Shown: one piece after another, positions 1 through 64,000 of the stretch
How positions within the stretch are numbered: the stretch's first letter is position 1
Layout: every line of letters starts with the position of its first letter
DNA from: an uncultured Bacteriovorax sp.
GTDB taxonomy: Bacteria > Bdellovibrionota > UBA1018
DNA length: 64,000 bases
Assembly: GCA_964508305.1 (NCBI GenBank)
Contig: CAZDSX010000001.1
Coordinates: 43,388 to 107,387, forward strand
Direction of reading: 5' to 3'
Position numbers and translations under genes: made by a program
Notes under the pieces: generated by a model
Told to the model about the DNA's origin: nothing
Seen by the model: only the letters and a program-made list of their open reading frames with translations
Databases searched by the model: none

Positions 1-1
1 C

Positions 2-646
2 GAGACGATCAAGGAGCCGGGCGCGCAGCTCGGGGCCGCGAGCCAGTCTCCCGTTGGAGTCCAGCAGGGCATGGGCGTCAAGGTTGGCGCCAGCCACAAG
101 ATTTTTGAGCAGGGCCCGGCCCGCATGACCTACAACCAGCTCGACCTCATGATTGAAGGCCCGGGTTTTTTCCCCGTCCAGATGCCCAATGGTGAAGTGG
201 GCTACACCCGCACCGGCGCATTCCATCGCGACGCACAGGGCAAGGTGGTCCTGACCAATGGAGCCAAGCTCCTTCCCGAGGTGACAGTGCCGACCAATGC
301 GGTGGGCATCACCGTCTCTCCGCAGGGAGAAGTGAAGGCGGCTCTCCCACAGAACCAGGAGGCGACCATTGGACAGGTCCAGCTCGTGACCTTCATCAAT
401 GAAGAAGGCTTGAGCGCCGCCGGCGACGGCATCTACAAGGCCACCCAGGGCAGCGGCGCCCCGCTCCAGGGCGTGCCCGGAGAAAATGGCCTGGGGATCG
501 TCACCCAGGGAGCCCTCGAAGGATCAAATGTGAACGTGGCCAACAGCATGGTGGACCTGATCTCCACCCAGCGGGCCTATGAGATGAACACCAAGGTGAT
601 GAGCGTTGCCGACCAGATGATGAGCGCAACGACCAACATCAAGTGA
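2..646 (+). CDS. flgG: flagellar basal-body distal rod protein FlgG (5' truncated at window edge)
   Basis: Open frame from window start. C-terminal region ...GQVQLVTFINEEGL...NVNVANSMVDLISTQRAYEMNTKVMSVADQMM is the conserved Flg rod C-terminal domain. Confidence 0.85.
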   Translation, partial: ETIKEPGAQLGAASQSPVGVQQGMGVKVGASHKIFEQGPARMTYNQLDLMIEGPGFFPVQMPNGEVGYTRTGAFHRDAQGKVVLTNGAKLLPEVTVPTNAVGITVSPQGEVKAALPQNQEATIGQVQLVTFINEEGLSAAGDGIYKATQGSGAPLQGVPGENGLGIVTQGALEGSNVNVANSMVDLISTQRAYEMNTKVMSVADQMMSATTNIK

Positions 647-1356
647 TGGGAGCAGGTGAGATGTTGAAGCGGGCTCTTTCAGTTTTCATGATCCTCTCGG
701 CAGCGTCGACTGCCGCGCGTGCAAGCGTTGCCGAGGCCATTCAGCGGTCCGTGTCCGAACGCCTCGGGGCAAACCGGGTGGAGATCCTGGGCGCGCCGAT
801 CCTCGCCTCCGGCCAGCCGCTGGATGACGCCGAGGCGGCCTCCGTCCTAGAAGAAAACGCTCGCGGCGAGGTCCGGGTGCTCGTGCGCGGCTGGAGGGGC
901 AAGGGAGCGGGACCGCGAGTAGCGTCCCAGGCCGAGTACCGCGTGAGGGTGGCCGCATGGGTGCTGGGGTGGGTCGCTGGACGGCGCGTGCTTCCCGGCG
1001 AGGCGCTCGTCGTGGATGCGCTCAAAGTGCAAGAAATCAACGTTGCAGAAGGACTTGCCCATGAATACCGGGGAATCCTCCTTGCGCCTACCGAGGACCT
1101 GAGCAGGCTTGAAGCGCGCCAGACCCTGATCGAGGGCGGATTCGTGACATCTGCCGCGGTCAGGAAGATTCCGGATCTCCGTCGGGGGGATGTGGTCCGA
1201 CTTGAGGTTATTTCGGGGGGCGTTCGCCTCAGCACTTCGGCGCTGGCGCTGGAGCCCGCCTCCACCCAGCAGCGAGTGAGGGTGCAAACCGTGAAGGCCA
1301 AGCGCGAGCTGGTGGGTACGCTCAAGGATGGCGGAATTGTCGAGGTGGTCCTGTGA
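643..1356 (+). CDS. flgA: flagellar basal body P-ring formation chaperone FlgA
   Basis: Signal peptide (MLKRALSVFMILSAASTAARA). C-terminal SAF-like motif (GDVVRLEVISGGVRLSTSALALEP...VRVQTVKAKRELVGTLKDGGIVEV). Sits between flgG and flgH; 4-nt overlap with flgG. Confidence 0.6.
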   Translation: MMGAGEMLKRALSVFMILSAASTAARASVAEAIQRSVSERLGANRVEILGAPILASGQPLDDAEAASVLEENARGEVRVLVRGWRGKGAGPRVASQAEYRVRVAAWVLGWVAGRRVLPGEALVVDALKVQEINVAEGLAHEYRGILLAPTEDLSRLEARQTLIEGGFVTSAAVRKIPDLRRGDVVRLEVISGGVRLSTSALALEPASTQQRVRVQTVKAKRELVGTLKDGGIVEVVL

Positions 1357-2279
1357 GCGCACGCATGATCCAGAAGGTCGCCGGCGCACTGGCCGTACTT
1401 TCGCTTCTCTCCACGTCAGGCTGTGCACAGCTCCTTGGGCAGCTGCGCCGCGACCTGGACGATGGTTACTATGCCGACGAGGAGCCTGTCCGCGGAGGGA
1501 TCCTTTCCGAATATGAGGACCTCCCGTCTTCTGGCCGTTCGCCGGCCTCCGGTCGGGATGCGCGCGGGGGTGGGGACGGCTGGGTCAACAGGATGAATCG
1601 CGAGACCAACCTGCGCGATCGGCAGAGGAGCTACGGGTATTCAACGGCAGCGCACGACGATGCAGAAGCCGATGAGGACGGACAGGGGGAGCGGTCGATC
1701 CCGCAGCAGCCGCGCCGCGTGACCAGGAGCGACTTCGTCGACGCATCCGAGGACGCCGGCTCGCTCTGGTCGACCAGCGGACAAACAAACTTCTTTTTCT
1801 CAAAGAATCGAACCCGTTCCCCCGGAGATCTCATCACGATCAATATCGAGGCGGACATGGTTCGCGATCTCGCTGCCGAGGTGAAGCGTGCACTCTCTCC
1901 GGATGAGCGCGATCACGAGCTCGCCCTCCTGGAAAAGCCCGCCGCGACCAAGCCTGGAGTCGAAGGGGCCAAGGCCGACGAGAAGAAGGATGAGATCAAG
2001 CAGAGCAAGGCCGCGCCGGACGCAGGGGGCGCCGCAACCTTTGCCCAGGTCGACCTCAAGGACGCAATCGGAGCCAAGGCCGGAGACACGTTCCTTGCCG
2101 AAGTGATCGAGCGCTTTCCGAATGGGAACTACAAGATTCGTGGAACCAAGCGCCTGCCGTTCCGCGGCGGGAGCAAGCTGATGACCCTGGTCGGGGTCGT
2201 GCGTGGAAATGACCTTTCGGATGACGACAAGGTGAACTCAGGGAGACTGTATGAATATCGTCTTGAAGTCGTTCGTTAA
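1353..2279 (+). CDS. flgH: flagellar L-ring lipoprotein FlgH (with long acidic insertion)
   Basis: Lipoprotein signal LSTSGC. Conserved FlgH core GSLWSTSGQTNFFFSKNRTRSPGDLITINIEAD and C-terminal LVGVVRGNDLSDDDKVNSGRLYEYRLE. Overlaps flgA stop. Confidence 0.8.
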   Translation: MSARMIQKVAGALAVLSLLSTSGCAQLLGQLRRDLDDGYYADEEPVRGGILSEYEDLPSSGRSPASGRDARGGGDGWVNRMNRETNLRDRQRSYGYSTAAHDDAEADEDGQGERSIPQQPRRVTRSDFVDASEDAGSLWSTSGQTNFFFSKNRTRSPGDLITINIEADMVRDLAAEVKRALSPDERDHELALLEKPAATKPGVEGAKADEKKDEIKQSKAAPDAGGAATFAQVDLKDAIGAKAGDTFLAEVIERFPNGNYKIRGTKRLPFRGGSKLMTLVGVVRGNDLSDDDKVNSGRLYEYRLEVVR

Positions 2280-3270
2280 GGCAGCGCTGCTCACCATGGC
2301 CCTCGTGTCCTCCGCCCAGGCTGCGAGGCTCAAGGACATTGCTGCCGTGAAGGGCGTGCGCGAGAATGTCCTGATCGGATATGGGGTGGTGGTTGGCCTC
2401 AAGGGCACGGGTGATTCCGGCACGGACGTGACCGGCCAGTCGCTTGCGAGGCTCTTCTCCAAGCTGGGGCTCGACGTGCAGGGAAGTGGCGGGATCAAAT
2501 CCAAGAATGCCGCCGCAGTCATCGTGACGGCGAAGCTTCCCCCGTTTGCGCGCACCGGAAACAAGATCGATGTGACAGTGAGCTCGATTGGAGATTCCTC
2601 AAGCCTAGAGGGCGGGGTCCTCCTCGTAACCCCGCTCAAGGCAGGAGACCAGAATGTCTACGCCGTGGCCCAGGGTCCGGTCAGCATTGGGGCGGTTGCG
2701 GATGGCTCTACCAAGAATTTTCCCACGGTCGGCCGTGTCGTCTCGGGAGCCTCGATCGAGAAGGATCTCGACTCAAACTTCTCCGGTAAAAAGAGCTTCA
2801 GGCTCTCGCTGCATAACCCGGACTTCACGACGGCCGCGCGCGTGGCCGTGACCATCAATGGCGAACTGGGCGGAAAGTTTGCAACCGCCCGCGACAGCGG
2901 AACGATTGATGTGGTGGTGCCCTTCAACTATGACGGCAACACGGTAGAGCTGCTGGCTGCCCTCGAAAACATGACGGTCAATGTGGATGGGCGGGCCAAG
3001 GTCGTGCTCAACGAGCGCACGGGCACCGTGGTGATGGGAGACAAGGTCACGCTTTCTCCTGTGGCGATTGCCCACGGCGAACTCTCCGTCGAAGTAAAGG
3101 GTGGCGACGGCAAGAAGTCCGAACGCCTCATGGAGCTCAAGGGCGGAGCCAGCGTCTCGGATCTCGTCAAGAGCCTCAACGCACTTGGAGTTCAGCCCAA
3201 GGACTTGACGGCAATTTTCCAGACCCTCCGGGAGACCGGCGCGCTTCAGGCAGATTTGGAGATCCTATGA
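2251..3270 (+). CDS. flgI: flagellar P-ring protein FlgI
   Basis: Signal peptide, then RLKDIAAVKGVRENVLIGYGVVVGLKGTGDS and further FlgI family motifs along the full length (339 aa). Confidence 0.9.
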   Translation: MNIVLKSFVKAALLTMALVSSAQAARLKDIAAVKGVRENVLIGYGVVVGLKGTGDSGTDVTGQSLARLFSKLGLDVQGSGGIKSKNAAAVIVTAKLPPFARTGNKIDVTVSSIGDSSSLEGGVLLVTPLKAGDQNVYAVAQGPVSIGAVADGSTKNFPTVGRVVSGASIEKDLDSNFSGKKSFRLSLHNPDFTTAARVAVTINGELGGKFATARDSGTIDVVVPFNYDGNTVELLAALENMTVNVDGRAKVVLNERTGTVVMGDKVTLSPVAIAHGELSVEVKGGDGKKSERLMELKGGASVSDLVKSLNALGVQPKDLTAIFQTLRETGALQADLEIL

Positions 3271-3520
3271 TCTTTTGGAAGGACTTTATTTTGGACGACA
3301 AGTTTGGCCCTCTGCTCAGTATTGCGGATGGCCAGGGTGAGGGGGATGTGGCGGCAGTCATGGAAGACGGTGGCGGCCAACATATCCAGGAAACAAGACA
3401 GGGAAGACAGCCTGCTAGGATGGTGGGTAACAACCTTCTTGAATCACCAAATGGCCCGACCTGCAGGGATGCGGGCGCCATGTCCCCCTCTTCACCCAGC
3501 ATTCACGGCGGGGTTGAGGC
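3271..3520. promoter_or_regulatory. atypically low-GC, apparently non-coding 250-bp spacer between flgI and flgJ-flgM-flgN-flgK-flgL (candidate late-flagellar promoter region)
   Basis: Both tool ORFs here have AT-rich third positions, unlike genuine genes in this window. The region sits in front of a co-directional block of late flagellar genes. Confidence 0.3.
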
Positions 3521-3883
3521 ATGAGCGCGCCCCCGGCAATGGGAATGCGAGCCACCCCGGTTCGCAGGGATCCTGGCGTGGACATGAGCCGGGTGGACCC
3601 CGAGACCCGCAAGGCGGCCGAGGGCATGGAGTCGATGTTCCTCGATTATTTGATGCAGACCATGCGCAAAACCGTCCCAAAGAGCGAGATGAGCCTCGAT
3701 AATAATGCGTCAGAAATCTATCAGGGGATGCTCGACAGCGAGTCGGCACAACGCGCCGCGCGAGCCGGAGGGGTCGGGCTCGCCGAGCAGATCGTTGCCT
3801 ATCTCCACCGAGGTCGATACACTCAAGAGAGAGCTGCTGCTCCGACGGCAGCTGAAGTAAAAGGTACAGGAGGTACCCCATGA
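3521..3883 (+). CDS. flgJ: flagellar rod-binding protein, FlgJ N-terminal-domain-only type (no muramidase domain)
   Basis: MESMFLDYLMQTMRKT...SEIYQGMLDSESAQRAARAGGVGLAEQIVAYL matches the Rod-binding/FlgJ N-domain family. Only 120 aa. Confidence 0.65.
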   Translation: MSAPPAMGMRATPVRRDPGVDMSRVDPETRKAAEGMESMFLDYLMQTMRKTVPKSEMSLDNNASEIYQGMLDSESAQRAARAGGVGLAEQIVAYLHRGRYTQERAAAPTAAEVKGTGGTP

Positions 3884-4209
3884 AGGTGAATTCCGCGACC
3901 ACTCAGTCGATCCAGAACAAGGATATTGCGGGGGCCTCTGGCGCAAAGCGCTCGGAGAAGTCCGGCGCCGCCGGCGCGGCCTCCAAGACCGGCACCGCCG
4001 CCATCGACTCTTCGGCGGTGAAGCCGGAGATCTCAAGCAAAGCGCGCGAATTTTCCCAGGCCAAGGAAGTGGCCTCCAAGTCGCCCGATGTGCGCGAAGA
4101 AAAGATCGCCGAGCTCAAGCGCCGGATCGCCGCCGGCACCTACCAGGTCAATGCGCAAGCATTGGCCGACAAGATGGTCGACGAACACGTGTCCTCCGGC
4201 ATCGGCTAA
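3880..4209 (+). CDS. flgM: anti-sigma-28 factor FlgM
   Basis: 109 aa, Ser/Ala/Lys-rich disordered N-terminus. C-terminal VREEKIAELKRRIAAGTYQVNAQALADKMV is the FlgM family signature. Overlaps flgJ stop. Confidence 0.7.
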   Translation: MKVNSATTQSIQNKDIAGASGAKRSEKSGAAGAASKTGTAAIDSSAVKPEISSKAREFSQAKEVASKSPDVREEKIAELKRRIAAGTYQVNAQALADKMVDEHVSSGIG

Positions 4210-4297
4210 GACCTCCGGGTCCGCGCCTTTGACTGGCAGGCCTCCATGAAGGAGGCCTGAGGGGCTCCAGAAAACTGCAATCAGGAGGATTGCACCG

Positions 4298-4810
4298 ATG
4301 GAGAACGTACTCACCGAACTGCATCAAAACCTACAGAAGATCCTGTCGCTGCATCGGCAGCTGCTCGACCTGCTTCGTCGCGAGAGGGATGCGCTGGTTG
4401 GCGCCGACGCGGCAGCGATCGAAGATCGCGCCATCGAAAAGCAGGGCGTGCTCGACCAGATTGCTTTTTACGACAATGAGCGCCGCAAGCTGCTCGCGAG
4501 CGTGGGCGCAACCGCCCGGGTGGCTTCCGAACAGCTCACGCTTTCGCGTGTGGCAATCATCGCCCAGGGAGTGCAGGTCAGGATGGGCGAACAGTTTCGC
4601 AGCGTCCAGCAGGCACTCTCCCATATCATCACCCGCATCGAAGAGCAGGGCGCCTACAACCGCGAGCTCGTCGAGCGGAGCCTTGAGACCCTTGCGCAGA
4701 TGAAACGAAACATCATCGGCGCAAGCGAGCCCTCTCCGGGAACCTATTCTGCCAACGGCCAGCGGAGCGCGCAGGCTCCGGGAGCCCGCCTGATTTCGAG
4801 GGAAGTCTAG
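4298..4810 (+). CDS. flgN: FlgN-family flagellar export chaperone (for FlgK/FlgL)
   Basis: 170 aa helical protein, LHRQLLDLLRRERDALVGADAAAIEDRAIEKQGVLDQI (FlgN-like). Immediately upstream of flgK (3-nt gap). Confidence 0.5.
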   Translation: MENVLTELHQNLQKILSLHRQLLDLLRRERDALVGADAAAIEDRAIEKQGVLDQIAFYDNERRKLLASVGATARVASEQLTLSRVAIIAQGVQVRMGEQFRSVQQALSHIITRIEEQGAYNRELVERSLETLAQMKRNIIGASEPSPGTYSANGQRSAQAPGARLISREV

Positions 4811-4813
4811 ACC

Positions 4814-6235
4814 ATGGCAATGACCGGCGTCATGCAGACTGGCCGCACAGGACTCTCGGCTGCACAGGCCGGGATCTCCAATGCGGGCCATAATATTGCA
4901 AACGCCAACACGGAAGGCTTCTCGCGCCAGCGCGTCCACCAGACGGCGGAAGTCGACCGCAGCACGTCGATGAGCAGGAATCTTGTGGGCGCGGGCGCGC
5001 GCGTTGCGGGCGTGGATCGGGTTAACGACCGATTCCTGGAAAAGCAGATTCGTGCAGCCAACCGGGACCTTGCGCAGGCCGAGGAAAAGGAAATTGTCCT
5101 GAAGCAGGCCGAAGACATCTTCAACGAGATGGGCGGAGACGGGCTCAACCGCATGATGTCACGTTTCTTCAATGAGTTTCGCAAGCTCGCCAATGAGCCC
5201 GAGAACGAATCGATTCGCCAGTCTGTTCGCGAGGCCTCGCAGGCGATGATCAATGACATGAGACGCCTGCGCAAGCAGGTCGACGATGTCAGGAGCCATG
5301 TCGATTCGCGCCTTGAGGGATATGTTCGAGAAGCCAACGCCCTCACCGACGAGATCAAGGACCTCAACATCCGGATCAAGTCGCTTGAAAATGGTGGCGG
5401 ATCCTCGAATGACCTGATGGACCAGCGCGACCTCGCGCTCAAGAAGCTCAGCTCGCTGGTGGATGTCACGATGTACACGGATAACTCCGGAGGTTACATC
5501 GTCGACCTCAAGGGCCTGGGTCCGCTTGTCACCGGCGGACAGTCCGAGCAGTTCTCTGTAGAGCGTACGCCCGCAAGCGAGTCGGGCAAGGGATCGAACT
5601 CAGTTGATATCTTTCTTGTAAACGCCACCTCCGGACCAGTCACTGGCCGCATCTCTGGAGGCCGCCTCGGGGCGCTCGTCGAGGCTCGAGACAAGACCAT
5701 CGGCACGATCACTCAGCGGCTCGATGACATTGCCTACGAGCTTTCCAGGGCGGTCAACGAGGTCCACTCCCAGGGCTTTACCCGCGACGGAGCCACGCAG
5801 GTGGAGTTCTTCAAGGCCCCCGTCGCACGAGAGGGAGCGGCCGAGCAGCTTGATCTGTCGGACGCCATCAAGGACTCGGTCCACAATATTGCGGCAGCCG
5901 CGGCGCCGGAGAGCCCGGGAGACAACCGCATCGCGCTTGCCCTCTCGGGAATCCAGGGGCTGCGCATGATGAATGACGGAAAGACCACCGTGGACGATTT
6001 CTATAATTCGATCGTTTCCGAGGTGGGTGTGGCGGCCAACCGAAACAAGTCGGAGCTGAGCCAGACCAAGGATGTGAACACGCAGCTTGGAAAAATTCGC
6101 GAGCATATCAGCGGAGTTTCGATCGACGAGGAGACCACCCGGCTCATGCAGTACCAGCACGCGTTTGATGCATCAGCCCGCGTGATCAGGGTGGCCGATG
6201 AGATGATGAGGACGATTCTTTCGCTCAAGGACTGA
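4814..6235 (+). CDS. flgK: flagellar hook-associated protein 1 FlgK
   Basis: N-terminus GLSAAQAGISNAGHNIANANTEGFSRQ and C-terminus TTRLMQYQHAFDASARVIRVADEMMRTIL. 473 aa. Confidence 0.9.
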   Translation: MAMTGVMQTGRTGLSAAQAGISNAGHNIANANTEGFSRQRVHQTAEVDRSTSMSRNLVGAGARVAGVDRVNDRFLEKQIRAANRDLAQAEEKEIVLKQAEDIFNEMGGDGLNRMMSRFFNEFRKLANEPENESIRQSVREASQAMINDMRRLRKQVDDVRSHVDSRLEGYVREANALTDEIKDLNIRIKSLENGGGSSNDLMDQRDLALKKLSSLVDVTMYTDNSGGYIVDLKGLGPLVTGGQSEQFSVERTPASESGKGSNSVDIFLVNATSGPVTGRISGGRLGALVEARDKTIGTITQRLDDIAYELSRAVNEVHSQGFTRDGATQVEFFKAPVAREGAAEQLDLSDAIKDSVHNIAAAAAPESPGDNRIALALSGIQGLRMMNDGKTTVDDFYNSIVSEVGVAANRNKSELSQTKDVNTQLGKIREHISGVSIDEETTRLMQYQHAFDASARVIRVADEMMRTILSLKD

Positions 6236-6255
6236 GTGAAAGTGAGGGGTAGATC

Positions 6256-7230
6256 GTGAGAGTGACTGAGAACATGAACTTCGACTTGTCCCGCGAGACG
6301 CTGTCGAAGTCGCGCTCGCGGATGGGGCAGCTGCAGGAAAAGGCAGCCAGCACCCGCCGCCTCAACGCGCCCTCCGACGACCCCGTGGGCGCATCCAAGG
6401 TGCTGGAGATCAGGACGGACAAAGTGAATGCGGATCAGTTCATCACCAACGCGAAGCTGGCTGAAAACTTCCTGAGCAACTCGGAGGCCGCGCTAGCCGA
6501 GCTTGGAGACATCCTGATCCGTGCCAAGGAAATTGCCATCGGCCAGAGCAGTGGCGCGAGCGCAAACCCCCAGACCCGGATCGCTGTGGCCGAAGAGGTC
6601 ACGCACCTTTACCAGCAGGCGGTGGCGGCGGCGAACCGCCGGATCGGGGATCGCTATCTTTTTGGTGGATACAAGACCACCCAGCCGCCGTTTGACCGCG
6701 ATGGCAACTACCGAGGAGACGACGGCCAGATGATGGTCGAGATCTCTCGTGAAGTGTTCCTTGGGATGAATGTGCCCGGGATCGACGCCTTCAACACCAA
6801 CCCGGCGGCCGCGCGGCAGGCCCTGCAGAGGGATGCGGGAGGGCCTACCGTGTCTGGTCGGGGTCCGGCTTCGACGGCGGCACCGGAGCAGGAAAACGTA
6901 AATCTTTTCGATGAGCTGCAAAGCCTGAGGATCGGCCTCCTTTCTGGGGATCAGTCCTCGATTCAGGGAACCCTGGAGCGCTTTGACGCGCTGCATGCCA
7001 AGGTGACCTCGGTCCGCTCCATGCTGGGCAGTCGGCTTCAGGGGGTATCAGGCGCCTCACAGTCCATGGAGCGACAGATCGTGACCGGCGCTGGCCTGAG
7101 CTCGTCGATCGAAGATGCCGACATGGCGCAAGTGATGAGCGATCTCGCCCGCGAGGAGACGATCTTCAGGGGTGCTTTGGCAAGCTCCCAGAAGCTAATC
7201 CAGCCGACATTATTGGACTTTCTGAAATAA
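6256..7230 (+). CDS. flgL: flagellar hook-associated protein 3 FlgL
   Basis: Flagellin-like N-terminus (RETLSKSRSRMGQLQEKAASTRRLNAPSDDPVGA) and C-terminus (MAQVMSDLAREETIFRGALASSQKLIQPTLLDFL). Confidence 0.85.
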   Translation: MRVTENMNFDLSRETLSKSRSRMGQLQEKAASTRRLNAPSDDPVGASKVLEIRTDKVNADQFITNAKLAENFLSNSEAALAELGDILIRAKEIAIGQSSGASANPQTRIAVAEEVTHLYQQAVAAANRRIGDRYLFGGYKTTQPPFDRDGNYRGDDGQMMVEISREVFLGMNVPGIDAFNTNPAAARQALQRDAGGPTVSGRGPASTAAPEQENVNLFDELQSLRIGLLSGDQSSIQGTLERFDALHAKVTSVRSMLGSRLQGVSGASQSMERQIVTGAGLSSSIEDADMAQVMSDLAREETIFRGALASSQKLIQPTLLDFLK

Positions 7231-7324
7231 CCAGAGGTTGCCAGCCCATCCGGATTGTTCTATACGGGCCTCAGGTAATGGACTGCCGACTGACCCGTCA
7301 GTGCCGTAGGGAGAACATGAAGTT

Positions 7325-7549
7325 ATGCTCGTTTTAACCCGGAAGTTGGGCGAAAGCATCGCCATCGACGACCACATCAAGATCGTCGTTGTTCAGATCA
7401 AGGGCAAGCAGGTGCGACTGGGAATCCAGGCGCCGCGCGAGACCAAGATCCACCGCGAAGAAGTTTATTCGGCCATTCGGGATCAAAACCAGGAGGCGGC
7501 CAAGGCGCCTGCCGCAGTGGTCAACGTCTCCAAGGCCCTAAAAGGCTAG
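7325..7549 (+). CDS. csrA: carbon storage regulator / translational repressor CsrA
   Basis: [48 protein letters not shown] matches the canonical CsrA fold sequence. RBS agggag upstream. Confidence 0.9.
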
Positions 7550-7639
7550 TTGGCAGGCGCAAAAAAGTACGATTCTATTGAGCAACGGCCGGGCAAGTTG
7601 GGCCCGGAGGCATGACTAGGATAGCCAAGGGGGCAGGGC

Positions 7640-8191
7640 ATGATCATTCAGACAGGACGTTTTGGTCAGCTGACGATTTCAAATGAGGATCTGATCCAGA
7701 TCCCGCAGGGGATCATGGGGTTTCCTAACCTCACCCGCTTCTGTCTCGTGGACCCTGCAGATGACACGCTCATTTTATGGCTGCAGTCGCTCGAAGACGC
7801 GCAGATTGCCTTCCCGGTTCTTGAGCCCAAGGTGTTCCGCCCTGAGTACGCCGCAAGACTGTCGGCAGCCGAGCTCCGCGAACTCAAGCTCGAGAACATC
7901 AACCAGTCGACGGTCTTCTCGATCCTCACCATCCCGGCCGATGTGACCCAGATGACGGCGAACCTCAAGGCTCCGCTTGTGATCAACCTCAAGGACCAGA
8001 TTGCGCGCCAGGTGGTTCTCCAGGAAAACGAGTACAGTGTGAAGCACCTGATGTTCAAGGAACTCAAGTCACACCTCGTGACGCTTGCGGCGGTCAACCA
8101 CGCAGCAGCGAGTGCGGACGAAAAGGCGAGTGCGCCGGTTTCGGTTCGCACCCTCACGCCTTCCAACAGCGTTCGTACGCTCCAGGCCTGA
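7640..8191 (+). CDS. fliW: flagellar assembly factor FliW (CsrA antagonist)
   Basis: MIIQTGRFGQLTISNEDLIQIPQGIMGFPNLTRFCLVDPADDT..ILWLQSLED matches the FliW family. Adjacent to csrA. Confidence 0.85.
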   Translation: MIIQTGRFGQLTISNEDLIQIPQGIMGFPNLTRFCLVDPADDTLILWLQSLEDAQIAFPVLEPKVFRPEYAARLSAAELRELKLENINQSTVFSILTIPADVTQMTANLKAPLVINLKDQIARQVVLQENEYSVKHLMFKELKSHLVTLAAVNHAAASADEKASAPVSVRTLTPSNSVRTLQA

Positions 8192-8197
8192 TCCGGG

Positions 8198-8899
8198 CTA
8201 TTGCCGGCGTCTTTGCGACTCCCTCGACATCTCGAGGTAGGAGAGCGCTTCTGCGTGATTCGGGCTCGATGACAGCACGGACTCCCACTCGATTTCTGCG
8301 TCGAGGATGTTGCCCTGGCTGTAGTGCAGCAGGCCCAGCTGGATCTTGGCGGGCAGGAAAGAGGGATTCTCGTTTTTTAGCTGTGTGAGCTCTTGGATGG
8401 CTCGGGTCACGAAGCCCTTGCGCGAGTAGGCCTTTGCCCGCCGAATGCGGATGTCGAGGGTGGTGGGATCAAGAGAAGCCGCCTTGGAGTACTCATCGAT
8501 GGCCTCATCGTAGCGGCGGTAGCGGAAATAAAGGTCCGCAAGCTCAAGGTGTTTCACCGCAAACTTGCGATCAATCACCGTTTCCACTCTTGAGAGAGGA
8601 TGTGCAACAGACTGGTTTGCCTGTTGGAATACGCCCTGTGCATCGTCATAGCGGCCGATGTCGTTGAGCAGGACGGAGAGGCAAATCGCCGCGTCAGTGT
8701 GCCGTGGGTCAAGTTGCAGTGCCTTCTTGAGCGAGGTGATGGTGGGCCCAAGTTTTCCCTGGAAGTAGTGGGAGACCCCAAGCAGATAATGTGCGTCGGC
8801 GCTGCCTGGCTCCTGCTGGGATCGCGCCAGGGCAAGAGCCTCGGCCTCCTGCCACTTTCTTTGGGAAAGCAGCGCCTGGATCCGTGCTTCACCGTTCAT
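8198..8899 (-). CDS. TPR-repeat protein
   Basis: Repeated TPR consensus (AxxxLGxxxYxxGxxxxAixxxxxALxLdP) throughout the 233 aa. Confidence 0.6.
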   Translation of the reverse strand: MNGEARIQALLSQRKWQEAEALALARSQQEPGSADAHYLLGVSHYFQGKLGPTITSLKKALQLDPRHTDAAICLSVLLNDIGRYDDAQGVFQQANQSVAHPLSRVETVIDRKFAVKHLELADLYFRYRRYDEAIDEYSKAASLDPTTLDIRIRRAKAYSRKGFVTRAIQELTQLKNENPSFLPAKIQLGLLHYSQGNILDAEIEWESVLSSSPNHAEALSYLEMSRESQRRRQ

Positions 8900-9540
8900 G
8901 GGCGGGCTCCACCGGCTGATTTTTCGAGGCTCTTTCGGGCCAGCGCTGCGGCACCCGTCCTCGGAAATCGCTCAACAAGCTTCGTCCACCTGGACCTCGC
9001 CGCCTGCACATGTCCCCGCTTGGCGTAGAAGTCGCCCACGCGGCGCTCCTTCTCGGCGAGTCGCCCTTCAAGTGCGTCAACGTCCGCGCGGGCCTCGGCC
9101 GAGAGGGCGTCGGCAGGAAAGCGGCGAAGGAACTCCCGGTAGGCCTGGATCGCGTTCTCTGCCGATGCAAGGTCTCTGGAGGTTTCTTCGGGAGTGTCCT
9201 TGAAGTAGCACTTCCCGATCCTGAACAGCGCATGTCCGATCTTTTCGTGCCTCGGATGCAGATCCCGAAAGGACTCGTAAACCGACGCGGCCTCGGGATA
9301 GGACTCTTGAAGGAAGTAGACGTCTCCCAGCATCAGCTGTGCATCGATTGCATATTTCGAGTACGAAAACTTATTCTTGATCTCGCGCAGCTTTTCAATC
9401 GCCAGGAGGTAGTGGTCATTGGCGACCTCTTCCTGCGCCTCCTTGAAAAGTGCGGCAGGGTCATCCTTCTGGGGCGCAGTTTCGGCACATCCGGCAAACA
9501 GAGCGGCAGCCGCCAGAGCCGCAATTAAAGTGATCTTCAT
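8896..9540 (-). CDS. TPR-repeat outer-membrane lipoprotein (BamD/YfiO-like)
   Basis: Lipoprotein signal MKITLIAALAAAALFAGC, then TPR helices and a BamD-like organisation. 4-nt overlaps with both neighbouring genes. Confidence 0.45.
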   Translation of the reverse strand: MKITLIAALAAAALFAGCAETAPQKDDPAALFKEAQEEVANDHYLLAIEKLREIKNKFSYSKYAIDAQLMLGDVYFLQESYPEAASVYESFRDLHPRHEKIGHALFRIGKCYFKDTPEETSRDLASAENAIQAYREFLRRFPADALSAEARADVDALEGRLAEKERRVGDFYAKRGHVQAARSRWTKLVERFPRTGAAALARKSLEKSAGGARP

Positions 9541-10280
9541 GGGTTTTGCTCCCTTGCTTCGGTTGGACCCGGATTCGCTGCCCCAGTCAAGGGCAAGACG
9601 TGAGCCGAAACGGTCCAGCCTTCGAGTTGCGGAGACACTCTCACGCGAACCCAGCCGGACGAAGTCTGTGCCGTGGTGATCCGGAGCTCGGCTCCGGGTT
9701 GAGCCTCACCCAGCAGCGGAAAGTCCTCGCCGGGTCCGCTGCGAACCTCCAGCTGCGCCACGGCGCGCGCGGGAGGCGAGGACAGCGACATCCCGTGCAC
9801 GACGGCAAGGGCAAGTGCCGCCCCAAGCAGAAGCAGGCAGGCCAAAAGCGAGCGTCGCCGGAGCGGGCCACGCCCGGGGCGTCTCCACAGGCGGAGTGCG
9901 ACCAGCAGCGAAAGTGTTGCGACCAGTGACTCCAGGGGAAAAAGCATGGGCCCATCACCCAGGCGCTCCAGTGGCGTGGACGCGCGCTCCAGCCCGCCGC
10001 CTCCGGTGCGCTCCTCGGCCTGGGTCCGCGCCATCGAGAGTGCGGGTGAGATCTGCTCGAGCGAGGCGCCGAGGGCTTTGGCTCGGAGCAAATGGGCAAG
10101 CGCCTCGCCAGGCTGCCCATTTTGGAGATAAATTGCGCCCACGGTGTAGTGATGCAGTGCGGCGCCCGCCCCGGGGTCCGAGGAGAGCAGCATTTCGAGT
10201 GCTTTCGAGGGGTTTCCGCCCTGCGCCAGGCGGGATGCTTCGCGCAGGCTCTCGGCATGGGTTGGCGGCATGCGCCCCAA
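9537..10280 (-). CDS. TPR-like / single-TM / SH3b-domain protein (true start probably Met4, about 10271)
   Basis: TPR-like N-terminus, hydrophobic segment LLACLLLLGAALALAVV, then C-terminal bacterial-SH3-like VAQLEVRSGPGEDFPLLGEAQPGAELRITTAQTSSGWVRVRV. Confidence 0.45.
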   Translation of the reverse strand: MGRMPPTHAESLREASRLAQGGNPSKALEMLLSSDPGAGAALHHYTVGAIYLQNGQPGEALAHLLRAKALGASLEQISPALSMARTQAEERTGGGGLERASTPLERLGDGPMLFPLESLVATLSLLVALRLWRRPGRGPLRRRSLLACLLLLGAALALAVVHGMSLSSPPARAVAQLEVRSGPGEDFPLLGEAQPGAELRITTAQTSSGWVRVRVSPQLEGWTVSAHVLPLTGAANPGPTEAREQNP

Positions 10281-10369
10281 ATTAGCGAGCCTTTAGCCCT
10301 CCTTGCAACAAAAATAAGCCGATGATATTCCATCGGAATTCCTTATTTCCTCAAGGGAGAAAGCACCCG

Positions 10370-11782
10370 ATGTCCACGCATCAGACCCATGCATCCCGGC
10401 TCGTGAGTTCCCCGCAGTTTGTCAGCGCTCGTGACCAGCTCATCGAGTTGGTCGGCCATGCAAGCAGCGCGATCACTGGTGTGCGCCCGGCCGAGTCGGC
10501 CGAACTGAAGAGCAGGTACCAGGAGCTTCTCTCGCAATTCCAAAAGGACCGGGGAAGGGAACTTTTCTTTCCGTACCTTGCCTCAGGCCTTGGGCGCGGG
10601 CCCTGGGTGGAGCTCGAAGACGGAAGCGTCAAGTACGACATGATTACGGGCATCGGCATCAGCTTTTTTGGCCACTCGCACCCGGAGCTGATGCGTGCAG
10701 CCATGGACTCGGTTTCGGCAGACATCTACCAGGGAAACCTCGAGCCAGGCATCGAAGTGGCGCAACTCCTTCGGGCGATTCTCTCCCGCGTGGAGGGATC
10801 CTCCCGGTTGCGCAAGGGCTGGGTGACGACTTGCGGCACAATGGCCAATGAGATCGCGCTCAAGATCATTCGCCAGAAAAAGTTTCCCGCCACCCGCATC
10901 ATTGCCTTCAACGACTGCTTTGCTGGCCGCTCCACGGCCATGCAGGAAGTGACTGACAACGCCAAGTACCGTGAAGGGCAGCCGACATATGGCGAAGTCA
11001 GCTATGTGCCCTTCTACGACCCCAAGCTCGGAGTCGAGCGATCGGTCGAGAATACCCTGGCCGCGCTTGAGTCCCACCTGGCGCGTGCTCCCGGAAAATA
11101 TGCGGGCCTCATGATCGAGCCCGTCCAGGGAGAGGGTGGCTTCAACTTCGCCCCGCGCGAGTATTATGTCCGGGTCTTCGAAGCCGCTCGCAAGGCGGGG
11201 CTCGCCATCTGGGCAGATGAGATCCAGTCTTTTGGGCGCACCGGGAGTTACTTTGCCTTCCAGACCTTTGATCTGGGCGAATATGTGGATGTGGCCACAG
11301 CAGCCAAGATGCTCCATGCCTCGGTCGTGTTGTTCACTGAGGAGTTCAACCCCAGGCCGGGATTGGTGGCTGGAACATTTACGGGCACCTCGTCGAGCCT
11401 CAGTGTGGCGCGGCGGATCGTTGAGCTCCTGGACCAGGGCTACCATGGCCCCGGCGGTCATGTGGCCCGACTCTCATCCCGGTTTGCGGCAAGAATCGAG
11501 GAAATGGCGCAGGGGTCCTGCAAGGGCCTGATCGGCGAGTGGCGAAACATCGGGGGGATGATCGCGCTCCAGCCACTTTCTGGAACCCTGGACGAGGTCA
11601 AGTCCGTGCTCATGAAGATGTACGAACTTGGAGTGGTGGCATTTTATTGCGGACATGGGCCCATACTGATCCGGATGCTGCCGCCGCTCGGGGCGATGAA
11701 CGAGGAACAGGTCGATGAGGTGTGCTCGATCATCGAGGCGGCAATTCTCGAAGTCTCGAAAAGCAGAAAGACAGGGAACTGA
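10370..11782 (+). CDS. class-III PLP-dependent aminotransferase (AstC analogue; N-terminus resembles lysine 6-aminotransferase family)
   Basis: GPW...GIGISFFGHSHPEL, MANEIALKI, EPVQGEGG, ADEIQSFGRTG (class III aminotransferase motifs including the PLP Lys region). RBS gggagaaag before ATG 10370. Confidence 0.75.
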   Translation: MSTHQTHASRLVSSPQFVSARDQLIELVGHASSAITGVRPAESAELKSRYQELLSQFQKDRGRELFFPYLASGLGRGPWVELEDGSVKYDMITGIGISFFGHSHPELMRAAMDSVSADIYQGNLEPGIEVAQLLRAILSRVEGSSRLRKGWVTTCGTMANEIALKIIRQKKFPATRIIAFNDCFAGRSTAMQEVTDNAKYREGQPTYGEVSYVPFYDPKLGVERSVENTLAALESHLARAPGKYAGLMIEPVQGEGGFNFAPREYYVRVFEAARKAGLAIWADEIQSFGRTGSYFAFQTFDLGEYVDVATAAKMLHASVVLFTEEFNPRPGLVAGTFTGTSSSLSVARRIVELLDQGYHGPGGHVARLSSRFAARIEEMAQGSCKGLIGEWRNIGGMIALQPLSGTLDEVKSVLMKMYELGVVAFYCGHGPILIRMLPPLGAMNEEQVDEVCSIIEAAILEVSKSRKTGN

Positions 11783-11784
11783 AC

Positions 11785-13275
11785 GTGCGCCAGCTCATTG
11801 AAGAGGCAAGGAAGATCATCTCGATCCCGTCCGTGACGGTGGACGGAAACGAAGAGCTTGCCAACTATGTTTCAACCCTGATGCGCGCCCGCGGCCTCAA
11901 GGTCCAGCTCCAGCAAGTGGGCCACTCGATCGACGGAGTTTCGAAGAGGCAGTTCAATGTCCTCGGTGTTTTTGGCGACCCACTGGTCGATAAAAAGACG
12001 CGCAAGGGGCTCCTCCTGCTCACCCATCTGGACACCGTCGGTCCCGGCAGACGCGAGAACTGGACGGAGACCGGTGGGGACGCCTTTGCGGCAGCCGTGA
12101 AAGACGGAAAAATTTATGGCCTGGGCTCGGTTGACGGGAAACTCGACTTCCTCGCCAAGCTCCGAGCCATCGAGAAGTTCCGGGAGCGGAAACTCAAGAT
12201 GCCGATCTACCTGGTCGGAAGCTGTGGAGCCGAGCTGGGAATGTTCGGCACGAAGTACCTGATCAAGTCCATGGCCCTCAATCCCCGGTTCGTGGCAGTG
12301 GGTGAGCCTTCGGAGCTCAAGGTCGTGTATGCGCACAAGTGTTACAGCATCTTTCGCGTGGCGATCGGCTATTCAAGGGTTTCAAAGGACGCCAAGGGTT
12401 TCAATCGGCGCGTTTTGCTAAAGGCCTTTGGACGTTCGGCCCACGGAGCCTATCCCGAGCAGGGGGTGAACGCGATCCTGCGCCTGCTCGAATTCATCCG
12501 CGTGGCGACGGAGGCTGGTTTTGACGTCAGGCTCACCCGTTGCTCCGGTGGCGACACCGTCAACAAGGTTCCAGACCAGGCGGAGGCCGAGTTTTTCGTG
12601 ACCTCCCACCAGCTGGAGGACTTCAAGCGCTTCTTCACCGACTATTGCCGGGACTCCGGGCTTTCGGATGCTTTCGTGGCGGAGTTCGGGGGGCTTGGAG
12701 AGAGTGGCGTCCAGTTTCTGCCCGAGCAGGTGTTCCAGGCGCTCTGTGATTCCGTCGGACTCTTTGGCCAGTTCTCGGCAGAGCTTGGCGCAGAGTCGGA
12801 TGAGACATTTGAGCCCCCGCATTCAACGATCAACTTTGGGCAGCTTCGTGAGAGGCCGAACGTCATGGAGCTTCTTTTTGACGTGCGCCTGCTCCCCGGC
12901 GTGTCGCCTGAACAGGTCGAGGCACGGATTATCGGAGCCTTTCAGCAGCTCTCGACGCACTACCCGGGCCTCAATCTCTCGGTTGTGAGGGAGAGGATGA
13001 ACCCCGGGCTGGGAATGGGCTGGGAGCACGAACTCATGCGGATTTGCAGGGCTGCAGTGGTTGAGTCCGGCCTTCACGACGGCGAAAGGGGTTTTGCAAA
13101 GATGGCCACATCTACCGAAGCGGCCCAGTACTTCCTTGCTGGATATGAAGCCATTGTCTTCGGCCCGGGCAGCTCACAGGGCAACAGCCACGGACCGAAT
13201 GAGTACAATTGGATTGAACAGCTTGAGAAGGCCACACGGTTCTACGAAAAGCTCATCGAGAAGACCTGCGTATGA
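11785..13275 (+). CDS. M20-family amidohydrolase (ArgE/DapE-like; candidate N-succinyl-amino-acid desuccinylase)
   Basis: GTG start 3 nt after the upstream stop. M20 motifs LTHLDTVGPG, GLGSVDGK, and a dimerisation domain with FGRSAHGAYPEQGVNAI. Confidence 0.7.
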   Translation: MRQLIEEARKIISIPSVTVDGNEELANYVSTLMRARGLKVQLQQVGHSIDGVSKRQFNVLGVFGDPLVDKKTRKGLLLLTHLDTVGPGRRENWTETGGDAFAAAVKDGKIYGLGSVDGKLDFLAKLRAIEKFRERKLKMPIYLVGSCGAELGMFGTKYLIKSMALNPRFVAVGEPSELKVVYAHKCYSIFRVAIGYSRVSKDAKGFNRRVLLKAFGRSAHGAYPEQGVNAILRLLEFIRVATEAGFDVRLTRCSGGDTVNKVPDQAEAEFFVTSHQLEDFKRFFTDYCRDSGLSDAFVAEFGGLGESGVQFLPEQVFQALCDSVGLFGQFSAELGAESDETFEPPHSTINFGQLRERPNVMELLFDVRLLPGVSPEQVEARIIGAFQQLSTHYPGLNLSVVRERMNPGLGMGWEHELMRICRAAVVESGLHDGERGFAKMATSTEAAQYFLAGYEAIVFGPGSSQGNSHGPNEYNWIEQLEKATRFYEKLIEKTCV

Positions 13276-14309
13276 TCCTTCTTAGGGAAGTCCAGGAGCG
13301 CGATCTGGGAGACTTGGAGCGCCTCGCGCAGGTCCCGGGATTCATCAACCTGCAGGGCGATCGAGATTTGTTGCGCGAAAAGATCAAGCGCTCCCGGGAC
13401 GCCTTCCTCGGCCGGGTGGATGATCCGAGCGAGCGAAAATTCATCTTCGTTGCCGAGGATCTCGAGCGTGGTGCGGTCGTGGGCACCTCGATGATTGCCT
13501 CCCAGCACGGAAGTCCGGAGTCGCCGCACTTTTATTTTCAGGTGGGGAATGAAAAGCGATTCTCCGAGTCCATTGGAACAGGCTTCATCCACGGAACGCT
13601 TGAGCTCAAGTTTGAGTCCGATGGTCCCTCCGAGCTTGGTGGGCTTGTGCTTGACCCGGAGTCCCGCAACCTCACGGCGCGCCTCGGGAGACAGATCTCT
13701 TTTGTGAGGTTCCTCTACCTTGCCCTGCATCGCGAGCAGTTCAAGGACCGGCTGATTGCGGAGCTCCTTCCGCCCCTCAATAAAAAGGGCCAGAGTCCGC
13801 TCTGGGAGGCAATCGGCCGGCGATTCACCAACATGGACTACTGGGAGGCCGACCAGCTTTGCCAGAAGGACAAGGAGTTCATTTTCTCGCTCTTTCCGTC
13901 AGGCAAGATCTACACGACGTTCCTGACCGCAGAGGCACGCAACGCGATCGGAAAAGTGGGCAAGGACACGGAGCCCGTGGTCCACATGCTCAAGAAGGTG
14001 GGGTTCAAGTACCTCCAGCAGGTGGACCCGTTTGACGGAGGTCCGCACCTCTGGTGCAACGTGGATGATTTGCTGCCCGTTGGAAAGCTCGCTAGAGCCG
14101 AGTATCGCGGCGCAAGTGCAGGAAGCGGTGAGTTTGCGCTCATCTGCGGAGAGCGGCAGTCTCCTGGTGAATTCAGGGCGATGTGCGTGCCCATCCATCA
14201 TGAAGGAGCCGCGGTGACGGTTGGAATCACCGAGCCAGAGGCCAAGACCATTGAGTCCGCCCTCGGGCTGCGCCCGGGCGAGCGTGTCGCCGTGATGCCG
14301 TTTTATTGA
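13272..14309 (+). CDS. astA: arginine/ornithine N-succinyltransferase AstA family
   Basis: MILLREVQERDLGDLERLAQ...GFINL, FIHGTLELKFESDGPSELGGLVLDP, YLQQVDPFDGGPHLWCNVDDL track the AstA family over the full length (345 aa). 4-nt overlap with the upstream gene. Confidence 0.85.
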   Translation: MILLREVQERDLGDLERLAQVPGFINLQGDRDLLREKIKRSRDAFLGRVDDPSERKFIFVAEDLERGAVVGTSMIASQHGSPESPHFYFQVGNEKRFSESIGTGFIHGTLELKFESDGPSELGGLVLDPESRNLTARLGRQISFVRFLYLALHREQFKDRLIAELLPPLNKKGQSPLWEAIGRRFTNMDYWEADQLCQKDKEFIFSLFPSGKIYTTFLTAEARNAIGKVGKDTEPVVHMLKKVGFKYLQQVDPFDGGPHLWCNVDDLLPVGKLARAEYRGASAGSGEFALICGERQSPGEFRAMCVPIHHEGAAVTVGITEPEAKTIESALGLRPGERVAVMPFY

Positions 14310-14318
14310 GGAGTCGCC

Positions 14319-15836
14319 ATGTTCAAGGGTGATTTTATTTCTGGTCGTTTCTCTCCCGTTCCTGCGCAGGGCCGAAGCGCCGAGTGGACGCTCAAGAGCC
14401 CCGCCGATTTTGGCGACGTGATCGGGGATGTGGCTTGTTCCTATGCATCGGTAGAGCGGGCCGTGGAGGCGGCACGCCTTGCCTTTCGCACCTGGCGAAG
14501 GACGCCCTTGTCCGAACGCATTAGTGCGCTCAAGAGGTACCAGGAGCAGATCAAGCTTCGCGAAGACCAGCTCATTCGGATCATCTCGCGAGAGGTGGGC
14601 AAGCCCCTCTGGGAGTCCCGGACGGAAGTGGCCTCCATGCTGGCCAAGGTCGATATCTCGATCCAAGACGGGCTGAAGCTCGTCTCGGACTATTCCATTG
14701 CGTCGATCATGGAAGGCACTGACGGTGTTTGTCGCTTCAGGCCACACGGAGTGATGGCCGTCATTGGCCCGTTCAACTTTCCCGGACACCTTCCCAATGG
14801 TCACATTGTTCCTGCGCTCCTGGGTGGGAATACGGTGGTCTTCAAGCCATCGGAGAAGACCCCAGGCACGGCGCAGGTCATGGCCGAAGCCTTCGAGGCC
14901 GCAGCTTTTCCCGAGGGGGTTTTCAACCTGGTGCAGGGCGAAAAGGAAGTGGGTCGCCGTCTCTGTGTGCATCCCGATGTTGCGGGCGTGCTTTTCACCG
15001 GCTCCTATGAGGTGGGCACCCGCATCAAGCAGGATACCCTGCTCCAGCACTGGAAGATCCTTGCGCTTGAGATGGGCGGAAAGAACGCCACGATCGTCCT
15101 CAAGGATGCCGATCTTGGGGTGGCGCTTCAGGAAACCCTGGTTTCAGCCTTTATCACGGCAGGCCAGCGTTGCAGCGCAACGAGCAGGGTGCTTGTGCAC
15201 GAATCCCTTCTTCCCGAGTTTCTGGAGAAGCTTCACGCCAGGGCAAAGGCGTTTGAAATAGGCCACTGGTCAGAGTCCGTATTCATGGGCCCGCTGATCG
15301 AACCAGCAGCCGTAGATCGCTATACGAAGTATCTGGGGATCGCAGCACGCGAGGGCTGTGAGATGGTCATGCGCGGGAAGGCTCTCGAGCTGCAGCGCCC
15401 GGGCAACTACGTTGCGCCCTCCATTGCGTGGGTGAAGAATCCCTCGATTGAGTCCACTCGCAAGAGCGTATTCCAGCAAAGCGAACTCTTTGCGCCCTGC
15501 CTTGCCGTCCTCGGATTCAGGGAGCTTGAGGAGGCCGTGGCGCAGGCCAACGAGACCCAGTTCGGGCTCGTTGCCAGCGTGTTCACGCGCGATCGCGCGG
15601 CATTCTTGGCCGCGCGCGAGGATCTTGAGATGGGTCTGGTCAACTGGAACAAGTCCACCGTCGGGGCCTCATCACGGCTTCCATTTGGTGGATTCAAGAA
15701 GAGTGGAAACCATTTTCCCACGGCAGTGGCCGCCAGCCAGTACTGTGCTGCGCCCGTGAGCTCACTTGAAGTGGTGGAGCCCAAGGCGCCCGCCCTGGTG
15801 GCGAAAGCCTATCCGGGGTTGAATTGGGATACCTAA
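14319..15836 (+). CDS. astD: N-succinylglutamate 5-semialdehyde dehydrogenase AstD
   Basis: RFRPHGVMAVIGPFNFPGHLPNGHIVPALLGGNTVVFKPSEKTP is near-identical to the AstD signature. ALDH catalytic region ILALEMGGKN...FITAGQRCSA. Confidence 0.9.
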   Translation: MFKGDFISGRFSPVPAQGRSAEWTLKSPADFGDVIGDVACSYASVERAVEAARLAFRTWRRTPLSERISALKRYQEQIKLREDQLIRIISREVGKPLWESRTEVASMLAKVDISIQDGLKLVSDYSIASIMEGTDGVCRFRPHGVMAVIGPFNFPGHLPNGHIVPALLGGNTVVFKPSEKTPGTAQVMAEAFEAAAFPEGVFNLVQGEKEVGRRLCVHPDVAGVLFTGSYEVGTRIKQDTLLQHWKILALEMGGKNATIVLKDADLGVALQETLVSAFITAGQRCSATSRVLVHESLLPEFLEKLHARAKAFEIGHWSESVFMGPLIEPAAVDRYTKYLGIAAREGCEMVMRGKALELQRPGNYVAPSIAWVKNPSIESTRKSVFQQSELFAPCLAVLGFRELEEAVAQANETQFGLVASVFTRDRAAFLAAREDLEMGLVNWNKSTVGASSRLPFGGFKKSGNHFPTAVAASQYCAAPVSSLEVVEPKAPALVAKAYPGLNWDT

Positions 15837-15845
15837 CAAACAGAA

Positions 15846-15880
15846 TGGGCGGATCGGTTTCCCGATCCGCCCATTCTTGA
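15846..15880. terminator. perfect 15-bp-stem hairpin between convergent astD and cspA (bidirectional terminator)
   Basis: aatgggcggatcgg-tttc-ccgatccgcccatt, followed on plus by cttgattac..ctttttatta. Confidence 0.5.
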
Positions 15881-15899
15881 TTACAAACCAAACTTTTTA

Positions 15900-16106
15900 T
15901 TAGTTGGCGCGCATCACGTTGGAAGCCTGAGGGCCCTTGGGGCCGTCAATGAGGTCGAAGTCGACCTTCTGGCCTTCCGCGAGGGTCTTGAACCCCTCTC
16001 CCTGAATCGCGGAATAGTGCACGAACACATCGCGATCCTGGCCGTCAGCCTGGATGAACCCGAAACCCTTGCTATCGTTGAACCACTTTACCAATCCAGT
16101 TGCCAT
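15900..16106 (-). CDS. cspA: cold-shock protein CspA family
   Basis: [64 protein letters not shown] (RNP1/RNP2 motifs). Roughly 100-nt 5' leader upstream (16107-16210). Confidence 0.9.
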
Positions 16107-16210
16107 TCAAGCACCCCCTGTAGAGAAAAACTGTCCCGAGCTTTCGCTTGCCTCGAGACGAATAAGCAACATGCACACAGGAGTAGCCGCGCCCCAGTGT
16201 TGCGTCAAAC

Positions 16211-16254
16211 AAAAAAACTGAGGCCCGCACTCTGTTTTTTTGAGTGCAGGCCTC
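16211..16254 (-). terminator. rho-independent terminator for the 16287..17642 minus-strand gene
   Basis: GAGGCCCGCACTC-tgtttttttg-GAGTGCAGGCCTC stem-loop. An A-run on the plus side gives a U-tract on the minus transcript. Confidence 0.55.
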
Positions 16255-16286
16255 GCGTTGATGTTGACATCTTTTGCTGGCGGGTG

Positions 16287-17642
16287 TCAGCGCCCGGCGA
16301 CCGGAATTGCCCCGCCCGTTCCGTACAGGAGACCGCCAGGGGCAAAGAACTGCTGGCTCTGCTGTGTGGGGGCCTGTTGCTGCATCTGCTGCATGATCTG
16401 CATCTGGGCCTGTGCAGCCTGCTGGTTGGCGACTTCAAGGATTCGCGTTGGCTGCGACACCGCAATCTGGCGCAGCTGGGTGCAGCGCTCGAATGATGCG
16501 CGATCCGACTTGTTGCATGCGCTCGCAAGATCCTTCTGCATGTCGCGATGGAAGGAGACGAAGTCGGGGTTCTGCATCAGCATCTGTTGGAGCACGGGCG
16601 CTGGAACGCCCTTGGCGACCTGTTCACGAGCGAACGCCGAAAGCTTGGCTGCCGTCAGGTTCCCGCGCATCTCGAACGCACCGAGCTGGGCGCGGCGGCG
16701 CATCGCATCCGACAGTTCGCCCGACTCGCCGAGCTCGGTGAGGATCTCCAGTGAGCGCTCGTTGGAGCTCACCGAGAGAGGGTTGGTCTCTGCAAGTCGG
16801 CGCGCAAGCTCCAGGCGGAGCTCGGCTGCCTTCTCTGCCGCCTTGGGGCTCGACTTATTGCGCTCAAGCCAGAACCTAATGTCTTCGTCCACCGCTTCAA
16901 GGTCCGAGCCCTTGAGGGAGGCAACCTTCTTCTTGAGGACCGCAAGCTGGCTGTCGGAGATGCTCTTGCGCAGGTCATCCGCCTCTACGTCATCGAGTTT
17001 GCCGCTGTCCACGAGTTGACGGATCGCAGAAAGCGCGCGGAGGTTGTTTTCCTCAGACCCGCGGCAGGTCTTGGCAATGTTCATCAGGCGCTCGAGGCGC
17101 TTTTCCTCGGCAAGCTGGCGCTCCCGAGCTTCCCTCGCGTCACGAGTCGCGACTGACTCGAACTTGAGGTCCGATCCAACCGAAGCCCTGCGCCAGACTG
17201 CAGGATCTTCGCTCTTGTCTTCCCAGGTAAAGCCAATGGAGACATCCCGGTCCTGCACCCCGATCGAGGTGCCGCCGACCATGCTGAGCCGTGAAAATAC
17301 CGACTCGTCTCCGAGGGCTGCCCCGGGGTGTGCCAGCTTCTGCTGGTTGATACAGCTCGCGAGCTGGTCAGAAGCCTGGATGCGGAAATCCTCGGTTCCG
17401 CCGTCTGACTGCCGGGAGGAGAAAATCACATGCGGGAGGCACTCGCGGTACATGAAGCCCACGAGGCCCACGCTGGTGCGGGTGTCGTTGACCTTGGCTC
17501 CCAGCTTCTGGAAGAGCGAGCTTGCCTCGGACCAGGACAGATCGCGAAGCTTCGGGGCCTGCGTGGTCTCTTCGCCTCGTGCGGTGATCGCCAGAAACAT
17601 GGCGCTCAGCATCAAAAACTTATGGCCGTGGGAGATCTTCAT
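16287..17642 (-). CDS. secreted hypothetical protein with coiled-coil region and Gln-rich C-terminus
   Basis: RBS aGGAAG before ATG 17642. Signal peptide MKISHGHKFLMLSAMFLAITARG. C-terminus QQAAQAQMQIMQQMQQQAPTQQSQQFFAPGG. High GC3. The N-terminal extension in the tool ORF is rejected. Confidence 0.5.
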   Translation of the reverse strand: MKISHGHKFLMLSAMFLAITARGEETTQAPKLRDLSWSEASSLFQKLGAKVNDTRTSVGLVGFMYRECLPHVIFSSRQSDGGTEDFRIQASDQLASCINQQKLAHPGAALGDESVFSRLSMVGGTSIGVQDRDVSIGFTWEDKSEDPAVWRRASVGSDLKFESVATRDAREARERQLAEEKRLERLMNIAKTCRGSEENNLRALSAIRQLVDSGKLDDVEADDLRKSISDSQLAVLKKKVASLKGSDLEAVDEDIRFWLERNKSSPKAAEKAAELRLELARRLAETNPLSVSSNERSLEILTELGESGELSDAMRRRAQLGAFEMRGNLTAAKLSAFAREQVAKGVPAPVLQQMLMQNPDFVSFHRDMQKDLASACNKSDRASFERCTQLRQIAVSQPTRILEVANQQAAQAQMQIMQQMQQQAPTQQSQQFFAPGGLLYGTGGAIPVAGR

Positions 17643-17817
17643 GGGTCTACCTCTTTCTTTCTCTCTGCCATGATGCAGAGCAACACCCGGGCCAATGCCG
17701 GCCGGAATTGCCCATTGGTAAGCGCCGCAAAACCTGATAAAAAACAGACACATAAACCGTGTCAGGTCAGACACAGGCCAGCCCCTTTTGGGTGCCGGTG
17801 TTGACGGGCTGGAGGCG

Positions 17818-17834
17818 TGTCGAAAGTTTCGACA
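17818..17834. promoter_or_regulatory. perfect palindrome TGTCGAAA-G-TTTCGACA 31 bp upstream of kdd start; candidate operator
   Basis: 8-1-8 inverted repeat seen directly. It lies in the divergent promoter region with a TTGACG -35-like hexamer at 17801 and a second IR GTGTC-N6-GACAC at 17759-17774. Confidence 0.35.
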
Positions 17835-17864
17835 GGGCCTTCGGTCGTTTTCCAGGAGCCAACC

Positions 17865-18908
17865 ATGTCCTTTCGACCCGCAGATGCCCTTGGTTTGCAG
17901 AGAGTGATCGAGCCGCGCGGCGTGGGAGCGCTCCCCCAGCAGGCCGAGCGCGTGGATCCTTCGCTCCCGATCGCCGAAGACGAGCTCCTCGTTGAGGTCG
18001 AAAGTCTCAACATCGACTCAGCAAGCTTCCATCAGCTCTCAAAGGCAGCCGAAGGCGACCCGGCCCGACTCGAAGAGTCGATCCGCGCCTTGGTGCGTTC
18101 GCGCGGAAAGCATCACAACCCGGTGACGGGCTCGGGCGGGATGCTCATCGGCACGGTCAAACAGGTTGGCCCGAAGTTTCCCGTCGATAAAAAGCCCGTC
18201 AGGCCGGGGGACCGGATTGCTTCACTGGTTTCGCTCTCGCTCACGCCGCTTGAGATTCGCAAGATCAAGAAGATCCACATGGGGATCGACCGAGTGGACA
18301 TCGAGGGACACGCCATCCTCTTTGCCTCGGGGCTTTTTGCGCGCCTCCCCTCGGACCTTCCCGAGACGGTGGCGCTTGCGGTGCTCGATGTGGCGGGCGC
18401 ACCGGCACAGGCCAGAAGGCTCGCGCGCGCCGGTGAGGTGGTGTTTGTCGTGGGGGGCGGTGGAAAGTCCGGGGTCCTTTGCCTGCATGAGGCCAAGAAA
18501 AAAGGGGCAATCACGATTGCCCTAGATTATTCGGACGCCGCTATTGCGCGCCTTCGCGGACTGTCTTTTGTCGACCATGTGATCCAGGGGGATGCCCGCA
18601 AGGCAGTGGAGGTCATGGAGCGAGTGCGAGCCATTACCGGAGGAAAGATGGCTGACGTGGTGATCAATGTCGCCAACATCCCCGAAACCGAAATGGCGTG
18701 CGTGCTTTCCGCACGCGATCGCGGTCTGGTCTATTTTTTCAGCATGGCCACGAGCTTCACCCGCGCGGCACTGGGTGCCGAGGGCGTAGGGGCGGACATT
18801 GAGCTTGTGATTGGCAACGGATACACGGCAGGTCACGCCGATCTGGCACTCCAGGTCCTTCGTGACAGCCCGGAACTCAAAAAACTTTTCACTGAGACAT
18901 ACTGTTAG
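17865..18908 (+). CDS. kdd: L-erythro-3,5-diaminohexanoate dehydrogenase
   Basis: RVIEPRGVGALPQ, ELLVEVESLNIDSASF, NPVTGSGGMLIG, IASLVSLSLTPL, LDVAGAPAQ, VYFFSMATSFTRAALGAEGVG, IGNGYT. This is colinear with characterised Kdd of lysine-fermenting anaerobes. AGGAG RBS before ATG 17865. Confidence 0.85.
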   Translation: MSFRPADALGLQRVIEPRGVGALPQQAERVDPSLPIAEDELLVEVESLNIDSASFHQLSKAAEGDPARLEESIRALVRSRGKHHNPVTGSGGMLIGTVKQVGPKFPVDKKPVRPGDRIASLVSLSLTPLEIRKIKKIHMGIDRVDIEGHAILFASGLFARLPSDLPETVALAVLDVAGAPAQARRLARAGEVVFVVGGGGKSGVLCLHEAKKKGAITIALDYSDAAIARLRGLSFVDHVIQGDARKAVEVMERVRAITGGKMADVVINVANIPETEMACVLSARDRGLVYFFSMATSFTRAALGAEGVGADIELVIGNGYTAGHADLALQVLRDSPELKKLFTETYC

Positions 18909-18924
18909 GAGCCGAGGCGACCCC

Positions 18925-20490
18925 ATGGCGCACTTGAACCTGGACTTCAAAAAAGTAGAACGCTGCCGGCAGCTCGCCCGAGAGATCTCGGCTCCCGTCG
19001 AGCAGATGATTGATCGACATTCGACCATTGCGATCGAGCGAGCGACGCTCCGCCTGATCGGCGTTGATGGTGCCGTCCAGCAGGCCCGCCAGGTGGTTCC
19101 CGAAGTGAACATCATCGTCGATGATCTTCAAAAGGCAGGCGCGCTATCGCGAGGGGTGCTCATTCCGTTCGTCAACGGCTTGATCCAAACTGGCCTTGGC
19201 GTGAAGGAGCTCGCAACGCAGGCTGCCTTGCGCAAGGTCAAGCTCTCGGAACTTCCGCCATCCCCGGAAGATGCAATCCGCAAGCGGGTCAAGGAGCTTT
19301 GCCGGCAGGCGGTGGAAGGACTGGATTCCGCCCGCAACCTCAGGGACCGGAATCGCGCGGATTGCGGGGACAGGTTTGATCCTTCCGGAAAGGGCGGCCC
19401 GATTCTCTATGTGATCGTGGCCACTGGAAACATCTACGATGACGTGATCCAGGCCAAGGCCGCGGCACAGGCGGGTGCCGACGCAATCGCGGTCATCAGA
19501 AGCACGGCACAGTCTCTTCTTGATTATGTCCCCCATGGAGCCACGACCGAGGGGTTTGGCGGGACTTACGCCACGCAGGAAAATTTTAGGATCATGCGAG
19601 CTGCCCTGGATGAGGAGGGAAAGCGGCTGGGGCGCTATATCCGACTCACCAACTACTGCTCCGGGCTTTGCATGCCTGAGATTGCGGCACTGGGGGCGAT
19701 CGAAAGGCTCGACTTCCTGCTTAATGACGCGATGTACGGGATCTTGTTTCGTGACATCAACATGAAGCGAACGCTGATCGACCAGCATTTCTCGCGCAAG
19801 ATCATTGCCCGCTCACGGATCGTGATCCATACGGGGGAGGACAACTATCTCACCACGGCAGACGCAACTGAAAATGGCCATCAAGTCCTGGCCTCCCAGT
19901 TCATCAACGAGCGTTTTGCGAGCCACGCCGGGATGTCCGAAGACCTGATGGGTCTTGGTCACGCCCAGGAGATGAACCCTGAACACCCCAATGTGTTCCT
20001 GCTCGAGATTGCCCGAGCCCAGATGACCCGCGATATTTTCCCGCGCTCTCCCATCAAGTTCATGCCGCCCACGCGCCACAAAAGCGGAGACATCTTCTAC
20101 AGCCATCTGATGGATGCGATGTTCAACTTTGTGGGGGTCTTGACCGGGCAAACCATCCAATTACTTGGGATGGCGACTGAGGCGATGCACACTCCGCTCC
20201 TTCAAGACAGGTGGATGAGCATCAAGAACGCCAAGTACATCTTTAACGGGGCCAAGGACCTGGGCGTGGACATCACGTTCAACCCGGGAGGTCTGATCGA
20301 TTCGTGGGCAACCAAGGTGCTCGACGACGCGCTTGCGCATCTCGAGATGATCCACGCCAAAGGGATGTTCCGCGCCATCCAGGAAAAGGCCTTTGCCGAG
20401 GTCAGCCGCCGCGAAGAGGGCGGCAAGGGGCACGACGGTGTGTTCCTGCGAGCGCAGGGCTACCTGAACCCCTTCTTTGAAATCCTTTAA
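18925..20490 (+). CDS. kamD: lysine 5,6-aminomutase alpha subunit
   Basis: LNLDF, SGPLLYVIVATGNIYDDV, AAAQAGADAIAVIRSTAQSLLDYVPHGATTEGFGGTYATQENFRIMR, YIRLTNYCSGLCMPEIAALGAIERLD, GEDNYLTTADA, LGHAQEMNPE are KamD-family blocks. RBS taggag before ATG 18925. The upstream extension in the tool ORF is rejected. Confidence 0.9.
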   Translation: MAHLNLDFKKVERCRQLAREISAPVEQMIDRHSTIAIERATLRLIGVDGAVQQARQVVPEVNIIVDDLQKAGALSRGVLIPFVNGLIQTGLGVKELATQAALRKVKLSELPPSPEDAIRKRVKELCRQAVEGLDSARNLRDRNRADCGDRFDPSGKGGPILYVIVATGNIYDDVIQAKAAAQAGADAIAVIRSTAQSLLDYVPHGATTEGFGGTYATQENFRIMRAALDEEGKRLGRYIRLTNYCSGLCMPEIAALGAIERLDFLLNDAMYGILFRDINMKRTLIDQHFSRKIIARSRIVIHTGEDNYLTTADATENGHQVLASQFINERFASHAGMSEDLMGLGHAQEMNPEHPNVFLLEIARAQMTRDIFPRSPIKFMPPTRHKSGDIFYSHLMDAMFNFVGVLTGQTIQLLGMATEAMHTPLLQDRWMSIKNAKYIFNGAKDLGVDITFNPGGLIDSWATKVLDDALAHLEMIHAKGMFRAIQEKAFAEVSRREEGGKGHDGVFLRAQGYLNPFFEIL

Positions 20491-20514
20491 GACGATCCGG
20501 CCAGGAGAGAAGAC

Positions 20515-21387
20515 ATGTCCTCGAAAGCAGCAGTGGTCGACCTGAAGAAGCTCAAGCCCTATGGCGACATCATGGGGGATGGAACCATCCAGATCTCCTT
20601 TACCTTGCCGGTTGAGCCTTCACCCGAGGCCCGCGAGGCCGCCATCCAGTTGTGTGAAAAGATGGGGCTGGACCAGATCAAGGTTGCCACGATGGAGAAG
20701 GCTGCCGAGGGGTTCGCGCTCTTTGTGGTCTATGCCAATGTCCGCCACACCGTGGACTTTACCAAGATCCATGTCGTCAAGGTCGACGCCCAAAAGCGTT
20801 CACGCGAGGAGATTGATGAGATCATCGCAACCCAGATTGGACGAAAGCTCGTCGTCATGGGGGCCTGCACCGGGTATGACGCCCACACCGTGGGCATCGA
20901 TGCCATCATGAACATGAAGGGCTTTGCCGGGGACTACGGGCTGGAGCGCTACCAGTGGATCGACGCCCGAAACCTGGGCGCGCAGGTATTGAATGATGAG
21001 CTCCTGAAAAGGGCGGTTGCAGAAGGGGCGGATGCGATCCTGGTTTCCAAGGTGGTGACCCAGCACAACATCCACATGCGCGACATGAAGGATCTCATGA
21101 ACCGTGCAAGGCAAATGGGCCTGCTCGAGAAGATCATCTTCGTTGCCGGTGGCCCTCGCGTCACTCATCCTCTCGCACTGGAGTGTGGGTTTGATGCGGG
21201 CTTTGGAGTGGGAACCAAGCCCTCGGACGTTGCCAGTTATATTGTCGAGGAATTCATCAAGAGGATGTCCGCCCAGAAGCAGCCCGCCCCCGCTCCACAA
21301 GCGCCAAGGGCAAAACCAAAGGCCCGCGGAAAGCCGAGTCCGAAGCCCAAGGGCACTTCGCGTGCGGGCTTGCGCAAACGCCGCTAA
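20515..21387 (+). CDS. kamE: lysine 5,6-aminomutase beta subunit (B12- and PLP-binding) with an extra ~45-aa basic Pro/Lys/Arg-rich C-terminal tail
   Basis: KLKPYGDIMGDG.IQISFTLPV, B12 DxHxxG motif GACTGYDAHTVGIDAIMNMKGFAG (with the PLP Lys), ILVSKVVTQHN, IFVAGGPRV. Tail QKQPAPAPQAPRAKPKARGKPSPKPKGTSRAGLRKRR. Confidence 0.9.
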   Translation: MSSKAAVVDLKKLKPYGDIMGDGTIQISFTLPVEPSPEAREAAIQLCEKMGLDQIKVATMEKAAEGFALFVVYANVRHTVDFTKIHVVKVDAQKRSREEIDEIIATQIGRKLVVMGACTGYDAHTVGIDAIMNMKGFAGDYGLERYQWIDARNLGAQVLNDELLKRAVAEGADAILVSKVVTQHNIHMRDMKDLMNRARQMGLLEKIIFVAGGPRVTHPLALECGFDAGFGVGTKPSDVASYIVEEFIKRMSAQKQPAPAPQAPRAKPKARGKPSPKPKGTSRAGLRKRR

Positions 21388-21409
21388 GGCATGAGAATCG
21401 GGCACAAGC

Positions 21410-22339
21410 GTGATGAAAAAATCCTCTCCCCAGCCAAAAGCCAAGCCGAATAAAAAGACCGCCACACCGTCACACCTGCTCGTCGGTCGTGGGCAGGAGT
21501 CCGCCTCGGTTCGCGCCTGCCTTGAGGCAGGTCGCAACGTGCTCCTGGAGGGGCCTGTCGGAGTGGGAAAAACCCAGCTCGCCCTGTCCATTTGTGAGGG
21601 GGCAGGACGCAAGGTTTTTCGCGTCGATGGAGACGGAAGGTTCACGGAGCAAAAGCTCTCGGGCTGGTTTGATCCGCCACTTGTCATTAAATTTGGTTAC
21701 TCCGCCAAATCCTTCGTTGCGGGCCCTCTCGTGGAGGCGATGATAGAGGGAGGGATTCTCTTTATCAACGAGCTCAACCGCCTCCCGGAAGGCGTACAAA
21801 ACGTGCTTCTTCCGGCAATCGACGAGCGTCGAATCGTGGTCCCACGCCTGGGACAGGTGGTGGCTGCCGATGGCTTTGCCGTTGTTGCAACACAGAACCC
21901 GAAGGAGTTCGTTGCCACCTCTCACCTGAGCGAGGCGATCTTGGATCGCTTTGAGCTCGTCGTTCTGGATTACCAGAGCGAGGAAGAAGAGCGAAAGATC
22001 GTCTCCCGCACGGTATCGGATGCAGTTTTGGTGGAGGCCTCTGTGAGGCTTGCCCGGATCACCCGCAATCATCCACGCGTCAAGCGTGGTGCTTCAGTTC
22101 GCGCAGCCCAGGCTGTAGCTGAGATCGCCCAGGCCTTGCTCGCGGGACGAGGCTCAGTCCCAAGCCGCCGCGAAGCATTTGTGGCCGCCGCACTCATTGC
22201 CCTTCCCACGCGTATCGAGATTGAACGGGATGCAGACTCCACGCAGTCGCACGCAGCCGAGGTCTCTTCCTTGGTTGAGTCCTGCGCCGAATCGGCAATG
22301 TCGGGCGAGGAGATGGTCGCCTCAAAAAAAAAGACCTGA
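21410..22339 (+). CDS. MoxR-family AAA+ ATPase
   Basis: Walker A LLEGPVGVGKTQLA, Walker B ILFINELNR, ATQNP...LSEAILDRF sensor/arginine-finger region typical of MoxR/RavA-like ATPases. 309 aa. Confidence 0.8.
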   Translation: MMKKSSPQPKAKPNKKTATPSHLLVGRGQESASVRACLEAGRNVLLEGPVGVGKTQLALSICEGAGRKVFRVDGDGRFTEQKLSGWFDPPLVIKFGYSAKSFVAGPLVEAMIEGGILFINELNRLPEGVQNVLLPAIDERRIVVPRLGQVVAADGFAVVATQNPKEFVATSHLSEAILDRFELVVLDYQSEEEERKIVSRTVSDAVLVEASVRLARITRNHPRVKRGASVRAAQAVAEIAQALLAGRGSVPSRREAFVAAALIALPTRIEIERDADSTQSHAAEVSSLVESCAESAMSGEEMVASKKKT

Positions 22340-22437
22340 CTGAGCGCCAACAGGGGGCGGAGCAGGCGCAGCCCTTCAAGCGAGCGGAGATCCAGTTCTC
22401 ACCCCCGGAAGAGTCCGGGGGGCTTCTTGATCCCGGA

Positions 22438-23307
22438 ATGGAAGCTGACGACGGGGAGATGCTCGATGCGGGAGTGTCGAGCGCCTGGGATGTGGCCACG
22501 CGCTACCATGAATTCAAGGCCAAGCCATCGCTGAAGAAGGTGGCCCACCATCTCCGCGAGATCTCCACGGAGGCGATTCTTGAAAAGGCGCGCTCGGTGT
22601 TGGGGTCCGTCGTGCATCCGACCAAGGTGGATCTTTCACCCTGGGACAGCGTGCCCGCCTCGGCCGAGGGTGTCGAGCTTGAGCTTGATGAGACCACTGA
22701 AGGTGCGCCTGGAATCTTGCGTGGGGACGTGGTGTCGGCAAGCCAGCTGATCATGGAGTACCGCACTCGAAGGGTCCAGCCAGTGATCATCGCGGTAGAT
22801 ACGAGCCTGTCGATGACTGGAGAAAAGCTTGCGCTCACCGCCGTGGCATTAGCCGTTGTTCTGCTGCAGTTTCCCGAGGACCCCATCGGGATCGTTGCCT
22901 TTGAAAACCGCCCCCAGGTGCTCAAGCTCCCCAGTGAACGGATCAGCGTGCGGGAGCTGATGGCGAGGTTCCTCGATGTGCCGGCTCAGGGTTACACGCA
23001 CCTTGAGTCAGGGATTCAGGAGGCCCTCCGCCTGGTGGGTGAGACCGAGGCCCGAGGTGGAGGACGCCCACCGGCAGTGCTGCTGCTCACGGACGGAAAA
23101 TACACGGCCGGTCGAGACCCGGCTTATCTTGCACCGAGGTTCAGGCAGCTCAATGTCATGAAGATGGGACCCGAAAAGTCGAGTTTACCACTCTGCCGCG
23201 ATCTGGCGCATCGCGGTGGGGGCAGCCTCAGAGAGGTCGCCGAGCTCGAATCCCTGCCAGCGGCAATGTACGGCGTCGTGAAGGATCTGCTTCGCGGCAG
23301 GCGATGA
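22438..23307 (+). CDS. von Willebrand factor A (VWA) domain protein, partner of the MoxR ATPase
   Basis: MIDAS motif IIAVDTSLSMTGEK. ...VLLLTDGKYTAGRDP. The frame is open upstream back into the moxR 3' end. Confidence 0.75.
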   Translation: MEADDGEMLDAGVSSAWDVATRYHEFKAKPSLKKVAHHLREISTEAILEKARSVLGSVVHPTKVDLSPWDSVPASAEGVELELDETTEGAPGILRGDVVSASQLIMEYRTRRVQPVIIAVDTSLSMTGEKLALTAVALAVVLLQFPEDPIGIVAFENRPQVLKLPSERISVRELMARFLDVPAQGYTHLESGIQEALRLVGETEARGGGRPPAVLLLTDGKYTAGRDPAYLAPRFRQLNVMKMGPEKSSLPLCRDLAHRGGGSLREVAELESLPAAMYGVVKDLLRGRR

Positions 23308-23359
23308 GGTTCTTTTTTTGGTTGAGCCAACCCGCCATTGGAGTATCTTCGGCCCACCT

Positions 23360-23557
23360 ATGCGCAAAGACTATAAAATGCAGGGAAAGCTCGTGAAGAT
23401 CTCCATCGAAGTGGAAGAGCAGGTCGCCACTGTGCTTGCCGAGATGGAGAAGTTTTCCAAGCTGACGCAGTCCGAGCTCGGCAACACGGCGCTCAAGCGC
23501 TTCATCACCCATCATAAGGACTTCCTGCCCCCCGGCTACAAGGCCAAGAGCCAGTAA
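23360..23557 (+). CDS. small hypothetical protein (about 65 aa, possibly ribbon-helix-helix-like)
   Basis: High GC3. MRKDYKMQGKLVKISIEVEEQVATVLAEMEKFSKLTQSELGNTALKRFI. Convergent with the downstream lipoprotein gene. Confidence 0.35.
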   Translation: MRKDYKMQGKLVKISIEVEEQVATVLAEMEKFSKLTQSELGNTALKRFITHHKDFLPPGYKAKSQ

Positions 23558-23558
23558 G

Positions 23559-24116
23559 TCACTCCTGGGCGGCGCGATCCACGAGAACGAGGTGGATGCT
23601 GACCAGGGCGTCCTGGATCACGCTCGTCGACTTTCCCGAAACGGATGCAGTCTCGGTCACCAGGATCGAGGACTTGTCAGCGGTTTCCCAGGCGAAATCC
23701 CAAGTGTCATTGGAGAGCTGCTTTTCGAGCCTCTCCTGGGTCATCTGAACGCGCATCAGCAGGCGCAGTTTTCGGAGCGTCTTGCCCGGATGGTCCTCGG
23801 GAAGGGTAATGCGAATCGTGCCCTCACGGCGCAGGGATTGGATCTGTTCCGAGGACACGCGCAGCTGGAGATCCGAGCCGGAGGACTCCAGTTCCTGGCT
23901 GAGAAGCTCGTCGTCCGGAATCCAGCGAACCTCGATGGGTGTCCCTTCCACGTCGGCACGCACGCGCTGGACGGCCTGGGGCGAGGGCGAAGATGCCGGA
24001 ACCACGCGCTGGGGCTCACCGCTTCGAAGCACGCTCTTGTGGACGCTGGGAGCGATCGGGGTGCAGCCTGTGGCGGCAAGCAGGAGGATTCCGGTGATCT
24101 GGCGCGCATGCTTCAT
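23559..24116 (-). CDS. hypothetical lipoprotein
   Basis: Start at MKHARQITGILLLAATGC (lipobox). No recognisable family. Confidence 0.45.
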   Translation of the reverse strand: MKHARQITGILLLAATGCTPIAPSVHKSVLRSGEPQRVVPASSPSPQAVQRVRADVEGTPIEVRWIPDDELLSQELESSGSDLQLRVSSEQIQSLRREGTIRITLPEDHPGKTLRKLRLLMRVQMTQERLEKQLSNDTWDFAWETADKSSILVTETASVSGKSTSVIQDALVSIHLVLVDRAAQE

Positions 24117-24227
24117 AAGGACCGCATTATCCAAGGCCCATGCCATCGGACGATCGATCCCAAGCCCGTCAAATGACGAGCGAAGCCCCCAACCCATCCG
24201 CGAATGCGGTGTTGTGGCCGTGGGCGG

Positions 24228-24250
24228 GTGTAAAAAAGTTTTACACCCTC
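24228..24250 (-). terminator. stem-loop downstream of the ETF/FeS-oxidoreductase operon
   Basis: GGGTGTAAAA-aag-TTTTACACCC perfect 10-bp stem, 10 nt past the stop at 24261. Confidence 0.4.
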
Positions 24251-24260
24251 GTGTGAATCC

Positions 24261-26234
24261 TCAGGTGGCCTGGTCCATCAGTTCGGCGATGTCCATGACC
24301 TTGACCTTGTCGAGCATCTCTTTGCTCTTCACGCCGTCAGTCATCATGGTCATGCAGAACGGGCACGAAGAGGCAACGATCCCTGCGTGGGTCTCGAGGG
24401 CTTGCTCGGTGCGCGTGATGTTGATGCGCTTCCCGATGTGCTCTTCCATGAACATGCGGCCCCCGCCGGCGCCGCAGCACATCCCGGAATCCCGGTTTTG
24501 TTTCATCTCCACCAGTCGCGCAGAGGGAATGGACTCAATCACGGTGCGCGGCTGCTCGTAGACGTTATTCCAGCGTCCCAGATAGCAGCTGTCATGGAAG
24601 GTGATCGACTCATCGACCCCCTTGGTGGGCTTGAGCTTTCCGTCCTTGATCAGCGAGGCAATGAACTGGGAGTGGTGGAATACTTCGTAGGTTCCGCCAA
24701 AATCCTTGTACTCGTTCTTGATCGTGTTGAAGCAATGCGGACAGGCAGTGACGATCTTCTTGATGCCATGGCGATTGAGCGTCTCGATGTTGGCTTGTGC
24801 GAGCGTCTGGTAGAGGTATTCGTTTCCGATGCGGCGAGCCGGATCGCCCGTGCACTGTTCTTCGTTGCCCAGGATTGCAAAGCGGATCCCGGCCTTCTTG
24901 AGGAGAGACACAAAGGAGCGAAGCACCTTCTTGTTGCGGTCATCGAATGAGCCCGCGCAGCCCACCCAGAGCAGGACATCAATCTCGGGGCTTTCGGCCA
25001 TGGTGGGTACCGAAAGACCCTCGGACCACTTGTCGCGATCGGCAGAGCTGAATGCCCAGGGGGTGGCGTTTGTTTCGAGATTCTTGAAGATGGTTCCGAT
25101 GCCGTCGGGCATCTTTGACTCCATCATCACAAGATTGCGGCGGATGTCGAAGATCTTGTCGGTCTGCTCGATGAAGACAGGACATGCGATCTCGCAGGCG
25201 CGGCAGCTGGTGCAGGCCCAGATGACGTCTTCGGTGATGTCCTTTCCGATCAGCGGCTTGAGCTCATCGGTCTTGCCGGCAAGGATGGCGTCCTTGTTCT
25301 CGTAAAGGTTGTGCTTGATGTCGAGGACCAGGAGCTTGGGGCTAAGCGGTTTCTGGGTGTTCCAAGCAGGACAGAGATCCTGGCAGCGCCCGCATTCGGT
25401 GCAGGCGTAGGTGTCGAGCGTGTCCTTCCAGCCGAGGTCCGTGATTTTTGCGGCGCCATATTGCGTGACACTCTCGTCCGCAAAATTGATCGGGCGCATG
25501 GCCTTCTCGCGAGTGAGCTGGCGCAGGAAAGTGTTGGGCCCTGCCGCAATGATATGCAGGTGTTTGGAGTGCGGGATGTAGGCAGCAAAGCCAAGCACAA
25601 ACAACATGTGCACCCACTTGAAGGCGGTGGCCATGGCCGCATTGCCCTCTGCGCTCAGCCCAAACCCGAGGAATGCATCCGCCAGATGCCGTGAAAAGAT
25701 GAAGTGCTCGGCATGGCCTGCCGCAGTGCTCAGGATCTGGAACCCGTTCATGCACAGGATCGAGATCATGAGCGAACCCGTGAATGTGAGCACGATGTTG
25801 GCGTCGCGCGATTGCCCGAGGCCTTCTGGCCGGATCACCAGGCGCCGGTAAAAGGCTCCACCCACGGCAAAAAGGATGGCTACCGTGAAGAAGTCCTGGA
25901 CCGAGATGAGCGGACCGTAGACGGGACCGAGGAACTCGAAGCTCCAGCTCGTGTTGAGCGTGGAGGCGAACTGTTCAAGGGTTCCAATCGTGATGATGAG
26001 AAAGCCCCAAAAGATGATCGTGTGGAGGATCCCGATCCCCTTCTTGCGCAGAACCGCCTTCTGCCCAAGGACGTGGATTGCCGTGTCGATGATGCGGGCG
26101 GGGATGTCGGTCAGGCGATTGCGGACGGGGCCCTTCTGGGCCTTGAGCATCTCAAAGAGGATCTTGAAGCGAAGCCCCGAGTAACCAAAAGCCGCACCAG
26201 CCACCAACAAAAAGGCGAACGTTTGCCATGTCAT
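24261..26234 (-). CDS. membrane-bound FeS oxidoreductase of the ETF:(mena)quinone oxidoreductase type (NarI-like b-type TM domain + 2x[4Fe-4S] + two CCG cysteine-rich domains)
   Basis: N-terminal TM helices, CTECGRCQDLCP and CTSCRACEIACP ferredoxin motifs, and C-terminal HdrD/GlpC-like CCG domains (CPHCFN..., MCCGAGGG). 657 aa. Located next to etfAB. Confidence 0.8.
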   Translation of the reverse strand: MTWQTFAFLLVAGAAFGYSGLRFKILFEMLKAQKGPVRNRLTDIPARIIDTAIHVLGQKAVLRKKGIGILHTIIFWGFLIITIGTLEQFASTLNTSWSFEFLGPVYGPLISVQDFFTVAILFAVGGAFYRRLVIRPEGLGQSRDANIVLTFTGSLMISILCMNGFQILSTAAGHAEHFIFSRHLADAFLGFGLSAEGNAAMATAFKWVHMLFVLGFAAYIPHSKHLHIIAAGPNTFLRQLTREKAMRPINFADESVTQYGAAKITDLGWKDTLDTYACTECGRCQDLCPAWNTQKPLSPKLLVLDIKHNLYENKDAILAGKTDELKPLIGKDITEDVIWACTSCRACEIACPVFIEQTDKIFDIRRNLVMMESKMPDGIGTIFKNLETNATPWAFSSADRDKWSEGLSVPTMAESPEIDVLLWVGCAGSFDDRNKKVLRSFVSLLKKAGIRFAILGNEEQCTGDPARRIGNEYLYQTLAQANIETLNRHGIKKIVTACPHCFNTIKNEYKDFGGTYEVFHHSQFIASLIKDGKLKPTKGVDESITFHDSCYLGRWNNVYEQPRTVIESIPSARLVEMKQNRDSGMCCGAGGGRMFMEEHIGKRINITRTEQALETHAGIVASSCPFCMTMMTDGVKSKEMLDKVKVMDIAELMDQAT

Positions 26235-26325
26235 AGAGTGCCTAACAGTTTAAGCGCGCGGCCTATCTGCAGCAACCGAGAACGGCAAAGGATGGCTTGA
26301 GGCCAGAAAATTGGCGCTCGAGAGA

Positions 26326-27294
26326 TCAGTGCTCCTTGAGCTTCTTGAACTCGTCTTTCAGAAGCGGCGCCACGGCAAACAGGTCTCCCACGATCCCGTA
26401 GTCGGCCACCTGGAAGATGGGCGCCTCGGGGTCGGTGTTGATGGCCACGATCACCTTGGAGGTGCGCATGCCGGCCAAGTGCTGGATGGCTCCGCTGATC
26501 CCGCAGGCGATGTAGAGATTGGGGGAAACGACCTTGCCGGTCTGGCCCACCTGGTCGCGGTGCGGGCGGAAGCCTGCGTCCACGGCTGCGCGGGAGGCGC
26601 CGACGGCTGCGCCGATCGTATCAGCCACTTCTTCGAGGATCTTGAAGTTATCGGCGTTCTTGAGCGAGCGACCGCCCGAGATCACGGTTCCTGCCTCGGT
26701 CACATCCGGACGTCCGGCCTGGCCCTGGACCACTTCGGTCACTTGGGTCGTCACGCCGGAGAGCGACACTGCCACGGTCTGGACGGCAGCTGACTTGGAG
26801 GTGTCCGCCTTGGGCATGCCCAGGGCGTTTGCGCGAACGGTCGCAAGCTTTGGGCCCGCGCCCAGGAATTCCACTTCGACCGTGGCCTTGCCCGCATAAA
26901 CCGGGCGGCGGGCCACGATCCCGTTTCCTTCAAACTTGAGGCTGATGCAGTCGGTGGCAAGCCCCGCGCCGAGACGGGCTGCGACCTTCGGCATGAAGTC
27001 ACGGCCGGTCGGTGAGTGGGCGGCCAGGATCACGTCGGGCGAAAGCGCCTTTGCGACCTGCACCACGACCTGGCTGTAGGCCTCGGCCGTGTAGAACTTC
27101 AGGCCCGCATCGTTTGCGACGTGGACCTGGGCGGCACCATAGTGTCCAAGTTCGGCAGCAAGGCCCTGGATGCCTTCTCCGAGGAGGAGGACATGGGTTT
27201 CGTTGCCTGCGGCGCTTGAGGCGCCGACGAGTTCAAACGAAGTCTTCTTGAGCTTGGAATCGCGCTGTTCGGCGATGACGAGTACTTTTGCCAT
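26326..27294 (-). CDS. etfA: electron transfer flavoprotein alpha subunit
   Basis: [10 protein letters not shown]..., FAD-binding C-terminal region [34 protein letters not shown]. Confidence 0.9.
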
Positions 27295-27296
27295 GA

Positions 27297-28070
27297 TTAG
27301 AGCACCTTTGCTTCTTCGTGGAGGAGGCGAGCGAGTTCCTTGGCCTGTGCAGCCGGCTCACCGGCCAGCTTCTTTCCTGCCTGCTTGGGCGGCGGGAGCT
27401 GGAAGTTCTTGTAGCGGATCTTCTGGTCCGCGTCGGTCACGCCGAGGTCGGATTCCTTGAGGACCTTCACTTCCTTCTTCTTGGCCTTCATGATGTTGGG
27501 AAGGCTTGCGTAGCGCGGTTCGTTCATTCCCTTTTGGGCTGCGATGAGCGCAGGAAGCGGAGTGGTGACGATTTCGAAGGCACCGCCTTCGACTTCGCGC
27601 TTGCACTTGAGCGAGGCCGCTCCGTACTCGACATTGAGCACGACGGTGACATACGGCAGCCCTGCAAATTCGGCCACAAGCTGGCTCACTTGCGCGGAAC
27701 CATCGTCGATGGCCTCCTTGCCCGTGAACACGATATCAACCTTGGGCTCCTTCTTGAGTGCCGCAGCCAGCGCCTTGGCCGAGCGATAGTTGTCCGCACC
27801 TTCGGCAGCATCGACATGGATTGCGTTGTCTGCTCCCATGGCGAGCGCCGTGCGGAGGGTGTCTACCACGCGAACCGGACCAGCCGAGATCACGGTGACC
27901 GTGCTGCCTGGATTCTTGTCGCGAAGGCGGAGTGCCTCTTCGACTGCGAACTCATCATAGGGCGACATGATCCACTTGATTCCCGTGGTGTCGATGCCGG
28001 TGTTGTCGCCGTTGAGCTTGATCTTGGTCTCGGTGTCCGGAACCTGCTTGATGCAGACGTAGATGTTCAT
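27297..28070 (-). CDS. etfB: electron transfer flavoprotein beta subunit
   Basis: MNIYVCIKQVPDT...IKW.MSPYDEFAVEEALRL..VTVIS.GP matches canonical EtfB. Confidence 0.9.
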   Translation of the reverse strand: MNIYVCIKQVPDTETKIKLNGDNTGIDTTGIKWIMSPYDEFAVEEALRLRDKNPGSTVTVISAGPVRVVDTLRTALAMGADNAIHVDAAEGADNYRSAKALAAALKKEPKVDIVFTGKEAIDDGSAQVSQLVAEFAGLPYVTVVLNVEYGAASLKCKREVEGGAFEIVTTPLPALIAAQKGMNEPRYASLPNIMKAKKKEVKVLKESDLGVTDADQKIRYKNFQLPPPKQAGKKLAGEPAAQAKELARLLHEEAKVL

Positions 28071-28082
28071 AAGTGGCCCTAT

Positions 28083-29249
28083 TTATAGCGATGCGCTCAA
28101 GATCTCTGCAACCTGTTTTAGGACCGCCACGTCGCTGCAAAGCGTGAAGCGGACAAAACCTTCACCGCCACGGCCAAAGCCGGTTCCTGGCGTGCTCACG
28201 ATCCCCTTGGTGCGAATCAGGTTGAGGACGAAATCCTCGGACTTGAGCCCTGCGGCAAGCTTGCACCAGACGTAAAAAGTTGCCTCAGGCGTCCGACAGG
28301 AGAGGCCCGCCTTGCGGAGCGCGGGGACCAGGATATCCCGACGCTTTTGGTAAATTGCTCGAAGCTCCGTGCAGAAGGGCTCGTAGTGATCGAGGGCTTC
28401 GATGCCCGCCTCCTGGCAGGCGTTGAAGATCCCGGAATCGATGTTGGTCTTGACCTTGGCCAGGCCCTCTATGACGCGAGCATTGCCCGCGACAAAGCCC
28501 ACGCGCCAGCCCGTCATATTGAAGGTTTTGGATAGGCTGTGGAACTCCACGCCCACGTCCTTGGCACCAGGCACCTCCAGGAAGGAGCACTGGGCCTTTC
28601 CGTCGAAAAACAGCTCCGAGTAGGCATTGTCGTGGCAGACGATGATCTCGTGCTTTTTGGCAAACGAGACGACTTCCTTGAAGAACTCCCGTGTTGCAAC
28701 CGCCCCGGTGGGGTTGTTCGGGTAGTTCAGGAACAGGAGCCTGACCTTGGGGCCCGTCTTCACGAGTCGTTCGAGATCTGCAAAGTCCGGCAGGAAGCCG
28801 TTCTCCTCCTTGAGGAGGAAGGGGAGCGGGATCCCATCTGCAAAGAGGGTGGCCGAGTTGTAGACGGGATAGCCCGGGTCGGGAACCAGGGCGGCCTCCC
28901 CCGGGTTCACGAACGCAAGCGGGATGTGGGCGATGCCCTCCTTGGACCCGATGAGTGCCAGGACCTCGGTGTCAGCGTTCAGTCCGACGCCGAAGCGCTT
29001 TTCCATGAAGCGAGCGGAGGCCCTCCTGAATTCCGACATCCCCCAGTAGGACGGGTACTGGTGGTTCTCGGGGTTTCGCGCGGCCTGTTCAAGCCTCTTG
29101 ATGATGAACTCCGGGGTGGGGAGATCCGGATCGCCGATTCCAAGGGCGACCAGCTTTCGTCCCTTCTTGATCTCCTCCTGCTTGATCTGGTCAATGCGGG
29201 CAAAGAGGTAGGGGGGCAGCTGCTTGAGCCTGTGGGTCATTTCAAACAT
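28083..29249 (-). CDS. dapL: LL-diaminopimelate aminotransferase, DapL type (class I aminotransferase)
   Basis: LPPYLFARIDQIKQEEIKKGRKLVALGIGDPDLPTPEFII...NHQYPSY.GMSEFR, SLSKTFNMTGWRVG (PLP Lys). Lies in a dapA-dapB context. Confidence 0.75.
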   Translation of the reverse strand: MFEMTHRLKQLPPYLFARIDQIKQEEIKKGRKLVALGIGDPDLPTPEFIIKRLEQAARNPENHQYPSYWGMSEFRRASARFMEKRFGVGLNADTEVLALIGSKEGIAHIPLAFVNPGEAALVPDPGYPVYNSATLFADGIPLPFLLKEENGFLPDFADLERLVKTGPKVRLLFLNYPNNPTGAVATREFFKEVVSFAKKHEIIVCHDNAYSELFFDGKAQCSFLEVPGAKDVGVEFHSLSKTFNMTGWRVGFVAGNARVIEGLAKVKTNIDSGIFNACQEAGIEALDHYEPFCTELRAIYQKRRDILVPALRKAGLSCRTPEATFYVWCKLAAGLKSEDFVLNLIRTKGIVSTPGTGFGRGGEGFVRFTLCSDVAVLKQVAEILSASL

Positions 29250-29977
29250 GAGAGTTTCTCCTCAAAAAAATCATCCAGGGTGAGCCATCCCGCGCCCGTG
29301 GGCTCGGACTTTTGCTTCTTGCCCAGCCAGAGGGCGGTCTCAAGAGCCCCTCGAGCAAAGATTTCGCGCGACTGCGCGTGGTGCTCGAGCGTGACGCGCT
29401 CGCCATGTCCATGGAACTCCACGCGGTGATCGCCGATCACCTCACCCGCACGGATGCTGTGGATCCGCTCGCTGGAGAGGCCCGAGGTGGCAGCGGCCAG
29501 GGTGATGGCCGTCCCGCTCGGGGAATCCTTTTTATGGATGTGATGGGTTTCCACCATCAATGGGCGGAAGCCCGAGGCCGAGAGGATCGGGGAGATGAAC
29601 TCCAGGGCCTTCCTCAGGGCCAGCACTCCGGTGGAGAAATTCGATGCCTGCAGCACCCGGGTTCGTCGGGCAACCGAGTCGAGCTCCGCCTTCTCCTGGG
29701 CCGAGTGTCCGGTCGTTCCAATCACGAGTGCAGGAAGCAGGCGCGAAGATGGTGCGCTTGCCAGTGCTCGGGTCAGCCTGGCAGTACCCTTGGGAAGCGA
29801 AAAATCCACCCACACATCGGCAGCAAGTGCATCCTCCCATTCCGAGTCATCCGACAGGGAGTGAAGGCTTGCGATGAGCTCCGAGCTTGCGGCGAACTCC
29901 CCTGCAATGAGGTGCGCGAGCGCCCGGCCCATCTTGCCGCGCGATCCGATGATGGCAATCCGCAGGCGCGCAGCCAT
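29237..29977 (-). CDS. dapB: 4-hydroxy-tetrahydrodipicolinate reductase
   Basis: IAIIGSRGKMGRA (NAD(P) binding). ETHHIHKKDSPSGTAI is the DapB signature. Confidence 0.85.
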   Translation of the reverse strand: MAARLRIAIIGSRGKMGRALAHLIAGEFAASSELIASLHSLSDDSEWEDALAADVWVDFSLPKGTARLTRALASAPSSRLLPALVIGTTGHSAQEKAELDSVARRTRVLQASNFSTGVLALRKALEFISPILSASGFRPLMVETHHIHKKDSPSGTAITLAAATSGLSSERIHSIRAGEVIGDHRVEFHGHGERVTLEHHAQSREIFARGALETALWLGKKQKSEPTGAGWLTLDDFFEEKLSCLK

Positions 29978-30898
29978 TTAGAGGGTTCCTCCGCCAGCCC
30001 GAAGCCCGCAGCGCAGGAGGCTTGCTTCGAGCCTCTTCTGGTTGTCGCTCGAGAGGGCCACGAGGGGAGCGCGAACCGTCGATGTGCAAAGAGCGGTGGA
30101 AGGCGATTCGCCCACGAATGCAAGCGATGCCTTGATGGGAACCGGATTGGACTCGATGAAAAGATCCCGAAAAAGGGGATAGAAGCGCTGGTGGAGCTCG
30201 AACGCCTCCCGGTTTTTTCCCTCTTCAAAAAGACGCTGGATGCGGACCATGGCCCGTGGAAAGAGGTTGCTTGCAACCGAGACCACGCCCACGGCGCCGG
30301 CAGCAAGAAGGGGAAGAAAGGTGGCATCATCGCCAGAGAAGATCTCAAGCGAATGTCCTGCCACCTGGAACTGGTCGATATATTCGGAGGCAAGCCCGAC
30401 GTTGCCCGTGGCTTCCTTGAACCAGCGGATGCGCGGGTGTGCCGCAAGCTTGGCCGCGGTTTCAGGAGGCAGGCTCACGCCCGTTCTTCCCGGGACATTA
30501 TAGAGCATCACGGGACAGCTCACTGAGTCGGCCACCTGGATGAAGTGTGAATAAAGTCCGGCAGCAGAGGGCTTGTTGTAATACGGAGTGACGATCAGGA
30601 CGCCATCCGCCCCGGCCTGTGAGGCCCAGCTCGAGAGCGAAACGGTGTCCGGAGTCGAGTTGCTTCCCGTGCCTGCGATCACTCGCGTGCCGGTGCCCCG
30701 GCAGGTGCGGATGGACTCCGAGATGAGGGTCTTTTTCTCCTCGGTCGAAAGAGTGGGACTCTCTCCCGTGGTCCCGCACGGGATGACGGCTGATACACCG
30801 GCAGCAATCTGGTCCTTGATCAGTCGGTCAAAGGCCGCCAGATCCAGCGATCCGTCGGCGTGGAAGGGGGTCACGAGTGCAGTGATGATGCCTTTCAT
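29978..30898 (-). CDS. dapA: 4-hydroxy-tetrahydrodipicolinate synthase
   Basis: MKGIITALVTPF...GVSAVIPCGTTGESPTLS, YNVPGRTG. Start ATG 30898 overlaps the lysA stop (ATGA). The long upstream extension in the tool ORF is rejected. Confidence 0.9.
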   Translation of the reverse strand: MKGIITALVTPFHADGSLDLAAFDRLIKDQIAAGVSAVIPCGTTGESPTLSTEEKKTLISESIRTCRGTGTRVIAGTGSNSTPDTVSLSSWASQAGADGVLIVTPYYNKPSAAGLYSHFIQVADSVSCPVMLYNVPGRTGVSLPPETAAKLAAHPRIRWFKEATGNVGLASEYIDQFQVAGHSLEIFSGDDATFLPLLAAGAVGVVSVASNLFPRAMVRIQRLFEEGKNREAFELHQRFYPLFRDLFIESNPVPIKASLAFVGESPSTALCTSTVRAPLVALSSDNQKRLEASLLRCGLRAGGGTL

Positions 30899-32196
30899 GG
30901 GCGCTCCCCTCGTAGCAGATCCGAGAGCTGCTCGCGATCCCGGATCACGCGGGCGCGCTTGCCGGAGACCAGGATCTCGGCCGGCCTGGTTCGCGTATTG
31001 TAGTTGCTTGCCATGCTCATCCCATATGCGCCGGCGCTCATGAATGCGACCAGATCCCCCGAACAGAGGCCCGTCGAAAGCGGGCGGTCCGAGCCAAAGC
31101 AGTCTCCGCTCTCGCAAACCGGACCCACGACGTCGGTTGGCTTTTTTCGGCCACGCGACTGGGATTGCTCGACAGGGAGAATGTCGTGGTAGCTGCCGTA
31201 GAGCGCCGGACGCATGAGGTCGTTCATTCCCGCATCCAAGATCAGGAAGTCCTTGCTCGGGCGAGGCTTTCGAAAGAGGACCTGCGAAACGAGGATCCCC
31301 GAGTTGCCGCTCAACACTCGACCCGGCTCAAGCAGGATGCGAAGGCGGTTCTTGAACGGAGAGCTGTTGCCGAAGGCGCGGACCACTTCCCTGCAGTAGT
31401 CGGAGATCCGGGGCGGCTTCTCATCCTTATACTGGATTCCGACGCCTCCACCCAGGTCGGCAAACTCAAGCGGCCTTCCGATGGTCGATTCCACATTGAG
31501 GATCTCGCGGCCCAGCATCGAAAAAGCCTCCTTGAGGGGCTTGAGCGAAGTGAGCTGGCTTCCGATGTGGATGCTCATTCCGCAAAGCTTGACGTTGGGA
31601 AGCGAAGGGAGCAGGGCCACGGCCTCGCGAACCTCCTGGGCATTGAGGCCAAACTTGTTCCGCTTGAGACCCGGGCTGTTCTACGGGTGGGTCTTGGCGT
31701 CGATCTTGGGGTTGAACCGGAGCGCCACTCGCGCCGGAGGGCGTCCGGTGGCCCTGGTCACGGCATCGATCATGATGAGTTCCTGCACGGACTCCACGTG
31801 GAAGGAGGTGATGCCCGGGCGTCGCCCAACATTATAATGAAGGCCCGCACTGATCTCCTCGGGGGTCTTTCCGACGCCTGAAAACACGACGCGATCTCCG
31901 GGGATCCCGGCAATCCTTGCGCGCTCAAGCTCTCCGCCCGATACCAAGTCTGCGCCGGAACCGAGCTTGCCCATCATCTTGACGATGGCGATGTTGGAGT
32001 TTGCCTTGAGCGCGTAGCAAATGGTCAGGTCCCGGATCGACGATAGCCCCGAGGCAAGGGCGCGATACCGGGTTTCGAAAGCCGTGGCGCTGTAGATGTA
32101 AAGCGGCGTCCCGTGCTCGCGGGCCAGTCGGTCCACCGGCATGCCGTCGGCGTGAAGGACGCCCTTGATGTACTTGAACTGAGGATGGTCGCTCAT
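30895..32196 (-). pseudogene. lysA: diaminopimelate decarboxylase lysA interrupted by one in-frame TAG (minus-strand codon 31683..31681) at the conserved Tyr of the HP-Y-ISTG motif; otherwise intact
   Basis: N-terminal part (YALKANSN, ...KIDAKTHP) and C-terminal part (NSPGLKRNKFGLN...EPGR..CESGD.F) are in the same frame, separated only by TAG where homologues have TAY. Confidence 0.6.
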
Positions 32197-32345
32197 GGTG
32201 CTCCTTGGGTGCTCCGTGGGGACGGTGAGGGTTCGGGTGAGAGTTCGGCTGCCGAGGGAACCGGCGGAAGCGGGGGCCCCTTGACCCCGCAGCCGGAGAT
32301 CAGCGCAGTAGCCAGCAACAGACAGGGAAGCAGGATTTTCAACAT
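32193..32345 (-). CDS. lptM: small Pro-rich lipoprotein LptM (YifL) family
   Basis: MLKILLPCLLLATALISGCGVKGPPLPPVP matches the LptM hallmark (signal + GCGxKGPLxxPP). GAGG RBS. Stop overlaps the lysA ATG (ATGA). Synteny with lysA/dapF is typical. Confidence 0.55.
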   Translation of the reverse strand: MLKILLPCLLLATALISGCGVKGPPLPPVPSAAELSPEPSPSPRSTQGAP

Positions 32346-32355
32346 GAATGCCTCA

Positions 32356-33429
32356 TTAAAACCTGAGATCAAGGCCAAGGCTGACTTGGTCCACGCCCAG
32401 ATCCGTGCGTAGGTACCACTGAGGTCCGACCTGGAGCGTGGCTCCCACGCCGAGGGCCACTTGGATTGAACCCAGGACGGATGCTGCCGCAGAGGCGGAA
32501 GGCTCGGTCCCCGACTTCGTCACCACAACGGGCTTGATCAGCCCACCGTAGGCAAAAAGCCCGAAGCTCTCGCTGTAAAGCCAGTTGTACCGACCCGTCA
32601 CGATGAGCGGTAGAAGGGTGTAGGAGTCGCCCGAGATGTCCGAGTAGTCGAGGATCTTCGAAACCAGCAGCGAGATGTCGAGCGACAGGCTGTCCTGGAG
32701 GCGTTTGTCAGAAAAGTAGATGGGGTGGGACAGGGTCCTTGAATAGCGGGGGCCGGCTGCGGCCACGTAAAACGCACCAGACTCGAACTTGGGGAGACGT
32801 AGAAACGCAGTGTGGATGCCCACGGAGTCGGTCTCGGGCAGGTAGTTGGGGGTTTCTTCGTAGGCAAGCACCTTGAGTTCCCGCTCTTCGGCTTCGGTCA
32901 GCGATTGAGCCGTTTGATCCTCGGCAGGTGGAGGTGCACCAGGCTGGCTGACGTCCAGGGGAGAGGGTTCGGGGCCACCTTTCCCGAGGGATGCTTTTTC
33001 GGCGGCTACTTGCTGGTCGAGTTCCTCGAGTGACAAGTCACGGATCTTGAGGATTCCCCGGAAGGCCCCCCCGATCTCTGGCTTGAAAAAGTCGTCATAG
33101 CTTCGGACACGCTGGGCGGCAAAGCGCGAGCCCCCGTCTGAGAGTCCCTGTGGTTCGAAGATCTTGATCACCCGGAGAGCAATCAGCGGACGAGGGCCAT
33201 CCTTGAGGAGGATCAGCTGCCGGTCTCTGGGAGCCTCCTGGGGCGAAGTGAACTGGAGGACCGCTCCGCTCGTGCTCTTCTTTTCAATTGTGAGATCAAG
33301 CGCACGAATCTCGATATCCGGGAGCTTCTCGTCATTGGCCCGAGCCGCGGGTCCGACCACCGAGAGGAGCAGGGTGCAAATTAATGCTTGAACCCGCAGG
33401 CGAATTGGAAGGAAGTGGGCCTTGTCCAT
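32356..33429 (-). CDS. hypothetical outer-membrane (beta-barrel-like) protein
   Basis: Signal peptide MDKAHFLPIRLRVQALICTLLLSVVGPAARA, alternating-hydrophobic C-terminus ending LGLDLRF (terminal Phe). Confidence 0.45.
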   Translation of the reverse strand: MDKAHFLPIRLRVQALICTLLLSVVGPAARANDEKLPDIEIRALDLTIEKKSTSGAVLQFTSPQEAPRDRQLILLKDGPRPLIALRVIKIFEPQGLSDGGSRFAAQRVRSYDDFFKPEIGGAFRGILKIRDLSLEELDQQVAAEKASLGKGGPEPSPLDVSQPGAPPPAEDQTAQSLTEAEERELKVLAYEETPNYLPETDSVGIHTAFLRLPKFESGAFYVAAAGPRYSRTLSHPIYFSDKRLQDSLSLDISLLVSKILDYSDISGDSYTLLPLIVTGRYNWLYSESFGLFAYGGLIKPVVVTKSGTEPSASAAASVLGSIQVALGVGATLQVGPQWYLRTDLGVDQVSLGLDLRF

Positions 33430-34375
33430 GGTCCCCCACAGTGTAAACCGCAAGCGTCCGGAATGTCTCAGCAAACTCCTTGCTTTGGCGCTCCTGCTCG
33501 TCATCCCGTTGGCGGTTGGGGCCGAGGAGCCGCCCACTCCGCCGGCGGGGGTGGACCTGGTGATCCTGAGATCGCGGTGGATGCGATCCCCACGTGATCC
33601 TGTGCTCTCGGATCAGCTGGCACAGCAGCTGTTCATGGAGGGGCGAAGGGAGGAGGCCTGCCGAATCCTGCTGGGAGCGCACGCCTATGCCAAGACACGC
33701 GCCGATCGGGAAATGCTGGCGTCCCGGGTCCGGGTCCTCTCGCGCTCATTCCTTTCTGCCGATGTTGCAAAGTCCTTCCAGTCGGGACTCAACGCGCTCA
33801 GCCTGGGGCGACTGCCGGCCGCGGGGGAGCGCCTCACACAGGTGCTCTCTTTGGAGCCCGGTCATGCCGATGCCCTGGTTCGTCGCGGTCAGGTTCGTTG
33901 GCTCTTGGGAAATGCAGACGGAGCTTTTGAGGATTTTAGCCAGGCATTTGGGGTCAATCCCTTTGCTCCGGAGATTCAGGCGTGGGTGGGGGTGGCTCAG
34001 TTTCGAAGAGGTGAGCGCGCGCAGGGATTCATCCAGATGCAGGCGGCCCTTCGGTCAGTCAGTCCTGAACAAAGGCGCGCTCATTTTTGGAGGGTTGCCC
34101 AGGCGGTTCTCCAGTGGGAGTCCGGACATCGAGGGCTTGCCCTCGAAAAGTTGTACGAGCTCGCCCGGGAGAGGCCGGGAGCACCATGGCTCTGGGAGTA
34201 TCTCCTCCGGGAGGGGGGCGAGCCTCGGCCCGCGGCGCTTGCCCGGGTGCTGCTCCGGACCCGACCTGAGCGAAGCGTGGACCTGGACGGCCCCAGCGGT
34301 TTGCGGCTTGAGTATTGGGACCCCGAACTCGTAAGAGAGAGGCTTTCGGCAATAAATCCAGTAGATAGCCGCTAA
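33428..34375 (+). CDS. secreted TPR-repeat protein
   Basis: Signal peptide MVPHSVNRKRPECLSKLLALALLLVIPLAVGA, then TPR-like helices. Confidence 0.5.
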   Translation: MVPHSVNRKRPECLSKLLALALLLVIPLAVGAEEPPTPPAGVDLVILRSRWMRSPRDPVLSDQLAQQLFMEGRREEACRILLGAHAYAKTRADREMLASRVRVLSRSFLSADVAKSFQSGLNALSLGRLPAAGERLTQVLSLEPGHADALVRRGQVRWLLGNADGAFEDFSQAFGVNPFAPEIQAWVGVAQFRRGERAQGFIQMQAALRSVSPEQRRAHFWRVAQAVLQWESGHRGLALEKLYELARERPGAPWLWEYLLREGGEPRPAALARVLLRTRPERSVDLDGPSGLRLEYWDPELVRERLSAINPVDSR

Positions 34376-34487
34376 TTGAGCAAAAATGACGCCCCGCAAA
34401 ATCCGGTGTTGACTCAAAAACACCCCGCCTTGCTTGACGGGATGCGGCCAATCAACCTAAGACCGTGCCTCAGTTTAGGGGGGGGAT

Positions 34488-35150
34488 GTGTTCAGCCAGA
34501 AGATCTTTATCGCTATTGCCGGGAACATCGGTACGGGCAAGACCACGTTGACCCAGATGCTGTCGCGTCGTTTTGGTTGGACCCCGCACTTTGAGTGCGT
34601 AGCCGAAAATCCGTATCTTGCGGATTTCTATAAGGACATGAACCGTTGGTCCTTTCCTCTCCAGGTATTCTTCCTGAACCATCGGTTCAGCGCACACCAG
34701 CAGGTGACCGAAGGTACCGACAGCGCAATCCAGGATCGCAGCATCTACGAAGATGCCAACATCTTTGCCCGAAACCTTTACGAACAGGGCCAGATGGAGG
34801 AGCGGGATTATCGAAACTACCTCCAGCTCTACCAGACGATGGCGAGCTTCCTTACGCCCCCTGATCTGGTGATCTACCTCAAAAAGTCGCTCCCCAAGCT
34901 GAAGGAGCGGATCGCCATGCGGGGTCGGGATTATGAGAAGGAAATCCCGGACGAATATCTGATTAATCTAAACCGGTACTATGACGACTGGATGCTGAAG
35001 TACGATCAGGGCAAGAAGCTTGTGATCCCCAGCGATGACTTGGATTTTCTTCATAATCCCAAGCACTTTGATCAGGTCTGTTCCATGGTCCTGAGTGCGC
35101 TGGATCAGAGGGATCTGTTCCTGGAGTCCCAGCCGAGCATCCTCGCCTAA
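34488..35150 (+). CDS. deoxynucleoside kinase (dAK/dGK/dCK family)
   Basis: P-loop IAIAGNIGTGKTTL, ENPYL..FY, FLNHRF, QDRSIYED match the deoxynucleoside kinase family. Confidence 0.8.
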   Translation: MFSQKIFIAIAGNIGTGKTTLTQMLSRRFGWTPHFECVAENPYLADFYKDMNRWSFPLQVFFLNHRFSAHQQVTEGTDSAIQDRSIYEDANIFARNLYEQGQMEERDYRNYLQLYQTMASFLTPPDLVIYLKKSLPKLKERIAMRGRDYEKEIPDEYLINLNRYYDDWMLKYDQGKKLVIPSDDLDFLHNPKHFDQVCSMVLSALDQRDLFLESQPSILA

Positions 35151-35228
35151 AGCGGTTTCGGGCCTTTCCAGAAGGTTCTGCTCAAGTTTTAGACGCTCCT
35201 CACCGTTAAGTGGTGTGAGGAGCCATCT

Positions 35229-35975
35229 ATGGGCGCACGCTTTCATTCTAAAAAACTCGCTTCCACTCTCGGTCTCTGGGCAGCCGTGCTGATTGCTACG
35301 GGGGGCCTCCAGGCCTGCTCCATGGGCCAGACCGCAGGCGAGGACGATTCCATCGAGCTTGCCGGCGGACCCGACGGTGAGGAGGTCGCAGAGACCGACG
35401 CCGCACCTGCCGAGACGGCGGAGCTCGCCGCTCAACCCGAGGTCAGCACGGAGGCTTCGGTCGAAAAGCCCGAGGAGCTCGCCGCGGCACCGGCCCCGGT
35501 GATCGAGGAGCCCAAGGTGGCCTCGGTTTCGCCAGCTCCTGCGCCGGCACTCTCCCAGCCGTCTGAACCGGCCGTGGGTGGCGAGAGCTACACGGTTCGC
35601 TCGGGCGACACGCTCATGAAGATTGCTTTTGAAAGCTATGGCGACCTGTTTGCGTGGAAGAAAATCTTCCAGGCCAACAGCAGCACCCTTCAGGACCCAA
35701 ATGTCCTTGTGGCTGGAACCACGCTTGTTCTTCCAAAGCTGGAAGGCCGCGCGCCCGCATCCATTCCCGAGGGCTCGGAGAAGTACAAGGTCAAGCAGGG
35801 CGACACTCTGGGCAGCATTGCCGGAAAAGTTTATGGCGAGAAGTCCATGTGGAAGCGCCTCTGGGAACAGAACAAGGCGTGGATCAAGAATCCAAACAAG
35901 ATTTTTGCCGGCTTCTATGTCTATTACTCGCTCAGCGAAGAGGACAAGGCGCGCGCCCCTGCCTCCGCAAAGTAA
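35229..35975 (+). CDS. LysM-domain lipoprotein (two LysM repeats)
   Basis: Lipobox GGLQAC, acidic/Ala-Pro linker, LysM 1 YTVRSGDTLMKIAFESYGD...W.KIFQAN, LysM 2 YKVKQGDTLGSIAGKVYGEKSMWKRLWEQN. Confidence 0.75.
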   Translation: MGARFHSKKLASTLGLWAAVLIATGGLQACSMGQTAGEDDSIELAGGPDGEEVAETDAAPAETAELAAQPEVSTEASVEKPEELAAAPAPVIEEPKVASVSPAPAPALSQPSEPAVGGESYTVRSGDTLMKIAFESYGDLFAWKKIFQANSSTLQDPNVLVAGTTLVLPKLEGRAPASIPEGSEKYKVKQGDTLGSIAGKVYGEKSMWKRLWEQNKAWIKNPNKIFAGFYVYYSLSEEDKARAPASAK

Positions 35976-35992
35976 CGGGAAGCACGGATCAA

Positions 35993-36039
35993 ATAAAAAA
36001 GCCGGTGCGGGAGTCCGCACCGGCTTTCTCATTTTTCGG
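35993..36039. terminator. bidirectional rho-independent terminator between convergent genes
   Basis: aaaaaa-GCCGGTGCGG-gagt-CCGCACCGGC-tttctcattttt. Confidence 0.55.
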
Positions 36040-36053
36040 AATCAAACGGCGGC

Positions 36054-36644
36054 TTAGTTGCCGTGCTTGAAGGAAGTCAGTTCCAGCGTCAGCTCGCCGA
36101 TCTGGGTGGCCATGATCTGCTTGAGTGCGCCGTCCATGACGGTGTCGGCGGGGTTCGCCCAGATCTCGATCTTGGAGACCTGTGCCGTCTTGGCAACGAT
36201 GTGGACCGCGGCGAAAGTTCCTGCCGGGACGGTCACATCACCGTAATCCTGGGAGATGACTTCGAGCTTGTCGTTGGGGACCTGAACTTCCTTGCCGTCC
36301 TGGATCATCTTGATGATGCGGCCATCCACGCGGCTCATCTGGACGTCCACGATCTGCTTCTGGAACTTCAGGTCGATTTCCTGGTGGAGCCAGATGGTGT
36401 CGCCTTCTTCGCGATCCACGAACTTGGTCATTGCGCCGAACTTCCCGAGGAAGCCCATGCTGACCTGGTATTCCATGCGGTCGCCCACCTTCCAGTTGAT
36501 CAGGTTGAGCGGAGCAACCTGCGTGAGTGCGACGAGGTCCTGCGTGCCGAGCGACGGGATTTCGGCGTGTGCGGTGGTGCCAGCTCCGACGGCTGCGGCA
36601 AGCGACAGTCCGAGGGCGAGCTTGAGAGAGTTGATTGGGTTCAT
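36054..36644 (-). CDS. secreted hypothetical protein
   Basis: RBS aGGAAAGG before ATG 36644. Signal peptide MNPINSLKLALGLSLAAAVGAGTTAHA. The N-terminal extension in the tool ORF is rejected. Confidence 0.5.
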   Translation of the reverse strand: MNPINSLKLALGLSLAAAVGAGTTAHAEIPSLGTQDLVALTQVAPLNLINWKVGDRMEYQVSMGFLGKFGAMTKFVDREEGDTIWLHQEIDLKFQKQIVDVQMSRVDGRIIKMIQDGKEVQVPNDKLEVISQDYGDVTVPAGTFAAVHIVAKTAQVSKIEIWANPADTVMDGALKQIMATQIGELTLELTSFKHGN

Positions 36645-36705
36645 GTTGAGTTCCTTTCCTCTTGGTAAGTCGTGATCCCGTAAGCTACCCTCGGGAAAAT
36701 CCAGA

Positions 36706-37425
36706 ATGCAATCCACCCAGCGACAAAAATCCGTCATGACGCGCGTGCTTCCGGTGTTGGTCCTTTTGCTTGGGACTTCTTGTGTTCGCGTTCCGTTGGG
36801 CCCGCCGGCCGGCCAGGGCCCGGTCTCCATCCGGCTGACCTCGGGCTGGCTGCCCGCGGAGCTGCGGGTGGCTGTTCCGGGCGCGCTTCCTCGGCGGGAT
36901 CTGGCGGTCGAGGCGGGGATTCGAGCACAGGCACTTCGACTCGCTGAGGCGCGCCCGGGAAGTGTAAAACTTTTTGTAGCGCAGGATGACGCGCCACAGC
37001 CCGTCTACCTCCAAGAGGGCGGGGTGTGGTGGTTCAGTATCCAGGCGCTCAAGCTGGTCCAGTTCGAAAATGAGTTCGCAGCCCTGATTGCCGCGGCGCT
37101 GTCTCTTGCCGAGAGCCCCGCTGGAGGAGCGGTGGATTCCGGGAACGAAGCGGAGAATCCCTGGAAGCCCGTGACGCGACTCATGGTCAGGAAACTCTAT
37201 CAGTCGGGCTATGATCCGCGCGGCGTGCCGAGTCTCTGGCGTCGTTGGGGCGTCGTGGTGAGGCAGGGCTTCAGGGCGACTCCCAAGCAGTTGGCGTGGT
37301 CGACCCTCGCTCTTGAGCTCGAAGAGGAGGCCCATGCTGAAATCGCCAAACTTCCGCCGCTCATGAATCCAGTTGTCCGCACGCCAGAGTTTGCGAAGAT
37401 CGAAAAGAGGCTTCAAAAACTGTGA
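36706..37425 (+). CDS. hypothetical lipoprotein (co-operonic with amgK-murU)
   Basis: Signal/lipobox VLVLLLGTSC. 4-nt overlap with the downstream kinase gene. Confidence 0.45.
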   Translation: MQSTQRQKSVMTRVLPVLVLLLGTSCVRVPLGPPAGQGPVSIRLTSGWLPAELRVAVPGALPRRDLAVEAGIRAQALRLAEARPGSVKLFVAQDDAPQPVYLQEGGVWWFSIQALKLVQFENEFAALIAAALSLAESPAGGAVDSGNEAENPWKPVTRLMVRKLYQSGYDPRGVPSLWRRWGVVVRQGFRATPKQLAWSTLALELEEEAHAEIAKLPPLMNPVVRTPEFAKIEKRLQKL

Positions 37426-38504
37426 TTTCAGACCATCTGGGAGAGGTCAGGCACGCCATGGAACTGATCAATGAGAGCACCAAGGATGTCGCCGCCTGGG
37501 TTTCCGGGTCCCGTACGCTGGAATCCGTCGAGAAGATTCCCGGTGATGCGAGTGCGCGCAAGTATTATCGCGTCCGCTTCAGGTCGCCGCTTGCCGTGGA
37601 CGGCGCCCTTTCCTGCATCGTCATGAAGACGGATCCGTTTGTTGACCAGGGCCTCGAGCTGCCCTTCCTCGTGGTTCGCGACCACCTTGAGCGCTCCGGT
37701 GTGCGTGTCCCGAGAACCTATGATGTCGACTCGGCCCGTGGCTTTGTGCTTCTGGAGGACCTCGGGGACACGACTCTCCTCCGGAGGCTCCAAGAGGTTT
37801 CCTCCCCCGAGGTCGAGCGCCATTCTTATGAGCGAGTGATCGATACGCTGGTTCAGCTGCACGTCAAGGCCGGCCCGGAGGGTGCACAAAGACAGCTTGA
37901 GGCCTTCCGCCTTCGCTTCGACCTTGAGAAGCTCATGTGGGAGATCAACTTCACGATCGAGCACTTTTATGAATTGCACCTCAAGCGGCGCATTTCTCCC
38001 GAACACAAGCAGCTCATGGTCGACGGTTTCACCGAGATCTGCACCCGCCTCGCGGCAGAGCCAACCGTCCTTACCCATCGTGATTTCCACAGCCGCAATG
38101 TGATGCTCACCCCTGGGCCGGGTGGAGACGAATATGTCATGATTGATTTCCAGGATGCGCGCATGGGCCCGGCGCAATACGACCTCGCCTCCCTGCTCAA
38201 GGACAGCTACTACCAGCTCGAAGAGGCACAGATCCAGCGACTGGCGGACTACTATGTCGCCCGCTTTGAGGCGGTTTCGAGTCGCCGCATCCAACGCGAC
38301 GCCTTCATGGAAATTTTTGATCTCATGGCCGTCCAGCGCAACTTCAAGGCGATCGGCAGCTTTGCGTCATTCCTGAATCGTCGCGGTGACGCCACCTACC
38401 TCAAGTACATCGGCAACACTTTTGAAAACATTCGAAGGACGCTGCTGAAGTATCCGAAGTATTCGCAGCTTCGGGAGGTCCTGTTCCATTACTACTATTT
38501 CTAA
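37422..38504 (+). CDS. amgK: aminoglycoside-phosphotransferase-fold sugar kinase, probable anomeric MurNAc/GlcNAc kinase AmgK
   Basis: APH/ChoK fold motifs (ARKYYRV, HRDFHSRNVM, IDFQDARMGP). Immediately followed by a nucleotidyltransferase (MurU-like) and a convergent anmK. Confidence 0.65.
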   Translation: MISDHLGEVRHAMELINESTKDVAAWVSGSRTLESVEKIPGDASARKYYRVRFRSPLAVDGALSCIVMKTDPFVDQGLELPFLVVRDHLERSGVRVPRTYDVDSARGFVLLEDLGDTTLLRRLQEVSSPEVERHSYERVIDTLVQLHVKAGPEGAQRQLEAFRLRFDLEKLMWEINFTIEHFYELHLKRRISPEHKQLMVDGFTEICTRLAAEPTVLTHRDFHSRNVMLTPGPGGDEYVMIDFQDARMGPAQYDLASLLKDSYYQLEEAQIQRLADYYVARFEAVSSRRIQRDAFMEIFDLMAVQRNFKAIGSFASFLNRRGDATYLKYIGNTFENIRRTLLKYPKYSQLREVLFHYYYF

Positions 38505-38511
38505 GCCGCTC

Positions 38512-39519
38512 GTGACGCGTGCCATGCTCATGGCTGCCGGCCTGGGCACCAGGCTGAGGCCCTTTTCTGAGCATGTTGCCAAGCCGTTGATTCCGGTCCT
38601 GGGGGTCCCTTGCGCGCAATTTGCAGTCGACTCGCTGGTGGCCTCGGGCGTGACCCGGATCGTGGCCAATGTGCACCATCTGTCAGCCCCCACTCGGGAA
38701 GGGCTTCAGGAGCTCGATCTCGGCGGGGCAAGCCTTGTGGTCAGCGATGAGAGCAAGCGGCTCCTGGGAAGTGGAGGCGGAATTGCCAAGGCGCTGGGTG
38801 AACTGGCGCCGGGTCCCTTCTTCATCACCAATGCCGATGTGATGTGTTCGATCGACTGGTCGGCACTGGCCCGAACGCACGCGCGCCTCAGGTCAATGTG
38901 GAATGTGGGGATCACGCTTGCCGTGATGCCCATCCCGCCCGATGCCGAGGAGCCCTATCGGGCCCTTGAGATCGATGCGGACTTTGAAAGGATCGTTGGA
39001 TTGGGCGAGAAGTCACGGACGGGCTGGATGTACATCGGCTGTGCGGTCGTGGAGCCCGAACTGTTCGTTGGTCTGTCTTCGGAGGAGCCGTTTGAGTTCG
39101 TACCCAGGGTCCTTGAGCCTGCCATTGCCTCCGGAAGAGCGGGAGTCCATCGTTTTGATGGCCGTTGGCTGGACATGGGGTCTCCTGGCTCCTGGTGGAG
39201 AGCCCACCTGAAGCTGCTGGATGAGCTTGAGACGGGAACGCTTCCGGCAGCATGGCGCGAGCGGATCGAGCGAAGCTCAAGGCGAGTCGCCTCCCGGTGC
39301 TGGGTCTCGCGAAGGGTGCGGCTTTGGTCGGACGCATCCGGCTGGCGCGCCCCATTTTTTTGGGACCCTCAATCGACCGGAGCCCACCGTGGCGGCCTTT
39401 CTCGGGAGGTCGGACCCTCGACCATCCTCTACGGTGACCTTCCGCAATCAGCCGAAGGCTCCGGGATCGGTGCCTATGGCATATGGTCACCTCAGGACCT
39501 CAAGCTCAGTCCCGGATGA
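38512..39519 (+). CDS. murU: sugar-1-phosphate nucleotidyltransferase, probable MurNAc-alpha-1-P uridylyltransferase MurU (with ~100-aa C-terminal extension)
   Basis: N-terminal AMLMAAGLGTRLRPFSEHVAKPLIPV glycosyltransferase-A nucleotidyltransferase motif. Paired with the AmgK-like kinase. Confidence 0.65.
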   Translation: MTRAMLMAAGLGTRLRPFSEHVAKPLIPVLGVPCAQFAVDSLVASGVTRIVANVHHLSAPTREGLQELDLGGASLVVSDESKRLLGSGGGIAKALGELAPGPFFITNADVMCSIDWSALARTHARLRSMWNVGITLAVMPIPPDAEEPYRALEIDADFERIVGLGEKSRTGWMYIGCAVVEPELFVGLSSEEPFEFVPRVLEPAIASGRAGVHRFDGRWLDMGSPGSWWRAHLKLLDELETGTLPAAWRERIERSSRRVASRCWVSRRVRLWSDASGWRAPFFWDPQSTGAHRGGLSREVGPSTILYGDLPQSAEGSGIGAYGIWSPQDLKLSPG

Positions 39520-40693
39520 TCGCGCGAAGGGACGCCACGGCCTTTTGCCAGTTTTTTCCGGGTGTGATCTTGGCTCCTGGTGCGTCGGTGCCGGCGCCCG
39601 TCCAGGGGCCTCCCGCGGAAAGCCCTTGAAGGGCCCTCAATCCCAGGAAGGCAAATGCGCACGACTCCATCTTTGTGGGGTCAATCCCGATATCGCGGGT
39701 GCTGCGCACAGGCACCTGCCAACCCATCAGGGAGAGCTCAATGGAGATGCACTCAAGAAGTGCCGGATTGAGTGCGCCACCGCCGCAGAAATAGATCGTC
39801 GAGAGTGGAAGTCCCGGGGAGAGGATGAAGCGAACATAATCCCGGGCGATGCTCCGGGCCGTTGCCACCGTGGCCGAGGCCAGTGCGTCCTCCAATGAGA
39901 GCCCCCTCACAACTCCCAGGACGGATGATTCTGGAAACTCGTCCCTGCCAGTCGACTTCGGCGGTTTGCGGGAAAAAAAGGCATTTGAAAGCAACCTCTC
40001 AATGGCGCGCTCATCCGGCGTGCCGCGGAGGCTGAGCCTGCCGCCCACATCGAAGGACTTCGCGCCACCGGTTCGATCGCGCATGATCGAGTCCATCCAG
40101 AAGTTTGCGGGGCCCGTATCCCAGGCCAGCGGGCCCTTGGTCTTGCCGATATATGTGAGGTTGCTCACTCCTCCCAGGTTGTGGAACGCCACTCCATCAC
40201 CCTTTTGGGCTGAACTGCGACCGATGAGGCGTGCAAGCTCCGCATGGAAGGCCGGAACGAGCGGGGCTCCCTGCCCGCCAGCGCAGAGGTCTCCCCAGCG
40301 AAAATCCGAAATCACGCTGATGCCCGTAGCAAGCGCGATCGACGCCGGTTCGCCCAGTTGCAGGGTGGACTTCGGTGGAAAGTGAGCAAGGGTCTGCCCG
40401 TGGTTGGCAATCCACATCGGGCGCTGCCGCGGATGGCGCGCAAGGAGCTTCCGGCAGCTTGCCCCATACCAATCGCCCAGGTCTCGGTGGAGACCCAGCC
40501 ACTCGCGAATGGGAGCCCTGACCCCGGCCTCCTGGAGGGAAAGCACGCGATCACGGAGCGGGCGCGGGTAGGGGAGCGACTCGCTCCAGAGCACCCGGAA
40601 GTCCTTGCCGGAGAATTGAACGCAACTTGCGTCGAGACCGTCGCAAGAGGTGCCAGTCATCACGCCAAGGATCGTGGTTCTCGATGGTATCAT
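39506..40693 (-). CDS. anmK: anhydro-N-acetylmuramic acid kinase
   Basis: MIPSRTTILGVMTGTSCDGLDAS (AnmK N-terminal signature) and full-length family similarity. Start ATG 40693. Confidence 0.85.
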   Translation of the reverse strand: MIPSRTTILGVMTGTSCDGLDASCVQFSGKDFRVLWSESLPYPRPLRDRVLSLQEAGVRAPIREWLGLHRDLGDWYGASCRKLLARHPRQRPMWIANHGQTLAHFPPKSTLQLGEPASIALATGISVISDFRWGDLCAGGQGAPLVPAFHAELARLIGRSSAQKGDGVAFHNLGGVSNLTYIGKTKGPLAWDTGPANFWMDSIMRDRTGGAKSFDVGGRLSLRGTPDERAIERLLSNAFFSRKPPKSTGRDEFPESSVLGVVRGLSLEDALASATVATARSIARDYVRFILSPGLPLSTIYFCGGGALNPALLECISIELSLMGWQVPVRSTRDIGIDPTKMESCAFAFLGLRALQGLSAGGPWTGAGTDAPGAKITPGKNWQKAVASLRAIIRD

Positions 40694-40866
40694 TTCTTTT
40701 GTACCTGAATCACACCTTCGGGGCAGACGCCCACGCAACGAAGGTGCTCATCGCAAAGATCCGGGTCCACCACGAAAACCGGCGCTGCCGGGATGATGGC
40801 ATGGGATGGACACTCGTCGAGGCAGGCACCACAGCGAGTGCAGCCATTGAGGATGATTGCCGCCAT
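40690..40866 (-). CDS. small 2x[4Fe-4S]-type ferredoxin (58 aa), not in the supplied ORF track
   Basis: Translated by hand: MAAIILNGCTRCGACLDECPSHAIIPAAPVFVVDPDLCDEHLRCVGVCPEGVIQVQKK. CxxCxxCxxxCP motif plus a second Cys cluster. Its TGA overlaps the anmK ATG (ATGA). Confidence 0.5.
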   Translation of the reverse strand: MAAIILNGCTRCGACLDECPSHAIIPAAPVFVVDPDLCDEHLRCVGVCPEGVIQVQKK

Positions 40867-40947
40867 GCAAAAATAGTAGCTTGCCGCTCCCTATTCGGCC
40901 AGCGCCACTCGTTGACAAGCTTCGAGCGTACCGGCGAATCTATCGGC

Positions 40948-41655
40948 ATGCGACTCATCCAGGCACCACGAGAGCTCCTTCTGGCATCGGCAAGCCTCTT
41001 TGCTCTGGTGCCCCTTTCAGTCGTGACGGCGGGAGTGTTTTCGACGCACGTTTGGTGGGACCTTCCCGTCGGAGAACTTCGATGGGTGGGGTGGATCATC
41101 CTCATTCTGATTGCACCGCTCTCCTGGCGCCTCATGATGGGCCGCCGCGGCGCCTTCGAGAGCCTGGTCGTCGTCATTGGCCTGCTCTGTCTTTTCCTCG
41201 GGGTGCGCGCCCTTGCCATGAGGGGCACCCTGCAGGGTGTCTGGACTTTGACGCTCACGGGGCTGTGCGTGTCGCTGTTGGCGTGGATTCGGCGTGAGCT
41301 TGCTGCACCCTACTTCGACCCACGCATGGGATGGTTTGCAGGATTGCCGCCCGCCATGGTTCCGGTGGAGGCACGTTGGTTGGATCTGGACTCGACGCTG
41401 TCGGTGGCGCGGCTCGGCCCCACAGGAGTATTCGTTTTTTCTTCCCACGGCGCGCCTCCCTCTGGGCAGGTTGGAGAATTGGAGCTCTCGTTTCGGGAGC
41501 GAAAAGTTCGCCTGACCGGGAGCGTTGTGAGACAATTCAGCCATCCCGGAGCAGGTTGGGGGGCGGGAGTCAGGTTTGGCCCCCTGGCGCCGGATGCCAA
41601 GAAGGACTTTGGAGACTTTCTCAATGCGATTCGAGCCGAAGGGCACATTAGCTGA
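40948..41655 (+). CDS. integral membrane protein with C-terminal PilZ-like domain (tentative)
   Basis: Start at MRLIQAPREL. Four predicted TM helices, C-terminal beta-rich domain with RRELAAP...DLDSTLS weakly resembling PilZ motifs. The upstream TTG-initiated extension is rejected. Confidence 0.35.
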   Translation: MRLIQAPRELLLASASLFALVPLSVVTAGVFSTHVWWDLPVGELRWVGWIILILIAPLSWRLMMGRRGAFESLVVVIGLLCLFLGVRALAMRGTLQGVWTLTLTGLCVSLLAWIRRELAAPYFDPRMGWFAGLPPAMVPVEARWLDLDSTLSVARLGPTGVFVFSSHGAPPSGQVGELELSFRERKVRLTGSVVRQFSHPGAGWGAGVRFGPLAPDAKKDFGDFLNAIRAEGHIS

Positions 41656-42121
41656 AGTTCGAGGGATCGTCGCGGTGGCGATGGCGGTGGCGTTGACCGC
41701 GATCGCGGGCTGCAGTTCCTCGCGGCGCACGGCCGACGACCCGAAGGCCTTTCTCCAGGATTACATCTCCCAAAGTTTTGCTGTGAACCAGGTCAGGGAC
41801 CGTGACGTGCTGATCCGCTACCTCACGGGCGCCGCCAAAACGCGCCTTGCCGCCTGGAGTGATGAGCAGTTCGTCGAGGCCTTCATCAACAGCAAGCGAC
41901 AGTTCGTGAAGCTCGCGTTCTCGGAAGTGAAGACGCAGAATCCGAGGGAAGTGGCCATCACCTACGAGCTCACCTACCTTGACCAGAGCAAGGGCCACGA
42001 TGCCAAGGTAACCCACAAGAAGTTCGCACAGCTGGTGCGCTCGGACGAGAAGTGGCTCATCTCCGAGGTCAGGAACCTCAAGGAACTCATCGAATACAAG
42101 AACGAGATGTCGCTGCCTTAA
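41624..42121 (+). CDS. hypothetical lipoprotein
   Basis: MRFEPKGTLAEVRGIVAVAMAVALTAIAGC lipobox. Confidence 0.4.
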   Translation: MRFEPKGTLAEVRGIVAVAMAVALTAIAGCSSSRRTADDPKAFLQDYISQSFAVNQVRDRDVLIRYLTGAAKTRLAAWSDEQFVEAFINSKRQFVKLAFSEVKTQNPREVAITYELTYLDQSKGHDAKVTHKKFAQLVRSDEKWLISEVRNLKELIEYKNEMSLP

Positions 42122-42525
42122 AAGGGCGCCGTCCCATAGTCTGGGGTCGTGGGAATCGTGTTCCGGATACTGACGCTGCTCCAGTTCACGCCGGAAACTC
42201 CGGTGTCGTAGTTCTGGTTCCCGCGCGAGGACTTGAGCGTGGCGTTGAAGCTTGAGCTATCGTACTCCGCCCGGATTTTGAGGGGACTCTCCGCCGGGGC
42301 AGAAAGGGATTCGAGGCGCAGGATGTCGTTTTGTCCGGCGCGACGGTAGATTTTGGCCGTCCCGGTGACCTCCTTGCCCGAGGTTATGGTGAAGAAGATG
42401 CCCGTGCGGACGACGGATCCCGTCGGAGGGCTTTCCAGCAGGTAGGGGTTTGCGCCAAGCCCAATCCCTCCGCAGGACGAGTGTGTCAGCAGAGACACGC
42501 AGCTTAAAAGCCAGGTGATCGCCAT
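42118..42525 (-). CDS. hypothetical secreted/lipoprotein
   Basis: MAITWLLSCVSLLTHSSCGG signal sequence. Convergent 4-nt overlap with the upstream gene. Confidence 0.35.
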   Translation of the reverse strand: MAITWLLSCVSLLTHSSCGGIGLGANPYLLESPPTGSVVRTGIFFTITSGKEVTGTAKIYRRAGQNDILRLESLSAPAESPLKIRAEYDSSSFNATLKSSRGNQNYDTGVSGVNWSSVSIRNTIPTTPDYGTAPF

Positions 42526-42637
42526 GAGGGCAGGGTTTGCGCGGCGCTTGGAAGCTGTTCTTGGCATGGGTGTCAAAAGTCCCTCAATCAATCATTCCAT
42601 AGTGCCGATACGCTTTCAAGAAAGGGACTTTCCTCCA

Positions 42638-43291
42638 ATGGATGACTCTTCACTACCGGAACTCCCGGTCCTGCTTGAGGCACAGTCGGTGACTGACTTG
42701 AGTCCTGCGGCGCAAGGGGCGATGTTCCTTGATGAGTCGGCGATCGCCATCAATGCGAGCAAGCTTGCGGCACTTGAGGGGATGGCCGGGCTCTTGGGTC
42801 GTGATCTGTCCTACCAGGACTTCATGAGGGAGATCCTCCTTGTCTTCCTCAAGGCCATCAAGTGCGAGGCAGGATCCCTGTTCGAAGCAGAACCGGATGG
42901 AAAGGTGCTTTTTTTCAGGGCGGTCGCCGGCCAGAGCTCCGACCAGCTGGACAGCATCCGGATTCCTGCGGGCAAGGGGATCGTGGGCCACGTGCATGAA
43001 AGTCGCCAGATCACCCATGTCGCGGACTGCAGCAAGGACGATCGATTCCTGAAAACCGTGGGGGATGCCGTGGGCTTCCAGACCCGCAACCTCATTGCGG
43101 CACCCATTGTCATCCGCGGCCGCGTTTTCGGCGTGGTCGAGGTGATCAATAGAATGGGTGAGGGTGGCTTCACGAGCGAGGACATCGAGCTCATCGGATA
43201 TCTTTGCGATGCGGCCTCCAAGTTCATCGAGGCCAGGCTGGTGATGAACTGGGTTGCAACCCTGGGCGTTCCTGAACAAAAGGCGGCCTGA
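42638..43291 (+). CDS. GAF-domain protein (stand-alone), translationally coupled to pilT
   Basis: Start MDDSSLPEL (42638). GAF core FEAEPDGKVLFFRAVAGQ...IPAGKGIVGHV...DCSKDDRF...NLIAAPIVIRGRVFGVVEVINR. Its TGA overlaps the pilT ATG (TGATG). Confidence 0.65.
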   Translation: MDDSSLPELPVLLEAQSVTDLSPAAQGAMFLDESAIAINASKLAALEGMAGLLGRDLSYQDFMREILLVFLKAIKCEAGSLFEAEPDGKVLFFRAVAGQSSDQLDSIRIPAGKGIVGHVHESRQITHVADCSKDDRFLKTVGDAVGFQTRNLIAAPIVIRGRVFGVVEVINRMGEGGFTSEDIELIGYLCDAASKFIEARLVMNWVATLGVPEQKAA

Positions 43292-44406
43292 TGTCCTCTC
43301 CTGCGCGTCTGCCTCCCGCTTCGCGGTCCATGCAGATCGACATCCACTACCTGGTCGAAGCGCTGGTTCGTTTCAGCGCCTCGGACCTGCATCTCAAGGT
43401 GGGGCGACCGCCCATTTTCCGGATCAACGGAAAACTCGTGCCCGCCAAGATGCCTCCACTGGACTCCGAGACCGTGGAGCGGATCGTGGTGGGACTTCTT
43501 ACCAAGCGACAACAGCAGGAGCTTGAATCCAAGCTTCAGGTGGATCTGTCCTTCAGGATCGGGGATCTGGGGCGCTTCAGGTGCAATGTCTACCAGCAGC
43601 GAAACACGCTATCCGCCGCAATTCGCATGATTCCGGTCCAAATTCCGCGGTTTGAGTCACTTGGGGTTCCTCCAGTGCTCAAGGAACTCGCGCAGCGGTC
43701 CCATGGACTCATCTTGGTGACCGGAGCCACGGGTGCGGGAAAGTCTACGACGCTTGCCGCCCTTGTGAACTACCTCAATGAGACGCAGCCCATCCACATC
43801 CTCACGATTGAGGATCCGATTGAGTTTGTTTATCGCGACCAGAAGGCTTCCGTCACGCAGCGTGAAGTGGGGACTGATACGATGTCCCTTCACGAGGCCC
43901 TGCACGCGGGGCTCAGGCAGGATCCCGACGTGGTTGTGCTGGGCGAAATGCGAGATTACGAGACCATGAAGGTGGCCATGACTGCAGCGGAGACCGGGCA
44001 CTTGGTTCTCTCGACGCTGCACACGGTGGATGCCCGAGGTACGGTCGAGCGCATCTTGGATATGGTTCCGTCTGGAGCACAAAACCAGATGAGGCTCCAG
44101 CTGGCGTCTTCCTTGGTTGCCGTGGTTTCGCAGCAGCTCGTTCCCCGGGCGGACCGAAAGGGTCGGGCACTCGCCGCAGAGGTTTTGGTCAACTCCCCGG
44201 CCATCGAGAACCTGATTGCCAACAACCAGGTGGATCGAATCGCCGAACTCATCGCGTCATCAACGGACTATTACCAGATGCAGACGATGAACCAGGCCCT
44301 ATTAAAGCTGACCGAGTCGGGAGTCATCACTGCCGCTGATGCCATCAAGGCCTCCTCGCATCCGGGTGAGCTTACCCAGCTTCTTTCAGGCATTGTGCGA
44401 GAGTAG
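43291..44406 (+). CDS. pilT: type IV pilus retraction ATPase PilT/PilU family
   Basis: GLILVTGATGAGKSTTLAALVNYLN (Walker A), ILTIEDPIEF, VVVLGEMRDYETM (Walker B/Asp box), His box LVLSTLHT. Confidence 0.9.
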   Translation: MSSPARLPPASRSMQIDIHYLVEALVRFSASDLHLKVGRPPIFRINGKLVPAKMPPLDSETVERIVVGLLTKRQQQELESKLQVDLSFRIGDLGRFRCNVYQQRNTLSAAIRMIPVQIPRFESLGVPPVLKELAQRSHGLILVTGATGAGKSTTLAALVNYLNETQPIHILTIEDPIEFVYRDQKASVTQREVGTDTMSLHEALHAGLRQDPDVVVLGEMRDYETMKVAMTAAETGHLVLSTLHTVDARGTVERILDMVPSGAQNQMRLQLASSLVAVVSQQLVPRADRKGRALAAEVLVNSPAIENLIANNQVDRIAELIASSTDYYQMQTMNQALLKLTESGVITAADAIKASSHPGELTQLLSGIVRE

Positions 44407-44433
44407 TCGGATCGGTTAGCCTTGAAGGCCATC

Positions 44434-45228
44434 ATGGCGTTCTTGTTGCTCTGGCTGCTGGCGGCGATGCCAGGCCTCCTCTTCGCGAGCGGGATCCTCT
44501 GCTCCATTTTACTGATCTGGTTTCAGCCATCGGGCGCAGTGCCGGCTTCGCTCCTTGCGACGGCCGTGGCAGCAGCATTTTGGGTCTGGATCCTCCCATC
44601 GGTACTTTATCGCCGCCTGCTTGCGAGCCTGCCCCTGGTGGAGGACGAGGCACTGGGGCGCAGCTGGGCCCGGGCCTTTGATGGAATGCCTGACCCGGGA
44701 GTTGAGCCGGGACTTCGGCTCATTCAGGAGGCAACTCCCTTCCTTCTGGTTCTCAAGGCGCCCTTTCGGCCCCCTCTTCTGGTGGTTTCCTCGGGCTGGC
44801 TTTTTGTCTTTGGAGAGGATGCATTCCGCGCCGCATGCCGGCGCTCGGTGACGCGGATGCAGTCCGACGGTTTGGAGCTTTGGACTTGTGGCGCAGTGTT
44901 GGTCAGGGCCCTGCAAGTGGGCTTGTCGAGTGCCTTTGCCTCCCTGGTTCTGTCTCCTGCATCGGAGCGCTCGGGCAGGCTGCGGCTTTCTCCATGGCGC
45001 ATGGCCCTCAGCCTTCCTGTGCTGGCGTGGATCGCCTGGATTCGGGCAGTGCTCCGACTGGAGCCCCTGCCAGCCTCGCATGGCCCTGGAGAGTCCGCCT
45101 CGGTCGACTGGCCGGGCAGGGGAGCGCCCGGCTTTGCGGTGCTCCATCAACTCTTGTCCCTCGACGCAATTCCGGCCGATCGGCACGGCCAAAGATCCAT
45201 CTTGTCCTGGATTCCGGGGCATTGGTAA
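44434..45228 (+). CDS. hypothetical integral membrane protein
   Basis: Multiple hydrophobic helices. Start at ATG 44434 or TTG 44422. Confidence 0.4.
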   Translation: MAFLLLWLLAAMPGLLFASGILCSILLIWFQPSGAVPASLLATAVAAAFWVWILPSVLYRRLLASLPLVEDEALGRSWARAFDGMPDPGVEPGLRLIQEATPFLLVLKAPFRPPLLVVSSGWLFVFGEDAFRAACRRSVTRMQSDGLELWTCGAVLVRALQVGLSSAFASLVLSPASERSGRLRLSPWRMALSLPVLAWIAWIRAVLRLEPLPASHGPGESASVDWPGRGAPGFAVLHQLLSLDAIPADRHGQRSILSWIPGHW

Positions 45229-45266
45229 TCCACTTCGGACGATAGAAGACCCAAAAGGAGCGGAAC

Positions 45267-45518
45267 GTGAAAGCAAACCTTCCCAAGCTCGACTTCACCA
45301 CTTTTGTCCTGTCTGTCTCTTCTGCGGCATTTGGATCCCTGACAGGCGAGGCCGGCATCCCGGTGGATCTGGAGCTTGCAAGGCAGAACATCGACCTGCT
45401 CGAGATGCTGCAGGAGAAGACGCAGGGAAATCTTTCACCCGAAGAGTCCGGTCTTTTGCAGCAGCTCCTTTTTCAAGTTCGCATGAAGTACGTTGAGTCA
45501 TTGGGAGAAGTGAAATGA
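45267..45518 (+). CDS. small hypothetical protein co-operonic with degP (GTG start)
   Basis: 83 aa, high GC3, 4-nt overlap with degP start. Confidence 0.4.
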   Translation: MKANLPKLDFTTFVLSVSSAAFGSLTGEAGIPVDLELARQNIDLLEMLQEKTQGNLSPEESGLLQQLLFQVRMKYVESLGEVK

Positions 45519-47011
45519 GATTCCTTCCGCGCTGCGCTTTGTTCATGCTCGTGCCGATTGCCTCGGCTGTCCCCGCCTTGTCGGCGGCGCCAGAGAGCAA
45601 TGTCTATGTCCAACTTGCCAAGAAAGCCGTGCCCTCGGTGGTCAATATCTCCACCCTTACGGTCGTCAAGCAGCCGGCCTATGGAGGGAATGAGGGCGAT
45701 CCCTTCCGCCGATTCTTTGAGGATTATTTCCGCTTCCATGGCGGGATGCCGGGGGGGCCGCAGGGGCCGCAGGGGAATGACCCGGAAGAGGCGCCGGCAC
45801 CCCAGTTTCCAGGGGGAAAGGCGCCCAAGGCGATGTCGCTGGGAACGGGCTTTATCATTGATTCCTCGGGTCTCATCCTCACCAACAACCATGTGGTAGC
45901 CGGCGCGGATGAGATCAAGATCAGCTTCACCGAGGAGGCCGACGAAAAGCCGACGGATGGTGAGGTAGTCGGGCGCGATGCAGAGCTCGATGTGGCGCTG
46001 ATCCGCGTGAAGACCAAGCGTGAGATGAGGCCACTTGAGTTCGGCGACTCGGATGCACTGGAGGTGGGTGAGTACGTCGCCGCCGTCGGTAATCCCTTTG
46101 GACAGGGCCACTCCGTGACCCACGGAATCATCTCCGCCAAGGACCGCGCTGCCCCCGAGTTCCCGCTTGCCAAATACCTGCAGACCGACGCCCCCATCAA
46201 CCCGGGCAATTCCGGAGGGCCGCTGCTGAACCTCAAGGGTGAGGTCATCGGAATCAACAACGCGATTGACCAGCGCGCCCAGGGAATCGGCTTTGCCATC
46301 CCGATCAACGCAGTGAAGTCGATCCTGCCCCAGCTCAAGGCCAAGGGGAGCGTGACCCGCGGATACATCGGCGTGTTGGTCAACCCCCTCACCCCGGAGG
46401 TTTCAAAGCAGATCGGCGCGGCACAGGATCTTGTGGCCCCCTTTGTCACGCACGTCTATCCCGGGGATCCGGCCGACAAGGCTGGCATCAAGCCTTATGA
46501 CGTGATCCTTGAGTTCAACGGCAAGCGCATCAAGTCCTTCAGCGACCTGATCTCGGCAGTCACGCTCGTCCCGGTTGGAAAGAGTGCAGAGGTCAAGCTC
46601 ATCCGTTCGGGGAAGGAAAAGCTCGTCTCGATTACAGTGAGCGAGCGACCGGGGGCGCGAGCAGAGCGCAAGCGAGAGAAGCAACAGAAGAAGGAAAAGA
46701 AGCCCGATGCACCGGTCGAAACCGGGATGCAGCTTGAGGAGCTCAGTGAGCCCGCGGCTCGCGATCTGGGCATCCCGCGCGGGATGAAAGGTGCGCTGGT
46801 TTCGACCGTGGCTTACGGCGGACCGGCCGACCAGGCTGGACTCATGCGAGGCGACCTCATTGTCGAAGTGGATCGAAAGGCAGTCCGATCCGTGGGTGAG
46901 TTTTTCGAGGTCGTGCGAGCCAAGAAGTCCTACCTGCTTCGCGTCAGGCGGCTCGATCCGCAAGGCCGCGACTCGTTTGCGGTCGTCGTGCTGGATCTCA
47001 AGGCCCAATAA
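45515..47011 (+). CDS. degP: periplasmic serine endoprotease DegP/DegQ (HtrA family, two PDZ domains)
   Basis: Signal peptide. Trypsin-like GTGFIIDSSGLILTNNHVV (His), D, GNSGGPL (Ser). Two PDZ regions GALVSTVAYGGPADQAGLMRGDLIVEVD. Confidence 0.9.
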   Translation: MRFLPRCALFMLVPIASAVPALSAAPESNVYVQLAKKAVPSVVNISTLTVVKQPAYGGNEGDPFRRFFEDYFRFHGGMPGGPQGPQGNDPEEAPAPQFPGGKAPKAMSLGTGFIIDSSGLILTNNHVVAGADEIKISFTEEADEKPTDGEVVGRDAELDVALIRVKTKREMRPLEFGDSDALEVGEYVAAVGNPFGQGHSVTHGIISAKDRAAPEFPLAKYLQTDAPINPGNSGGPLLNLKGEVIGINNAIDQRAQGIGFAIPINAVKSILPQLKAKGSVTRGYIGVLVNPLTPEVSKQIGAAQDLVAPFVTHVYPGDPADKAGIKPYDVILEFNGKRIKSFSDLISAVTLVPVGKSAEVKLIRSGKEKLVSITVSERPGARAERKREKQQKKEKKPDAPVETGMQLEELSEPAARDLGIPRGMKGALVSTVAYGGPADQAGLMRGDLIVEVDRKAVRSVGEFFEVVRAKKSYLLRVRRLDPQGRDSFAVVVLDLKAQ

Positions 47012-47076
47012 AGCCGGGCCTGGCCCGCTTGACGGCCCTCGATTTGCTCCCATCTTGAAGAACGAGGGAGCTGCAT

Positions 47077-49641
47077 ATGAGTCGAGAGTACAGCACGCAG
47101 GGTCAGCAAGTTCTTCAGGCATCACAAGCACTTGCCATTCGGCTCGAGCATTCGGAGCTGGTGCCTGAACACCTGCTCCTGGCCATGCTCCAAGCAGGCG
47201 GGTTTGTATCGGATTGGCTTCAGGCGGCGGGGGTGAAGCATGTCCCGCTCCGGGAGCGGCTCACGGCCTGGCTTGCTCGACAGCCCAAGGTGTCGGGTGG
47301 CTCAGGTGAGCTTCACACCTCCGGGCTCTTGCAAAGACTACTTGTCCTCTCTGAGGATGAGGCCAGGGAGCTGGGAGATGCCCGCCTGGCTCCAGAGCAC
47401 TGGGTGCTCGGGCTGCTTCATCGTACTTTTTCGAACTCCGAGGGGGGCCGTGCCCTCTCAGATGCGGGCGCCAAGCGAGAGCAGCTCCTGTCGATGCTGG
47501 TCCAGCGGCGCGCTTCGGGCGCCTCCGTGCAGGCCGATGGAGAGAAGACGGCAATCGACGCCTATTGCCAGGACCTCACCCGTCGCGCGCGAGACCAGAA
47601 GCTCGATCCCGTAATCGGTCGCGATGAAGAGATCCGTCGCGTGGTGCAGGTGCTCTCGCGTCGAACCAAGAATAATCCCGTGCTCATCGGGGAGCCCGGT
47701 GTCGGTAAGACGGCCATCGCAGAGGGACTCGCACTCCGCATGGTGGCGGGAGACGTGCCGGAGTCCCTGAAGGACAAGCGCCTGCTCTCGCTGGATCTTG
47801 GAGCCTTGATTGCCGGGGCAAAGTTCAGGGGCGAGTTTGAGGAAAGGCTCAAGAAGTTGCTGGCGGAAGTCACCCGCTCCGAGGGCCAGGTGATCCTCTT
47901 CATCGACGAGCTCCATACCCTGGTGGGTGCAGGAAAAGCCGAGGGAGCAATGGACGCGTCCAACATGCTCAAGCCCGCCCTGGCGCGCGGGGAGCTCAGG
48001 TGCATCGGCGCGACCACCCTGGACGAGTATCGAGAGCATATCGAAAAGGACGCCGCCCTTGAGCGCAGGTTCCAGCCCGTGTTCGTCGGCCAGCCGTCAG
48101 TGGAAGACACCATCAGCATCCTCCGCGGTCTTCGAGAACGCTACGAGCTGCATCATGGTGTCCAAATCCGTGATTCAGCGCTTGTGTCGGCCGCCGTTCT
48201 TTCGGAGCGCTACATTGCCGACCGATTCCTGCCCGACAAGGCCATCGACCTGATGGACGAGGCTTCGGCCCGCCTCAGGACCCAGATGGAGTCACGGCCC
48301 GAGAAGCTTGATCTGCTCGAGCGCAGGATTCTTCGTCTCGAGGTGGAGCGGCAGGCCCTTCGCAAGGAGGGAGATGACGCGTCCGTGCGAAGGCTCAATC
48401 AGGTGGAAGAGGAACTCTCGCGCGAACGCGAGGAGGCTCGCGCGCTGCGTGCGAGATGGGAGCGTGAAAAGGGAGAGGCCGAATCGGTCCAATCCCTCAA
48501 GGCACAAATTGAGGCGATTCGCCTCGAGAGCGAGCGTGCCGAGCGCGAAGGAAACCTCGAGCGCGCCGCCGAGCTCAGGTATGGAAAACTTCTCTCGGTA
48601 AAAAAAGAGCTCGACTCTAAGTCCAGCACACCGTCAGCCGCGGCGGGTGCATTGCTCCGCCAGGAGGTGACCGAGGAGGACATCGCCGAAGTCGTGAGTC
48701 GCTGGACGGGTGTGCCGGTCAGTCGCCTCCAGGAAAGCGAACAGCAGAAGCTCCTCAAGATGGAGGAGCGGCTCGCCGAGCGGGTGGTCGGACAGGGTGC
48801 AGCCCTCAAGGCCGTGGCCAGCGCCGTGAGGCGCTCCCGTGCCGGGCTCCAGGAGTCCAACCGGCCCATCGGGTCATTTTTGTTCCTGGGACCAACAGGT
48901 GTTGGCAAGACCGAAACTGCCAAGGCTCTGGCCGAGTTCCTCTTTGACGACGAGCGGGCCATGGTTCGGATCGACATGAGTGAGTACATGGAGCAGCACT
49001 CCGTTGCACGCCTCATTGGTGCCCCTCCCGGGTATGTGGGACACGAGCAGGGCGGCATTTTGACCGAGGCCGTACGGAGGAGGCCTTATTCGGTGATCCT
49101 GCTGGATGAGGTCGAAAAAGCGCATCCTGATGTATTCAACGTCTTCCTTCAGGTGCTGGATGACGGGCGAATCACGGACGGACAGGGAAGGACGGTCAAT
49201 TTTTCCAATACCATCGTGATCCTGACCTCGAACATCGGGAGCCACCTGATCCTCGAGGAAAGGGATCCAGCCAAGAGGGATCGTGGAATCCAGGAGCTCC
49301 TGCGAAAGCAGTTCAGGCCTGAGTTCCTGAATCGCATTGATGAAACGGTCACCTTTTCGCACCTCGAGCAGGCGCAGATGTCGGCCATCACGAGAAAACT
49401 GCTCTCCCAGCTGAACGCAAGGCTCAAGGACCGTGGCCTCAGTGTCGAACTGACGCCCAGGGCCGAAGCGTGGCTCTCGGAGAAGGGCTTCGATCGAGAC
49501 TTCGGGGCGCGGCCGCTCAAGCGGGTCTTCCAGCAGGAGGTGCAGGACCGGCTTGCCACGGCCCTGCTCGGGGGTGGGCTCAAGCCCGGGCTGCCCGTGA
49601 AGGTGGACCTGCGCGATGGCGTCATTGCCCTGGGGCAGTGA
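47077..49641 (+). CDS. clpB: ATP-dependent chaperone ClpB
   Basis: Clp N-domain, NBD1 [10 protein letters not shown], coiled-coil middle domain, NBD2 [18 protein letters not shown]. 854 aa. Confidence 0.95.
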
Positions 49642-49714
49642 GTGTAAAGACCTGCCGTCTTGACGAGGAGGCTCGCGCCCGGGTAGCTTGGGTGCCAGCT
49701 AGCACTCGTAGGGT

Positions 49715-49789
49715 TGGGGCGTCGGCAAGTGGTAAGCTAGCGGATTTTGATTCCGCCATTCGAAGGTTCGAATCCTTCCGCCCCAACCA
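49715..49789 (+). tRNA. tRNA-Gln (anticodon TTG)
   Basis: Cloverleaf folded by hand: acceptor TGGGGCG/CGCCCCA, anticodon stem GCGGA/TCCGC with loop TTTTGAT, T-arm GAAGG-TTCGAAT-CCTTC, encoded CCA. Closely resembles E. coli tRNA-Gln. Confidence 0.85.
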
Positions 49790-49796
49790 ACTTCAA

Positions 49797-50129
49797 TCAG
49801 TTTTGTGACTTCCGCCGCAGGATTGGCGCCACGGGCGCCAAGCTTCGAGGCGCGACATCGGCTTGGGTGACGGGAGCGGTGCTCCGCACGGATCGCGGCC
49901 TGTTTTCAGCAGCCTCCGCGGCATCCGGGGTCAGCGGGGCCCGACGCTCTTCGGCCCAGGACTCGCGGTGATTCATCATTGGAACATGGGCATCCCAGCA
50001 GGAAACGGAGCAAAAGCTGAGGCCCGTTCGCTTCCGGTTGCAGGTGGAAACGTTGCAGACCCAATAGACGCCGCCCAGGGCGATGGGCTTCTTGCAGATA
50101 TTGCATTTCTTCCAGGGAGCGAGGCTCAC
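49797..50129 (-). CDS. small Cys-rich (zinc-ribbon-like) hypothetical protein
   Basis: WKKCNICKKPIALGGVYWVCNVSTCNRKRTGLSFCSVSCWDAH. 4-nt overlap with the upstream lipocalin gene. Confidence 0.4.
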   Translation of the reverse strand: MSLAPWKKCNICKKPIALGGVYWVCNVSTCNRKRTGLSFCSVSCWDAHVPMMNHRESWAEERRAPLTPDAAEAAENRPRSVRSTAPVTQADVAPRSLAPVAPILRRKSQN

Positions 50130-50680
50130 CGAATCGGCACCCTCTGGATCAGGTTGGTGTCATAGCCCTGTTCGGCGAGGCGGGCATAGATGCCGCTCCA
50201 GGTGTCTTCGGGCAGGGTCTTTCCACGGGCCATGATCCACACATAGTCGCGCGATGGATAACCGATGACAGTGTAGGAGCCGTCGGCGGCAAGGTCGATC
50301 ACGAGGTAGGGCAGCTTGAGGGGAATGAAGCCCAAAAACTTCATGGCGACCTTCCACTCCGAGTTGATGCCGGGATTTTGGATGATTCCGGTGAAGTGGT
50401 TGACCTCGCGCTCCCCGTCGAAGGAGTCCTTGTTGCACGAAAAGGTGATGGCGATCTCACCGTTTGGCTTGAGGGCATACTGTTCAAGTGCGTTGTGGCA
50501 GCCCTTTTCCGTTCCAGTTGGAATGTTGGCCAGCACATTCCAGTCCCCCATGAAGGACTCCAGTGCAACCTTGGGGACGGTTCGAAGTGGGGGGTGGCTT
50601 GAGCCACCCATGCCCATCAAGGCCAGGCCGACGACAGCCAGTGTAAAAACGGACACGCTCACCATGGGGGAATTCTTCAT
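50126..50680 (-). CDS. bacterial lipocalin-family protein
   Basis: Signal peptide. FMGDWNVLANIP...GEIAITFSC...YVWIMARG pattern (lipocalin SCR1-like GxW). Start ATG 50680. Confidence 0.55.
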   Translation of the reverse strand: MKNSPMVSVSVFTLAVVGLALMGMGGSSHPPLRTVPKVALESFMGDWNVLANIPTGTEKGCHNALEQYALKPNGEIAITFSCNKDSFDGEREVNHFTGIIQNPGINSEWKVAMKFLGFIPLKLPYLVIDLAADGSYTVIGYPSRDYVWIMARGKTLPEDTWSGIYARLAEQGYDTNLIQRVPIR

Positions 50681-50766
50681 GCACAAAGGATACTTCCACT
50701 TGGGGTTGAACCCAAGCAATCCCGCATTGCCTGCATGCTGCACCTCACCTAAGATTCAGGAATCCC

Positions 50767-52335
50767 ATGCGCCTGGCCATCATCGACCTAGGAACGAACT
50801 CAGTCCGCTTTGACGTCCACCAGCTGGGCCCGGGGCGCCAGTCGAGGCTCCTGCACCGCGAGAAGCTCATGGTCAGGCTCGGCCAGGGGGTCTTCCTCGA
50901 CGGGAAGCTGGATGCCGAAGCGCAGCGCCGTACCCTCCATGCATTCGAGAGCTTTTCCCACACCTGCACGGAACTGGGCGTGGACCGGACGGTCGCCTTC
51001 GGAACGAGCGCCCTGCGTGAGGCCTCCGACGGTGGGCGGCTCCTGGAGCAGATCAAGGAGCAGTCCGGAATCGAGGTCCGTGTCATTTCGGGAGCCGAGG
51101 AGGCGCGCTGGATTGCACGCGGGATCCTTGCCCATGAAAGCGGGACGAACGGAAAGTTTGCACTCATTGATATCGGCGGCGGCAGCACGGAGATTTCCAT
51201 CTGTCGTGGGAGCCAGGTGCTGCATTCCGAAAGCTTTCCGCTCGGGACGGCAAGGCTCCAGCAGGTTTTCCTCAAGGCCAGCCCTCCAGCCGCCAAGCCC
51301 GGGGAGCGGGACCCGGTGGATGCACTTCGGGTGTACCTGCGTTCAGTCCTCCTGCCCAAGATGATCGCCGAGGAGTGGCCCAAGGTGGATCGGGTGATTG
51401 GATCCAGCGGTACGATCAAGGCCCTCGAAAAGCTCATCGAAAAAGACAACGGACTTGGCGATGGGCCCAAGAAAAAGAAGAAGGCAAAAAAGTCCAAGGC
51501 AGCAAAGCTCACCCGCGATGCGCTCAAGGACATGGTCGAGGACATGTCCGGGATGAACACGGCCCAGCTGCTGGGCATGCCCGGGATGGAGTCCAAGCGA
51601 GTGGACATGATCCTTGCCGGGGGCGTGCTGTTTGAGGAGTGCCTTCGTGCAGTAGGTGCGAAGCGATTCAGTTTCACCCCATACGCCCTTCGAGATGGAA
51701 TTCTTGAAGAGGAGATGCAGCTTTTCCTTGCCCGAAAGGACTCCCACATCTCCGCCCATCTGGGCGACCTTGAGGCGAGGGCGCGCAAGCTTGGTTGCCA
51801 GGAGGCGCATTTCAAGAAGGTGGCCGATATTGCCAGCTTCCTCTTCGACAAGCTGCGCGGCCTCCACAAGCTGGGCGCCGGCTGGAAGGTTTACCTTACG
51901 GCCGCGGCGATCCTCCATGATACGGGCGAGGCGATCAATCCAAGTCGACATGGTGAGCATGCCTATTACGTCATCCGGAACGCCGATTTTCCATCGCTTG
52001 AGAAGTGGGAAATAGAGTTCCTTGCCCTGCTTGCCCGGTGGCACTCCGGCGGCAAGGTCGATCCAAAGGCCTTGCAGGCACTCAAGGGCCATGTCGATCG
52101 TCGAGTGTTCCTTTCGCTGCTGGCCCTGCTTCGCGTGGCCGACGCCCTGGATCGCGGCCATCGCGGTGGGGTCCTGCTCAAGGATGTTCGCGTGGCTCGC
52201 CAGCAGGTGACCCTGATCCTTGACCCCAGGGGATCGAGCGATCTGGAGATGCTCCGGGTGGAACAAAAGCGGGACCTGTTCGAGGAAACCTTCGGAAGAA
52301 GGCTTGTGGCCGAGCGGGGTCGGCGGCGGCGCTAG
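50767..52335 (+). CDS. ppx: exopolyphosphatase / guanosine pentaphosphate phosphohydrolase (Ppx/GppA) with C-terminal HD domain
   Basis: MRLAIIDLGTNSVRFDV, IDIGGGSTE, ASKHD actin-like fold. C-terminal HD region ILHDTGEAINPSRHGEHAYYVI. Confidence 0.85.
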   Translation: MRLAIIDLGTNSVRFDVHQLGPGRQSRLLHREKLMVRLGQGVFLDGKLDAEAQRRTLHAFESFSHTCTELGVDRTVAFGTSALREASDGGRLLEQIKEQSGIEVRVISGAEEARWIARGILAHESGTNGKFALIDIGGGSTEISICRGSQVLHSESFPLGTARLQQVFLKASPPAAKPGERDPVDALRVYLRSVLLPKMIAEEWPKVDRVIGSSGTIKALEKLIEKDNGLGDGPKKKKKAKKSKAAKLTRDALKDMVEDMSGMNTAQLLGMPGMESKRVDMILAGGVLFEECLRAVGAKRFSFTPYALRDGILEEEMQLFLARKDSHISAHLGDLEARARKLGCQEAHFKKVADIASFLFDKLRGLHKLGAGWKVYLTAAAILHDTGEAINPSRHGEHAYYVIRNADFPSLEKWEIEFLALLARWHSGGKVDPKALQALKGHVDRRVFLSLLALLRVADALDRGHRGGVLLKDVRVARQQVTLILDPRGSSDLEMLRVEQKRDLFEETFGRRLVAERGRRRR

Positions 52336-52826
52336 GGTTTCTGGATCACTTCGATCGAGAGCGGCTCCAGCGGATCATCTGAAGTCGAGGCGCTGCCCGG
52401 GAACTCAAGCCCGACGATGGCACCCTTGGAGATTTCCATCCGCTTTCCGGTGCAGATGCCGACCAAAAGGGGGATCCAGTCCCCGTGCGAGCAGGCGATG
52501 GTCATTTCGGCTTCCGACGCCACCCAGGCTTCGAGCCATTCCAGCACCCGCGTACCCAGTGCGCCCGGGGATTCTCCGTCGCGCTGTTCCTCGAGGCCCG
52601 GATCCACGCGGAGCCTTGCGCCGGTGGCAAGGGCGAGCGGTTCCAGGGTCTCCCGACATCGGACTCGGGGGCTGGTGAGCACCTCCCCCGGCATGGGGAG
52701 GCCTGAGCGGACAAACCAGTCTCGCACACGAAGCGCCTGCTCGCGGCCCTTTTCGGTCAGGCCATTATCCTGCGCTCGGTCGCTCACATCGCGATGGGCG
52801 TGACGTACGAGGTAGAGGCGCCTCAT
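52332..52826 (-). CDS. histidine-phosphatase-superfamily protein, SixA-like phosphohistidine phosphatase
   Basis: LYLVRHAHRD (RHG catalytic motif), GLTEKGREQA, CSHGD. Overlaps the ppk1 stop by 4 nt. Confidence 0.65.
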   Translation of the reverse strand: MRRLYLVRHAHRDVSDRAQDNGLTEKGREQALRVRDWFVRSGLPMPGEVLTSPRVRCRETLEPLALATGARLRVDPGLEEQRDGESPGALGTRVLEWLEAWVASEAEMTIACSHGDWIPLLVGICTGKRMEISKGAIVGLEFPGSASTSDDPLEPLSIEVIQKP

Positions 52827-54901
52827 TCGAGAGGTGTTCCCTTGTAGTGGTTGTGGGCAAGCTCCGCGAAGATAAACTGTGAGCGCACGGCGTTTTTCTG
52901 TGACCTGACGGAGACCTTCTTCCAGGTTCCCTGGGGCGTCAATTCGCGGGCCTTGGTCGTATCCTGGAGGTAGGTGGGGATCAGCACCTCTGTGAGGTAT
53001 CGATACAGCAGTGGGTGGACCACGGGAAAAGCGATCTCCAAGCGCGAGAAAAAATTGCGGGGCATCCAGTCCGCACTGGAGAGGTAAAGGGCCCGACCAT
53101 TCTCGAAGTAGTAAAGTCGCGAGTGTTCCAGGAAGCGATCCACGACGCTGATCACCCGGATGTTTTCGCTCAGTCCCTTGACTCCCGGGACCAGGGAGCA
53201 GGCACCACGGACGATGAGGTCGACACGAACGCCAGCCATGGAGGCATGGTAGAGATTCTCGATCACGGCATCGTCCACCAGCGCATTGACCTTCGCCACG
53301 ATCCTTGCGGGCTTGCCCTCCTTTGCCGCCTGGGTTTCGGCCTTGATGTGGGAGAGCAGGCGTCGATGGAGCTGGGTGGGCGCCGAGACCAGGAGCTTGA
53401 AGCTCGTGGGAATCTGTCCCGTGCTCACTCCGTCAAAGAAAAGCTTGGCATCCTGCCCGATCTCCTGGCTTGCAGTGAGGATGGCAAGGTCCGTGTACTG
53501 GCGGGCCGTTGCGGAGTTGTAGTTGCCGGTCGAAAGGTGAGTGTAATAGCGCACTCCATCGGGCTCGTTGCGCGTGACGAGCGCCACTTTGGCGTGGAGC
53601 TTGAGCTTCCCAAAACCGAAGGCCACTTCAACGCCGGCTGAGCGGAGTTCCTCGGCAAGCCTGAGGTTGTTGAGCTCGTCGAATCTGGCGCGAAGCTCGA
53701 TGGCGACCCGGATCTTCTTGGTGGAGGAGGCTTTCTTGAGTGCCGCCAGCACCGGTGAAACTGCGTCCATGCGGTAGACGGTCAGGTCGATGGCGGCGAC
53801 CAGCGGGTCATCGCAGGAGGCCTGGATCCAGGCAATGAAGCATTCAAAGCCATCATAGGGATGGTGGAGGAGGAAGTCGTGCTTCTGGAGCTCCTCAAAA
53901 ACGCCCTGCTTTTCACGCAGGAAGCCCGGGATGAATGGCTGGATGGGCTTGTGCTTGAGTGAGTGCTTTTCGACAAGCTCCTCTGGGGCCTGGTTGAAAA
54001 GGGTCCAAAGCCCGTGGAGGCAGAGCGTTCCGGGAGCCAGGAAGATTTGCGAGGGCGCCAGCCTGAAGTGCCCGAGGCTCCTCTGCAGGATCTGCTCGGA
54101 GAGGCTTCCGAGATATTGGATCCTCACGACGCGACCGCGGTCTCGGGTGCTGAGGCTTGAGCGGACGACGTCCGGGATGGTCTCGGGGTCTTCTTCGTCA
54201 AGGTCGAGTGAAAAATCTCCGTCACGCGTGAGTCGAACAATGGCAGGTTCGCCTTCGAGACCCAGTGCGGGCCCGAGATGGGTCATGAGGAGGTCGTCCA
54301 GGAAATAAAGCCGTGAGTCACGGAAGAAGACCGAAGGCGTGGATCGCGGAACCTTGAAGAAGATGGAGCTGGGAAAAATCACGCCAAGCTGGAAATTCTC
54401 GAGGGCTGCAAACTTGGCCATCGAGAAGCCTTCGGGAGGCGAGAGGTGGGGGAGCACCAGCTCACGAAAAACCACGGCTCCCGACTCATGGGCGGGCTCG
54501 CCGGGACGTGCCTGGCGGATGATCTGGATGCCCAGGGTCTCGAGCTCACCCGAGAGCATGTCCAGCGCCTCTCCCTGTTTTGCGCCGAACTTTGAAATCG
54601 TTTCGAGGAGCGAGGCCCTGATCCTGGAGAGGTGCCGATGCTGAGTGGCCTCGGCGTCGCGCCTGACCTGGGCTGCGATCGACCGGGTGAGCGAGGCCAG
54701 TCGGATCATGAAAAACTCATCCAAGTTTGATGCTGAGATGGCCAGGAACTTGGCCCGCTCTAAAAGGGGGTTGGTCCCCTGGCGCGCCTCGGCGAGGACG
54801 CGCTCGTTGAACTGCATCCAGCTTAGGTCGCGATGGATCAGGGGGGTTTCCGGAGCTGCCAGCAGCGAGGGCAGCGTGGGGAGGAATCGAACCTGCTGCA
54901 T
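52823..54901 (-). CDS. ppk1: polyphosphate kinase 1
   Basis: N-terminus RDLSWMQFNERVLAEA.....LERAKFLAISASNLDEFFMIR, PLD-like C-terminal domains. 692 aa. Confidence 0.95.
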   Translation of the reverse strand: MQQVRFLPTLPSLLAAPETPLIHRDLSWMQFNERVLAEARQGTNPLLERAKFLAISASNLDEFFMIRLASLTRSIAAQVRRDAEATQHRHLSRIRASLLETISKFGAKQGEALDMLSGELETLGIQIIRQARPGEPAHESGAVVFRELVLPHLSPPEGFSMAKFAALENFQLGVIFPSSIFFKVPRSTPSVFFRDSRLYFLDDLLMTHLGPALGLEGEPAIVRLTRDGDFSLDLDEEDPETIPDVVRSSLSTRDRGRVVRIQYLGSLSEQILQRSLGHFRLAPSQIFLAPGTLCLHGLWTLFNQAPEELVEKHSLKHKPIQPFIPGFLREKQGVFEELQKHDFLLHHPYDGFECFIAWIQASCDDPLVAAIDLTVYRMDAVSPVLAALKKASSTKKIRVAIELRARFDELNNLRLAEELRSAGVEVAFGFGKLKLHAKVALVTRNEPDGVRYYTHLSTGNYNSATARQYTDLAILTASQEIGQDAKLFFDGVSTGQIPTSFKLLVSAPTQLHRRLLSHIKAETQAAKEGKPARIVAKVNALVDDAVIENLYHASMAGVRVDLIVRGACSLVPGVKGLSENIRVISVVDRFLEHSRLYYFENGRALYLSSADWMPRNFFSRLEIAFPVVHPLLYRYLTEVLIPTYLQDTTKARELTPQGTWKKVSVRSQKNAVRSQFIFAELAHNHYKGTPLE

Positions 54902-54907
54902 GGAGGA

Positions 54908-55648
54908 TCAGGTTCCAGCCGCTGGCTTGGGAGGCTTGTAGTAGACTTCCTGGTGGATGGAATCCTTGGCCACGCCCCGCTCGGCAAGCAGGCGCTTGAC
55001 CTCATCGATCATTGCGCCATTTCCGCACAGGAAGTACTGGGTCTGGGTCCAGGGATAATCCGCCCCGAGGGACCGGAGGTAATCCGTCACCCGACCCTTG
55101 AAGCCCTTCCAGTCTCCCTTGGGGCGTGAGACGGCGGTGACAAACTTCATGGAGGGAACGGGAAGCCGCTTGAGCTCCTCCTCGTAGAGCACCTCGTCTT
55201 CATCCCCGACACCGAGCAGGCAGGTGGTGCTTGCGGGCGGCGCAGAGAGGAATGCCTGGGAGAGCATCATGGAGCGGAACGGCGCAATCCCCGTCCCGGT
55301 GGAAATGAAGCAGGCGTGTTGTCCGGGGCCGGCCTCGTAGGTGAAGTCGCCATAAGGGGCAAGTCCGCGGAACGTGTCGCCGGGCCTGAGGCTGTAAAGG
55401 TAGTTGGTGCCCGGTCCACCTGAGACGAGCTTGATGCAAAGCTCGACGGGGTTGGCCTCCGGAGCGGATGCAATGGAGTAGGCCCTGCGGAGGTCACGCC
55501 CATTGGGTCCCGCGCCAGGGATCACACAGCTCACGAACTGGCCCGCCTTGAACTCAAAGCGCGGTTCAGTGGTGAAGCCCAGCTCAAAGACTGTGGGAGT
55601 GAGTTGTTTGAAGCTTTTGACGACGCAACGGTATTCCTGTGCAGCCAT
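54908..55648 (-). CDS. FAD/NAD(P)-binding oxidoreductase (ferredoxin-NADP reductase-like, no FeS domain)
   Basis: RAYSIAS (FAD RxYS motif), GTGIAPFRSM (NAD(P) GTGxAP). 246 aa. Confidence 0.65.
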   Translation of the reverse strand: MAAQEYRCVVKSFKQLTPTVFELGFTTEPRFEFKAGQFVSCVIPGAGPNGRDLRRAYSIASAPEANPVELCIKLVSGGPGTNYLYSLRPGDTFRGLAPYGDFTYEAGPGQHACFISTGTGIAPFRSMMLSQAFLSAPPASTTCLLGVGDEDEVLYEEELKRLPVPSMKFVTAVSRPKGDWKGFKGRVTDYLRSLGADYPWTQTQYFLCGNGAMIDEVKRLLAERGVAKDSIHQEVYYKPPKPAAGT

Positions 55649-55689
55649 GCCAAGGGTTTACCCCAACTTGGAGGGGGCCGCTCGCGGAA

Positions 55690-57321
55690 TTATTGGACAA
55701 TCAGTGTGTTGGCGGGGCTCGGCTGACTTGCGGCGCCCTGCGACAGGGATCGAACGCGCCAAAAATAGGTTCCGACCTCGGGGGTGGGAATCGCGAGGAA
55801 GTTTTCTCGGAGCTTCTTGGTCAGGATGGTCCTTCCAAAGCCCTCGTCGGTAGCCACCTCAAGCTGATAGAACTCGGTAAAGTGGGTCTTTTGCCAGGTG
55901 AAAAGGACGCTGGCCGGAGTCCCGGTTGATGCCGGCTTGGAGGACACCGAGGCGCCATTGGCCGGGAGCACGAGTTGCGGGGGAAGGAAGACGAACTGGA
56001 AGGAGTCGGTCTTTGAGGAGGCCACGAACCCTGATTTCAGGCTGGCAAAGATTCGGTAATAAATCCTGCCGTTGTAAACCTTGTTCTTGTTGAAGGTGTA
56101 CTGCGGCTCGTCGACTACGCGTTCGAGCAAGGGTTTTAGCGCCTGGGGTTCGCGGTAGATCTTTACGGTGTACTGCTTGGCCGCCGCATAGGGCTTCCAT
56201 CTCAGGGTGACCCCGCCGAAGTCCTTGATCAGCTTGTCCTTGATCCGGTTGTCCTGGATCTCGCTGCCGGCAACCAGCGGAGGCAGGGTGTCGATTCCCT
56301 CGAAGTCAGGCCTTAGCCTGAAGCGGGATCGACGAACGGTCTCCTTGACCTCTGGATCATAGAGTTCGATCTCGTAGTCGCCAGGCCGTTTAAGAAGGGC
56401 CGTTGCCTGTGCAACCCCTCCCTGCGCACTGACCTCCTGTTCGAGCACCTCGTCCTTGTCTCCATCGGCTTCGATGAGGCTGAGCCGGAGTTTGAGGCGT
56501 GCCGTGGGGGTTGAGGTCTTCCAGGCGAGCTTGATCTCGCGCTCGGGCAGGGGTGCCTTTGGAGCCAGTGCCAGTACTTCTCCGGCAGAAGGCATGAGAT
56601 CGGATACTCCAACCGGCAGGGCCTTGGCCACGGTGGGTGGAGGCTGTGGAGGTGCCGGGGCGGCAATCGGTACGGCAGGAATGGATGTGTTGCCTCCGCC
56701 CATGGCCAGTGGCACGGCCGAGACCGGGAGGTCGATCTTGGTGGGCACGGCTGGCGCTTCCTCAACGATGGGAGTGGACTTGCTTTCACCAAATGAAGTC
56801 TTTTTTCCGGTTGAAGTCGTGACGACGATCTTCTGGCCCTGTGCCTCACCGCTCACTGCGCCGGCAACCAGCTGAACGTTGGCCTGGCGTGTGATCCCGC
56901 CGAGCGAAAGTCCCGCATCGAAGGCAAGCTTCACCATCGTGCTGGGTCCGAGCTCGATACGTCCACCCTCCTTGAGGGTGATGACCGCCTTGACCTCCGG
57001 GCCCGTCACGATCGTATCCTGGTTGAAGAGCACGGCCCCCTGGTCGATGTTTTGGAACTCTGACTGGCTGGCCTTTTGGCGGCGGATCCGGCCCGAGCTC
57101 GTGGTCAGGACGCCAACCTCGACTGCAGAGCCGCTATCCTGCATTCCAAACACATATTTTCGGATCAGCGGAAAATCCGTCACATACACGTAGAGGGAGG
57201 CAGAGAAGATCCCCGCAAAAAGCACGAGTAGAAAAATCTCCCACAGCTTGAACCGGAAGCCATCGGCTTCGTCCTGTGCGGCAATCGGCTGTGTTTGGGC
57301 GGGTGCAGTGGTCTGGCTCAT
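55690..57321 (-). CDS. membrane-anchored FecR-domain protein with extended beta-rich C-terminal region
   Basis: One TM helix (LWEIFLLVLFAGIFSASLYVYV), then FecR-like segment (GAVLFNQDTIVTGPEVKAVITLKEGGRIELGPSTMVKL). Confidence 0.4.
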   Translation of the reverse strand: MSQTTAPAQTQPIAAQDEADGFRFKLWEIFLLVLFAGIFSASLYVYVTDFPLIRKYVFGMQDSGSAVEVGVLTTSSGRIRRQKASQSEFQNIDQGAVLFNQDTIVTGPEVKAVITLKEGGRIELGPSTMVKLAFDAGLSLGGITRQANVQLVAGAVSGEAQGQKIVVTTSTGKKTSFGESKSTPIVEEAPAVPTKIDLPVSAVPLAMGGGNTSIPAVPIAAPAPPQPPPTVAKALPVGVSDLMPSAGEVLALAPKAPLPEREIKLAWKTSTPTARLKLRLSLIEADGDKDEVLEQEVSAQGGVAQATALLKRPGDYEIELYDPEVKETVRRSRFRLRPDFEGIDTLPPLVAGSEIQDNRIKDKLIKDFGGVTLRWKPYAAAKQYTVKIYREPQALKPLLERVVDEPQYTFNKNKVYNGRIYYRIFASLKSGFVASSKTDSFQFVFLPPQLVLPANGASVSSKPASTGTPASVLFTWQKTHFTEFYQLEVATDEGFGRTILTKKLRENFLAIPTPEVGTYFWRVRSLSQGAASQPSPANTLIVQ

Positions 57322-59198
57322 TTGATCAACGCAACGGCGAGGGTGACGTCATCGTCGAGGTCCTTGCCCTTGTTGTGCTCCAGAAATTCCTTCATTAGAT
57401 TTTCGAGGACATTGCCGGGTCCGCCGCCCACTGACGACTCCACGTTCTTTCGAACGCGTTTTTTTCCGAACATCTCGCCCTCGAGGTTTTTCCCCTCTGT
57501 CAGCCCATCCGTGTACATGAAAAGCAGGTCGCCCGGTGCGACATCGATCGACTTTTCCTGGTAGGGCTCCACATCGCGCGCTTCGCCCACGCGCTGCCCA
57601 TCGGCGGTGAGGCTGTTGAGTTTGTAGGTTCCCGGGGAGGTGACCTTGAAGAGCCAGGGCGGGTTGTGTCCGGCGCTTGCGTAAGTGAGTTTGCGCTCGG
57701 TGAAGTCGATCACGGCGGCAAAAAAAGTCATCATGATCTGGCCTGATGCGGCCTCGTTGACCACGCGGTTGGTGAATGACAGCATCGCACCCGGAGAAAA
57801 GGTGAAGTCCGGATCCTCCTGGGCAAGCTTGTGCATCACGCTGAAACAGCTCCGTGCGGAAGCCGTGATCAGTGCGCTGGGCATGCCGTGGCCGGTGGCG
57901 TCGGCGATGAGCAGGACCATCTTGTCACCCACCTCGAAGAAGCCCCACCAGTCGCCACCGCACTGCGAAGCCGATTGGTAATGGCTCTGGATCAGGATTC
58001 GGTCGGTTTCGTGGCGTTTGGCGGGAAAGAGCGTCTGTTGAACGGTGGAGGCGATGGCGAGCTCATTCTCGAGGTGGACCTTCTTCATGCTCTCTTCGAT
58101 CAGCTCGCTGATCTTCCGAGACATCACATTGAATGAGGCTCCCAGTGCGCCAATCTCATCCTTGGAGCGGGACTTGAGCTCCAGGTCAAACTTCCCGGCC
58201 GCCACCTGCCGGGTGGCCTGGTAAAGGGCAAAGAGCGGCGCAGTGAGCGTCTTCGCGAAGAGCAGGGCAAAAATCACGGCGCCGGTGATGCACATGAGGC
58301 CGAGCAGGATGAATTTCTCGGTCAACGTGTAGGTGGCGCTCATGGCGTTTCGCCAGTCAGTGCGGGAAGTCACGACCAGCTGGAGGTCCGTGCGGAAGAA
58401 GCTCGCCAGGAACTTGGAGCTCGCGTCCTCGAACTCCCCGGCGCCGACAGCTGTCGGACTCTGGATCGCCTTGAGGAAGATGGGATCCTTTGCAAGGTTT
58501 GCCGCCGAAAACAGGACCGTGGAGTCCGAGTCGTGAAGCACGAACCCGTCGCGGTTTGCGATGCTCACGCGGGATCCCTTGATTTCTTTTCCGAACCCCG
58601 CCAGCGAGATGTAGCCGATCGCAACCGGGATGGTGTCAGCCTGGGCGTTGTAGCCAAGGTCGGCGCGGATGATGGCCAGCAGGGGGTTTCGGCCGGCCTT
58701 GGACAGATTGACGAAGTAATAGGAGTCCTTGGTGAGGGCTGGCTGGATGATCTTCCACCAATCAGGGGAGATCTTCATGTCGGCTTCCGTGAACTCTGCG
58801 GCAGCAAGCTTGGACTCGAGCGGAAAGTTCCGGACCGGCTGGTAGGTCCTCTCGGGTCCGGCGAGCTTGCCCACTTCCGTCAAAAGGATGTCGGACTGGT
58901 TGTCGAGCACCGACTGGATTGCACGGGTATCGGCCGCCGAGAGCTCGCGCGCCGGATCGAACGAGGCGAGGATGAGCTGGAGCGTGGAGAGGCCGCGGGC
59001 ACTCAGGTTCACGAACTCACGGCCGGCCAGCACGTTTTCGGTGCCCTGCGACTGATAGGTGTAGGCTCGCTTGTCCTCGGTGAGCATCACGATGGTCGAA
59101 CCAGTGAGGAATCCGATCACCACGAGGAGGAGCGTGACTACGCTCAGCAGCAGCTTGGTCCCCAGCGAGAAGGAGATTCTAAATTGCTGTTGCTCCAT
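57318..59198 (-). CDS. membrane-bound HAMP-domain PP2C/SpoIIE-family serine phosphatase (RsbU-like)
   Basis: Start MEQQQFRIS (RBS aagg). TM + periplasmic sensor region + second TM. HAMP AAGKFDLELKSRSKDEIGALGASFNVMSRKISEL. PP2C region GGDWWGFFEVGDKMVLLIADATGHGMPSALI...MYTDGLTE. Confidence 0.8.
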   Translation of the reverse strand: MEQQQFRISFSLGTKLLLSVVTLLLVVIGFLTGSTIVMLTEDKRAYTYQSQGTENVLAGREFVNLSARGLSTLQLILASFDPARELSAADTRAIQSVLDNQSDILLTEVGKLAGPERTYQPVRNFPLESKLAAAEFTEADMKISPDWWKIIQPALTKDSYYFVNLSKAGRNPLLAIIRADLGYNAQADTIPVAIGYISLAGFGKEIKGSRVSIANRDGFVLHDSDSTVLFSAANLAKDPIFLKAIQSPTAVGAGEFEDASSKFLASFFRTDLQLVVTSRTDWRNAMSATYTLTEKFILLGLMCITGAVIFALLFAKTLTAPLFALYQATRQVAAGKFDLELKSRSKDEIGALGASFNVMSRKISELIEESMKKVHLENELAIASTVQQTLFPAKRHETDRILIQSHYQSASQCGGDWWGFFEVGDKMVLLIADATGHGMPSALITASARSCFSVMHKLAQEDPDFTFSPGAMLSFTNRVVNEAASGQIMMTFFAAVIDFTERKLTYASAGHNPPWLFKVTSPGTYKLNSLTADGQRVGEARDVEPYQEKSIDVAPGDLLFMYTDGLTEGKNLEGEMFGKKRVRKNVESSVGGGPGNVLENLMKEFLEHNKGKDLDDDVTLAVALIK

Positions 59199-59290
59199 CC
59201 TTATATTGTCCCTAAAATTTCGCATAACACAATCCCGGGTTTGCGCCCGGTCCATCATTTTCCGTACGTCAAAATGCCGAGGTAATCACC

Positions 59291-59755
59291 GTGGTCAATG
59301 TCATCAAGGAACAAAAGGGCAACATCGTCTCCGTCAGGATGGTGGGGTCGATTGAAGAAACGGTGGAATTTGAGAACCTGGTCGGCCCGGTGTCCGGTGA
59401 GGTCCATGTCAACTGCAAGGAGATCCCGCGCATCAACTCGGTCGGCGTGAAGGGCTGGATCAAGTATTTCCAGTCTCTTTCGGCCAAGGGCGTGAAGCTT
59501 CGATTCGTCGAGTGTTCGACTGCGATCGTCGAGCAGATCAACCTCATCTCCAACTTCGTGTGCGGCGGCTCTGTCGACTCCATCTACGTTCCGTTTTCCT
59601 GCACGGGCTGCAAGGGTGAGTTCATTGGCCTCTTCAAGACCGAGGACCTAAAGAAGCTCAACTATGCGATCCCCGACCTGAAGTGCGGAAAGTGCGGCGG
59701 CAAGGCCGTGTTTGATGACATCCCCGAGGAGTATTTTGGATTCCTCAACCGTTGA
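59291..59755 (+). CDS. STAS-domain anti-sigma-factor antagonist fused to a C-terminal Cys4 zinc-ribbon
   Basis: GTG start with GAGGT RBS. STAS phospho-Ser motif VNCKEIPRINSVGVKGWIKYFQSL. C-terminal CTGC...CGKC ribbon. Confidence 0.6.
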   Translation: MVNVIKEQKGNIVSVRMVGSIEETVEFENLVGPVSGEVHVNCKEIPRINSVGVKGWIKYFQSLSAKGVKLRFVECSTAIVEQINLISNFVCGGSVDSIYVPFSCTGCKGEFIGLFKTEDLKKLNYAIPDLKCGKCGGKAVFDDIPEEYFGFLNR

Positions 59756-59807
59756 GTTTCATTGAACCCAGCCGGGCGAAGCGATCCCGTAAAGAGGACG
59801 GCCAAGA

Positions 59808-60782
59808 TTGGCTAAAACCTTAGTTCTCATCTCAGAGCAGGCCACTGATGCCCAGTTTGCCTCGCAGGTCGCGACCGAGGCGGGCCTCGCACTTCGCACG
59901 GTCAAGACCGCGCGCGATGGCGTTGGCCTGATCGAGTCGGAGGACGGCTGCGTGGTGATGCTGGATGCTTCAACAGCCGAGCAGTACGCTGCGTTTGAGA
60001 GCGAGGTCCAGGCGCGCATCGGGCTATTCTCATCCAAACTCAACGCCAACCTGATCCACTACCTGAGTTCCAAGGATATTTACGAGGTCCCTTACCTCAT
60101 CCAGAGCCCGCTTTTTGGCAGCTACGTGCACCGGAACTTCCAGCAGGACGCCCGGGTCGGGCACCACTACGGAAGGATCATCAAGGCAACCATCGGCGAC
60201 CGGGCGTTCGGCACGCAGTCGCTCGTTCGTGCGGGCACGAAGATCCAGAATATCAAGCTCCAGAAGACCTCCCAGAAGCAGGATGCCGTGGAGGCGGTGC
60301 GCGGATATCTGCTCGCACTCAAGTTCCAAAGCCGCATGGCCACCGTTGTCGCCAACGCAGTGGACGAGCTCCTGATGAATGCCATGTTCGATGCGCCGGT
60401 CGACCAGATGGGAAGGCATGTTCTCGACAGCACTTCGCGGGCGACCAGCATGATGCTCGATGGCCAGCGTGCCGTTGAACTCCATGTGGCCTATGACGGC
60501 GAATATGTGGCACTCACGGCAGTGGATCTTTTTGGGAGCCTCAACAAGGCAAAGCTCCTGGCCGCCATTTCCAAGATCTACACCGATGAGGAGTACAAGG
60601 TGCGCACTTCGGTGGCTGGTGCCGGCATCGGACTCGCCAGTGTTTTTCACTCAGGTGGAAGCTTCTTCTTTGCAAGCGAGCAGGGCTCGCGGACCGAGGT
60701 TACTGTTTTTTTCCGGCGCTGTGACAGCTATCGTGAGTTCAAGAGCCAGTTTAGGTTCCTCTCGACCCAATTCTATTTCTAG
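59808..60782 (+). CDS. receiver-like N-domain fused to GHKL (RsbW/SpoIIAB-type) serine-kinase/anti-sigma-like domain
   Basis: N-terminal LVLISEQATD...VVMLDAST (REC-like). C-terminal N-box-like ATVVANAVDELLMNAMFDAP and G2-box-like AGAGIGLASVF. Confidence 0.45.
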   Translation: MAKTLVLISEQATDAQFASQVATEAGLALRTVKTARDGVGLIESEDGCVVMLDASTAEQYAAFESEVQARIGLFSSKLNANLIHYLSSKDIYEVPYLIQSPLFGSYVHRNFQQDARVGHHYGRIIKATIGDRAFGTQSLVRAGTKIQNIKLQKTSQKQDAVEAVRGYLLALKFQSRMATVVANAVDELLMNAMFDAPVDQMGRHVLDSTSRATSMMLDGQRAVELHVAYDGEYVALTAVDLFGSLNKAKLLAAISKIYTDEEYKVRTSVAGAGIGLASVFHSGGSFFFASEQGSRTEVTVFFRRCDSYREFKSQFRFLSTQFYF

Positions 60783-60791
60783 GAAGACCCC

Positions 60792-61424
60792 GTGAAGACC
60801 CGCTTTGTCCTCGCCTCGAGTTCACCGCGAAGAATCGAGCTTCTCAGGGGAGCTGGAATCCAGGCCGTTTCGATCTCCCCGGACTGTGATGAGACCCCGG
60901 AGGCGGGTGAGGCGCCGCGGGCGCTTGTTCGGAGGCTGGCGAGGGCCAAGGCGGAGTCGGTTGCAAACAGCCTGTCCCCTCCGGCCGGCGAGCGGGTGCT
61001 GGTGATTGCGGCGGACACCATTGTCGTGGAGCCGGCAAAAAAGCGGATCCTTGGAAAGCCGTCGGGCAGGGGCGAGGCACTTGCCATGCTTTCGCTGATC
61101 TGCGGGCGGACCCATGAGGTACTCACTGGTTACTGCGTGGTTGAGCTTCGCGGGCGGGAGCGCAAGGGAGCCCGCAAGCGTGTGACCGGCGTGGTGAGTA
61201 CCCGGGTCTCGATGCTGTCCCTCACTCGGCGCCAGATGCTTGATTACATTTCAACAGGAGAGCCCATGGACAAGGCCGGAGCCTATGCCGCCCAGGGTCT
61301 CGGGATGAACTTCATCTCTTCCATTCGTGGGAGCTACACCAATGTGGTGGGGCTTCCGATGTCCCAGCTGATGGAAACCCTGTCCAAACAGTTTGGGGCC
61401 AGCCTCCGGATGAAGAATAAATGA
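60792..61424 (+). CDS. maf: Maf-like nucleoside triphosphate pyrophosphatase (septum formation protein)
   Basis: FVLASSSPRRIELL...ADTIVV...ILGKP, MDKAGAYAAQG matches the Maf family. Confidence 0.85.
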   Translation: MKTRFVLASSSPRRIELLRGAGIQAVSISPDCDETPEAGEAPRALVRRLARAKAESVANSLSPPAGERVLVIAADTIVVEPAKKRILGKPSGRGEALAMLSLICGRTHEVLTGYCVVELRGRERKGARKRVTGVVSTRVSMLSLTRRQMLDYISTGEPMDKAGAYAAQGLGMNFISSIRGSYTNVVGLPMSQLMETLSKQFGASLRMKNK

Positions 61425-62071
61425 TCGAGCGCTACCGTGAGATCAGCTCGGCTGTCCTTGCGGGTTCCGCAAGACTGGTTGCTGTCAGCAAGGGCCAGCC
61501 GTTCGAAAAAATAGCCGAGCTTTACCGGGCCGGACAGCGAGACTTCGGCGAAAACTATGTCCAGGAGCTCTCCGAAAAGGCCTCGCTGGCACGAGAGGCG
61601 GGATTCACGGAAATTCGATGGCACTTCCTGGGCCATCTGCAGACCAACAAAGTCAAGCAGCTGCTCCCCCTGGTCTTCATGATCCACTCGGTGGACTCCA
61701 GTCGGCTTGCCGAGGAGATCTCCAGGCGCGCGGTATTGGCCGGAGCGCACTGTCCCGTCCTGATTGAAGTCAATGTTGACGGTGAGGACACCAAGTCAGG
61801 CGTGGAAGCCGGGGAGCTGGGGCAATTTTTGTCGGGTCTTGCGGGTCTTCCCGGAATCGAGGTTCGCGGCCTCATGTGCATCCCTTCGAGGGAGGGGGGC
61901 CTAACGGGTGCCGCATTTCGAAGGCTTCGCGCGCTGCGCGATGAGCACCGATCCCGGCTCGGACCCGGGGAGCTTTCCATGGGAATGAGTGAGGACTACC
62001 CCGTTGCCCTTCGCGAGGGCACGACCTGGGTGCGCGTGGGAACTGCTCTTTTTGGTCCCAGAAATCACTGA
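61421..62071 (+). CDS. yggS: YggS-family PLP homeostasis protein
   Basis: LVAVSKGQP (PLP Lys), IRWHFLGHLQTNKVK, ELSMGMSEDY match YggS/PROSC. Confidence 0.85.
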   Translation: MIERYREISSAVLAGSARLVAVSKGQPFEKIAELYRAGQRDFGENYVQELSEKASLAREAGFTEIRWHFLGHLQTNKVKQLLPLVFMIHSVDSSRLAEEISRRAVLAGAHCPVLIEVNVDGEDTKSGVEAGELGQFLSGLAGLPGIEVRGLMCIPSREGGLTGAAFRRLRALRDEHRSRLGPGELSMGMSEDYPVALREGTTWVRVGTALFGPRNH

Positions 62072-62094
62072 TTTTATGCTAGCCCTGTGGTCGG

Positions 62095-62171
<77 letters not shown>

Positions 62172-62235
62172 CTTCCTTGGGTTGAGGTAGCTCAAACACC
62201 CCCAGCCCCAAAACCCCAGCACGGAGAACCAGCGC

Positions 62236-63783
62236 ATGGCGTCGCCCAAGTTCAAGTCCCTCTTCAAGAAAAAGAACCTCGACCAGGTGATTGCCGAGGC
62301 ATCGGATCCCCAGATCGCCGAAGGCGGTCACGGACTTAAGCGAAGCCTGAATGCATTCAACCTCACCATGCTGGGTGTGGGTGGGATCATTGGAGCCGGT
62401 ATCTTTTCGCTTACGGGAGCGGCTGCGGCCAATTATGCAGGCCCAGGAATTGTCTTTAGTTTTGTGATCGGAGGGATCCTTTGCGCCCTGGCAGGCGTCT
62501 GCTATGCCGAGATGGCAGCAATGGTTCCCGTTTCGGGATCCGCCTATGCCTACTCTTACGCCACCATGGGTGAGCTCATTGCCTGGATCATCGGCTGGGA
62601 TTTGGTGCTGGAGTACGCATTTGGTGCAGTGACCGTTTCGGCTTCGTGGTCGGGATATGTTTATTCGCTGCTCCACAAGACACTCGGAATCAATTTTCCA
62701 GACTGGGCGATCCGCCTGACCAAGGGTCCCTGGGAGCAGGTGGTGTTGAATGACGGATCCAGTGCCTTCGGCATCTGGAACCTTCCGGCAACCGTCGTTT
62801 CGCTTATCGTAATGGGTGTCCTTGTGCGCGGCATCCGGGAGAGCGCGCTGGTCAACAACATCATCGTCGTGATCAAGGTCAGTATCATCCTGTCATTCAT
62901 TGGCCTGGGCTGGGCTGTGATCAATAATGCCAACTGGATTGCCGATGCGACTGCAAATGGAATGATGCAGCTCATCCCCCAGGCCAAGGAGCTGGTCCGC
63001 GACGGGCGTACTTTCATGGCCTATGGGCTTCCAGGCGTACTGACGGGAGCAGGGGTGGTGTTCTTCGCATACATTGGATTCGATGCCGTCTCGACGACGG
63101 CACAGGAGTGCAAAAATCCGCAGCGTGACCTTCCGATCGGGATCCTTGCCTCGCTCGTGATCTGCACGGTCCTCTATATCCTGATGGCGCTAGTGCTCAC
63201 GGGAGTGGTGCCTTACGCCGAGCTGGGCGTGCCCGATCCGGTTGCTGTCGGGATCGATCGCATTGTCGCCCTTCGCGGCTGGTCGGTTGAGGCACAGAAG
63301 ACCTTCACATTTCTCGTAAAAGTGGGCGCCATTTCGGGCCTCACCTCGGTGATCCTTGTCCTCATGATGGGACAGACCCGCATTTTCTACTCCATGTCCC
63401 ACGACGGACTGCTTCCGTGGTTCCACAAGGTGCACAAGCAGTTTGGGACTCCCCATGTTGCCACGGTGGTTACGGGCATCTTCGTGGCGCTCTGCGGAGG
63501 GCTGATGCCCATGAGCCTCGTGGGTGAGCTCGTGTCGATCGGCACACTGCTGGCCTTCGTGCTGGTGTGCATCGGGGTGCCGATCCTCCGTGTGACCCAT
63601 CCCAATGCCAAGCGTCCGTTCAAGGTGATCGGTGCTTGGCCCGTGGGGCTGGCCGGCGCAGGGGCCTGCCTTTGGGTCATGTCGGGGCTTCCCCTGGATA
63701 CCTGGATTCGAATGATCGTGTGGCTGATGATCGGGTTCGTGGTCTATTTCGCCTACGGCCGAAAGCACAGCAAGATCCAGTGA
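62236..63783 (+). CDS. APC-superfamily amino-acid permease (cationic amino-acid transporter-like)
   Basis: About 12 TM helices. FNLTMLGVGGIIGAGIFSLTG, AEMAAMVPVSGSAYAYSYATMGELIAW, YIGFDAVSTTAQECKNPQRDLPIGI are conserved APC blocks. Confidence 0.85.
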   Translation: MASPKFKSLFKKKNLDQVIAEASDPQIAEGGHGLKRSLNAFNLTMLGVGGIIGAGIFSLTGAAAANYAGPGIVFSFVIGGILCALAGVCYAEMAAMVPVSGSAYAYSYATMGELIAWIIGWDLVLEYAFGAVTVSASWSGYVYSLLHKTLGINFPDWAIRLTKGPWEQVVLNDGSSAFGIWNLPATVVSLIVMGVLVRGIRESALVNNIIVVIKVSIILSFIGLGWAVINNANWIADATANGMMQLIPQAKELVRDGRTFMAYGLPGVLTGAGVVFFAYIGFDAVSTTAQECKNPQRDLPIGILASLVICTVLYILMALVLTGVVPYAELGVPDPVAVGIDRIVALRGWSVEAQKTFTFLVKVGAISGLTSVILVLMMGQTRIFYSMSHDGLLPWFHKVHKQFGTPHVATVVTGIFVALCGGLMPMSLVGELVSIGTLLAFVLVCIGVPILRVTHPNAKRPFKVIGAWPVGLAGAGACLWVMSGLPLDTWIRMIVWLMIGFVVYFAYGRKHSKIQ

Positions 63784-63789
63784 GGACTC

Positions 63790-64000
63790 TCAGTTCCTGC
63801 GCATCAGCAGTGAGCTGTCGCCATAGCTGAGAAAGCGGTAGTTGCCGACAAGGGCGTGGTCATACACCTCCCGCCAGCGGGATCCCATCCATGCGGCCAC
63901 GAGCAGGATCAGTGAACTTCCGGGCTGATGGAAGTTGGTGATCAGCCAGTCGGCTGTCTTGAAGGAATAGCCGGGTACGATCATCAGCCGACTCCGAGAG
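63790..64000 (-). CDS. queA: S-adenosylmethionine:tRNA ribosyltransferase-isomerase QueA, C-terminal part (gene runs off the window)
   Basis: ...MIVPGYSFKTADWLITNFHQPGSSLILLVAA...YRFLSYGDS is the QueA C-terminal signature. The frame is open to the window end. Confidence 0.7.
   Translation of the reverse strand, partial: SRSRLMIVPGYSFKTADWLITNFHQPGSSLILLVAAWMGSRWREVYDHALVGNYRFLSYGDSSLLMRRN

Follow-up and report, generated by a model that had tools for sequence, protein, structure and literature searches.

Which compound is degraded by an AST-like operon that lacks two of the AST enzymes? This question is raised by four neighbouring genes in a 64-kb stretch of DNA (the window) from a Bdellovibrio-type predatory bacterium of the Bdellovibrionota (Oligoflexia/Bdellovibrionia). 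Open reading frames and domain matches agreed with the order initially proposed for this cluster, namely aminotransferase, M20 peptidase, astA and astD, all on the forward strand (Table 1). The ATG of the aminotransferase gene is preceded by an AAGGGAG ribosome-binding site, and the following junctions consist of a 2-nt gap (aminotransferase/M20), a 4-nt ATGA overlap (M20/AstA) and a 9-nt gap (AstA/aldehyde dehydrogenase), a spacing that indicates that the four genes form one operon. The operon is closed by a strong terminator hairpin located 6 nt past the aldehyde dehydrogenase stop codon, which also lies just downstream of a convergent cspA-like gene (15900-16106).

Table 1. Features of the AST-like operon and their positions in the window
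Feature	Position	Strand	Description
Class-III (omega) aminotransferase (AT)	10370..11782	+	470 aa; PF00202 at 161 bits
M20 metallohydrolase-family protein	11785..13275	+	496 aa; GTG start; PF01546 + PF07687
AstA-family N-acyltransferase	13272..14309	+	345 aa; PF04958 at 310 bits
AstD-like NAD-dependent aldehyde dehydrogenase (ALDH)	14319..15836	+	505 aa; PF00171 at 419 bits
Bidirectional intrinsic-terminator hairpin	15842..15877		16-bp stem, 10 G-C pairs

All four genes showed low dN/dS values (0.04-0.06) in comparison to a relative of 84-89% identity. It should also be noted that, when the curated NCBIfam cut-offs were applied, each of the four proteins scored below the cut-off of its best model.

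Relationships of the four proteins

To judge from model and structure scores, the ALDH is clearly nearest to the N-succinylglutamate-semialdehyde dehydrogenases. Its two best NCBIfam models were both AstD (PRK09457 with 455 bits and a cut-off of 514; TIGR03240 with 436 bits and a cut-off of 579) and the next family followed at 305 bits, while the best solved structures were three AstD entries at 332-344 bits with the next entry at 218. The protein shares 40.5% identity with E. coli AstD and possesses the catalytic motifs LEMGGKN and GQRCSA. Both astD and astA had been called unmistakable in the original prediction, a word that goes too far. AstD models and structures were the nearest to the ALDH by 150 and more than 110 bits, respectively, but the cut-offs of both models were missed.

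For astA, membership of the PF04958 family stands but the equivalog cut-offs were missed widely. Scores reached 223 bits for AOST (cut-off 284), 200 and 186 bits for the AstA models TIGR03244 and NF007770 (cut-offs 391 and 521) and 170 bits for the AruF model TIGR03245 (cut-off 459). Identity to E. coli AstA was 33%, and the predicted catalytic His229 of the E. coli enzyme aligned with Gly230 of the window protein, with L125 conserved; the alignment to AruF (1yle) likewise placed Gly at the position of the predicted catalytic His. The window protein belongs to a large, uncharacterised PF04958 branch of the Bdellovibrionota and Myxococcota in which Gly replaces this His.

The aminotransferase reached only 147 bits with its best NCBIfam model (cut-off 552) and 79.9 bits with the AstC model TIGR03246 (cut-off 610), and was 25% identical to E. 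coli AstC. As a single sequence, its best solved relatives were GABA and acetylornithine transaminases (about 90 bits), and a profile built from 19 members of its family scored best against PuuE/GABA-AT and AcOAT (about 145 bits) with AstC (4adb) at 103 bits. Similarity to diaminobutyrate and PuuE/GABA transaminases was approximately equal to that for acetylornithine transaminases, with AstC further away, which places the enzyme by sequence between GABA and acetylornithine transaminases. The PLP lysine K313, R187, R435 and the DEIQ motif were invariant in 19 orthologues, making this an omega-transaminase in which all catalytic and carboxylate-binding residues are maintained. The lineage is divergent and was found only beside an AstA-like gene. 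A resemblance to lysine 6-aminotransferase (LAT) had been suggested for this protein, and found no support, as no LAT occurred among the best 60 solved-structure matches of either the single sequence or the family profile and GABA and acetylornithine transaminases were nearest. The GPW...FF motif that had been noted is present (ELFFPYLASGLGRGPWVEL ... ISFFGHSHP), but it belongs to the ordinary N-terminal region of class-III aminotransferases.

An ArgE/DapE-type M20 protein does occupy the place expected of a desuccinylase, with both M20 domains present and ArgE, an N-acyl-ornithine deacylase, as its nearest relative. Among solved structures, E. coli ArgE came first both by sequence (76 bits, with the match in two pieces) and by fold (E 5e-29). 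Between the two ArgE-matching pieces lie about 110 additional residues (211-319), and the AF2 model (pLDDT 86.8) contains two beta-beta-alpha-beta-beta-alpha lid units; the best global fold fit was to the two-lid dipeptidase PepD (2qyv, TMq 0.70), in comparison to 0.58-0.61 for ArgE. As modelled, the protein is an ArgE-like catalytic domain with a duplicated lid domain. The family is lineage-specific and about 493 aa in length, whereas ArgE/DapE deacylases are approximately 380 aa with a single lid/dimerisation domain.

The di-metal ligands H81, D117, E150, E174 and H469 are all present in the window M20, while the general-base Glu (E144 in E. coli ArgE) is replaced by Ala149, changing the family motif CGEE to CGAE. 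Ala149 also occurs in an orthologue of 89% identity, encoded by GCC in one and GCT in the other, and dN/dS between the two genes was 0.038, values that point to strong purifying selection on the window M20 despite Ala149. Canonical residues at all seven surveyed active-site positions, including the general-base Glu, were retained by 111/150 M20 orthologues, and the remaining 39 (about 26%) had altered residues. Some of these altered copies stand in loci where AT, AstA and ALDH are all retained (for example L016, L026 and L027). Metal ligands or the general base have been lost repeatedly from M20 orthologues that remain full-length and overlap AstA. In a dN/dS comparison of such orthologues, synonymous sites were saturated in most pairs, and the strongly degenerate copies, at 62% identity or less, were too divergent to be included. 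The proposal that M20 replaces AstE is overstated in this respect: the M20 gene is there, but the general-base Glu is missing from the window copy, and degenerate active sites are common among its orthologues.

Missing AST enzymes and gene neighbourhoods

The reported absence of astB and of a canonical AstE desuccinylase was confirmed within the range surveyed. In tblastn searches with the E. coli AstB and AstE proteins, no match anywhere in the 64 kb of the window had an E value below 1, and the 88 related loci, taken with flanks of up to 10 kb, yielded none at E ≤ 1e-6. No AstE-type Pfam domain was detected in those window ORFs that were scanned. An ordinary arginine AST pathway, with astB and astE elsewhere in the genome and the M20 gene as an unrelated or accessory neighbour, must be weighed here, as our inspection extended over 64 kb of the genome and, in relatives, over no more than 10 kb on either side of AstA, and canonical AstA enzymes accept arginine. 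Against this, AstB or AstE homologues stood beside the module in 0/88 loci across the phylum, and the equivalog thresholds of AstA, AstC and AstD were all missed. Additionally, the 4-nt M20/AstA overlap seen in the window recurs in every M20-containing locus, which argues for co-translation and against chance adjacency. We consider an ordinary pathway improbable.

The complete order AT-M20-AstA-ALDH was found in 19 of the 63 related loci with enough flank, with AT-AstA-ALDH in another eight and M20-AstA-ALDH in six. The AstA-like gene occurred alone in 27/63 Bdellovibrionota loci. It keeps a constant syntenic place across the phylum, after flgK-flgL-csrA-fliW and TPR/BamD genes, and only one PF04958 gene was present per locus in the window and in all 88 loci. 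ORFs of 225-274 aa upstream of the lone AstA genes, considered as possible remnants of the aminotransferase or M20, had no match to either by hmmsearch, and hhalign of these ORFs to the same two families gave a best E = 0.0027 at a probability of only 11%. Myxococcota homologues adjoin cell-envelope genes rather than AST genes, their neighbours encoding a polysaccharide deacetylase, TPR or M23 peptidase proteins. An ancient AstA-M20 pairing shared with the Myxococcota was considered and rejected, as the M20 neighbour in Myxococcaceae showed no more than 24% identity, and that across only part of the protein, and other Myxococcota loci lacked any M20.

The fixed position of the AstA-like gene, its frequent solitary occurrence and its Myxococcota neighbours could be interpreted as a conserved acyltransferase core with a housekeeping role, such as acylation of another amine, in which M20 is mainly a non-catalytic partner and AT and ALDH are clade-specific additions. 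The degenerate yet full-length and overlapping M20 orthologues, and Ala149 being kept under a dN/dS of 0.04, are in keeping with such a partner. Nevertheless, the AT-AstA-ALDH set turns up in two separate deep lineages within the phylum, which is hard to explain without AST-like chemistry, most M20 orthologues have a complete canonical active site, and the M20-AstA complex itself is putative; a housekeeping role is quite unlikely. A related idea, which we regard as unlikely, is that the His-less AstA-like enzyme and the translationally coupled, often catalytically degenerate double-lid M20 constitute an acyltransferase complex of predatory bacteria that has not been described before. Together with AT and ALDH, this complex would handle neither arginine nor ornithine but another substrate, for example lysine, beta-lysine or a polyamine from the prey, with M20 acting as a substrate-binding pseudoenzyme and not as a desuccinylase.

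The operon is followed in the window by a lysine-type kdd-kamDE cluster, with kdd starting at 17817, and a functional link between the two had been raised as a possibility. Two opposite-strand genes, the cspA-like gene and one for a 495-aa protein of unknown function, lie between the ALDH terminator and kdd-kamDE, which is a separate transcription unit. Kdd/KamD genes were found downstream of 15/18 M20-containing loci, at a distance of 2-6 kb in the window's clade, in comparison to 0/5 AT-AstA-ALDH loci lacking M20 and 0/26 M20-lacking loci overall, demonstrating that the linkage follows one clade and not the module. No kamA, kce or kal was found in the 64-kb window. A connection by co-transcription or co-occurrence was consequently rejected as unsupported.

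This neighbourhood also bears on whether the same chemistry might serve another omega-amino substrate. Beta-lysine, 2,4-diaminobutyrate and lysine (which would yield 2-aminoadipate) are candidates, as is a polyamine taken from prey, for instance putrescine, which would yield GABA. The proximity of kdd-kamDE in the window's clade counts in favour of such a substrate, and further indications come from the position of all four enzymes outside the curated AST equivalogs, from the absence of the canonical predicted catalytic His in this AstA branch and from an aminotransferase that is as near to PuuE/GABA and diaminobutyrate transaminases as to acetylornithine ones and further from AstC. These are opposed by the clear affinity of the ALDH to N-succinylglutamate-semialdehyde dehydrogenases, by the lack of a LAT-like signal in the aminotransferase, and by the separateness of kdd-kamDE, its absence near all AT-AstA-ALDH loci without M20 and the absence of kamA, kce and kal from the window. 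Overall, another substrate is unlikely. With putrescine, the route would have its analogue in the gamma-glutamyl Puu pathway.

A candidate ornithine-type succinyl shuttle

An operon that is AST-like but without two of the enzymes, and diverged in the rest, probably converts ornithine or a similar amine to glutamate. Our preferred reading, to which we assign a probability of roughly 0.45, is a catabolic route with AST logic that would start after the AstB step, as an ornithine-type succinyl shuttle to glutamate. The original prediction had offered a succinyl shuttle for ornithine, lysine or another diamine; of these, an ornithine-type shuttle is the most economical reading and has a precedent in AstO/AstN of Acinetobacter baumannii, a partial AST operon without astB that was shown genetically to be ornithine-specific (PMC12375414). 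In the literature searched, we found no report of the module in Bdellovibrio-like organisms or in Myxococcus.

We infer all four proposed steps from homology. The AstA-like enzyme would succinylate a basic amino acid, in all probability L-ornithine, on its alpha-amine, after which the class-III aminotransferase would transfer the terminal amino group to 2-oxoglutarate, yielding N-succinylglutamate 5-semialdehyde, and the AstD-like dehydrogenase would oxidise this semialdehyde to N-succinylglutamate. Desuccinylation to glutamate and succinate would complete the shuttle and is its uncertain step. M20 is the obvious candidate in those relatives with an intact active site, while the window M20, being without the general-base Glu, may be weak, work differently or mainly act as a partner of the AstA-like enzyme. 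Overall, the shuttle would convert prey-derived ornithine, or arginine minus its guanidino group, into glutamate and succinate, the main respiratory fuels of the predator.

Several observations count against this reading. The sequences fix neither the chain length of the substrate nor even the presence of an alpha-carboxylate, and to this must be added the cut-offs missed by all four proteins, the His229 to Gly replacement, the lone AstA loci, the Myxococcota homologues beside cell-envelope genes and the degeneracy of M20.

Genes for dapA, dapB, an aminotransferase and a lysA-like decarboxylase fragment are present at 28-32 kb of the window, and together with the likeness of M20 to ArgE/DapE they led us to consider a biosynthetic role in the formation of arginine or DAP. 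This role was rejected, as NAD-dependent ALDHs are catabolic. In addition, the metabolic model of B. bacteriovorus (PMC7529429) has the organism auxotrophic for arginine and respiring glutamate for the most part, which argues against biosynthesis. The alternative N-succinylglutamate synthase of the GapMind 2026 preprint is an unrelated protein.

Comparison with known systems

Annotation pipelines name these genes 'arginine N-succinyltransferase' and 'succinyl-diaminopimelate desuccinylase', and metabolic reconstructions of Bdellovibrio-like predators relying on such labels would arrive at an arginine AST pathway, which is not supported by the evidence. If a shuttle for ornithine or another amine is correct, it would show how obligate predators turn a basic compound from their prey into the fuels they mainly use, glutamate and succinate. 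The operon also draws attention to a large PF04958 branch in Bdellovibrionota and Myxococcota lacking the residue to which catalysis is ascribed in AstA, and to an M20 family whose active site was lost repeatedly while its coupling to AstA was retained.

The AST pathway (E. coli astCADBE, P. aeruginosa aruCFGDBE) likewise combines an AstA-family acyltransferase, a class-III omega-aminotransferase and an AstD-type ALDH in one operon, and shares the implied logic by which succinate shields the alpha-amine during oxidation of the side chain to a carboxylate. The window operon differs in the lack of AstB and AstE, in its order AT-M20-AstA-ALDH and in the divergence of its proteins from those of E. 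coli (identities of 33% for AstA, 40.5% for AstD and 25% for AstC, with Gly for His229). Pseudomonas AruFG is encoded by two paralogous subunit genes, aruF and aruG, in contrast to the single AstA gene of the window operon.

The nearby kamDE/kdd genes of lysine fermentation keep their proximity in the window's clade and do not co-occur with the module outside it. ArgE/DapE enzymes share the metal ligands of the window M20, ArgE being nearest by sequence and fold, but have the general-base Glu where the window protein has Ala and about 26% of its orthologues are degenerate. The additional length of the window M20 over ArgE/DapE comes from a second subdomain in the lid, of the kind found in the PepD/PepV dipeptidases.

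The partial second AST operon of A. baumannii, AstO/AstN(/AstP), is also without astB and is dedicated to ornithine there (PMC12375414), demonstrating that an AstB-less module is workable. The two systems are analogous in architecture. AstO, however, is a paralogue that arose recently from the resident AstA, and it depends on astD and astE of the complete ast operon in the same genome, whereas the window module has its own ALDH, M20 instead of AstE and an AstA from a distant branch.

Operon layout and conservation across Bdellovibrionota

The layout of the four plus-strand reading frames between 10370 and 15836, together with the terminator hairpin behind them, demonstrated that the cluster resembling the arginine succinyltransferase (AST) pathway in the original prediction is real and forms one four-gene operon, encoding a class-III aminotransferase (AT), an M20 metallohydrolase-family protein (M20), an AstA homologue and an AstD-like aldehyde dehydrogenase (ALDH). 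The predicted terminator can serve both the operon and the convergent cspA-like gene. A short palindrome (CCGATGATATTCCATCGG) in the intergenic region common to the operon and a divergent SH3-domain gene could be an operator or attenuator.

Features of the operon and its surroundings in the window
Feature	Position	Strand	Remarks
Palindrome	10319-10336		about 35 nt upstream of AT start
AT gene	10370-11782	+	ATG start; RBS AAGGGAG upstream
M20 gene	11785-13275	+	GTG most plausible start, two bases past AT stop
PF04958 (AstA-family) gene	13272-14309	+	ATG overlaps M20 stop (ATGA)
ALDH gene	14319-15836	+	starts nine bases past AstA-like gene
Hairpin	15842-15877		16-bp stem, 10 G-C pairs; six bases past ALDH stop
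cspA-like gene	15900-16106	opposite	convergent with operon
495-aa protein gene	16287-17774	-	no Pfam or NCBIfam match
kdd, kamD, kamE, MoxR-type AAA ATPase, VWA protein	17817-23307	+	in a row; true starts probably 17865 (kdd) and 18925 (kamD), from comparison with L091
Fe-S/CCG oxidoreductase, ETF alpha and beta, class-I/II aminotransferase, dapB, dapA, Orn/Arg/DAP decarboxylase fragment (lysA-like)	24261-32196	-	

In tblastn, no match of E. coli AstB or AstE anywhere in the window fell below E = 1, and a Pfam scan of its other large reading frames (flagellar, envelope, lysine-biosynthesis, ETF, polyphosphate and housekeeping genes) detected no AstB, AstE, KamA, Kce or Kal. Homologues of AstB and AstE were likewise found at none of the surveyed loci within 10-kb flanks, and the lack of astB noted originally holds over this range. 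Least probable of the readings considered here is that astB and astE sit outside the window and complete a canonical arginine pathway.

Hundreds of proteins are 60-78% identical to the AstA homologue, and those with a name come from MAGs of Bdellovibrionota, Oligoflexia or Bacteriovoracaceae. When one genome per species was scanned, 572 relatives were recovered; the best 80 were all from Bdellovibrionota, and these loci plus further ones from other searches were annotated via tblastn and ORF clustering. Across the phylum the AstA-like gene occupies a constant position, with flgK-flgL-csrA-fliW and opposite-strand TPR and BamD genes upstream of it. Among 63 loci with enough flanking sequence, the arrangements were AstA alone (27), AT-M20-AstA-ALDH (19), AT-AstA-ALDH (8), M20-AstA-ALDH (6), AstA-ALDH (2) and M20-AstA (1). 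The upstream neighbour at AstA-alone loci is usually a fast-evolving ORF of 225-274 aa lacking a Pfam match. Such ORFs lie directly upstream of AstA in the Bacteriovoracia loci L036-L085 (e.g. L070 9323-10000, L044 6408-7232), in the slot taken by AT or M20 in other clades, and one group of them gave a very weak hhalign match to the C-terminal part of AT (E = 0.0027, probability 11%). Comparison with the related locus L091 (84-89% protein identity) gave dN/dS values of 0.04-0.06 for all four operon genes, similar to flanking genes, although these are approximate as synonymous sites are near saturation.

Lineages of the four enzymes

Pfam scores were 161 bits for AT (Aminotran_3), 310 for the AstA homologue (AstA) and 419 for ALDH (Aldedh), with Peptidase_M20 and M20_dimer domains in M20, while all four proteins fell under the curated cut-off of their own best NCBIfam model. 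Identities to E. coli K-12 proteins were 33% (AstA), 40.5% (AstD) and 25% (AstC). ALDH scored 455 bits with PRK09457 (cut-off 514), 436 with TIGR03240 (cut-off 579) and 305 with the next family, and its nearest solved structures were three AstD entries (332-344 bits; next 218). AT reached 147 bits with its best NCBIfam model (cut-off 552) and 80 with the AstC model (cut-off 610). With the single sequence, its closest solved structures, those of GABA and acetylornithine transaminases, scored about 90 bits; with a profile of 19 orthologues they reached about 145 bits (AstC 103). Lysine 6-aminotransferase (LAT), to which AT had originally been likened, was not among the best 60 structure matches of this profile. 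The 19 orthologues all share the PLP lysine K313, the substrate-carboxylate residues R187 and R435 and the DEIQ motif. By its sequence, AT is an omega-transaminase that is intact, belongs to a lineage of its own and is not LAT-like.

The AstA homologue scored 223 bits with the AOST subfamily model (cut-off 284), 200 and 186 with AstA models (cut-offs 391 and 521) and 170 with AruF (cut-off 459), and its sole solved-structure match was AruF 1yle (108 bits). His229 is the predicted catalytic residue of E. coli AstA, and mutating it with L125 inactivated A. baumannii AstA (PMC12375414). This histidine aligned with Gly230 of the window protein, which keeps L125; AruF 1yle carries His at this position. 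Searched exhaustively with HMMER, 1.84 billion cluster representatives yielded 1817 AstA family members. The His229 column was surveyed in the 117 full-length representatives nearest the window protein, the window protein and E. coli AstA, and contained Gly (79), His (16), Ala (9) and Ser (7). A profile of more distant Gly-type members retrieved mostly Myxococcota proteins. The glycine and these relatives thus place the window gene in a large, uncharacterised PF04958 branch, apart from canonical AstA, and family membership is the sole basis for labelling it arginine N-succinyltransferase. Four Myxococcota loci (L087-L090) carry AstA-family genes of this Gly-type branch. In Myxococcota, AstA-family genes were flanked by polysaccharide deacetylase and TPR genes, by genes for an M23 peptidase and an unrelated M20 protein (358 aa), or by other, unrelated genes. 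An AST operon context was seen at none of these examined loci, which hints that the branch may do something other than break down arginine or ornithine.

M20 matched the ArgE model in two pieces (169 bits; cut-off 298) and belongs to a lineage-specific family of 626 matches, nearly all about 493 aa, with 56-89% identity among the best 120. It aligned with E. coli ArgE in two blocks around some 110 extra residues (211-319). An AlphaFold2 model (24 orthologues, mean pLDDT 86.8) had two successive lid units. Foldseek ranked ArgE first for this model (E 5e-29); globally, the model superposed best on PepD 2qyv, a dipeptidase with two lids (TMq 0.70; ArgE 0.58-0.61). Metal ligands are kept in the window protein, with the general-base glutamate (E144 in ArgE) replaced by Ala149. 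This is not a sequencing error, as an 89%-identical orthologue also has Ala through a different codon (GCC vs GCT). Among 150 family members 111 possessed the full canonical active site and 39 had at least one metal-ligand or general-base substitution; a desuccinylase role is therefore plausible in most relatives but cannot be assumed for the window protein. Several orthologues, including those at L026, L034, L016 and L008, had three to five substitutions, and heavily substituted copies are still full-length and overlap the start of AstA by 4 nt, a pattern consistent with a pseudoenzyme that suggests an additional, non-catalytic role. Some degenerate copies occur in operons retaining AT, AstA and ALDH. 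An AstA-like core that is non-catabolic, with M20 as its partner, is rather improbable. Altered-site M20 genes directly upstream of AstA were recorded at L008, L016, L026, L027, L034, L035 and other loci.

The neighbouring kdd-kamDE cluster

The genes for Kdd (above its NCBIfam cut-off), KamD and KamE begin 2 kb downstream of the operon, and a functional link had been proposed. They are separated from it by the terminator and by the opposite-strand cspA-like and 495-aa protein genes. Where 9 kb or more of downstream sequence was available, Kdd/KamD occurred at 15 of 18 loci with M20 and at none of 26 without, the latter including all five AT-AstA-ALDH loci; some full operons (L001, L020) also lack them. 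The proximity is synteny common to one clade and not a property of the module, and the proposed link was not upheld.

The organism carrying the kdd-to-VWA cluster is probably an aerobic predator, and kamA, kce and kal were not found in the window. Most relatives have an ELFV-family (Glu/Leu/Phe/Val-type) dehydrogenase directly before kdd (e.g. L003 14987-16126) that is absent from the window, and at L001 MoxR-VWA comes straight after this dehydrogenase, kdd-kamDE being missing. In the 495-aa protein, a hydrophobic N-terminus and a Q-rich C-terminus accompany charged stretches that resemble coiled coils, and relatives hold differently sized, poorly conserved counterparts at its position. The dap and lysA-like genes at 24261-32196 place lysine biosynthesis a few kb from lysine-degradation-type genes.

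Candidate function and relation to the AST pathway

The most economical explanation, each step of which we infer, is an AST-type shuttle starting from ornithine, held tentatively at a probability of roughly 0.45. Ornithine would be succinylated, transaminated with 2-oxoglutarate as the acceptor and oxidized with NAD to N-succinylglutamate, and desuccinylation, the weakest step, would release glutamate and succinate. This reading is favoured because of the gene identities and their tight order, the clear alliance of ALDH to AstD, and the precedent of A. baumannii AstO/AstN, an ornithine-dedicated module without AstB (PMC12375414); another omega-amino compound as substrate is an unlikely alternative to it. 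It also agrees with a predator lacking arginine synthesis and mainly respiring glutamate, as in the B. bacteriovorus metabolic model (PMC7529429). The ornithine-type shuttle of the original prediction thus stays plausible without its LAT and kdd-kamDE components. A literature search found no paper on this operon or module. Overall, this AST-like operon is conserved in one Bdellovibrionota clade and differs from the AST pathway in lacking both AstB and AstE and in the divergent lineages of all four of its enzyme families.

Follow-up and report, generated by a model that had tools for sequence, protein, structure and literature searches.

A MoxR-class AAA+ ATPase and a VWA protein encoded beside lysine 5,6-aminomutase in Bdellovibrionota, a probable helper of the enzyme

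Immediately 3′ of the genes for lysine 5,6-aminomutase (kamD and kamE) in the window, as we call the whole 64-kb stretch of DNA analysed, lie the genes for a MoxR-class AAA+ ATPase and a VWA protein. The two proteins probably help to keep the aminomutase active, as a module that has not been described before. In the best explanation, to which we give a probability of about one half, they form a motor–adaptor unit of the NorQ/NorD kind with KamDE as client, and replace KamB/KamC in this lineage. No description of such a module was found among the searchable papers and curated family models.

The unit runs kdd–kamD–kamE–AAA+–VWA and ends with a small CopG-like open reading frame, all on the + strand. 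Profile searches confirmed the five larger genes at the positions given in the initial annotation, which had overlooked the sixth, a 59-aa reading frame at 23378–23557. The kdd gene (17865–18908, + strand) encodes a 347-aa homologue of L-erythro-3,5-diaminohexanoate dehydrogenase that scores 245.5 bits against NCBIfam NF052381 (Lys_ferment_KDD equivalog, cut-off 200). It is followed by kamD (18925–20490, + strand), encoding the alpha subunit of the aminomutase, with 746 bits against NF052384 (Lys_5_6_mutase alpha, cut-off 600) and a match to Pfam PF09043 (Lys-AminoMut_A) at E 3e-226; the start at ATG 18925 was chosen from the translation and from 521-aa orthologues. The beta subunit, encoded by kamE (20515–21387, + strand), comprises OAM_dimer and B12-binding domains, scores 345.5 bits against NF052385 (Lys_5_6_beta, cut-off 280) and aligns end to end with KamE of known structure (chains 8t0v_C and 1xrs_B; E 1e-78; 1xrs_B 1.2e-75). 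All three proteins therefore lie above their equivalog cut-offs and are the complete, colinear homologues they were proposed to be. Compared residue by residue with 8t0v_C, KamE retains both the B12 motif DxHxxG (as DAHTVG) and the PLP lysine (in NMKG).

After the B12/PLP-binding core the C-terminus of KamE continues as a 40-residue tail rich in K, R and P (encoded at ~21265–21384). Basic tails are typical of KamE where the AAA+ gene is linked and rare in canonical KamE. These K/R-rich tails are disordered and co-vary with the presence of the AAA+–VWA pair; their length is highly variable, comprising just 2–8 residues in several AAA+-linked loci.

The surroundings are those of a high-GC, flagellated organism as first described, with ~60% G+C across the window and flagellar genes at 71–8191. 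As also stated earlier, kamA, kce and kal gave no match in the window, either by tblastn or in Pfam scans of the large open reading frames, and the genes of lysine fermentation (kamA, kce, kal or kat) do not form a complete set within the 64 kb.

The AAA+ protein (308 aa; 21413–22339, + strand) begins at ATG 21413, with an alternative GTG start at 21410. Its gene is separated from kamE by 22 bp (25 bp counted from the ATG) and from the VWA gene by 98 bp, both spacings being those first reported. It is placed in the MoxR class by Pfam AAA_5 (PF07728), with 82.6 bits against a gathering score of 22. Eleven family members all share the Walker A motif (GPVGVGKT), sensor 1 (ATQNP) and the arginine of LDRF. 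The Walker B motif, ILFINELNR, departs from the canonical hhhhDE, having N-E instead of D-E with the catalytic glutamate retained; in midasin AAA domains the Walker B aspartate occupies the position of N119. The asparagine is invariant in the family alignment, and is also found in the one AAA–VWA fusion examined (L149). Since the aspartate is replaced throughout the family, the protein may not be a typical ATPase. Among solved structures, those of midasin AAA domains, CbbQ (5c3c, E 6e-7) and NorQ (E 3e-13) are closest. Against the curated NorQ, CbbQ and GvpN models the protein falls far below the cut-offs, the best being GvpN TIGR02640 (69 bits versus 266.8), so it is not an equivalog of any of these; the NCBIfam MadB model gave 62.6 bits versus 475. 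A CobS/CobT or ChlI/ChlD chelatase was likewise rejected (TIGR02442 29–30 bits versus 779; BchD 18–30 versus 500), and Pfam scans of the window contained no CobN-like reading frame.

The adjoining, co-oriented gene (22438–23307, + strand) encodes the putative adaptor, a 289-aa protein matching Pfam VWA_2. Its MIDAS is intact, as previously noted, with D121xS123xS125, T187 and D219 invariant across 22 orthologues; an N-terminal motif, WD-x-A-x-RYHEFK, is invariant in the same set. Foldseek matches of the AF2 model (pLDDT 87) confirm the fold and include NorD within the NorQD complex (9qhe_G, 274 aligned columns) and the MIDAS domain of Rea1. The small 3′ reading frame (23378–23557, + strand) is ribbon-helix-helix (RHH)-like; it has no Pfam match, and its profile matches the CopG repressor (1b01, 2cpg; E 0.005), while the AF2 model has an extended N-terminus and two helices. 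It is kept 3′ of the VWA gene in 27 related loci, or 3′ of kce in L011 and L142, and as last gene of the unit is a candidate operon regulator.

The linkage of the pair to kamDE is not due to chance. KamE and the AAA+ protein are adjacent in 51 loci where both were matched, and in L169–L171, with the order kamD–kamE–AAA–VWA. Of the 39 kam-linked loci whose sequence extends far enough downstream, 38 have the VWA gene next and the 39th a divergent VWA reading frame. The initial annotation had proposed a co-occurrence test, and the linkage emerged from both sides of it. Starting from the AAA+ protein, kamE lies directly 5′ in all seven contexts read individually and in 37 of 80 metagenome loci, many of the others having too short an upstream sequence. 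Starting from KamD, the pair lies 3′ of kamE in 6/6 Bdellovibrionota-type loci and in 0/74 from other phyla. The association holds down to ~51% identity for the AAA+ protein, 29% for the VWA protein and 54% for KamD. Three contexts recur. In the first an ELFV dehydrogenase gene, where present, precedes kdd–kamDE–AAA–VWA–RHH; in the second, ELFV–kdd–kamDE–AAA–VWA–kce (L011/L012 type), pathway genes stand on both sides of the pair; the third, response regulator–PilZ–kamDE–AAA–VWA (L157 type), has different flanks. Thus kdd, directly 5′ of kamD in loci of the window type and the L012 type, is missing from the L157 type, and the only constant genes around the pair are kamD and kamE. A 4-bp overlap joins kamE to the AAA+ gene in seven loci (L003, L004, L011, L012, L016, L169 and L171) and indicates co-translation.

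Adenosylcobalamin (AdoCbl) radical enzymes inactivate themselves and rely on dedicated nucleotide-driven repair proteins. The DdrAB/PduGH/GdrAB and EutA reactivases and the MeaB/MMAA G-protein chaperones drive the release of damaged cobalamin from AdoCbl enzymes at the expense of nucleotide; a reactivase acting in this way was reportedly described by Toraya and Mori in 1999 (cited in PMC9081730). The known repair folds are DnaK-like, G-protein and, for lysine 5,6-aminomutase, MutS-like. The AAA+–VWA pair may perform the same job with entirely unlike folds, those of DdrAB, GdrAB, EutA and MeaB being ASKHA/DnaK-like or SIMIBI GTPase; homologues of these reactivases and chaperones were not found in the 64-kb window. 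The first reading of the locus took DnaK-like DdrAB and GdrAB as the known B12 reactivases, which is incomplete. For this enzyme the reactivase of reference consists of KamB (NF052386) and the MutS-like KamC (NF052383), both named lysine 5,6-aminomutase reactivase by NCBIfam. Reviews describe a reactivating protein, E2, that depends on ATP (PMC9081730). An ATP-dependent accessory function is thus to be expected for KamDE.

In canonical lysine-fermentation clusters KamB and KamC are encoded just 5′ of kamD. For 53 of the canonical kamD loci the sequence extends ≥3 kb to either side; 36 of these have both and six have one, and the remaining 11 have neither within 10 kb, so that adjacency of the reactivase is not obligatory. 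None of 74 canonical loci contains AAA–VWA. Conversely, tblastn at 1e-5 matched neither KamA, KamB, KamC nor Kal in any of the 51 AAA-linked loci, and a search for KamB and KamC in the window and the first 13 of these loci was equally negative at E ≤ 1e-3. KamBC and the AAA+–VWA pair therefore never occur together in the DNA examined (10-kb flanks and the 64-kb window), although KamBC could be encoded elsewhere in the genomes that carry the pair. The hosts of KamB/KamC are Firmicutes, Bacteroidales, Fusobacteria, Thermotogota and Asgard MAGs, and not the Bdellovibrionota loci. The kam-linked loci all seem to come from MAGs of Bdellovibrionota, Oligoflexia or old-style ‘Deltaproteobacteria’, i.e. 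one phylum, Bdellovibrionota, and the mutual exclusivity is for this reason confounded with phylogeny. With KamB/KamC in other phyla and the two pairs never co-occurring, the best reading is a non-orthologous replacement. Both are two-gene, ATPase-containing units immediately beside kamDE with complementary distributions, and are presumed functional analogues. Their folds are unrelated: KamC is an ATPase of the MutS domain V kind, and KamB matches no Pfam domain. In position, too, they differ, KamB/KamC lying 5′ of kamD and AAA+–VWA 3′ of kamE.

From the genomic association we infer that the pair would interact physically with KamDE as its client and reactivate it. The VWA protein would dock on an AAA+ hexamer and bind KamDE through its MIDAS. 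ATP-driven remodelling would then open KamDE where its B12-binding domain meets the barrel, letting suicide-damaged cobalamin out and fresh adenosylcobalamin in; the K/R-rich disordered tail of KamE is a possible handle for the pair.

A close parallel is NorQ/NorD, a MoxR AAA+ protein and a VWA protein that insert the FeB cofactor into nitric oxide reductase. Both systems are two-gene motor–adaptor units located by the genes of the client, putative in the present case, with resemblance in sequence and fold and a complete MIDAS. They differ in that the putative client here is a B12/PLP radical enzyme and that of NorQD a membrane haem/non-haem iron enzyme, in the VWA protein having only 289 aa, and in the N-E rather than D-E of Walker B. 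CbbQ/CbbO, a MoxR and VWA Rubisco activase encoded by its client genes, rescues inhibited enzyme. The present pair is similarly encoded beside its putative client, and CbbQ can be recognised as related in sequence; the two systems differ in client and in inhibitor chemistry, CbbO is much larger than the VWA protein, and the AAA+ protein lies outside the CbbQ equivalog. CobS/CobT is, to our knowledge, the sole AAA+/VWA system so far established in B12 biology. CobST within the aerobic cobaltochelatase CobNST has an AAA+ ring with a VWA-type adaptor as a shaft in the ring and acts on the corrinoid-binding subunit (10.64898/2026.07.21.739949), and NorQD (PMC13036017) and CobST are motor–adaptor pairs that remodel cofactor-binding clients. 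In contrast to CobS/CobT, the proteins here have no significant match to the CobS, CobT or cobaltochelatase models and no cobN nearby, and would be likely to exchange the cofactor on a finished enzyme where CobST inserts metal.

The description of the pair as KamDE-specific is partly supported, by the linkage and by the exclusivity with KamB/KamC, and is too strong given a lineage without adjacent kamDE, relatives in other contexts and the restriction to one phylum. Kam genes are absent from 23 or more related loci whose flanks are adequate, and relatives with 51–63% identical AAA+ domains are found in unrelated or other corrinoid contexts. AAA–VWA fusions of ~600 aa (AAA+ domain 52–55% identical) are encoded directly 3′ of the CobA adenosyltransferase gene; in L129, L131, L132, L160 and L151 they lie near CobD, CobQ and CbiB, and also an AcsV/RamA-like corrinoid activase and an MttB-like methyltransferase. 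An unfused sister group (L134) adjoins a B12-binding radical SAM enzyme. Further relatives, near a GAF histidine kinase, PdaD and a deoxyhypusine-synthase-like gene, near an aldehyde:ferredoxin oxidoreductase or near sugar-metabolism genes, have no visible B12 link. Several of the non-kam relatives have a class-III aminotransferase encoded nearby.

The fusions and the L134 group, together with the CobS/CobT precedent of an AAA+/VWA pair acting on a corrinoid-binding protein, fit a broader corrinoid-protein chaperone that delivers or inserts cofactor or assembles holoenzyme, without repairing suicide inactivation, KamDE being its client here. Genomic context cannot tell loading from reactivation. 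Set against this are the relatives without a B12 link, the corrinoid contexts being just two of ~9 non-kam types, and the absence of a match to the CobS, CobT or cobaltochelatase families, and we regard it as unlikely. Equally doubtful is the extension of this idea to the whole N-E Walker B AAA+ and VWA family as a new general class of corrinoid-enzyme chaperones, serving KamDE in Bdellovibrionota in place of KamBC, B12-dependent radical SAM enzymes in the sister clade and, in fused form beside CobA and the RamA/AcsV-type activase, corrinoid methyltransferases.

It is rather improbable that the pair serves another client or a housekeeping role and lies near kamDE through inherited synteny in one phylum. 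Such a role would accord with the many family members that are not kam-linked, with the recurring aminotransferases, and with L098, L115, L150, L172 and L173, where kdd–kamDE is cleanly absent from an otherwise identical ELFV dehydrogenase–AAA–VWA–RHH neighbourhood; in the L098/L172 lineage the retained pair is under purifying selection (VWA dN/dS ~0.04). Inherited synteny is countered by the recurrence of the minimal four-gene kamDE–AAA–VWA unit in a quite different neighbourhood, the clade with the pair embedded between kamE and kce, the 4-bp overlaps, the persistence of linkage to 29% VWA identity and the absence of KamB/KamC exactly where the pair is present. Very improbable is a regulator exerting ATP-dependent allosteric control, or controlled unfolding and turnover, of KamDE via a degron-like tail: variable disordered K/R-rich tails do co-occur with the pair and the N-for-D Walker B could mean slow, switch-like hydrolysis, but the operon has no protease partner, characterised pairs such as NorQD and CbbQO are remodellers or activators of clients and not degraders, and the tail is as short as 2–8 residues in several linked loci.

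Few clients of the MoxR/VWA chaperone family are known, and many pairs have general housekeeping roles. If the pair does serve KamDE, the family would gain a new class of client, and the ‘shaft-in-ring’ mechanism of NorQD and CobST would be tied to the exchange of cofactor on a B12 enzyme that is already complete. Should a general corrinoid chaperone prove correct, it would represent a fourth structural solution to the exchange or repair of B12 cofactors, built on the NorQD/CobST motor–adaptor principle. Lysine 5,6-aminomutase is of interest for the production of beta- and diamino acids, and the pair, if it acts as proposed, would provide a compact two-protein reactivation system for engineering the enzyme in aerobic hosts.

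The kam unit comprises six co-oriented genes on the forward strand, extending from 17865 to 23557. The first three are identified by NCBIfam equivalog models as kdd (3,5-diaminohexanoate dehydrogenase; 17865–18908, 245.5 bits against a cut-off of 200), kamD (18925–20490, 746 bits against 600) and kamE (20515–21387, 345.5 bits against 280), the last two encoding the subunits of lysine 5,6-aminomutase. They are followed by a gene for a MoxR-class AAA+ ATPase (21413–22339, with an alternative GTG start at 21410; AAA_5, 82.6 bits), a gene for a VWA protein with a complete MIDAS site (22438–23307), and a conserved small ORF of 59 codons (23378–23557). The succession of kdd-kamD-kamE, MoxR ATPase and VWA gene on one strand, as proposed in the initial annotation, is thus confirmed by the family scores and coordinates. 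KamE aligns from end to end with the solved KamE chains and keeps both the DAHTVG cobalamin motif and the NMKG lysine. A divergently transcribed gene for a secreted protein marks the upstream limit of the unit, and a convergent one the downstream limit. Within the AAA–VWA spacer a terminator scan matched an 8 bp GC-rich hairpin with a weak T tail (22402–22421, forward strand). Relatives share neither the sequence nor the structure of this hairpin, so it was rejected as an internal terminator and is not taken as an operon boundary. At gathering thresholds Rfam finds only two tRNAs in the whole window, and no riboswitch or other RNA control. The remainder of the window carries flagellar, lysine-biosynthesis, ETF and housekeeping genes together with an arginine-succinyltransferase-type cluster; kamA, kce and kal are absent from it by tblastn and Pfam scans, as had been noted before.

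The nearest solved relatives of the AAA+ protein are the AAA domains of midasin, NorQ (E = 3e-13) and CbbQ. Its Walker B sequence is FINELNR (ILFINELNR, residues 116–123), in which asparagine stands at the position of the Walker B aspartate in the alignment with midasin. This asparagine is invariant in 11 of 11 aligned family members, and is also found in the one AAA–VWA fusion examined (L149). Despite the substitution the family keeps the catalytic glutamate, sensor 1 and the arginine finger. Structures matched by the AlphaFold model of the VWA protein (pLDDT 87) include generic VWA domains, NorD as part of the NorQD complex, and the MIDAS domain of Rea1. Neither protein has an NCBIfam or Pfam model of its own, and databases give them only general names (‘MoxR-like ATPase’, ‘Mg-chelatase subunit ChlD’ and the like); identity with CobS/CobT or ChlI/ChlD is rejected from the family scores. 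The 59-aa product of the small ORF, the last gene of the unit, is kept in 27 related loci. It belongs to no Pfam family, but its profile weakly matches a CopG ribbon-helix-helix repressor (E = 0.005) and in its AF2 model two helices follow an extended N-terminus. The protein is a likely regulator of the operon.

The association of the pair with kamDE was examined from both sides. The top 120 AAA+ homologues, all with identities of 59% or more, have only generic names, and in all seven of the contexts read kamE lies directly upstream and a VWA gene downstream. A metagenome scan seeded with the AAA+ alignment returned 80 loci. The gene directly upstream is kamE in 37 of these and an ELFV-type amino-acid dehydrogenase instead in three, while at least 23 have adequate flanks but no kam genes; the others are too short for the neighbours to be judged. 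The check proposed in the initial annotation, co-occurrence of the pair with kamDE, speaks for the linkage. The reciprocal scan used a diverse KamD alignment as seed with one genome per species, and also returned 80 loci. Six have the order kdd-kamD-kamE-AAA-VWA, all with KamD at least 60% identical to that of the window and all from Bdellovibrionota, Oligoflexia, Bacteriovoracaceae or ‘Deltaproteobacteria’ MAGs. No AAA–VWA pair lies within 10 kb in the other 74, which come from Firmicutes, Bacteroidales, Fusobacteria, Thermotogota, Cloacimonetes, Brachyspira, Sorangium, Alicyclobacillus, Actinomycetota and Asgard MAGs.

The kam-linked loci fall into three architectures. The window type comprises an optional ELFV dehydrogenase gene, kdd, kamD, kamE, AAA, VWA and the small ORF, and the wider neighbourhood around them is also conserved. 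In the second (L011 and L012) the order is ELFV-kdd-kamD-kamE-AAA-VWA-kce, so that the pair is embedded between pathway genes. The third (L157 type) has a response regulator, PilZ, kamD, kamE, AAA and VWA within unrelated flanks, lacking kdd, the ELFV dehydrogenase and kce. Four loci have this arrangement, among them one in a Bdellovibrionota MAG and one on a 2.98-Mb contig. The only neighbours of the pair found in all three architectures are kamD and kamE. The linkage holds down to identities of ~51% for the AAA+ protein, 29% for the VWA protein and 54% for KamD, and a 4-bp overlap between kamE and the AAA+ gene is seen in at least seven loci. The kam-linked members span the diversity of the AAA+ family in an NJ distance tree (midpoint rooted, without support values), which is used for this point only.

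The ELFV enzyme (~355 aa, resembling Leu/Phe/Trp dehydrogenases) is encoded 5′ of kdd in L007, L008, L011, L012, L016, L093 and others, and is not found in the window. It scores 351 bits against the ScyB model, where the cut-off is 600. Its position before kdd, together with the absence of kamA from all flanks examined, suggests that lysine or 2,5-diaminohexanoate, and not β-lysine, may be the starting compound of the pathway. Convergent to the kam unit, on the reverse strand (24261–32196), are genes for a membrane HdrD/CCG iron-sulfur oxidoreductase, ETF alpha and beta, an aminotransferase, dapB, dapA and lysA. This arrangement is conserved across the window-type clade, so that genes of lysine synthesis and lysine rearrangement are neighbours. 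The lysA gene (diaminopimelate decarboxylase; 30895–32196, reverse strand) has a single in-frame stop at 31681–31683 (..AKTHP*NSPGLKRNKFG..), which could reflect a pseudogene, a sequencing error or recoding.

Canonical kamD loci are organized differently, with the order kal-kce-(atoDA)-kdd-kamA-X-Y-kamD-kamE from ORF clustering. NCBIfam names X ‘lysine 5,6-aminomutase reactivase subunit KamB’ (379 bits against 210) and Y, a MutS domain V protein, ‘reactivase ATPase KamC’ (427 bits against 300). Flanks of 3 kb or more on either side of kamD are available in 53 canonical loci; both proteins are encoded in 36 of these, one in six and neither in 11. Conversely, KamA, KamB, KamC and Kal have no match within 10-kb flanks in 51 loci having both KamE and the AAA+ gene. 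Given these 51 loci and the 74 canonical loci without the pair, KamBC and AAA–VWA are mutually exclusive in all the DNA examined, within 10-kb flanks and allowing that KamBC could sit elsewhere in the genomes. All kam-linked cases appear to come from one phylum, so this exclusivity is confounded with descent. Asgard (Promethearchaeota) MAG contigs also carry kamD-kamE (L020, L026, L027, L028, L048 and L074). The longer ones (L027, L028, L048 and L074) have kdd upstream and at least one detected reactivase gene each; L027, the only one with its full order read, is kce-kdd-kamA-KamB-kamD-kamE. Four KamD representatives of 726–841 aa (P0121, P0122, P0124 and P0126) are fusion-like, with a C-terminal extension or a ~315-aa N-terminal domain before KamD.

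KamE itself differs between the two kinds of locus. AAA-linked KamE (loci L001–L171) ends in a variable, disordered K/R/P-rich tail of 2–67 residues (median 18), compared with a median of ~3 residues past the core in canonical KamE; the tail in the window has 40 residues (encoded by ~21265–21384). At least two of the last four residues are K or R in 85% of AAA-linked and 18% of canonical KamE. A 39-residue basic tail is also found in a canonical locus from a Pseudomonadota MAG (L017) with neither KamBC nor AAA–VWA nearby. A check there for an alternative ATPase on the downstream side finds a first ORF that, read by eye, looks diacylglycerol-kinase-like. The tail co-varies with the pair, and may be mechanistically relevant.

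One lineage (L098, L115, L150, L172 at 8893–12214, and L173) has the order ELFV dehydrogenase-AAA-VWA-small ORF, with kdd-kamDE cleanly missing. These loci have low G+C and keep the window-type synteny (AstA, aldehyde dehydrogenase, CSD and the secreted protein). Their AAA+ and VWA genes are intact and under purifying selection (dN 0.08–0.15 with dS saturated; VWA dN/dS ~0.04). Several independent losses of kdd-kamDE might be read from the separation of L098 and L115 in the crude NJ tree, but a single lineage is more likely because their AAA+ proteins are 68–72% identical and both loci are low in G+C. In this lineage kamDE may have moved to another part of the genome; otherwise the pair would serve a different client.

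Outside the kam-linked loci, the pair of the window has its closest relatives in L128 and L134, a sister group of the window clade. In L134 (5451–9853) the pair lies 3′ of a gene for a radical SAM enzyme that has a B12-binding domain; both have an uncharacterized ~205-aa ORF upstream, and a NUDIX gene is annotated in L128. AAA–VWA fusions of ~600 aa are encoded directly 3′ of the CobA adenosyltransferase gene (L129, L131 at 7180–12102, L132, L160 and L151), adjoining CobD, CobQ, CbiB, an AcsV/RamA-like corrinoid reductive activase and an MttB-family methyltransferase. Other fusions, read by eye, adjoin either a GAF histidine kinase together with PdaD and a deoxyhypusine-synthase-like gene, or an aldehyde:ferredoxin oxidoreductase, and other unfused non-kam members adjoin sugar-metabolism genes. 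Corrinoid contexts are thus recurrent but not universal. Class-III (PLP) aminotransferase-like ORFs, read by eye, lie beside L155, L122, L145, L149 and L164, non-kam relatives with differing contexts.

Lysine 5,6-aminomutase relies on an ATP-dependent component for its reactivation (PMC9081730), which NCBIfam now lists as KamBC. In the Bdellovibrionota kam loci KamBC is missing, and there is instead a NorQ/NorD-like pair at kamE, to which its genes are predicted to be translationally coupled. The most economical explanation of the comparative data is that the pair is a non-orthologous replacement of KamBC. In NorQD a finger of the VWA protein is inserted into the AAA+ pore and force is passed to the client (PMC13036017); CobST is reported to act likewise on the corrinoid-binding CobN (10.64898/2026.07.21.739949). 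An AAA+/VWA remodeller could in this way open KamDE for cobalamin exchange. The sequences would be compatible with a task in repair, cofactor loading or regulation. Full-text literature searches found no paper in which a MoxR or VWA protein is tied to an aminomutase or an adenosylcobalamin enzyme. From comparative genomics, what would be new is the client, KamDE, and the variant of the machine that serves it, the kind of machine being already known.

Follow-up and report, generated by a model that had tools for sequence, protein, structure and literature searches.

An in-frame TAG in lysA of a metagenome-derived Bdellovibrionota-like genome probably reflects a local consensus error

Introduction

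Diaminopimelate decarboxylase (DAPDC, LysA) is represented among solved structures by the Helicobacter pylori enzyme (PDB 2qgh), a fold-type III PLP decarboxylase whose motif THPYISTG is identical in the Vibrio and Psychromonas structures. The Ile of this motif is exactly where two H. pylori entries, 2qgh and 3c5q, diverge. Hu et al. reportedly described, in 2008, an Ile148 active-site-loop mutant of H. pylori DAPDC, and the difference between the two entries presumably corresponds to that mutant.

When a stop codon appears in frame at a conserved residue of a metagenome-derived genome, it invites ideas about recoding or auxotrophy, and such cases call for caution. Local errors reported in metagenome-assembled genomes typically include indels and chimeric joins; the case described here is a pure burst of four substitutions. 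We analyzed lysA within a stretch of 64 kb, referred to below as the window. The LysA encoded there shows colinear, full-length similarity to H. pylori DAPDC and has all catalytic motifs in common with it, but its active-site-loop motif reads THP*NSPG (the asterisk marks a stop) and its reading frame is interrupted.

Results

The lysA gene occupies 30895..32196 on the minus strand, with 433 codons plus TGA, and is interrupted at codon 172 by an in-frame TAG (31681..31683, minus strand) where same-strain assemblies have TAC (Tyr). Read on the minus strand, the region is ACC CAC CCG TAG AAC AGC CCG GGT CTC AAG, or T-H-P-*-N-S-P-G-L-K. An earlier note on this DNA had placed the two halves of the gene in a single frame separated by one TAG, and this proved correct: the codon at 31683..31681 is the sole stop between the ATG (32196) and the TGA (30897..30895). 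With X at the stop, the product matches TIGR01048 at 437.3 bits (cutoff 297.9), with a single alignment running from profile position 6 to 416 of 417, and solved DAP decarboxylases in the PDB align with it from end to end with E-values down to 1e-101. All LysA catalytic motifs are kept (ALKAN with K64, HIGSQ, GGG, EPGR, CESGD and GAY), and the protein matches the invariant columns K64, H210-Q214, G249-G251, E290-R293, C361-D365 and G389-Y391. Judged from these features, the predicted product is a LysA family member in every respect except two, both broken by a 32-bp patch: its frame stops at TAG codon 172, where the same-strain allele P0122 runs on uninterrupted, and its H-P-Y-I-S-T-G loop has become H-P-*-N-S-P-G.

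In the deposited record, the gene is represented by two separate proteins. The N-terminal fragment (31684..32196, minus strand; 171 aa) matches one of them exactly (P0121), while the C-terminal fragment, 241 aa from a GTG (30895..31620, minus strand), is 100% identical to the other (P0010). Both proteins come from NCBI and lie on a contig of 176,763 bp, indicating that the break belongs to the deposited record and was not introduced later. Elsewhere in LysA, a variable surface loop at codons ~122-127 (~31815..31835, minus strand) is 5 codons shorter than in the 89%-identical orthologue P0001, with NVGRRPG in the window and KVGPDKMGTASG in the orthologue. This loop is the most variable part of LysA among relatives.

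The genes around lysA lie on the same strand. Directly upstream, a small lipoprotein-like ORF of 61 aa (32193..32378, minus strand) carries a signal peptide and a Cys; its match to the LptM family NF047847 is sub-threshold (21.1 bits, cutoff 27.7). Downstream are dapA (29978..30898, minus strand; 306 aa; TIGR00674, 309.5 bits, cutoff 206), dapB (29237..29977, minus strand; 246 aa; TIGR00036, 139.8 bits, cutoff 122) and dapL, encoding LL-diaminopimelate aminotransferase (28083..29249, minus strand; 388 aa; NF006756, 557 bits, cutoff 507). The earlier description of these three genes as intact stands, since each passes its NCBIfam cutoff and has the same length as in a relative. For dapA, that relative is L001, the source of an 89%-identical lysA, and the exact DapA protein is present in the NCBI set; an identical copy of the DapB protein occurs in three other assemblies.

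ATGA overlaps join the lipoprotein TGA to the lysA ATG and the lysA TGA to the dapA ATG, and dapB and dapL overlap by 13 nt. These overlaps suggest that the genes form one translationally coupled operon. Directly downstream of the dap genes are etfB, etfA and a gene for a 657-aa Fe-S/CCG-domain oxidoreductase (24261..28070, minus strand). L001 has the same order, lysA-dapA-dapB-dapL-etfB-etfA, and keeps the oxidoreductase in place as well, showing that the lysA-dap-etf gene order is conserved.

The nearest named relatives among the matches listed are Oligoflexia and Bacteriovorax MAGs. In a scan of genome contigs, the closest among the matches listed was an uncultured Bacteriovorax MAG, at 57% identity. 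The window also contains a flagellar cluster with FlgM/FlgN/FlgK-type genes (3880..7230, plus strand) and a PilT-like type IV pilus ATPase (43291..44406, plus strand), both compatible with a motile, Bdellovibrionota-like organism. Two long ORFs overlap on opposite strands, one of 243 aa (36685..37416, minus strand) and one of 239 aa (36706..37425, plus strand).

Comparing the window base by base with two same-strain contigs (L085 and L086), we found that the TAG lies in a 32-bp patch (31674..31705, minus strand) containing four substitutions private to this assembly. On the minus strand these are AAT>AAG at 31705 (N164K), TAC>TAG at 31681 (Y172*), ATC>AAC at 31679 (I173N) and ACG>CCG at 31674 (T175P). 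The coding-strand spectrum, T>G, C>G, T>A and A>C, consists entirely of transversions (4/4), and every change is non-synonymous (4/4). The stop had been presented earlier as a one-base difference in an intact motif, a description that has to be given up in view of the three other substitutions (N164K, I173N and T175P) within the same 32 bp. The window motif reads THP*NSPGLKRNKFG, as against THPYISTGLKRNKFG in 15/15 close relatives, and the upstream Asn, eight codons before the TAG, is Lys. Because the TAG is one of four clustered transversions, the weight shifts strongly to either an artefact or a single complex mutational event.

To see how the four altered positions vary in the family, we counted residues in 120 homologues with at least 47% identity. 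Position 164 is D in 89 of them, N in 30 and E in 1, with K in the window. At position 172, where the window has its stop, Y occurs 114 times, H 5 times and F once. Position 173 is I in 118 homologues and V in 2, and is N in the window, while position 175 is T in 120/120 and P in the window. None of the four window states (K, stop, N and P) appears in its column in any of the 120. Conservation of Tyr172 is near-universal but not universal, so the claim that all homologues have Tyr was too strong; at the same time, three further conserved residues are also wrong in the window.

An intact copy of the gene exists in the same strain. The 90%-identity cluster that includes both window fragments has a third member, P0122, a full-length LysA of 433 aa whose source is two independent runs, SRR28327208 and SRR31616102. 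It differs from the window LysA solely by N164K, Y172*, I173N and T175P. At the DNA level, the 1,945-bp contig from SRR31616102 (L086) matches the window at 1,941/1,945 bases, with mismatches at 31705, 31681, 31679 and 31674. The 2,033-bp contig from SRR28327208 (L085) shows the four patch differences plus two C/T transitions of the synonymous type. SRR28327208 is a NovaSeq metagenome from Lake Soyang, Korea, taken at 10 m depth (PMC12254480).

As a baseline, we compared the window with the same-strain contigs L085-L089 and L091, which amount to ~12 kb and represent at least five samples; L087-L089 and L091 were obtained from two DRR runs and an ENA assembly from Japan. Look-ups with dapB and with cluster members yielded same-strain contigs. 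Outside the patch, these ~12 kb contain 12 differences from the window and 0 indels. Transitions outnumber transversions eight to four; seven of the 12 changes are synonymous, and the other five replace residues conservatively (T/I, D/G, E/A, K/Q and I/V). The resulting rate is ~1e-3 per base, compared with 4 in 32 bases within the patch. If 1,945 bp contain four differences, the chance that all of them fall inside 32 bp is ~1e-5 by order-of-magnitude arithmetic. The comparison shows four lysA changes that are private, atypical and tightly grouped, alongside an intact allele whose background is otherwise identical.

Other parts of the window were also found in these data. Sequence 99.7-100% identical to 28562..32644 and 50736..53845 (L085-L089, L091) is present in several metagenomes: SRR28327208 (Lake Soyang, Korea), DRR333367 and DRR333369 (DDBJ), ERZ28617412 (Japanese ENA, SAMD00112393) and SRR31616102. 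This near identity suggests that a single clonal lineage may be widely distributed, with a freshwater lake as at least one of its sources. Within ppx (51771..51921, plus strand), the window differs from the same-strain ENA contig L091 at five sites in 150 bp, all of them synonymous third positions. This cluster looks like a small natural recombination tract, in contrast to the lysA patch. A search of JGI metagenome contigs for both motif alleles with exact flanks gave no match, and exact-protein look-ups with the C-terminal lysA fragment, dapA, dapL and the upstream 393-aa gene returned no indexed contigs.

We estimated selection on lysA with the Nei-Gojobori method, using the 89%-identical orthologue in L001 for comparison. 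The dN/dS ratio is 0.053 for the whole gene, 0.072 upstream of the stop and 0.042 downstream, and the DNA differences fall mostly at third codon positions. On this estimate, purifying selection on lysA is strong in this lineage. Scattered lesions are expected in a pseudogene of any age; lysA has none outside the patch and thus shows no decay. A long-standing or decaying pseudogene is ruled out by the dN/dS of 0.05, the intact motifs and the confinement of private changes to 32 bp.

Discussion

Given these comparisons, we consider it probable that the deposited metagenome-derived assembly contains a local consensus error and that the in-frame TAG belongs to it. The changes are private, clustered, restricted to transversions and blind to selection, and two independent datasets contain the intact allele, a combination that a consensus error fits. 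We infer a technical rather than a biological cause for the patch. The earlier note had offered sequencing error, a very recent nonsense mutation and readthrough as possible explanations; the first fits best, the second stays as a rival and the third finds no support. In a consensus error of this kind, four wrong base calls within 32 bp would enter the contig as one burst, possibly because a single poor-quality read stretch was kept to span a position of thin coverage. In that case the organism, which is a Bdellovibrionota/Oligoflexia-like bacterium of freshwater, would most likely have an ordinary functional lysA at the head of its lysA-dapA-dapB-dapL operon.

The quality of the remaining assembly is a counterpoint to this reading. 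It looks accurate, with 0 indels and ~0.1% differences in 12 kb, and any artefact must therefore be a rare local event. In addition, De Bruijn assemblers usually drop paths that rest on one erroneous read, except where coverage is very low. In a consensus sequence, an error of this kind would look no different from a genuine complex mutation that arose in one event.

The strongest rival, which we regard as unlikely but worth serious attention, is that a real, very recent and strain-private complex mutation inactivated lysA and left a lysine auxotroph fed by its prey or environment. The mechanism we would assign to it, with the same reservation, is a single event changing several nucleotides, for instance a patch of error-prone repair. 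Clustered multi-base mutation events do occur in bacteria, the TAG is present in the deposited record, and the lineage is related to predatory Bdellovibrionota, which could take lysine from prey. The undecayed state of the rest of lysA is compatible with a very recent event. However, intact lysA is found in the same strain from two other samples, and the motif is kept in all 120 relatives examined. With purifying selection on lysA this strong (dN/dS 0.05), a rare type of mutation would have had to become dominant. Clusters of four substitutions account for only a tiny fraction of mutation events in nature, and the polymorphisms in the baseline are mostly transitions and over half synonymous, unlike those in the patch. 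The stop would also lie ahead of dapA, dapB and dapL in an operon of overlapping genes, where polar effects might add a cost for essential meso-DAP synthesis.

Were the four-base haplotype nevertheless real, one error-prone repair event would have cost one freshwater Oligoflexia/Bdellovibrionota population its lysA, a scenario to which we give rather little credence. It would represent the first step of amino-acid biosynthesis loss in a prey- or community-dependent bacterium, with otherwise identical, lysA-intact populations elsewhere. A real lesion would be a loss-of-function allele that arose very recently, and its ecological interest would be modest.

Decoding of the TAG, whether by programmed readthrough, a suppressor tRNA, pyrrolysine or a reassigned code, would also restore full-length LysA. 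The two halves share one frame and the downstream half is still under purifying selection relative to the orthologue, as decoding would predict. Even so, we regard this explanation as highly improbable. In the window, TAG is an ordinary stop: a greedy gene set gave 34 TGA, 16 TAA and 8 TAG terminators (the lysA TAG included), and TAG ends at least 7 of ~57 other window genes, with Pfam domains ending normally. For example, flgN ends in TAG, its product aligns to the Pfam profile from position 2 to 145 of 147, and flgK comes directly after it and starts from a separate ATG; another TAG-terminated ORF precedes Maf, which begins at profile position 1. The PilT-like ATPase and Ppx/GppA (ppx) genes are further cases of TAG termination.

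Nor does the TAG in lysA have company or conservation. The earlier note had proposed looking for other in-frame TAGs in essential genes; when we scanned all stops that have open runs of 100 codons or more on each side, lysA was the sole internal-TAG case in the 64 kb, once gene-gene junctions and obvious non-coding shadow frames were set aside. The codon is TAC in L085 and L086, TAT in L001 and Tyr, His or Phe in the 120 homologues. No tRNA with a CUA anticodon was found within the window, where only tRNA-Gln(UUG) and tRNA-Arg(CCG) are encoded, and the 131-nt segment that surrounds and follows the TAG shows no more folding potential than shuffled sequences do (z = 0.23). A readthrough product would still bear Asn and Pro in place of the Ile/Val and the invariant Thr of the active-site-loop motif. 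The checks of stop usage, domain ends, internal stops, tRNAs and folding within the 64 kb gave no support to a change of genetic code or readthrough.

Hypermutation by a diversity-generating retroelement (DGR), or a patch templated by a repeat or quasi-palindrome, would account for the tight clustering, but we assign these a negligible likelihood: the T>G, C>G, T>A, A>C spectrum is not adenine-specific, which speaks against DGR-type hypermutation of a target that is in any case a housekeeping enzyme core rather than a variable ligand-binding domain, and a templated or gene-conversion origin is left without support by the lack of a donor copy in the window (none for the TAG-proximal mutant stretch at up to 3 mismatches in the 64 kb) and of a local repeat (none >8 bases covering any of the four sites within +/-2 kb). 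The matches within +/-2 kb were only chance 8-mers, direct or inverted, and the mutant allele matched no better than wild type, leaving template switching or quasi-palindrome correction unsupported.

Returning to a local consensus error as the favored explanation, the stop in lysA most likely has no biological reality. A metabolic reconstruction that counts lysA as absent from this genome, and its owner as a lysine auxotroph, would probably be wrong.

Three groups of known systems resemble what we observe at this locus. Stop-codon recoding, as in pyrrolysine use, TAG-reassigned codes or programmed readthrough, has in common with it an in-frame TAG in an otherwise conserved gene. Here, however, TAG is a normal terminator, it is not conserved in orthologues, and neither a recoding signal nor a suppressor tRNA was seen in the 64-kb window. 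Amber nonsense alleles and young pseudogenes that affect biosynthetic genes of host- or prey-dependent bacteria are similar in that a single-base change, TAC>TAG, cuts short a gene that is otherwise intact. In contrast to them, the window lysA carries three further non-synonymous transversions inside 32 bp and shows neither relaxed selection nor other lesions, and intact alleles exist on the same background. Known local consensus errors in metagenome-assembled genomes offer the third likeness: a short private stretch at odds with every other assembly of the same population, breaking a conserved gene in an otherwise accurate contig, with a spectrum unlike natural polymorphism. The lysA feature is closest to these local errors; if it is biological instead, it is a young nonsense allele of the ordinary kind, and neither is new.
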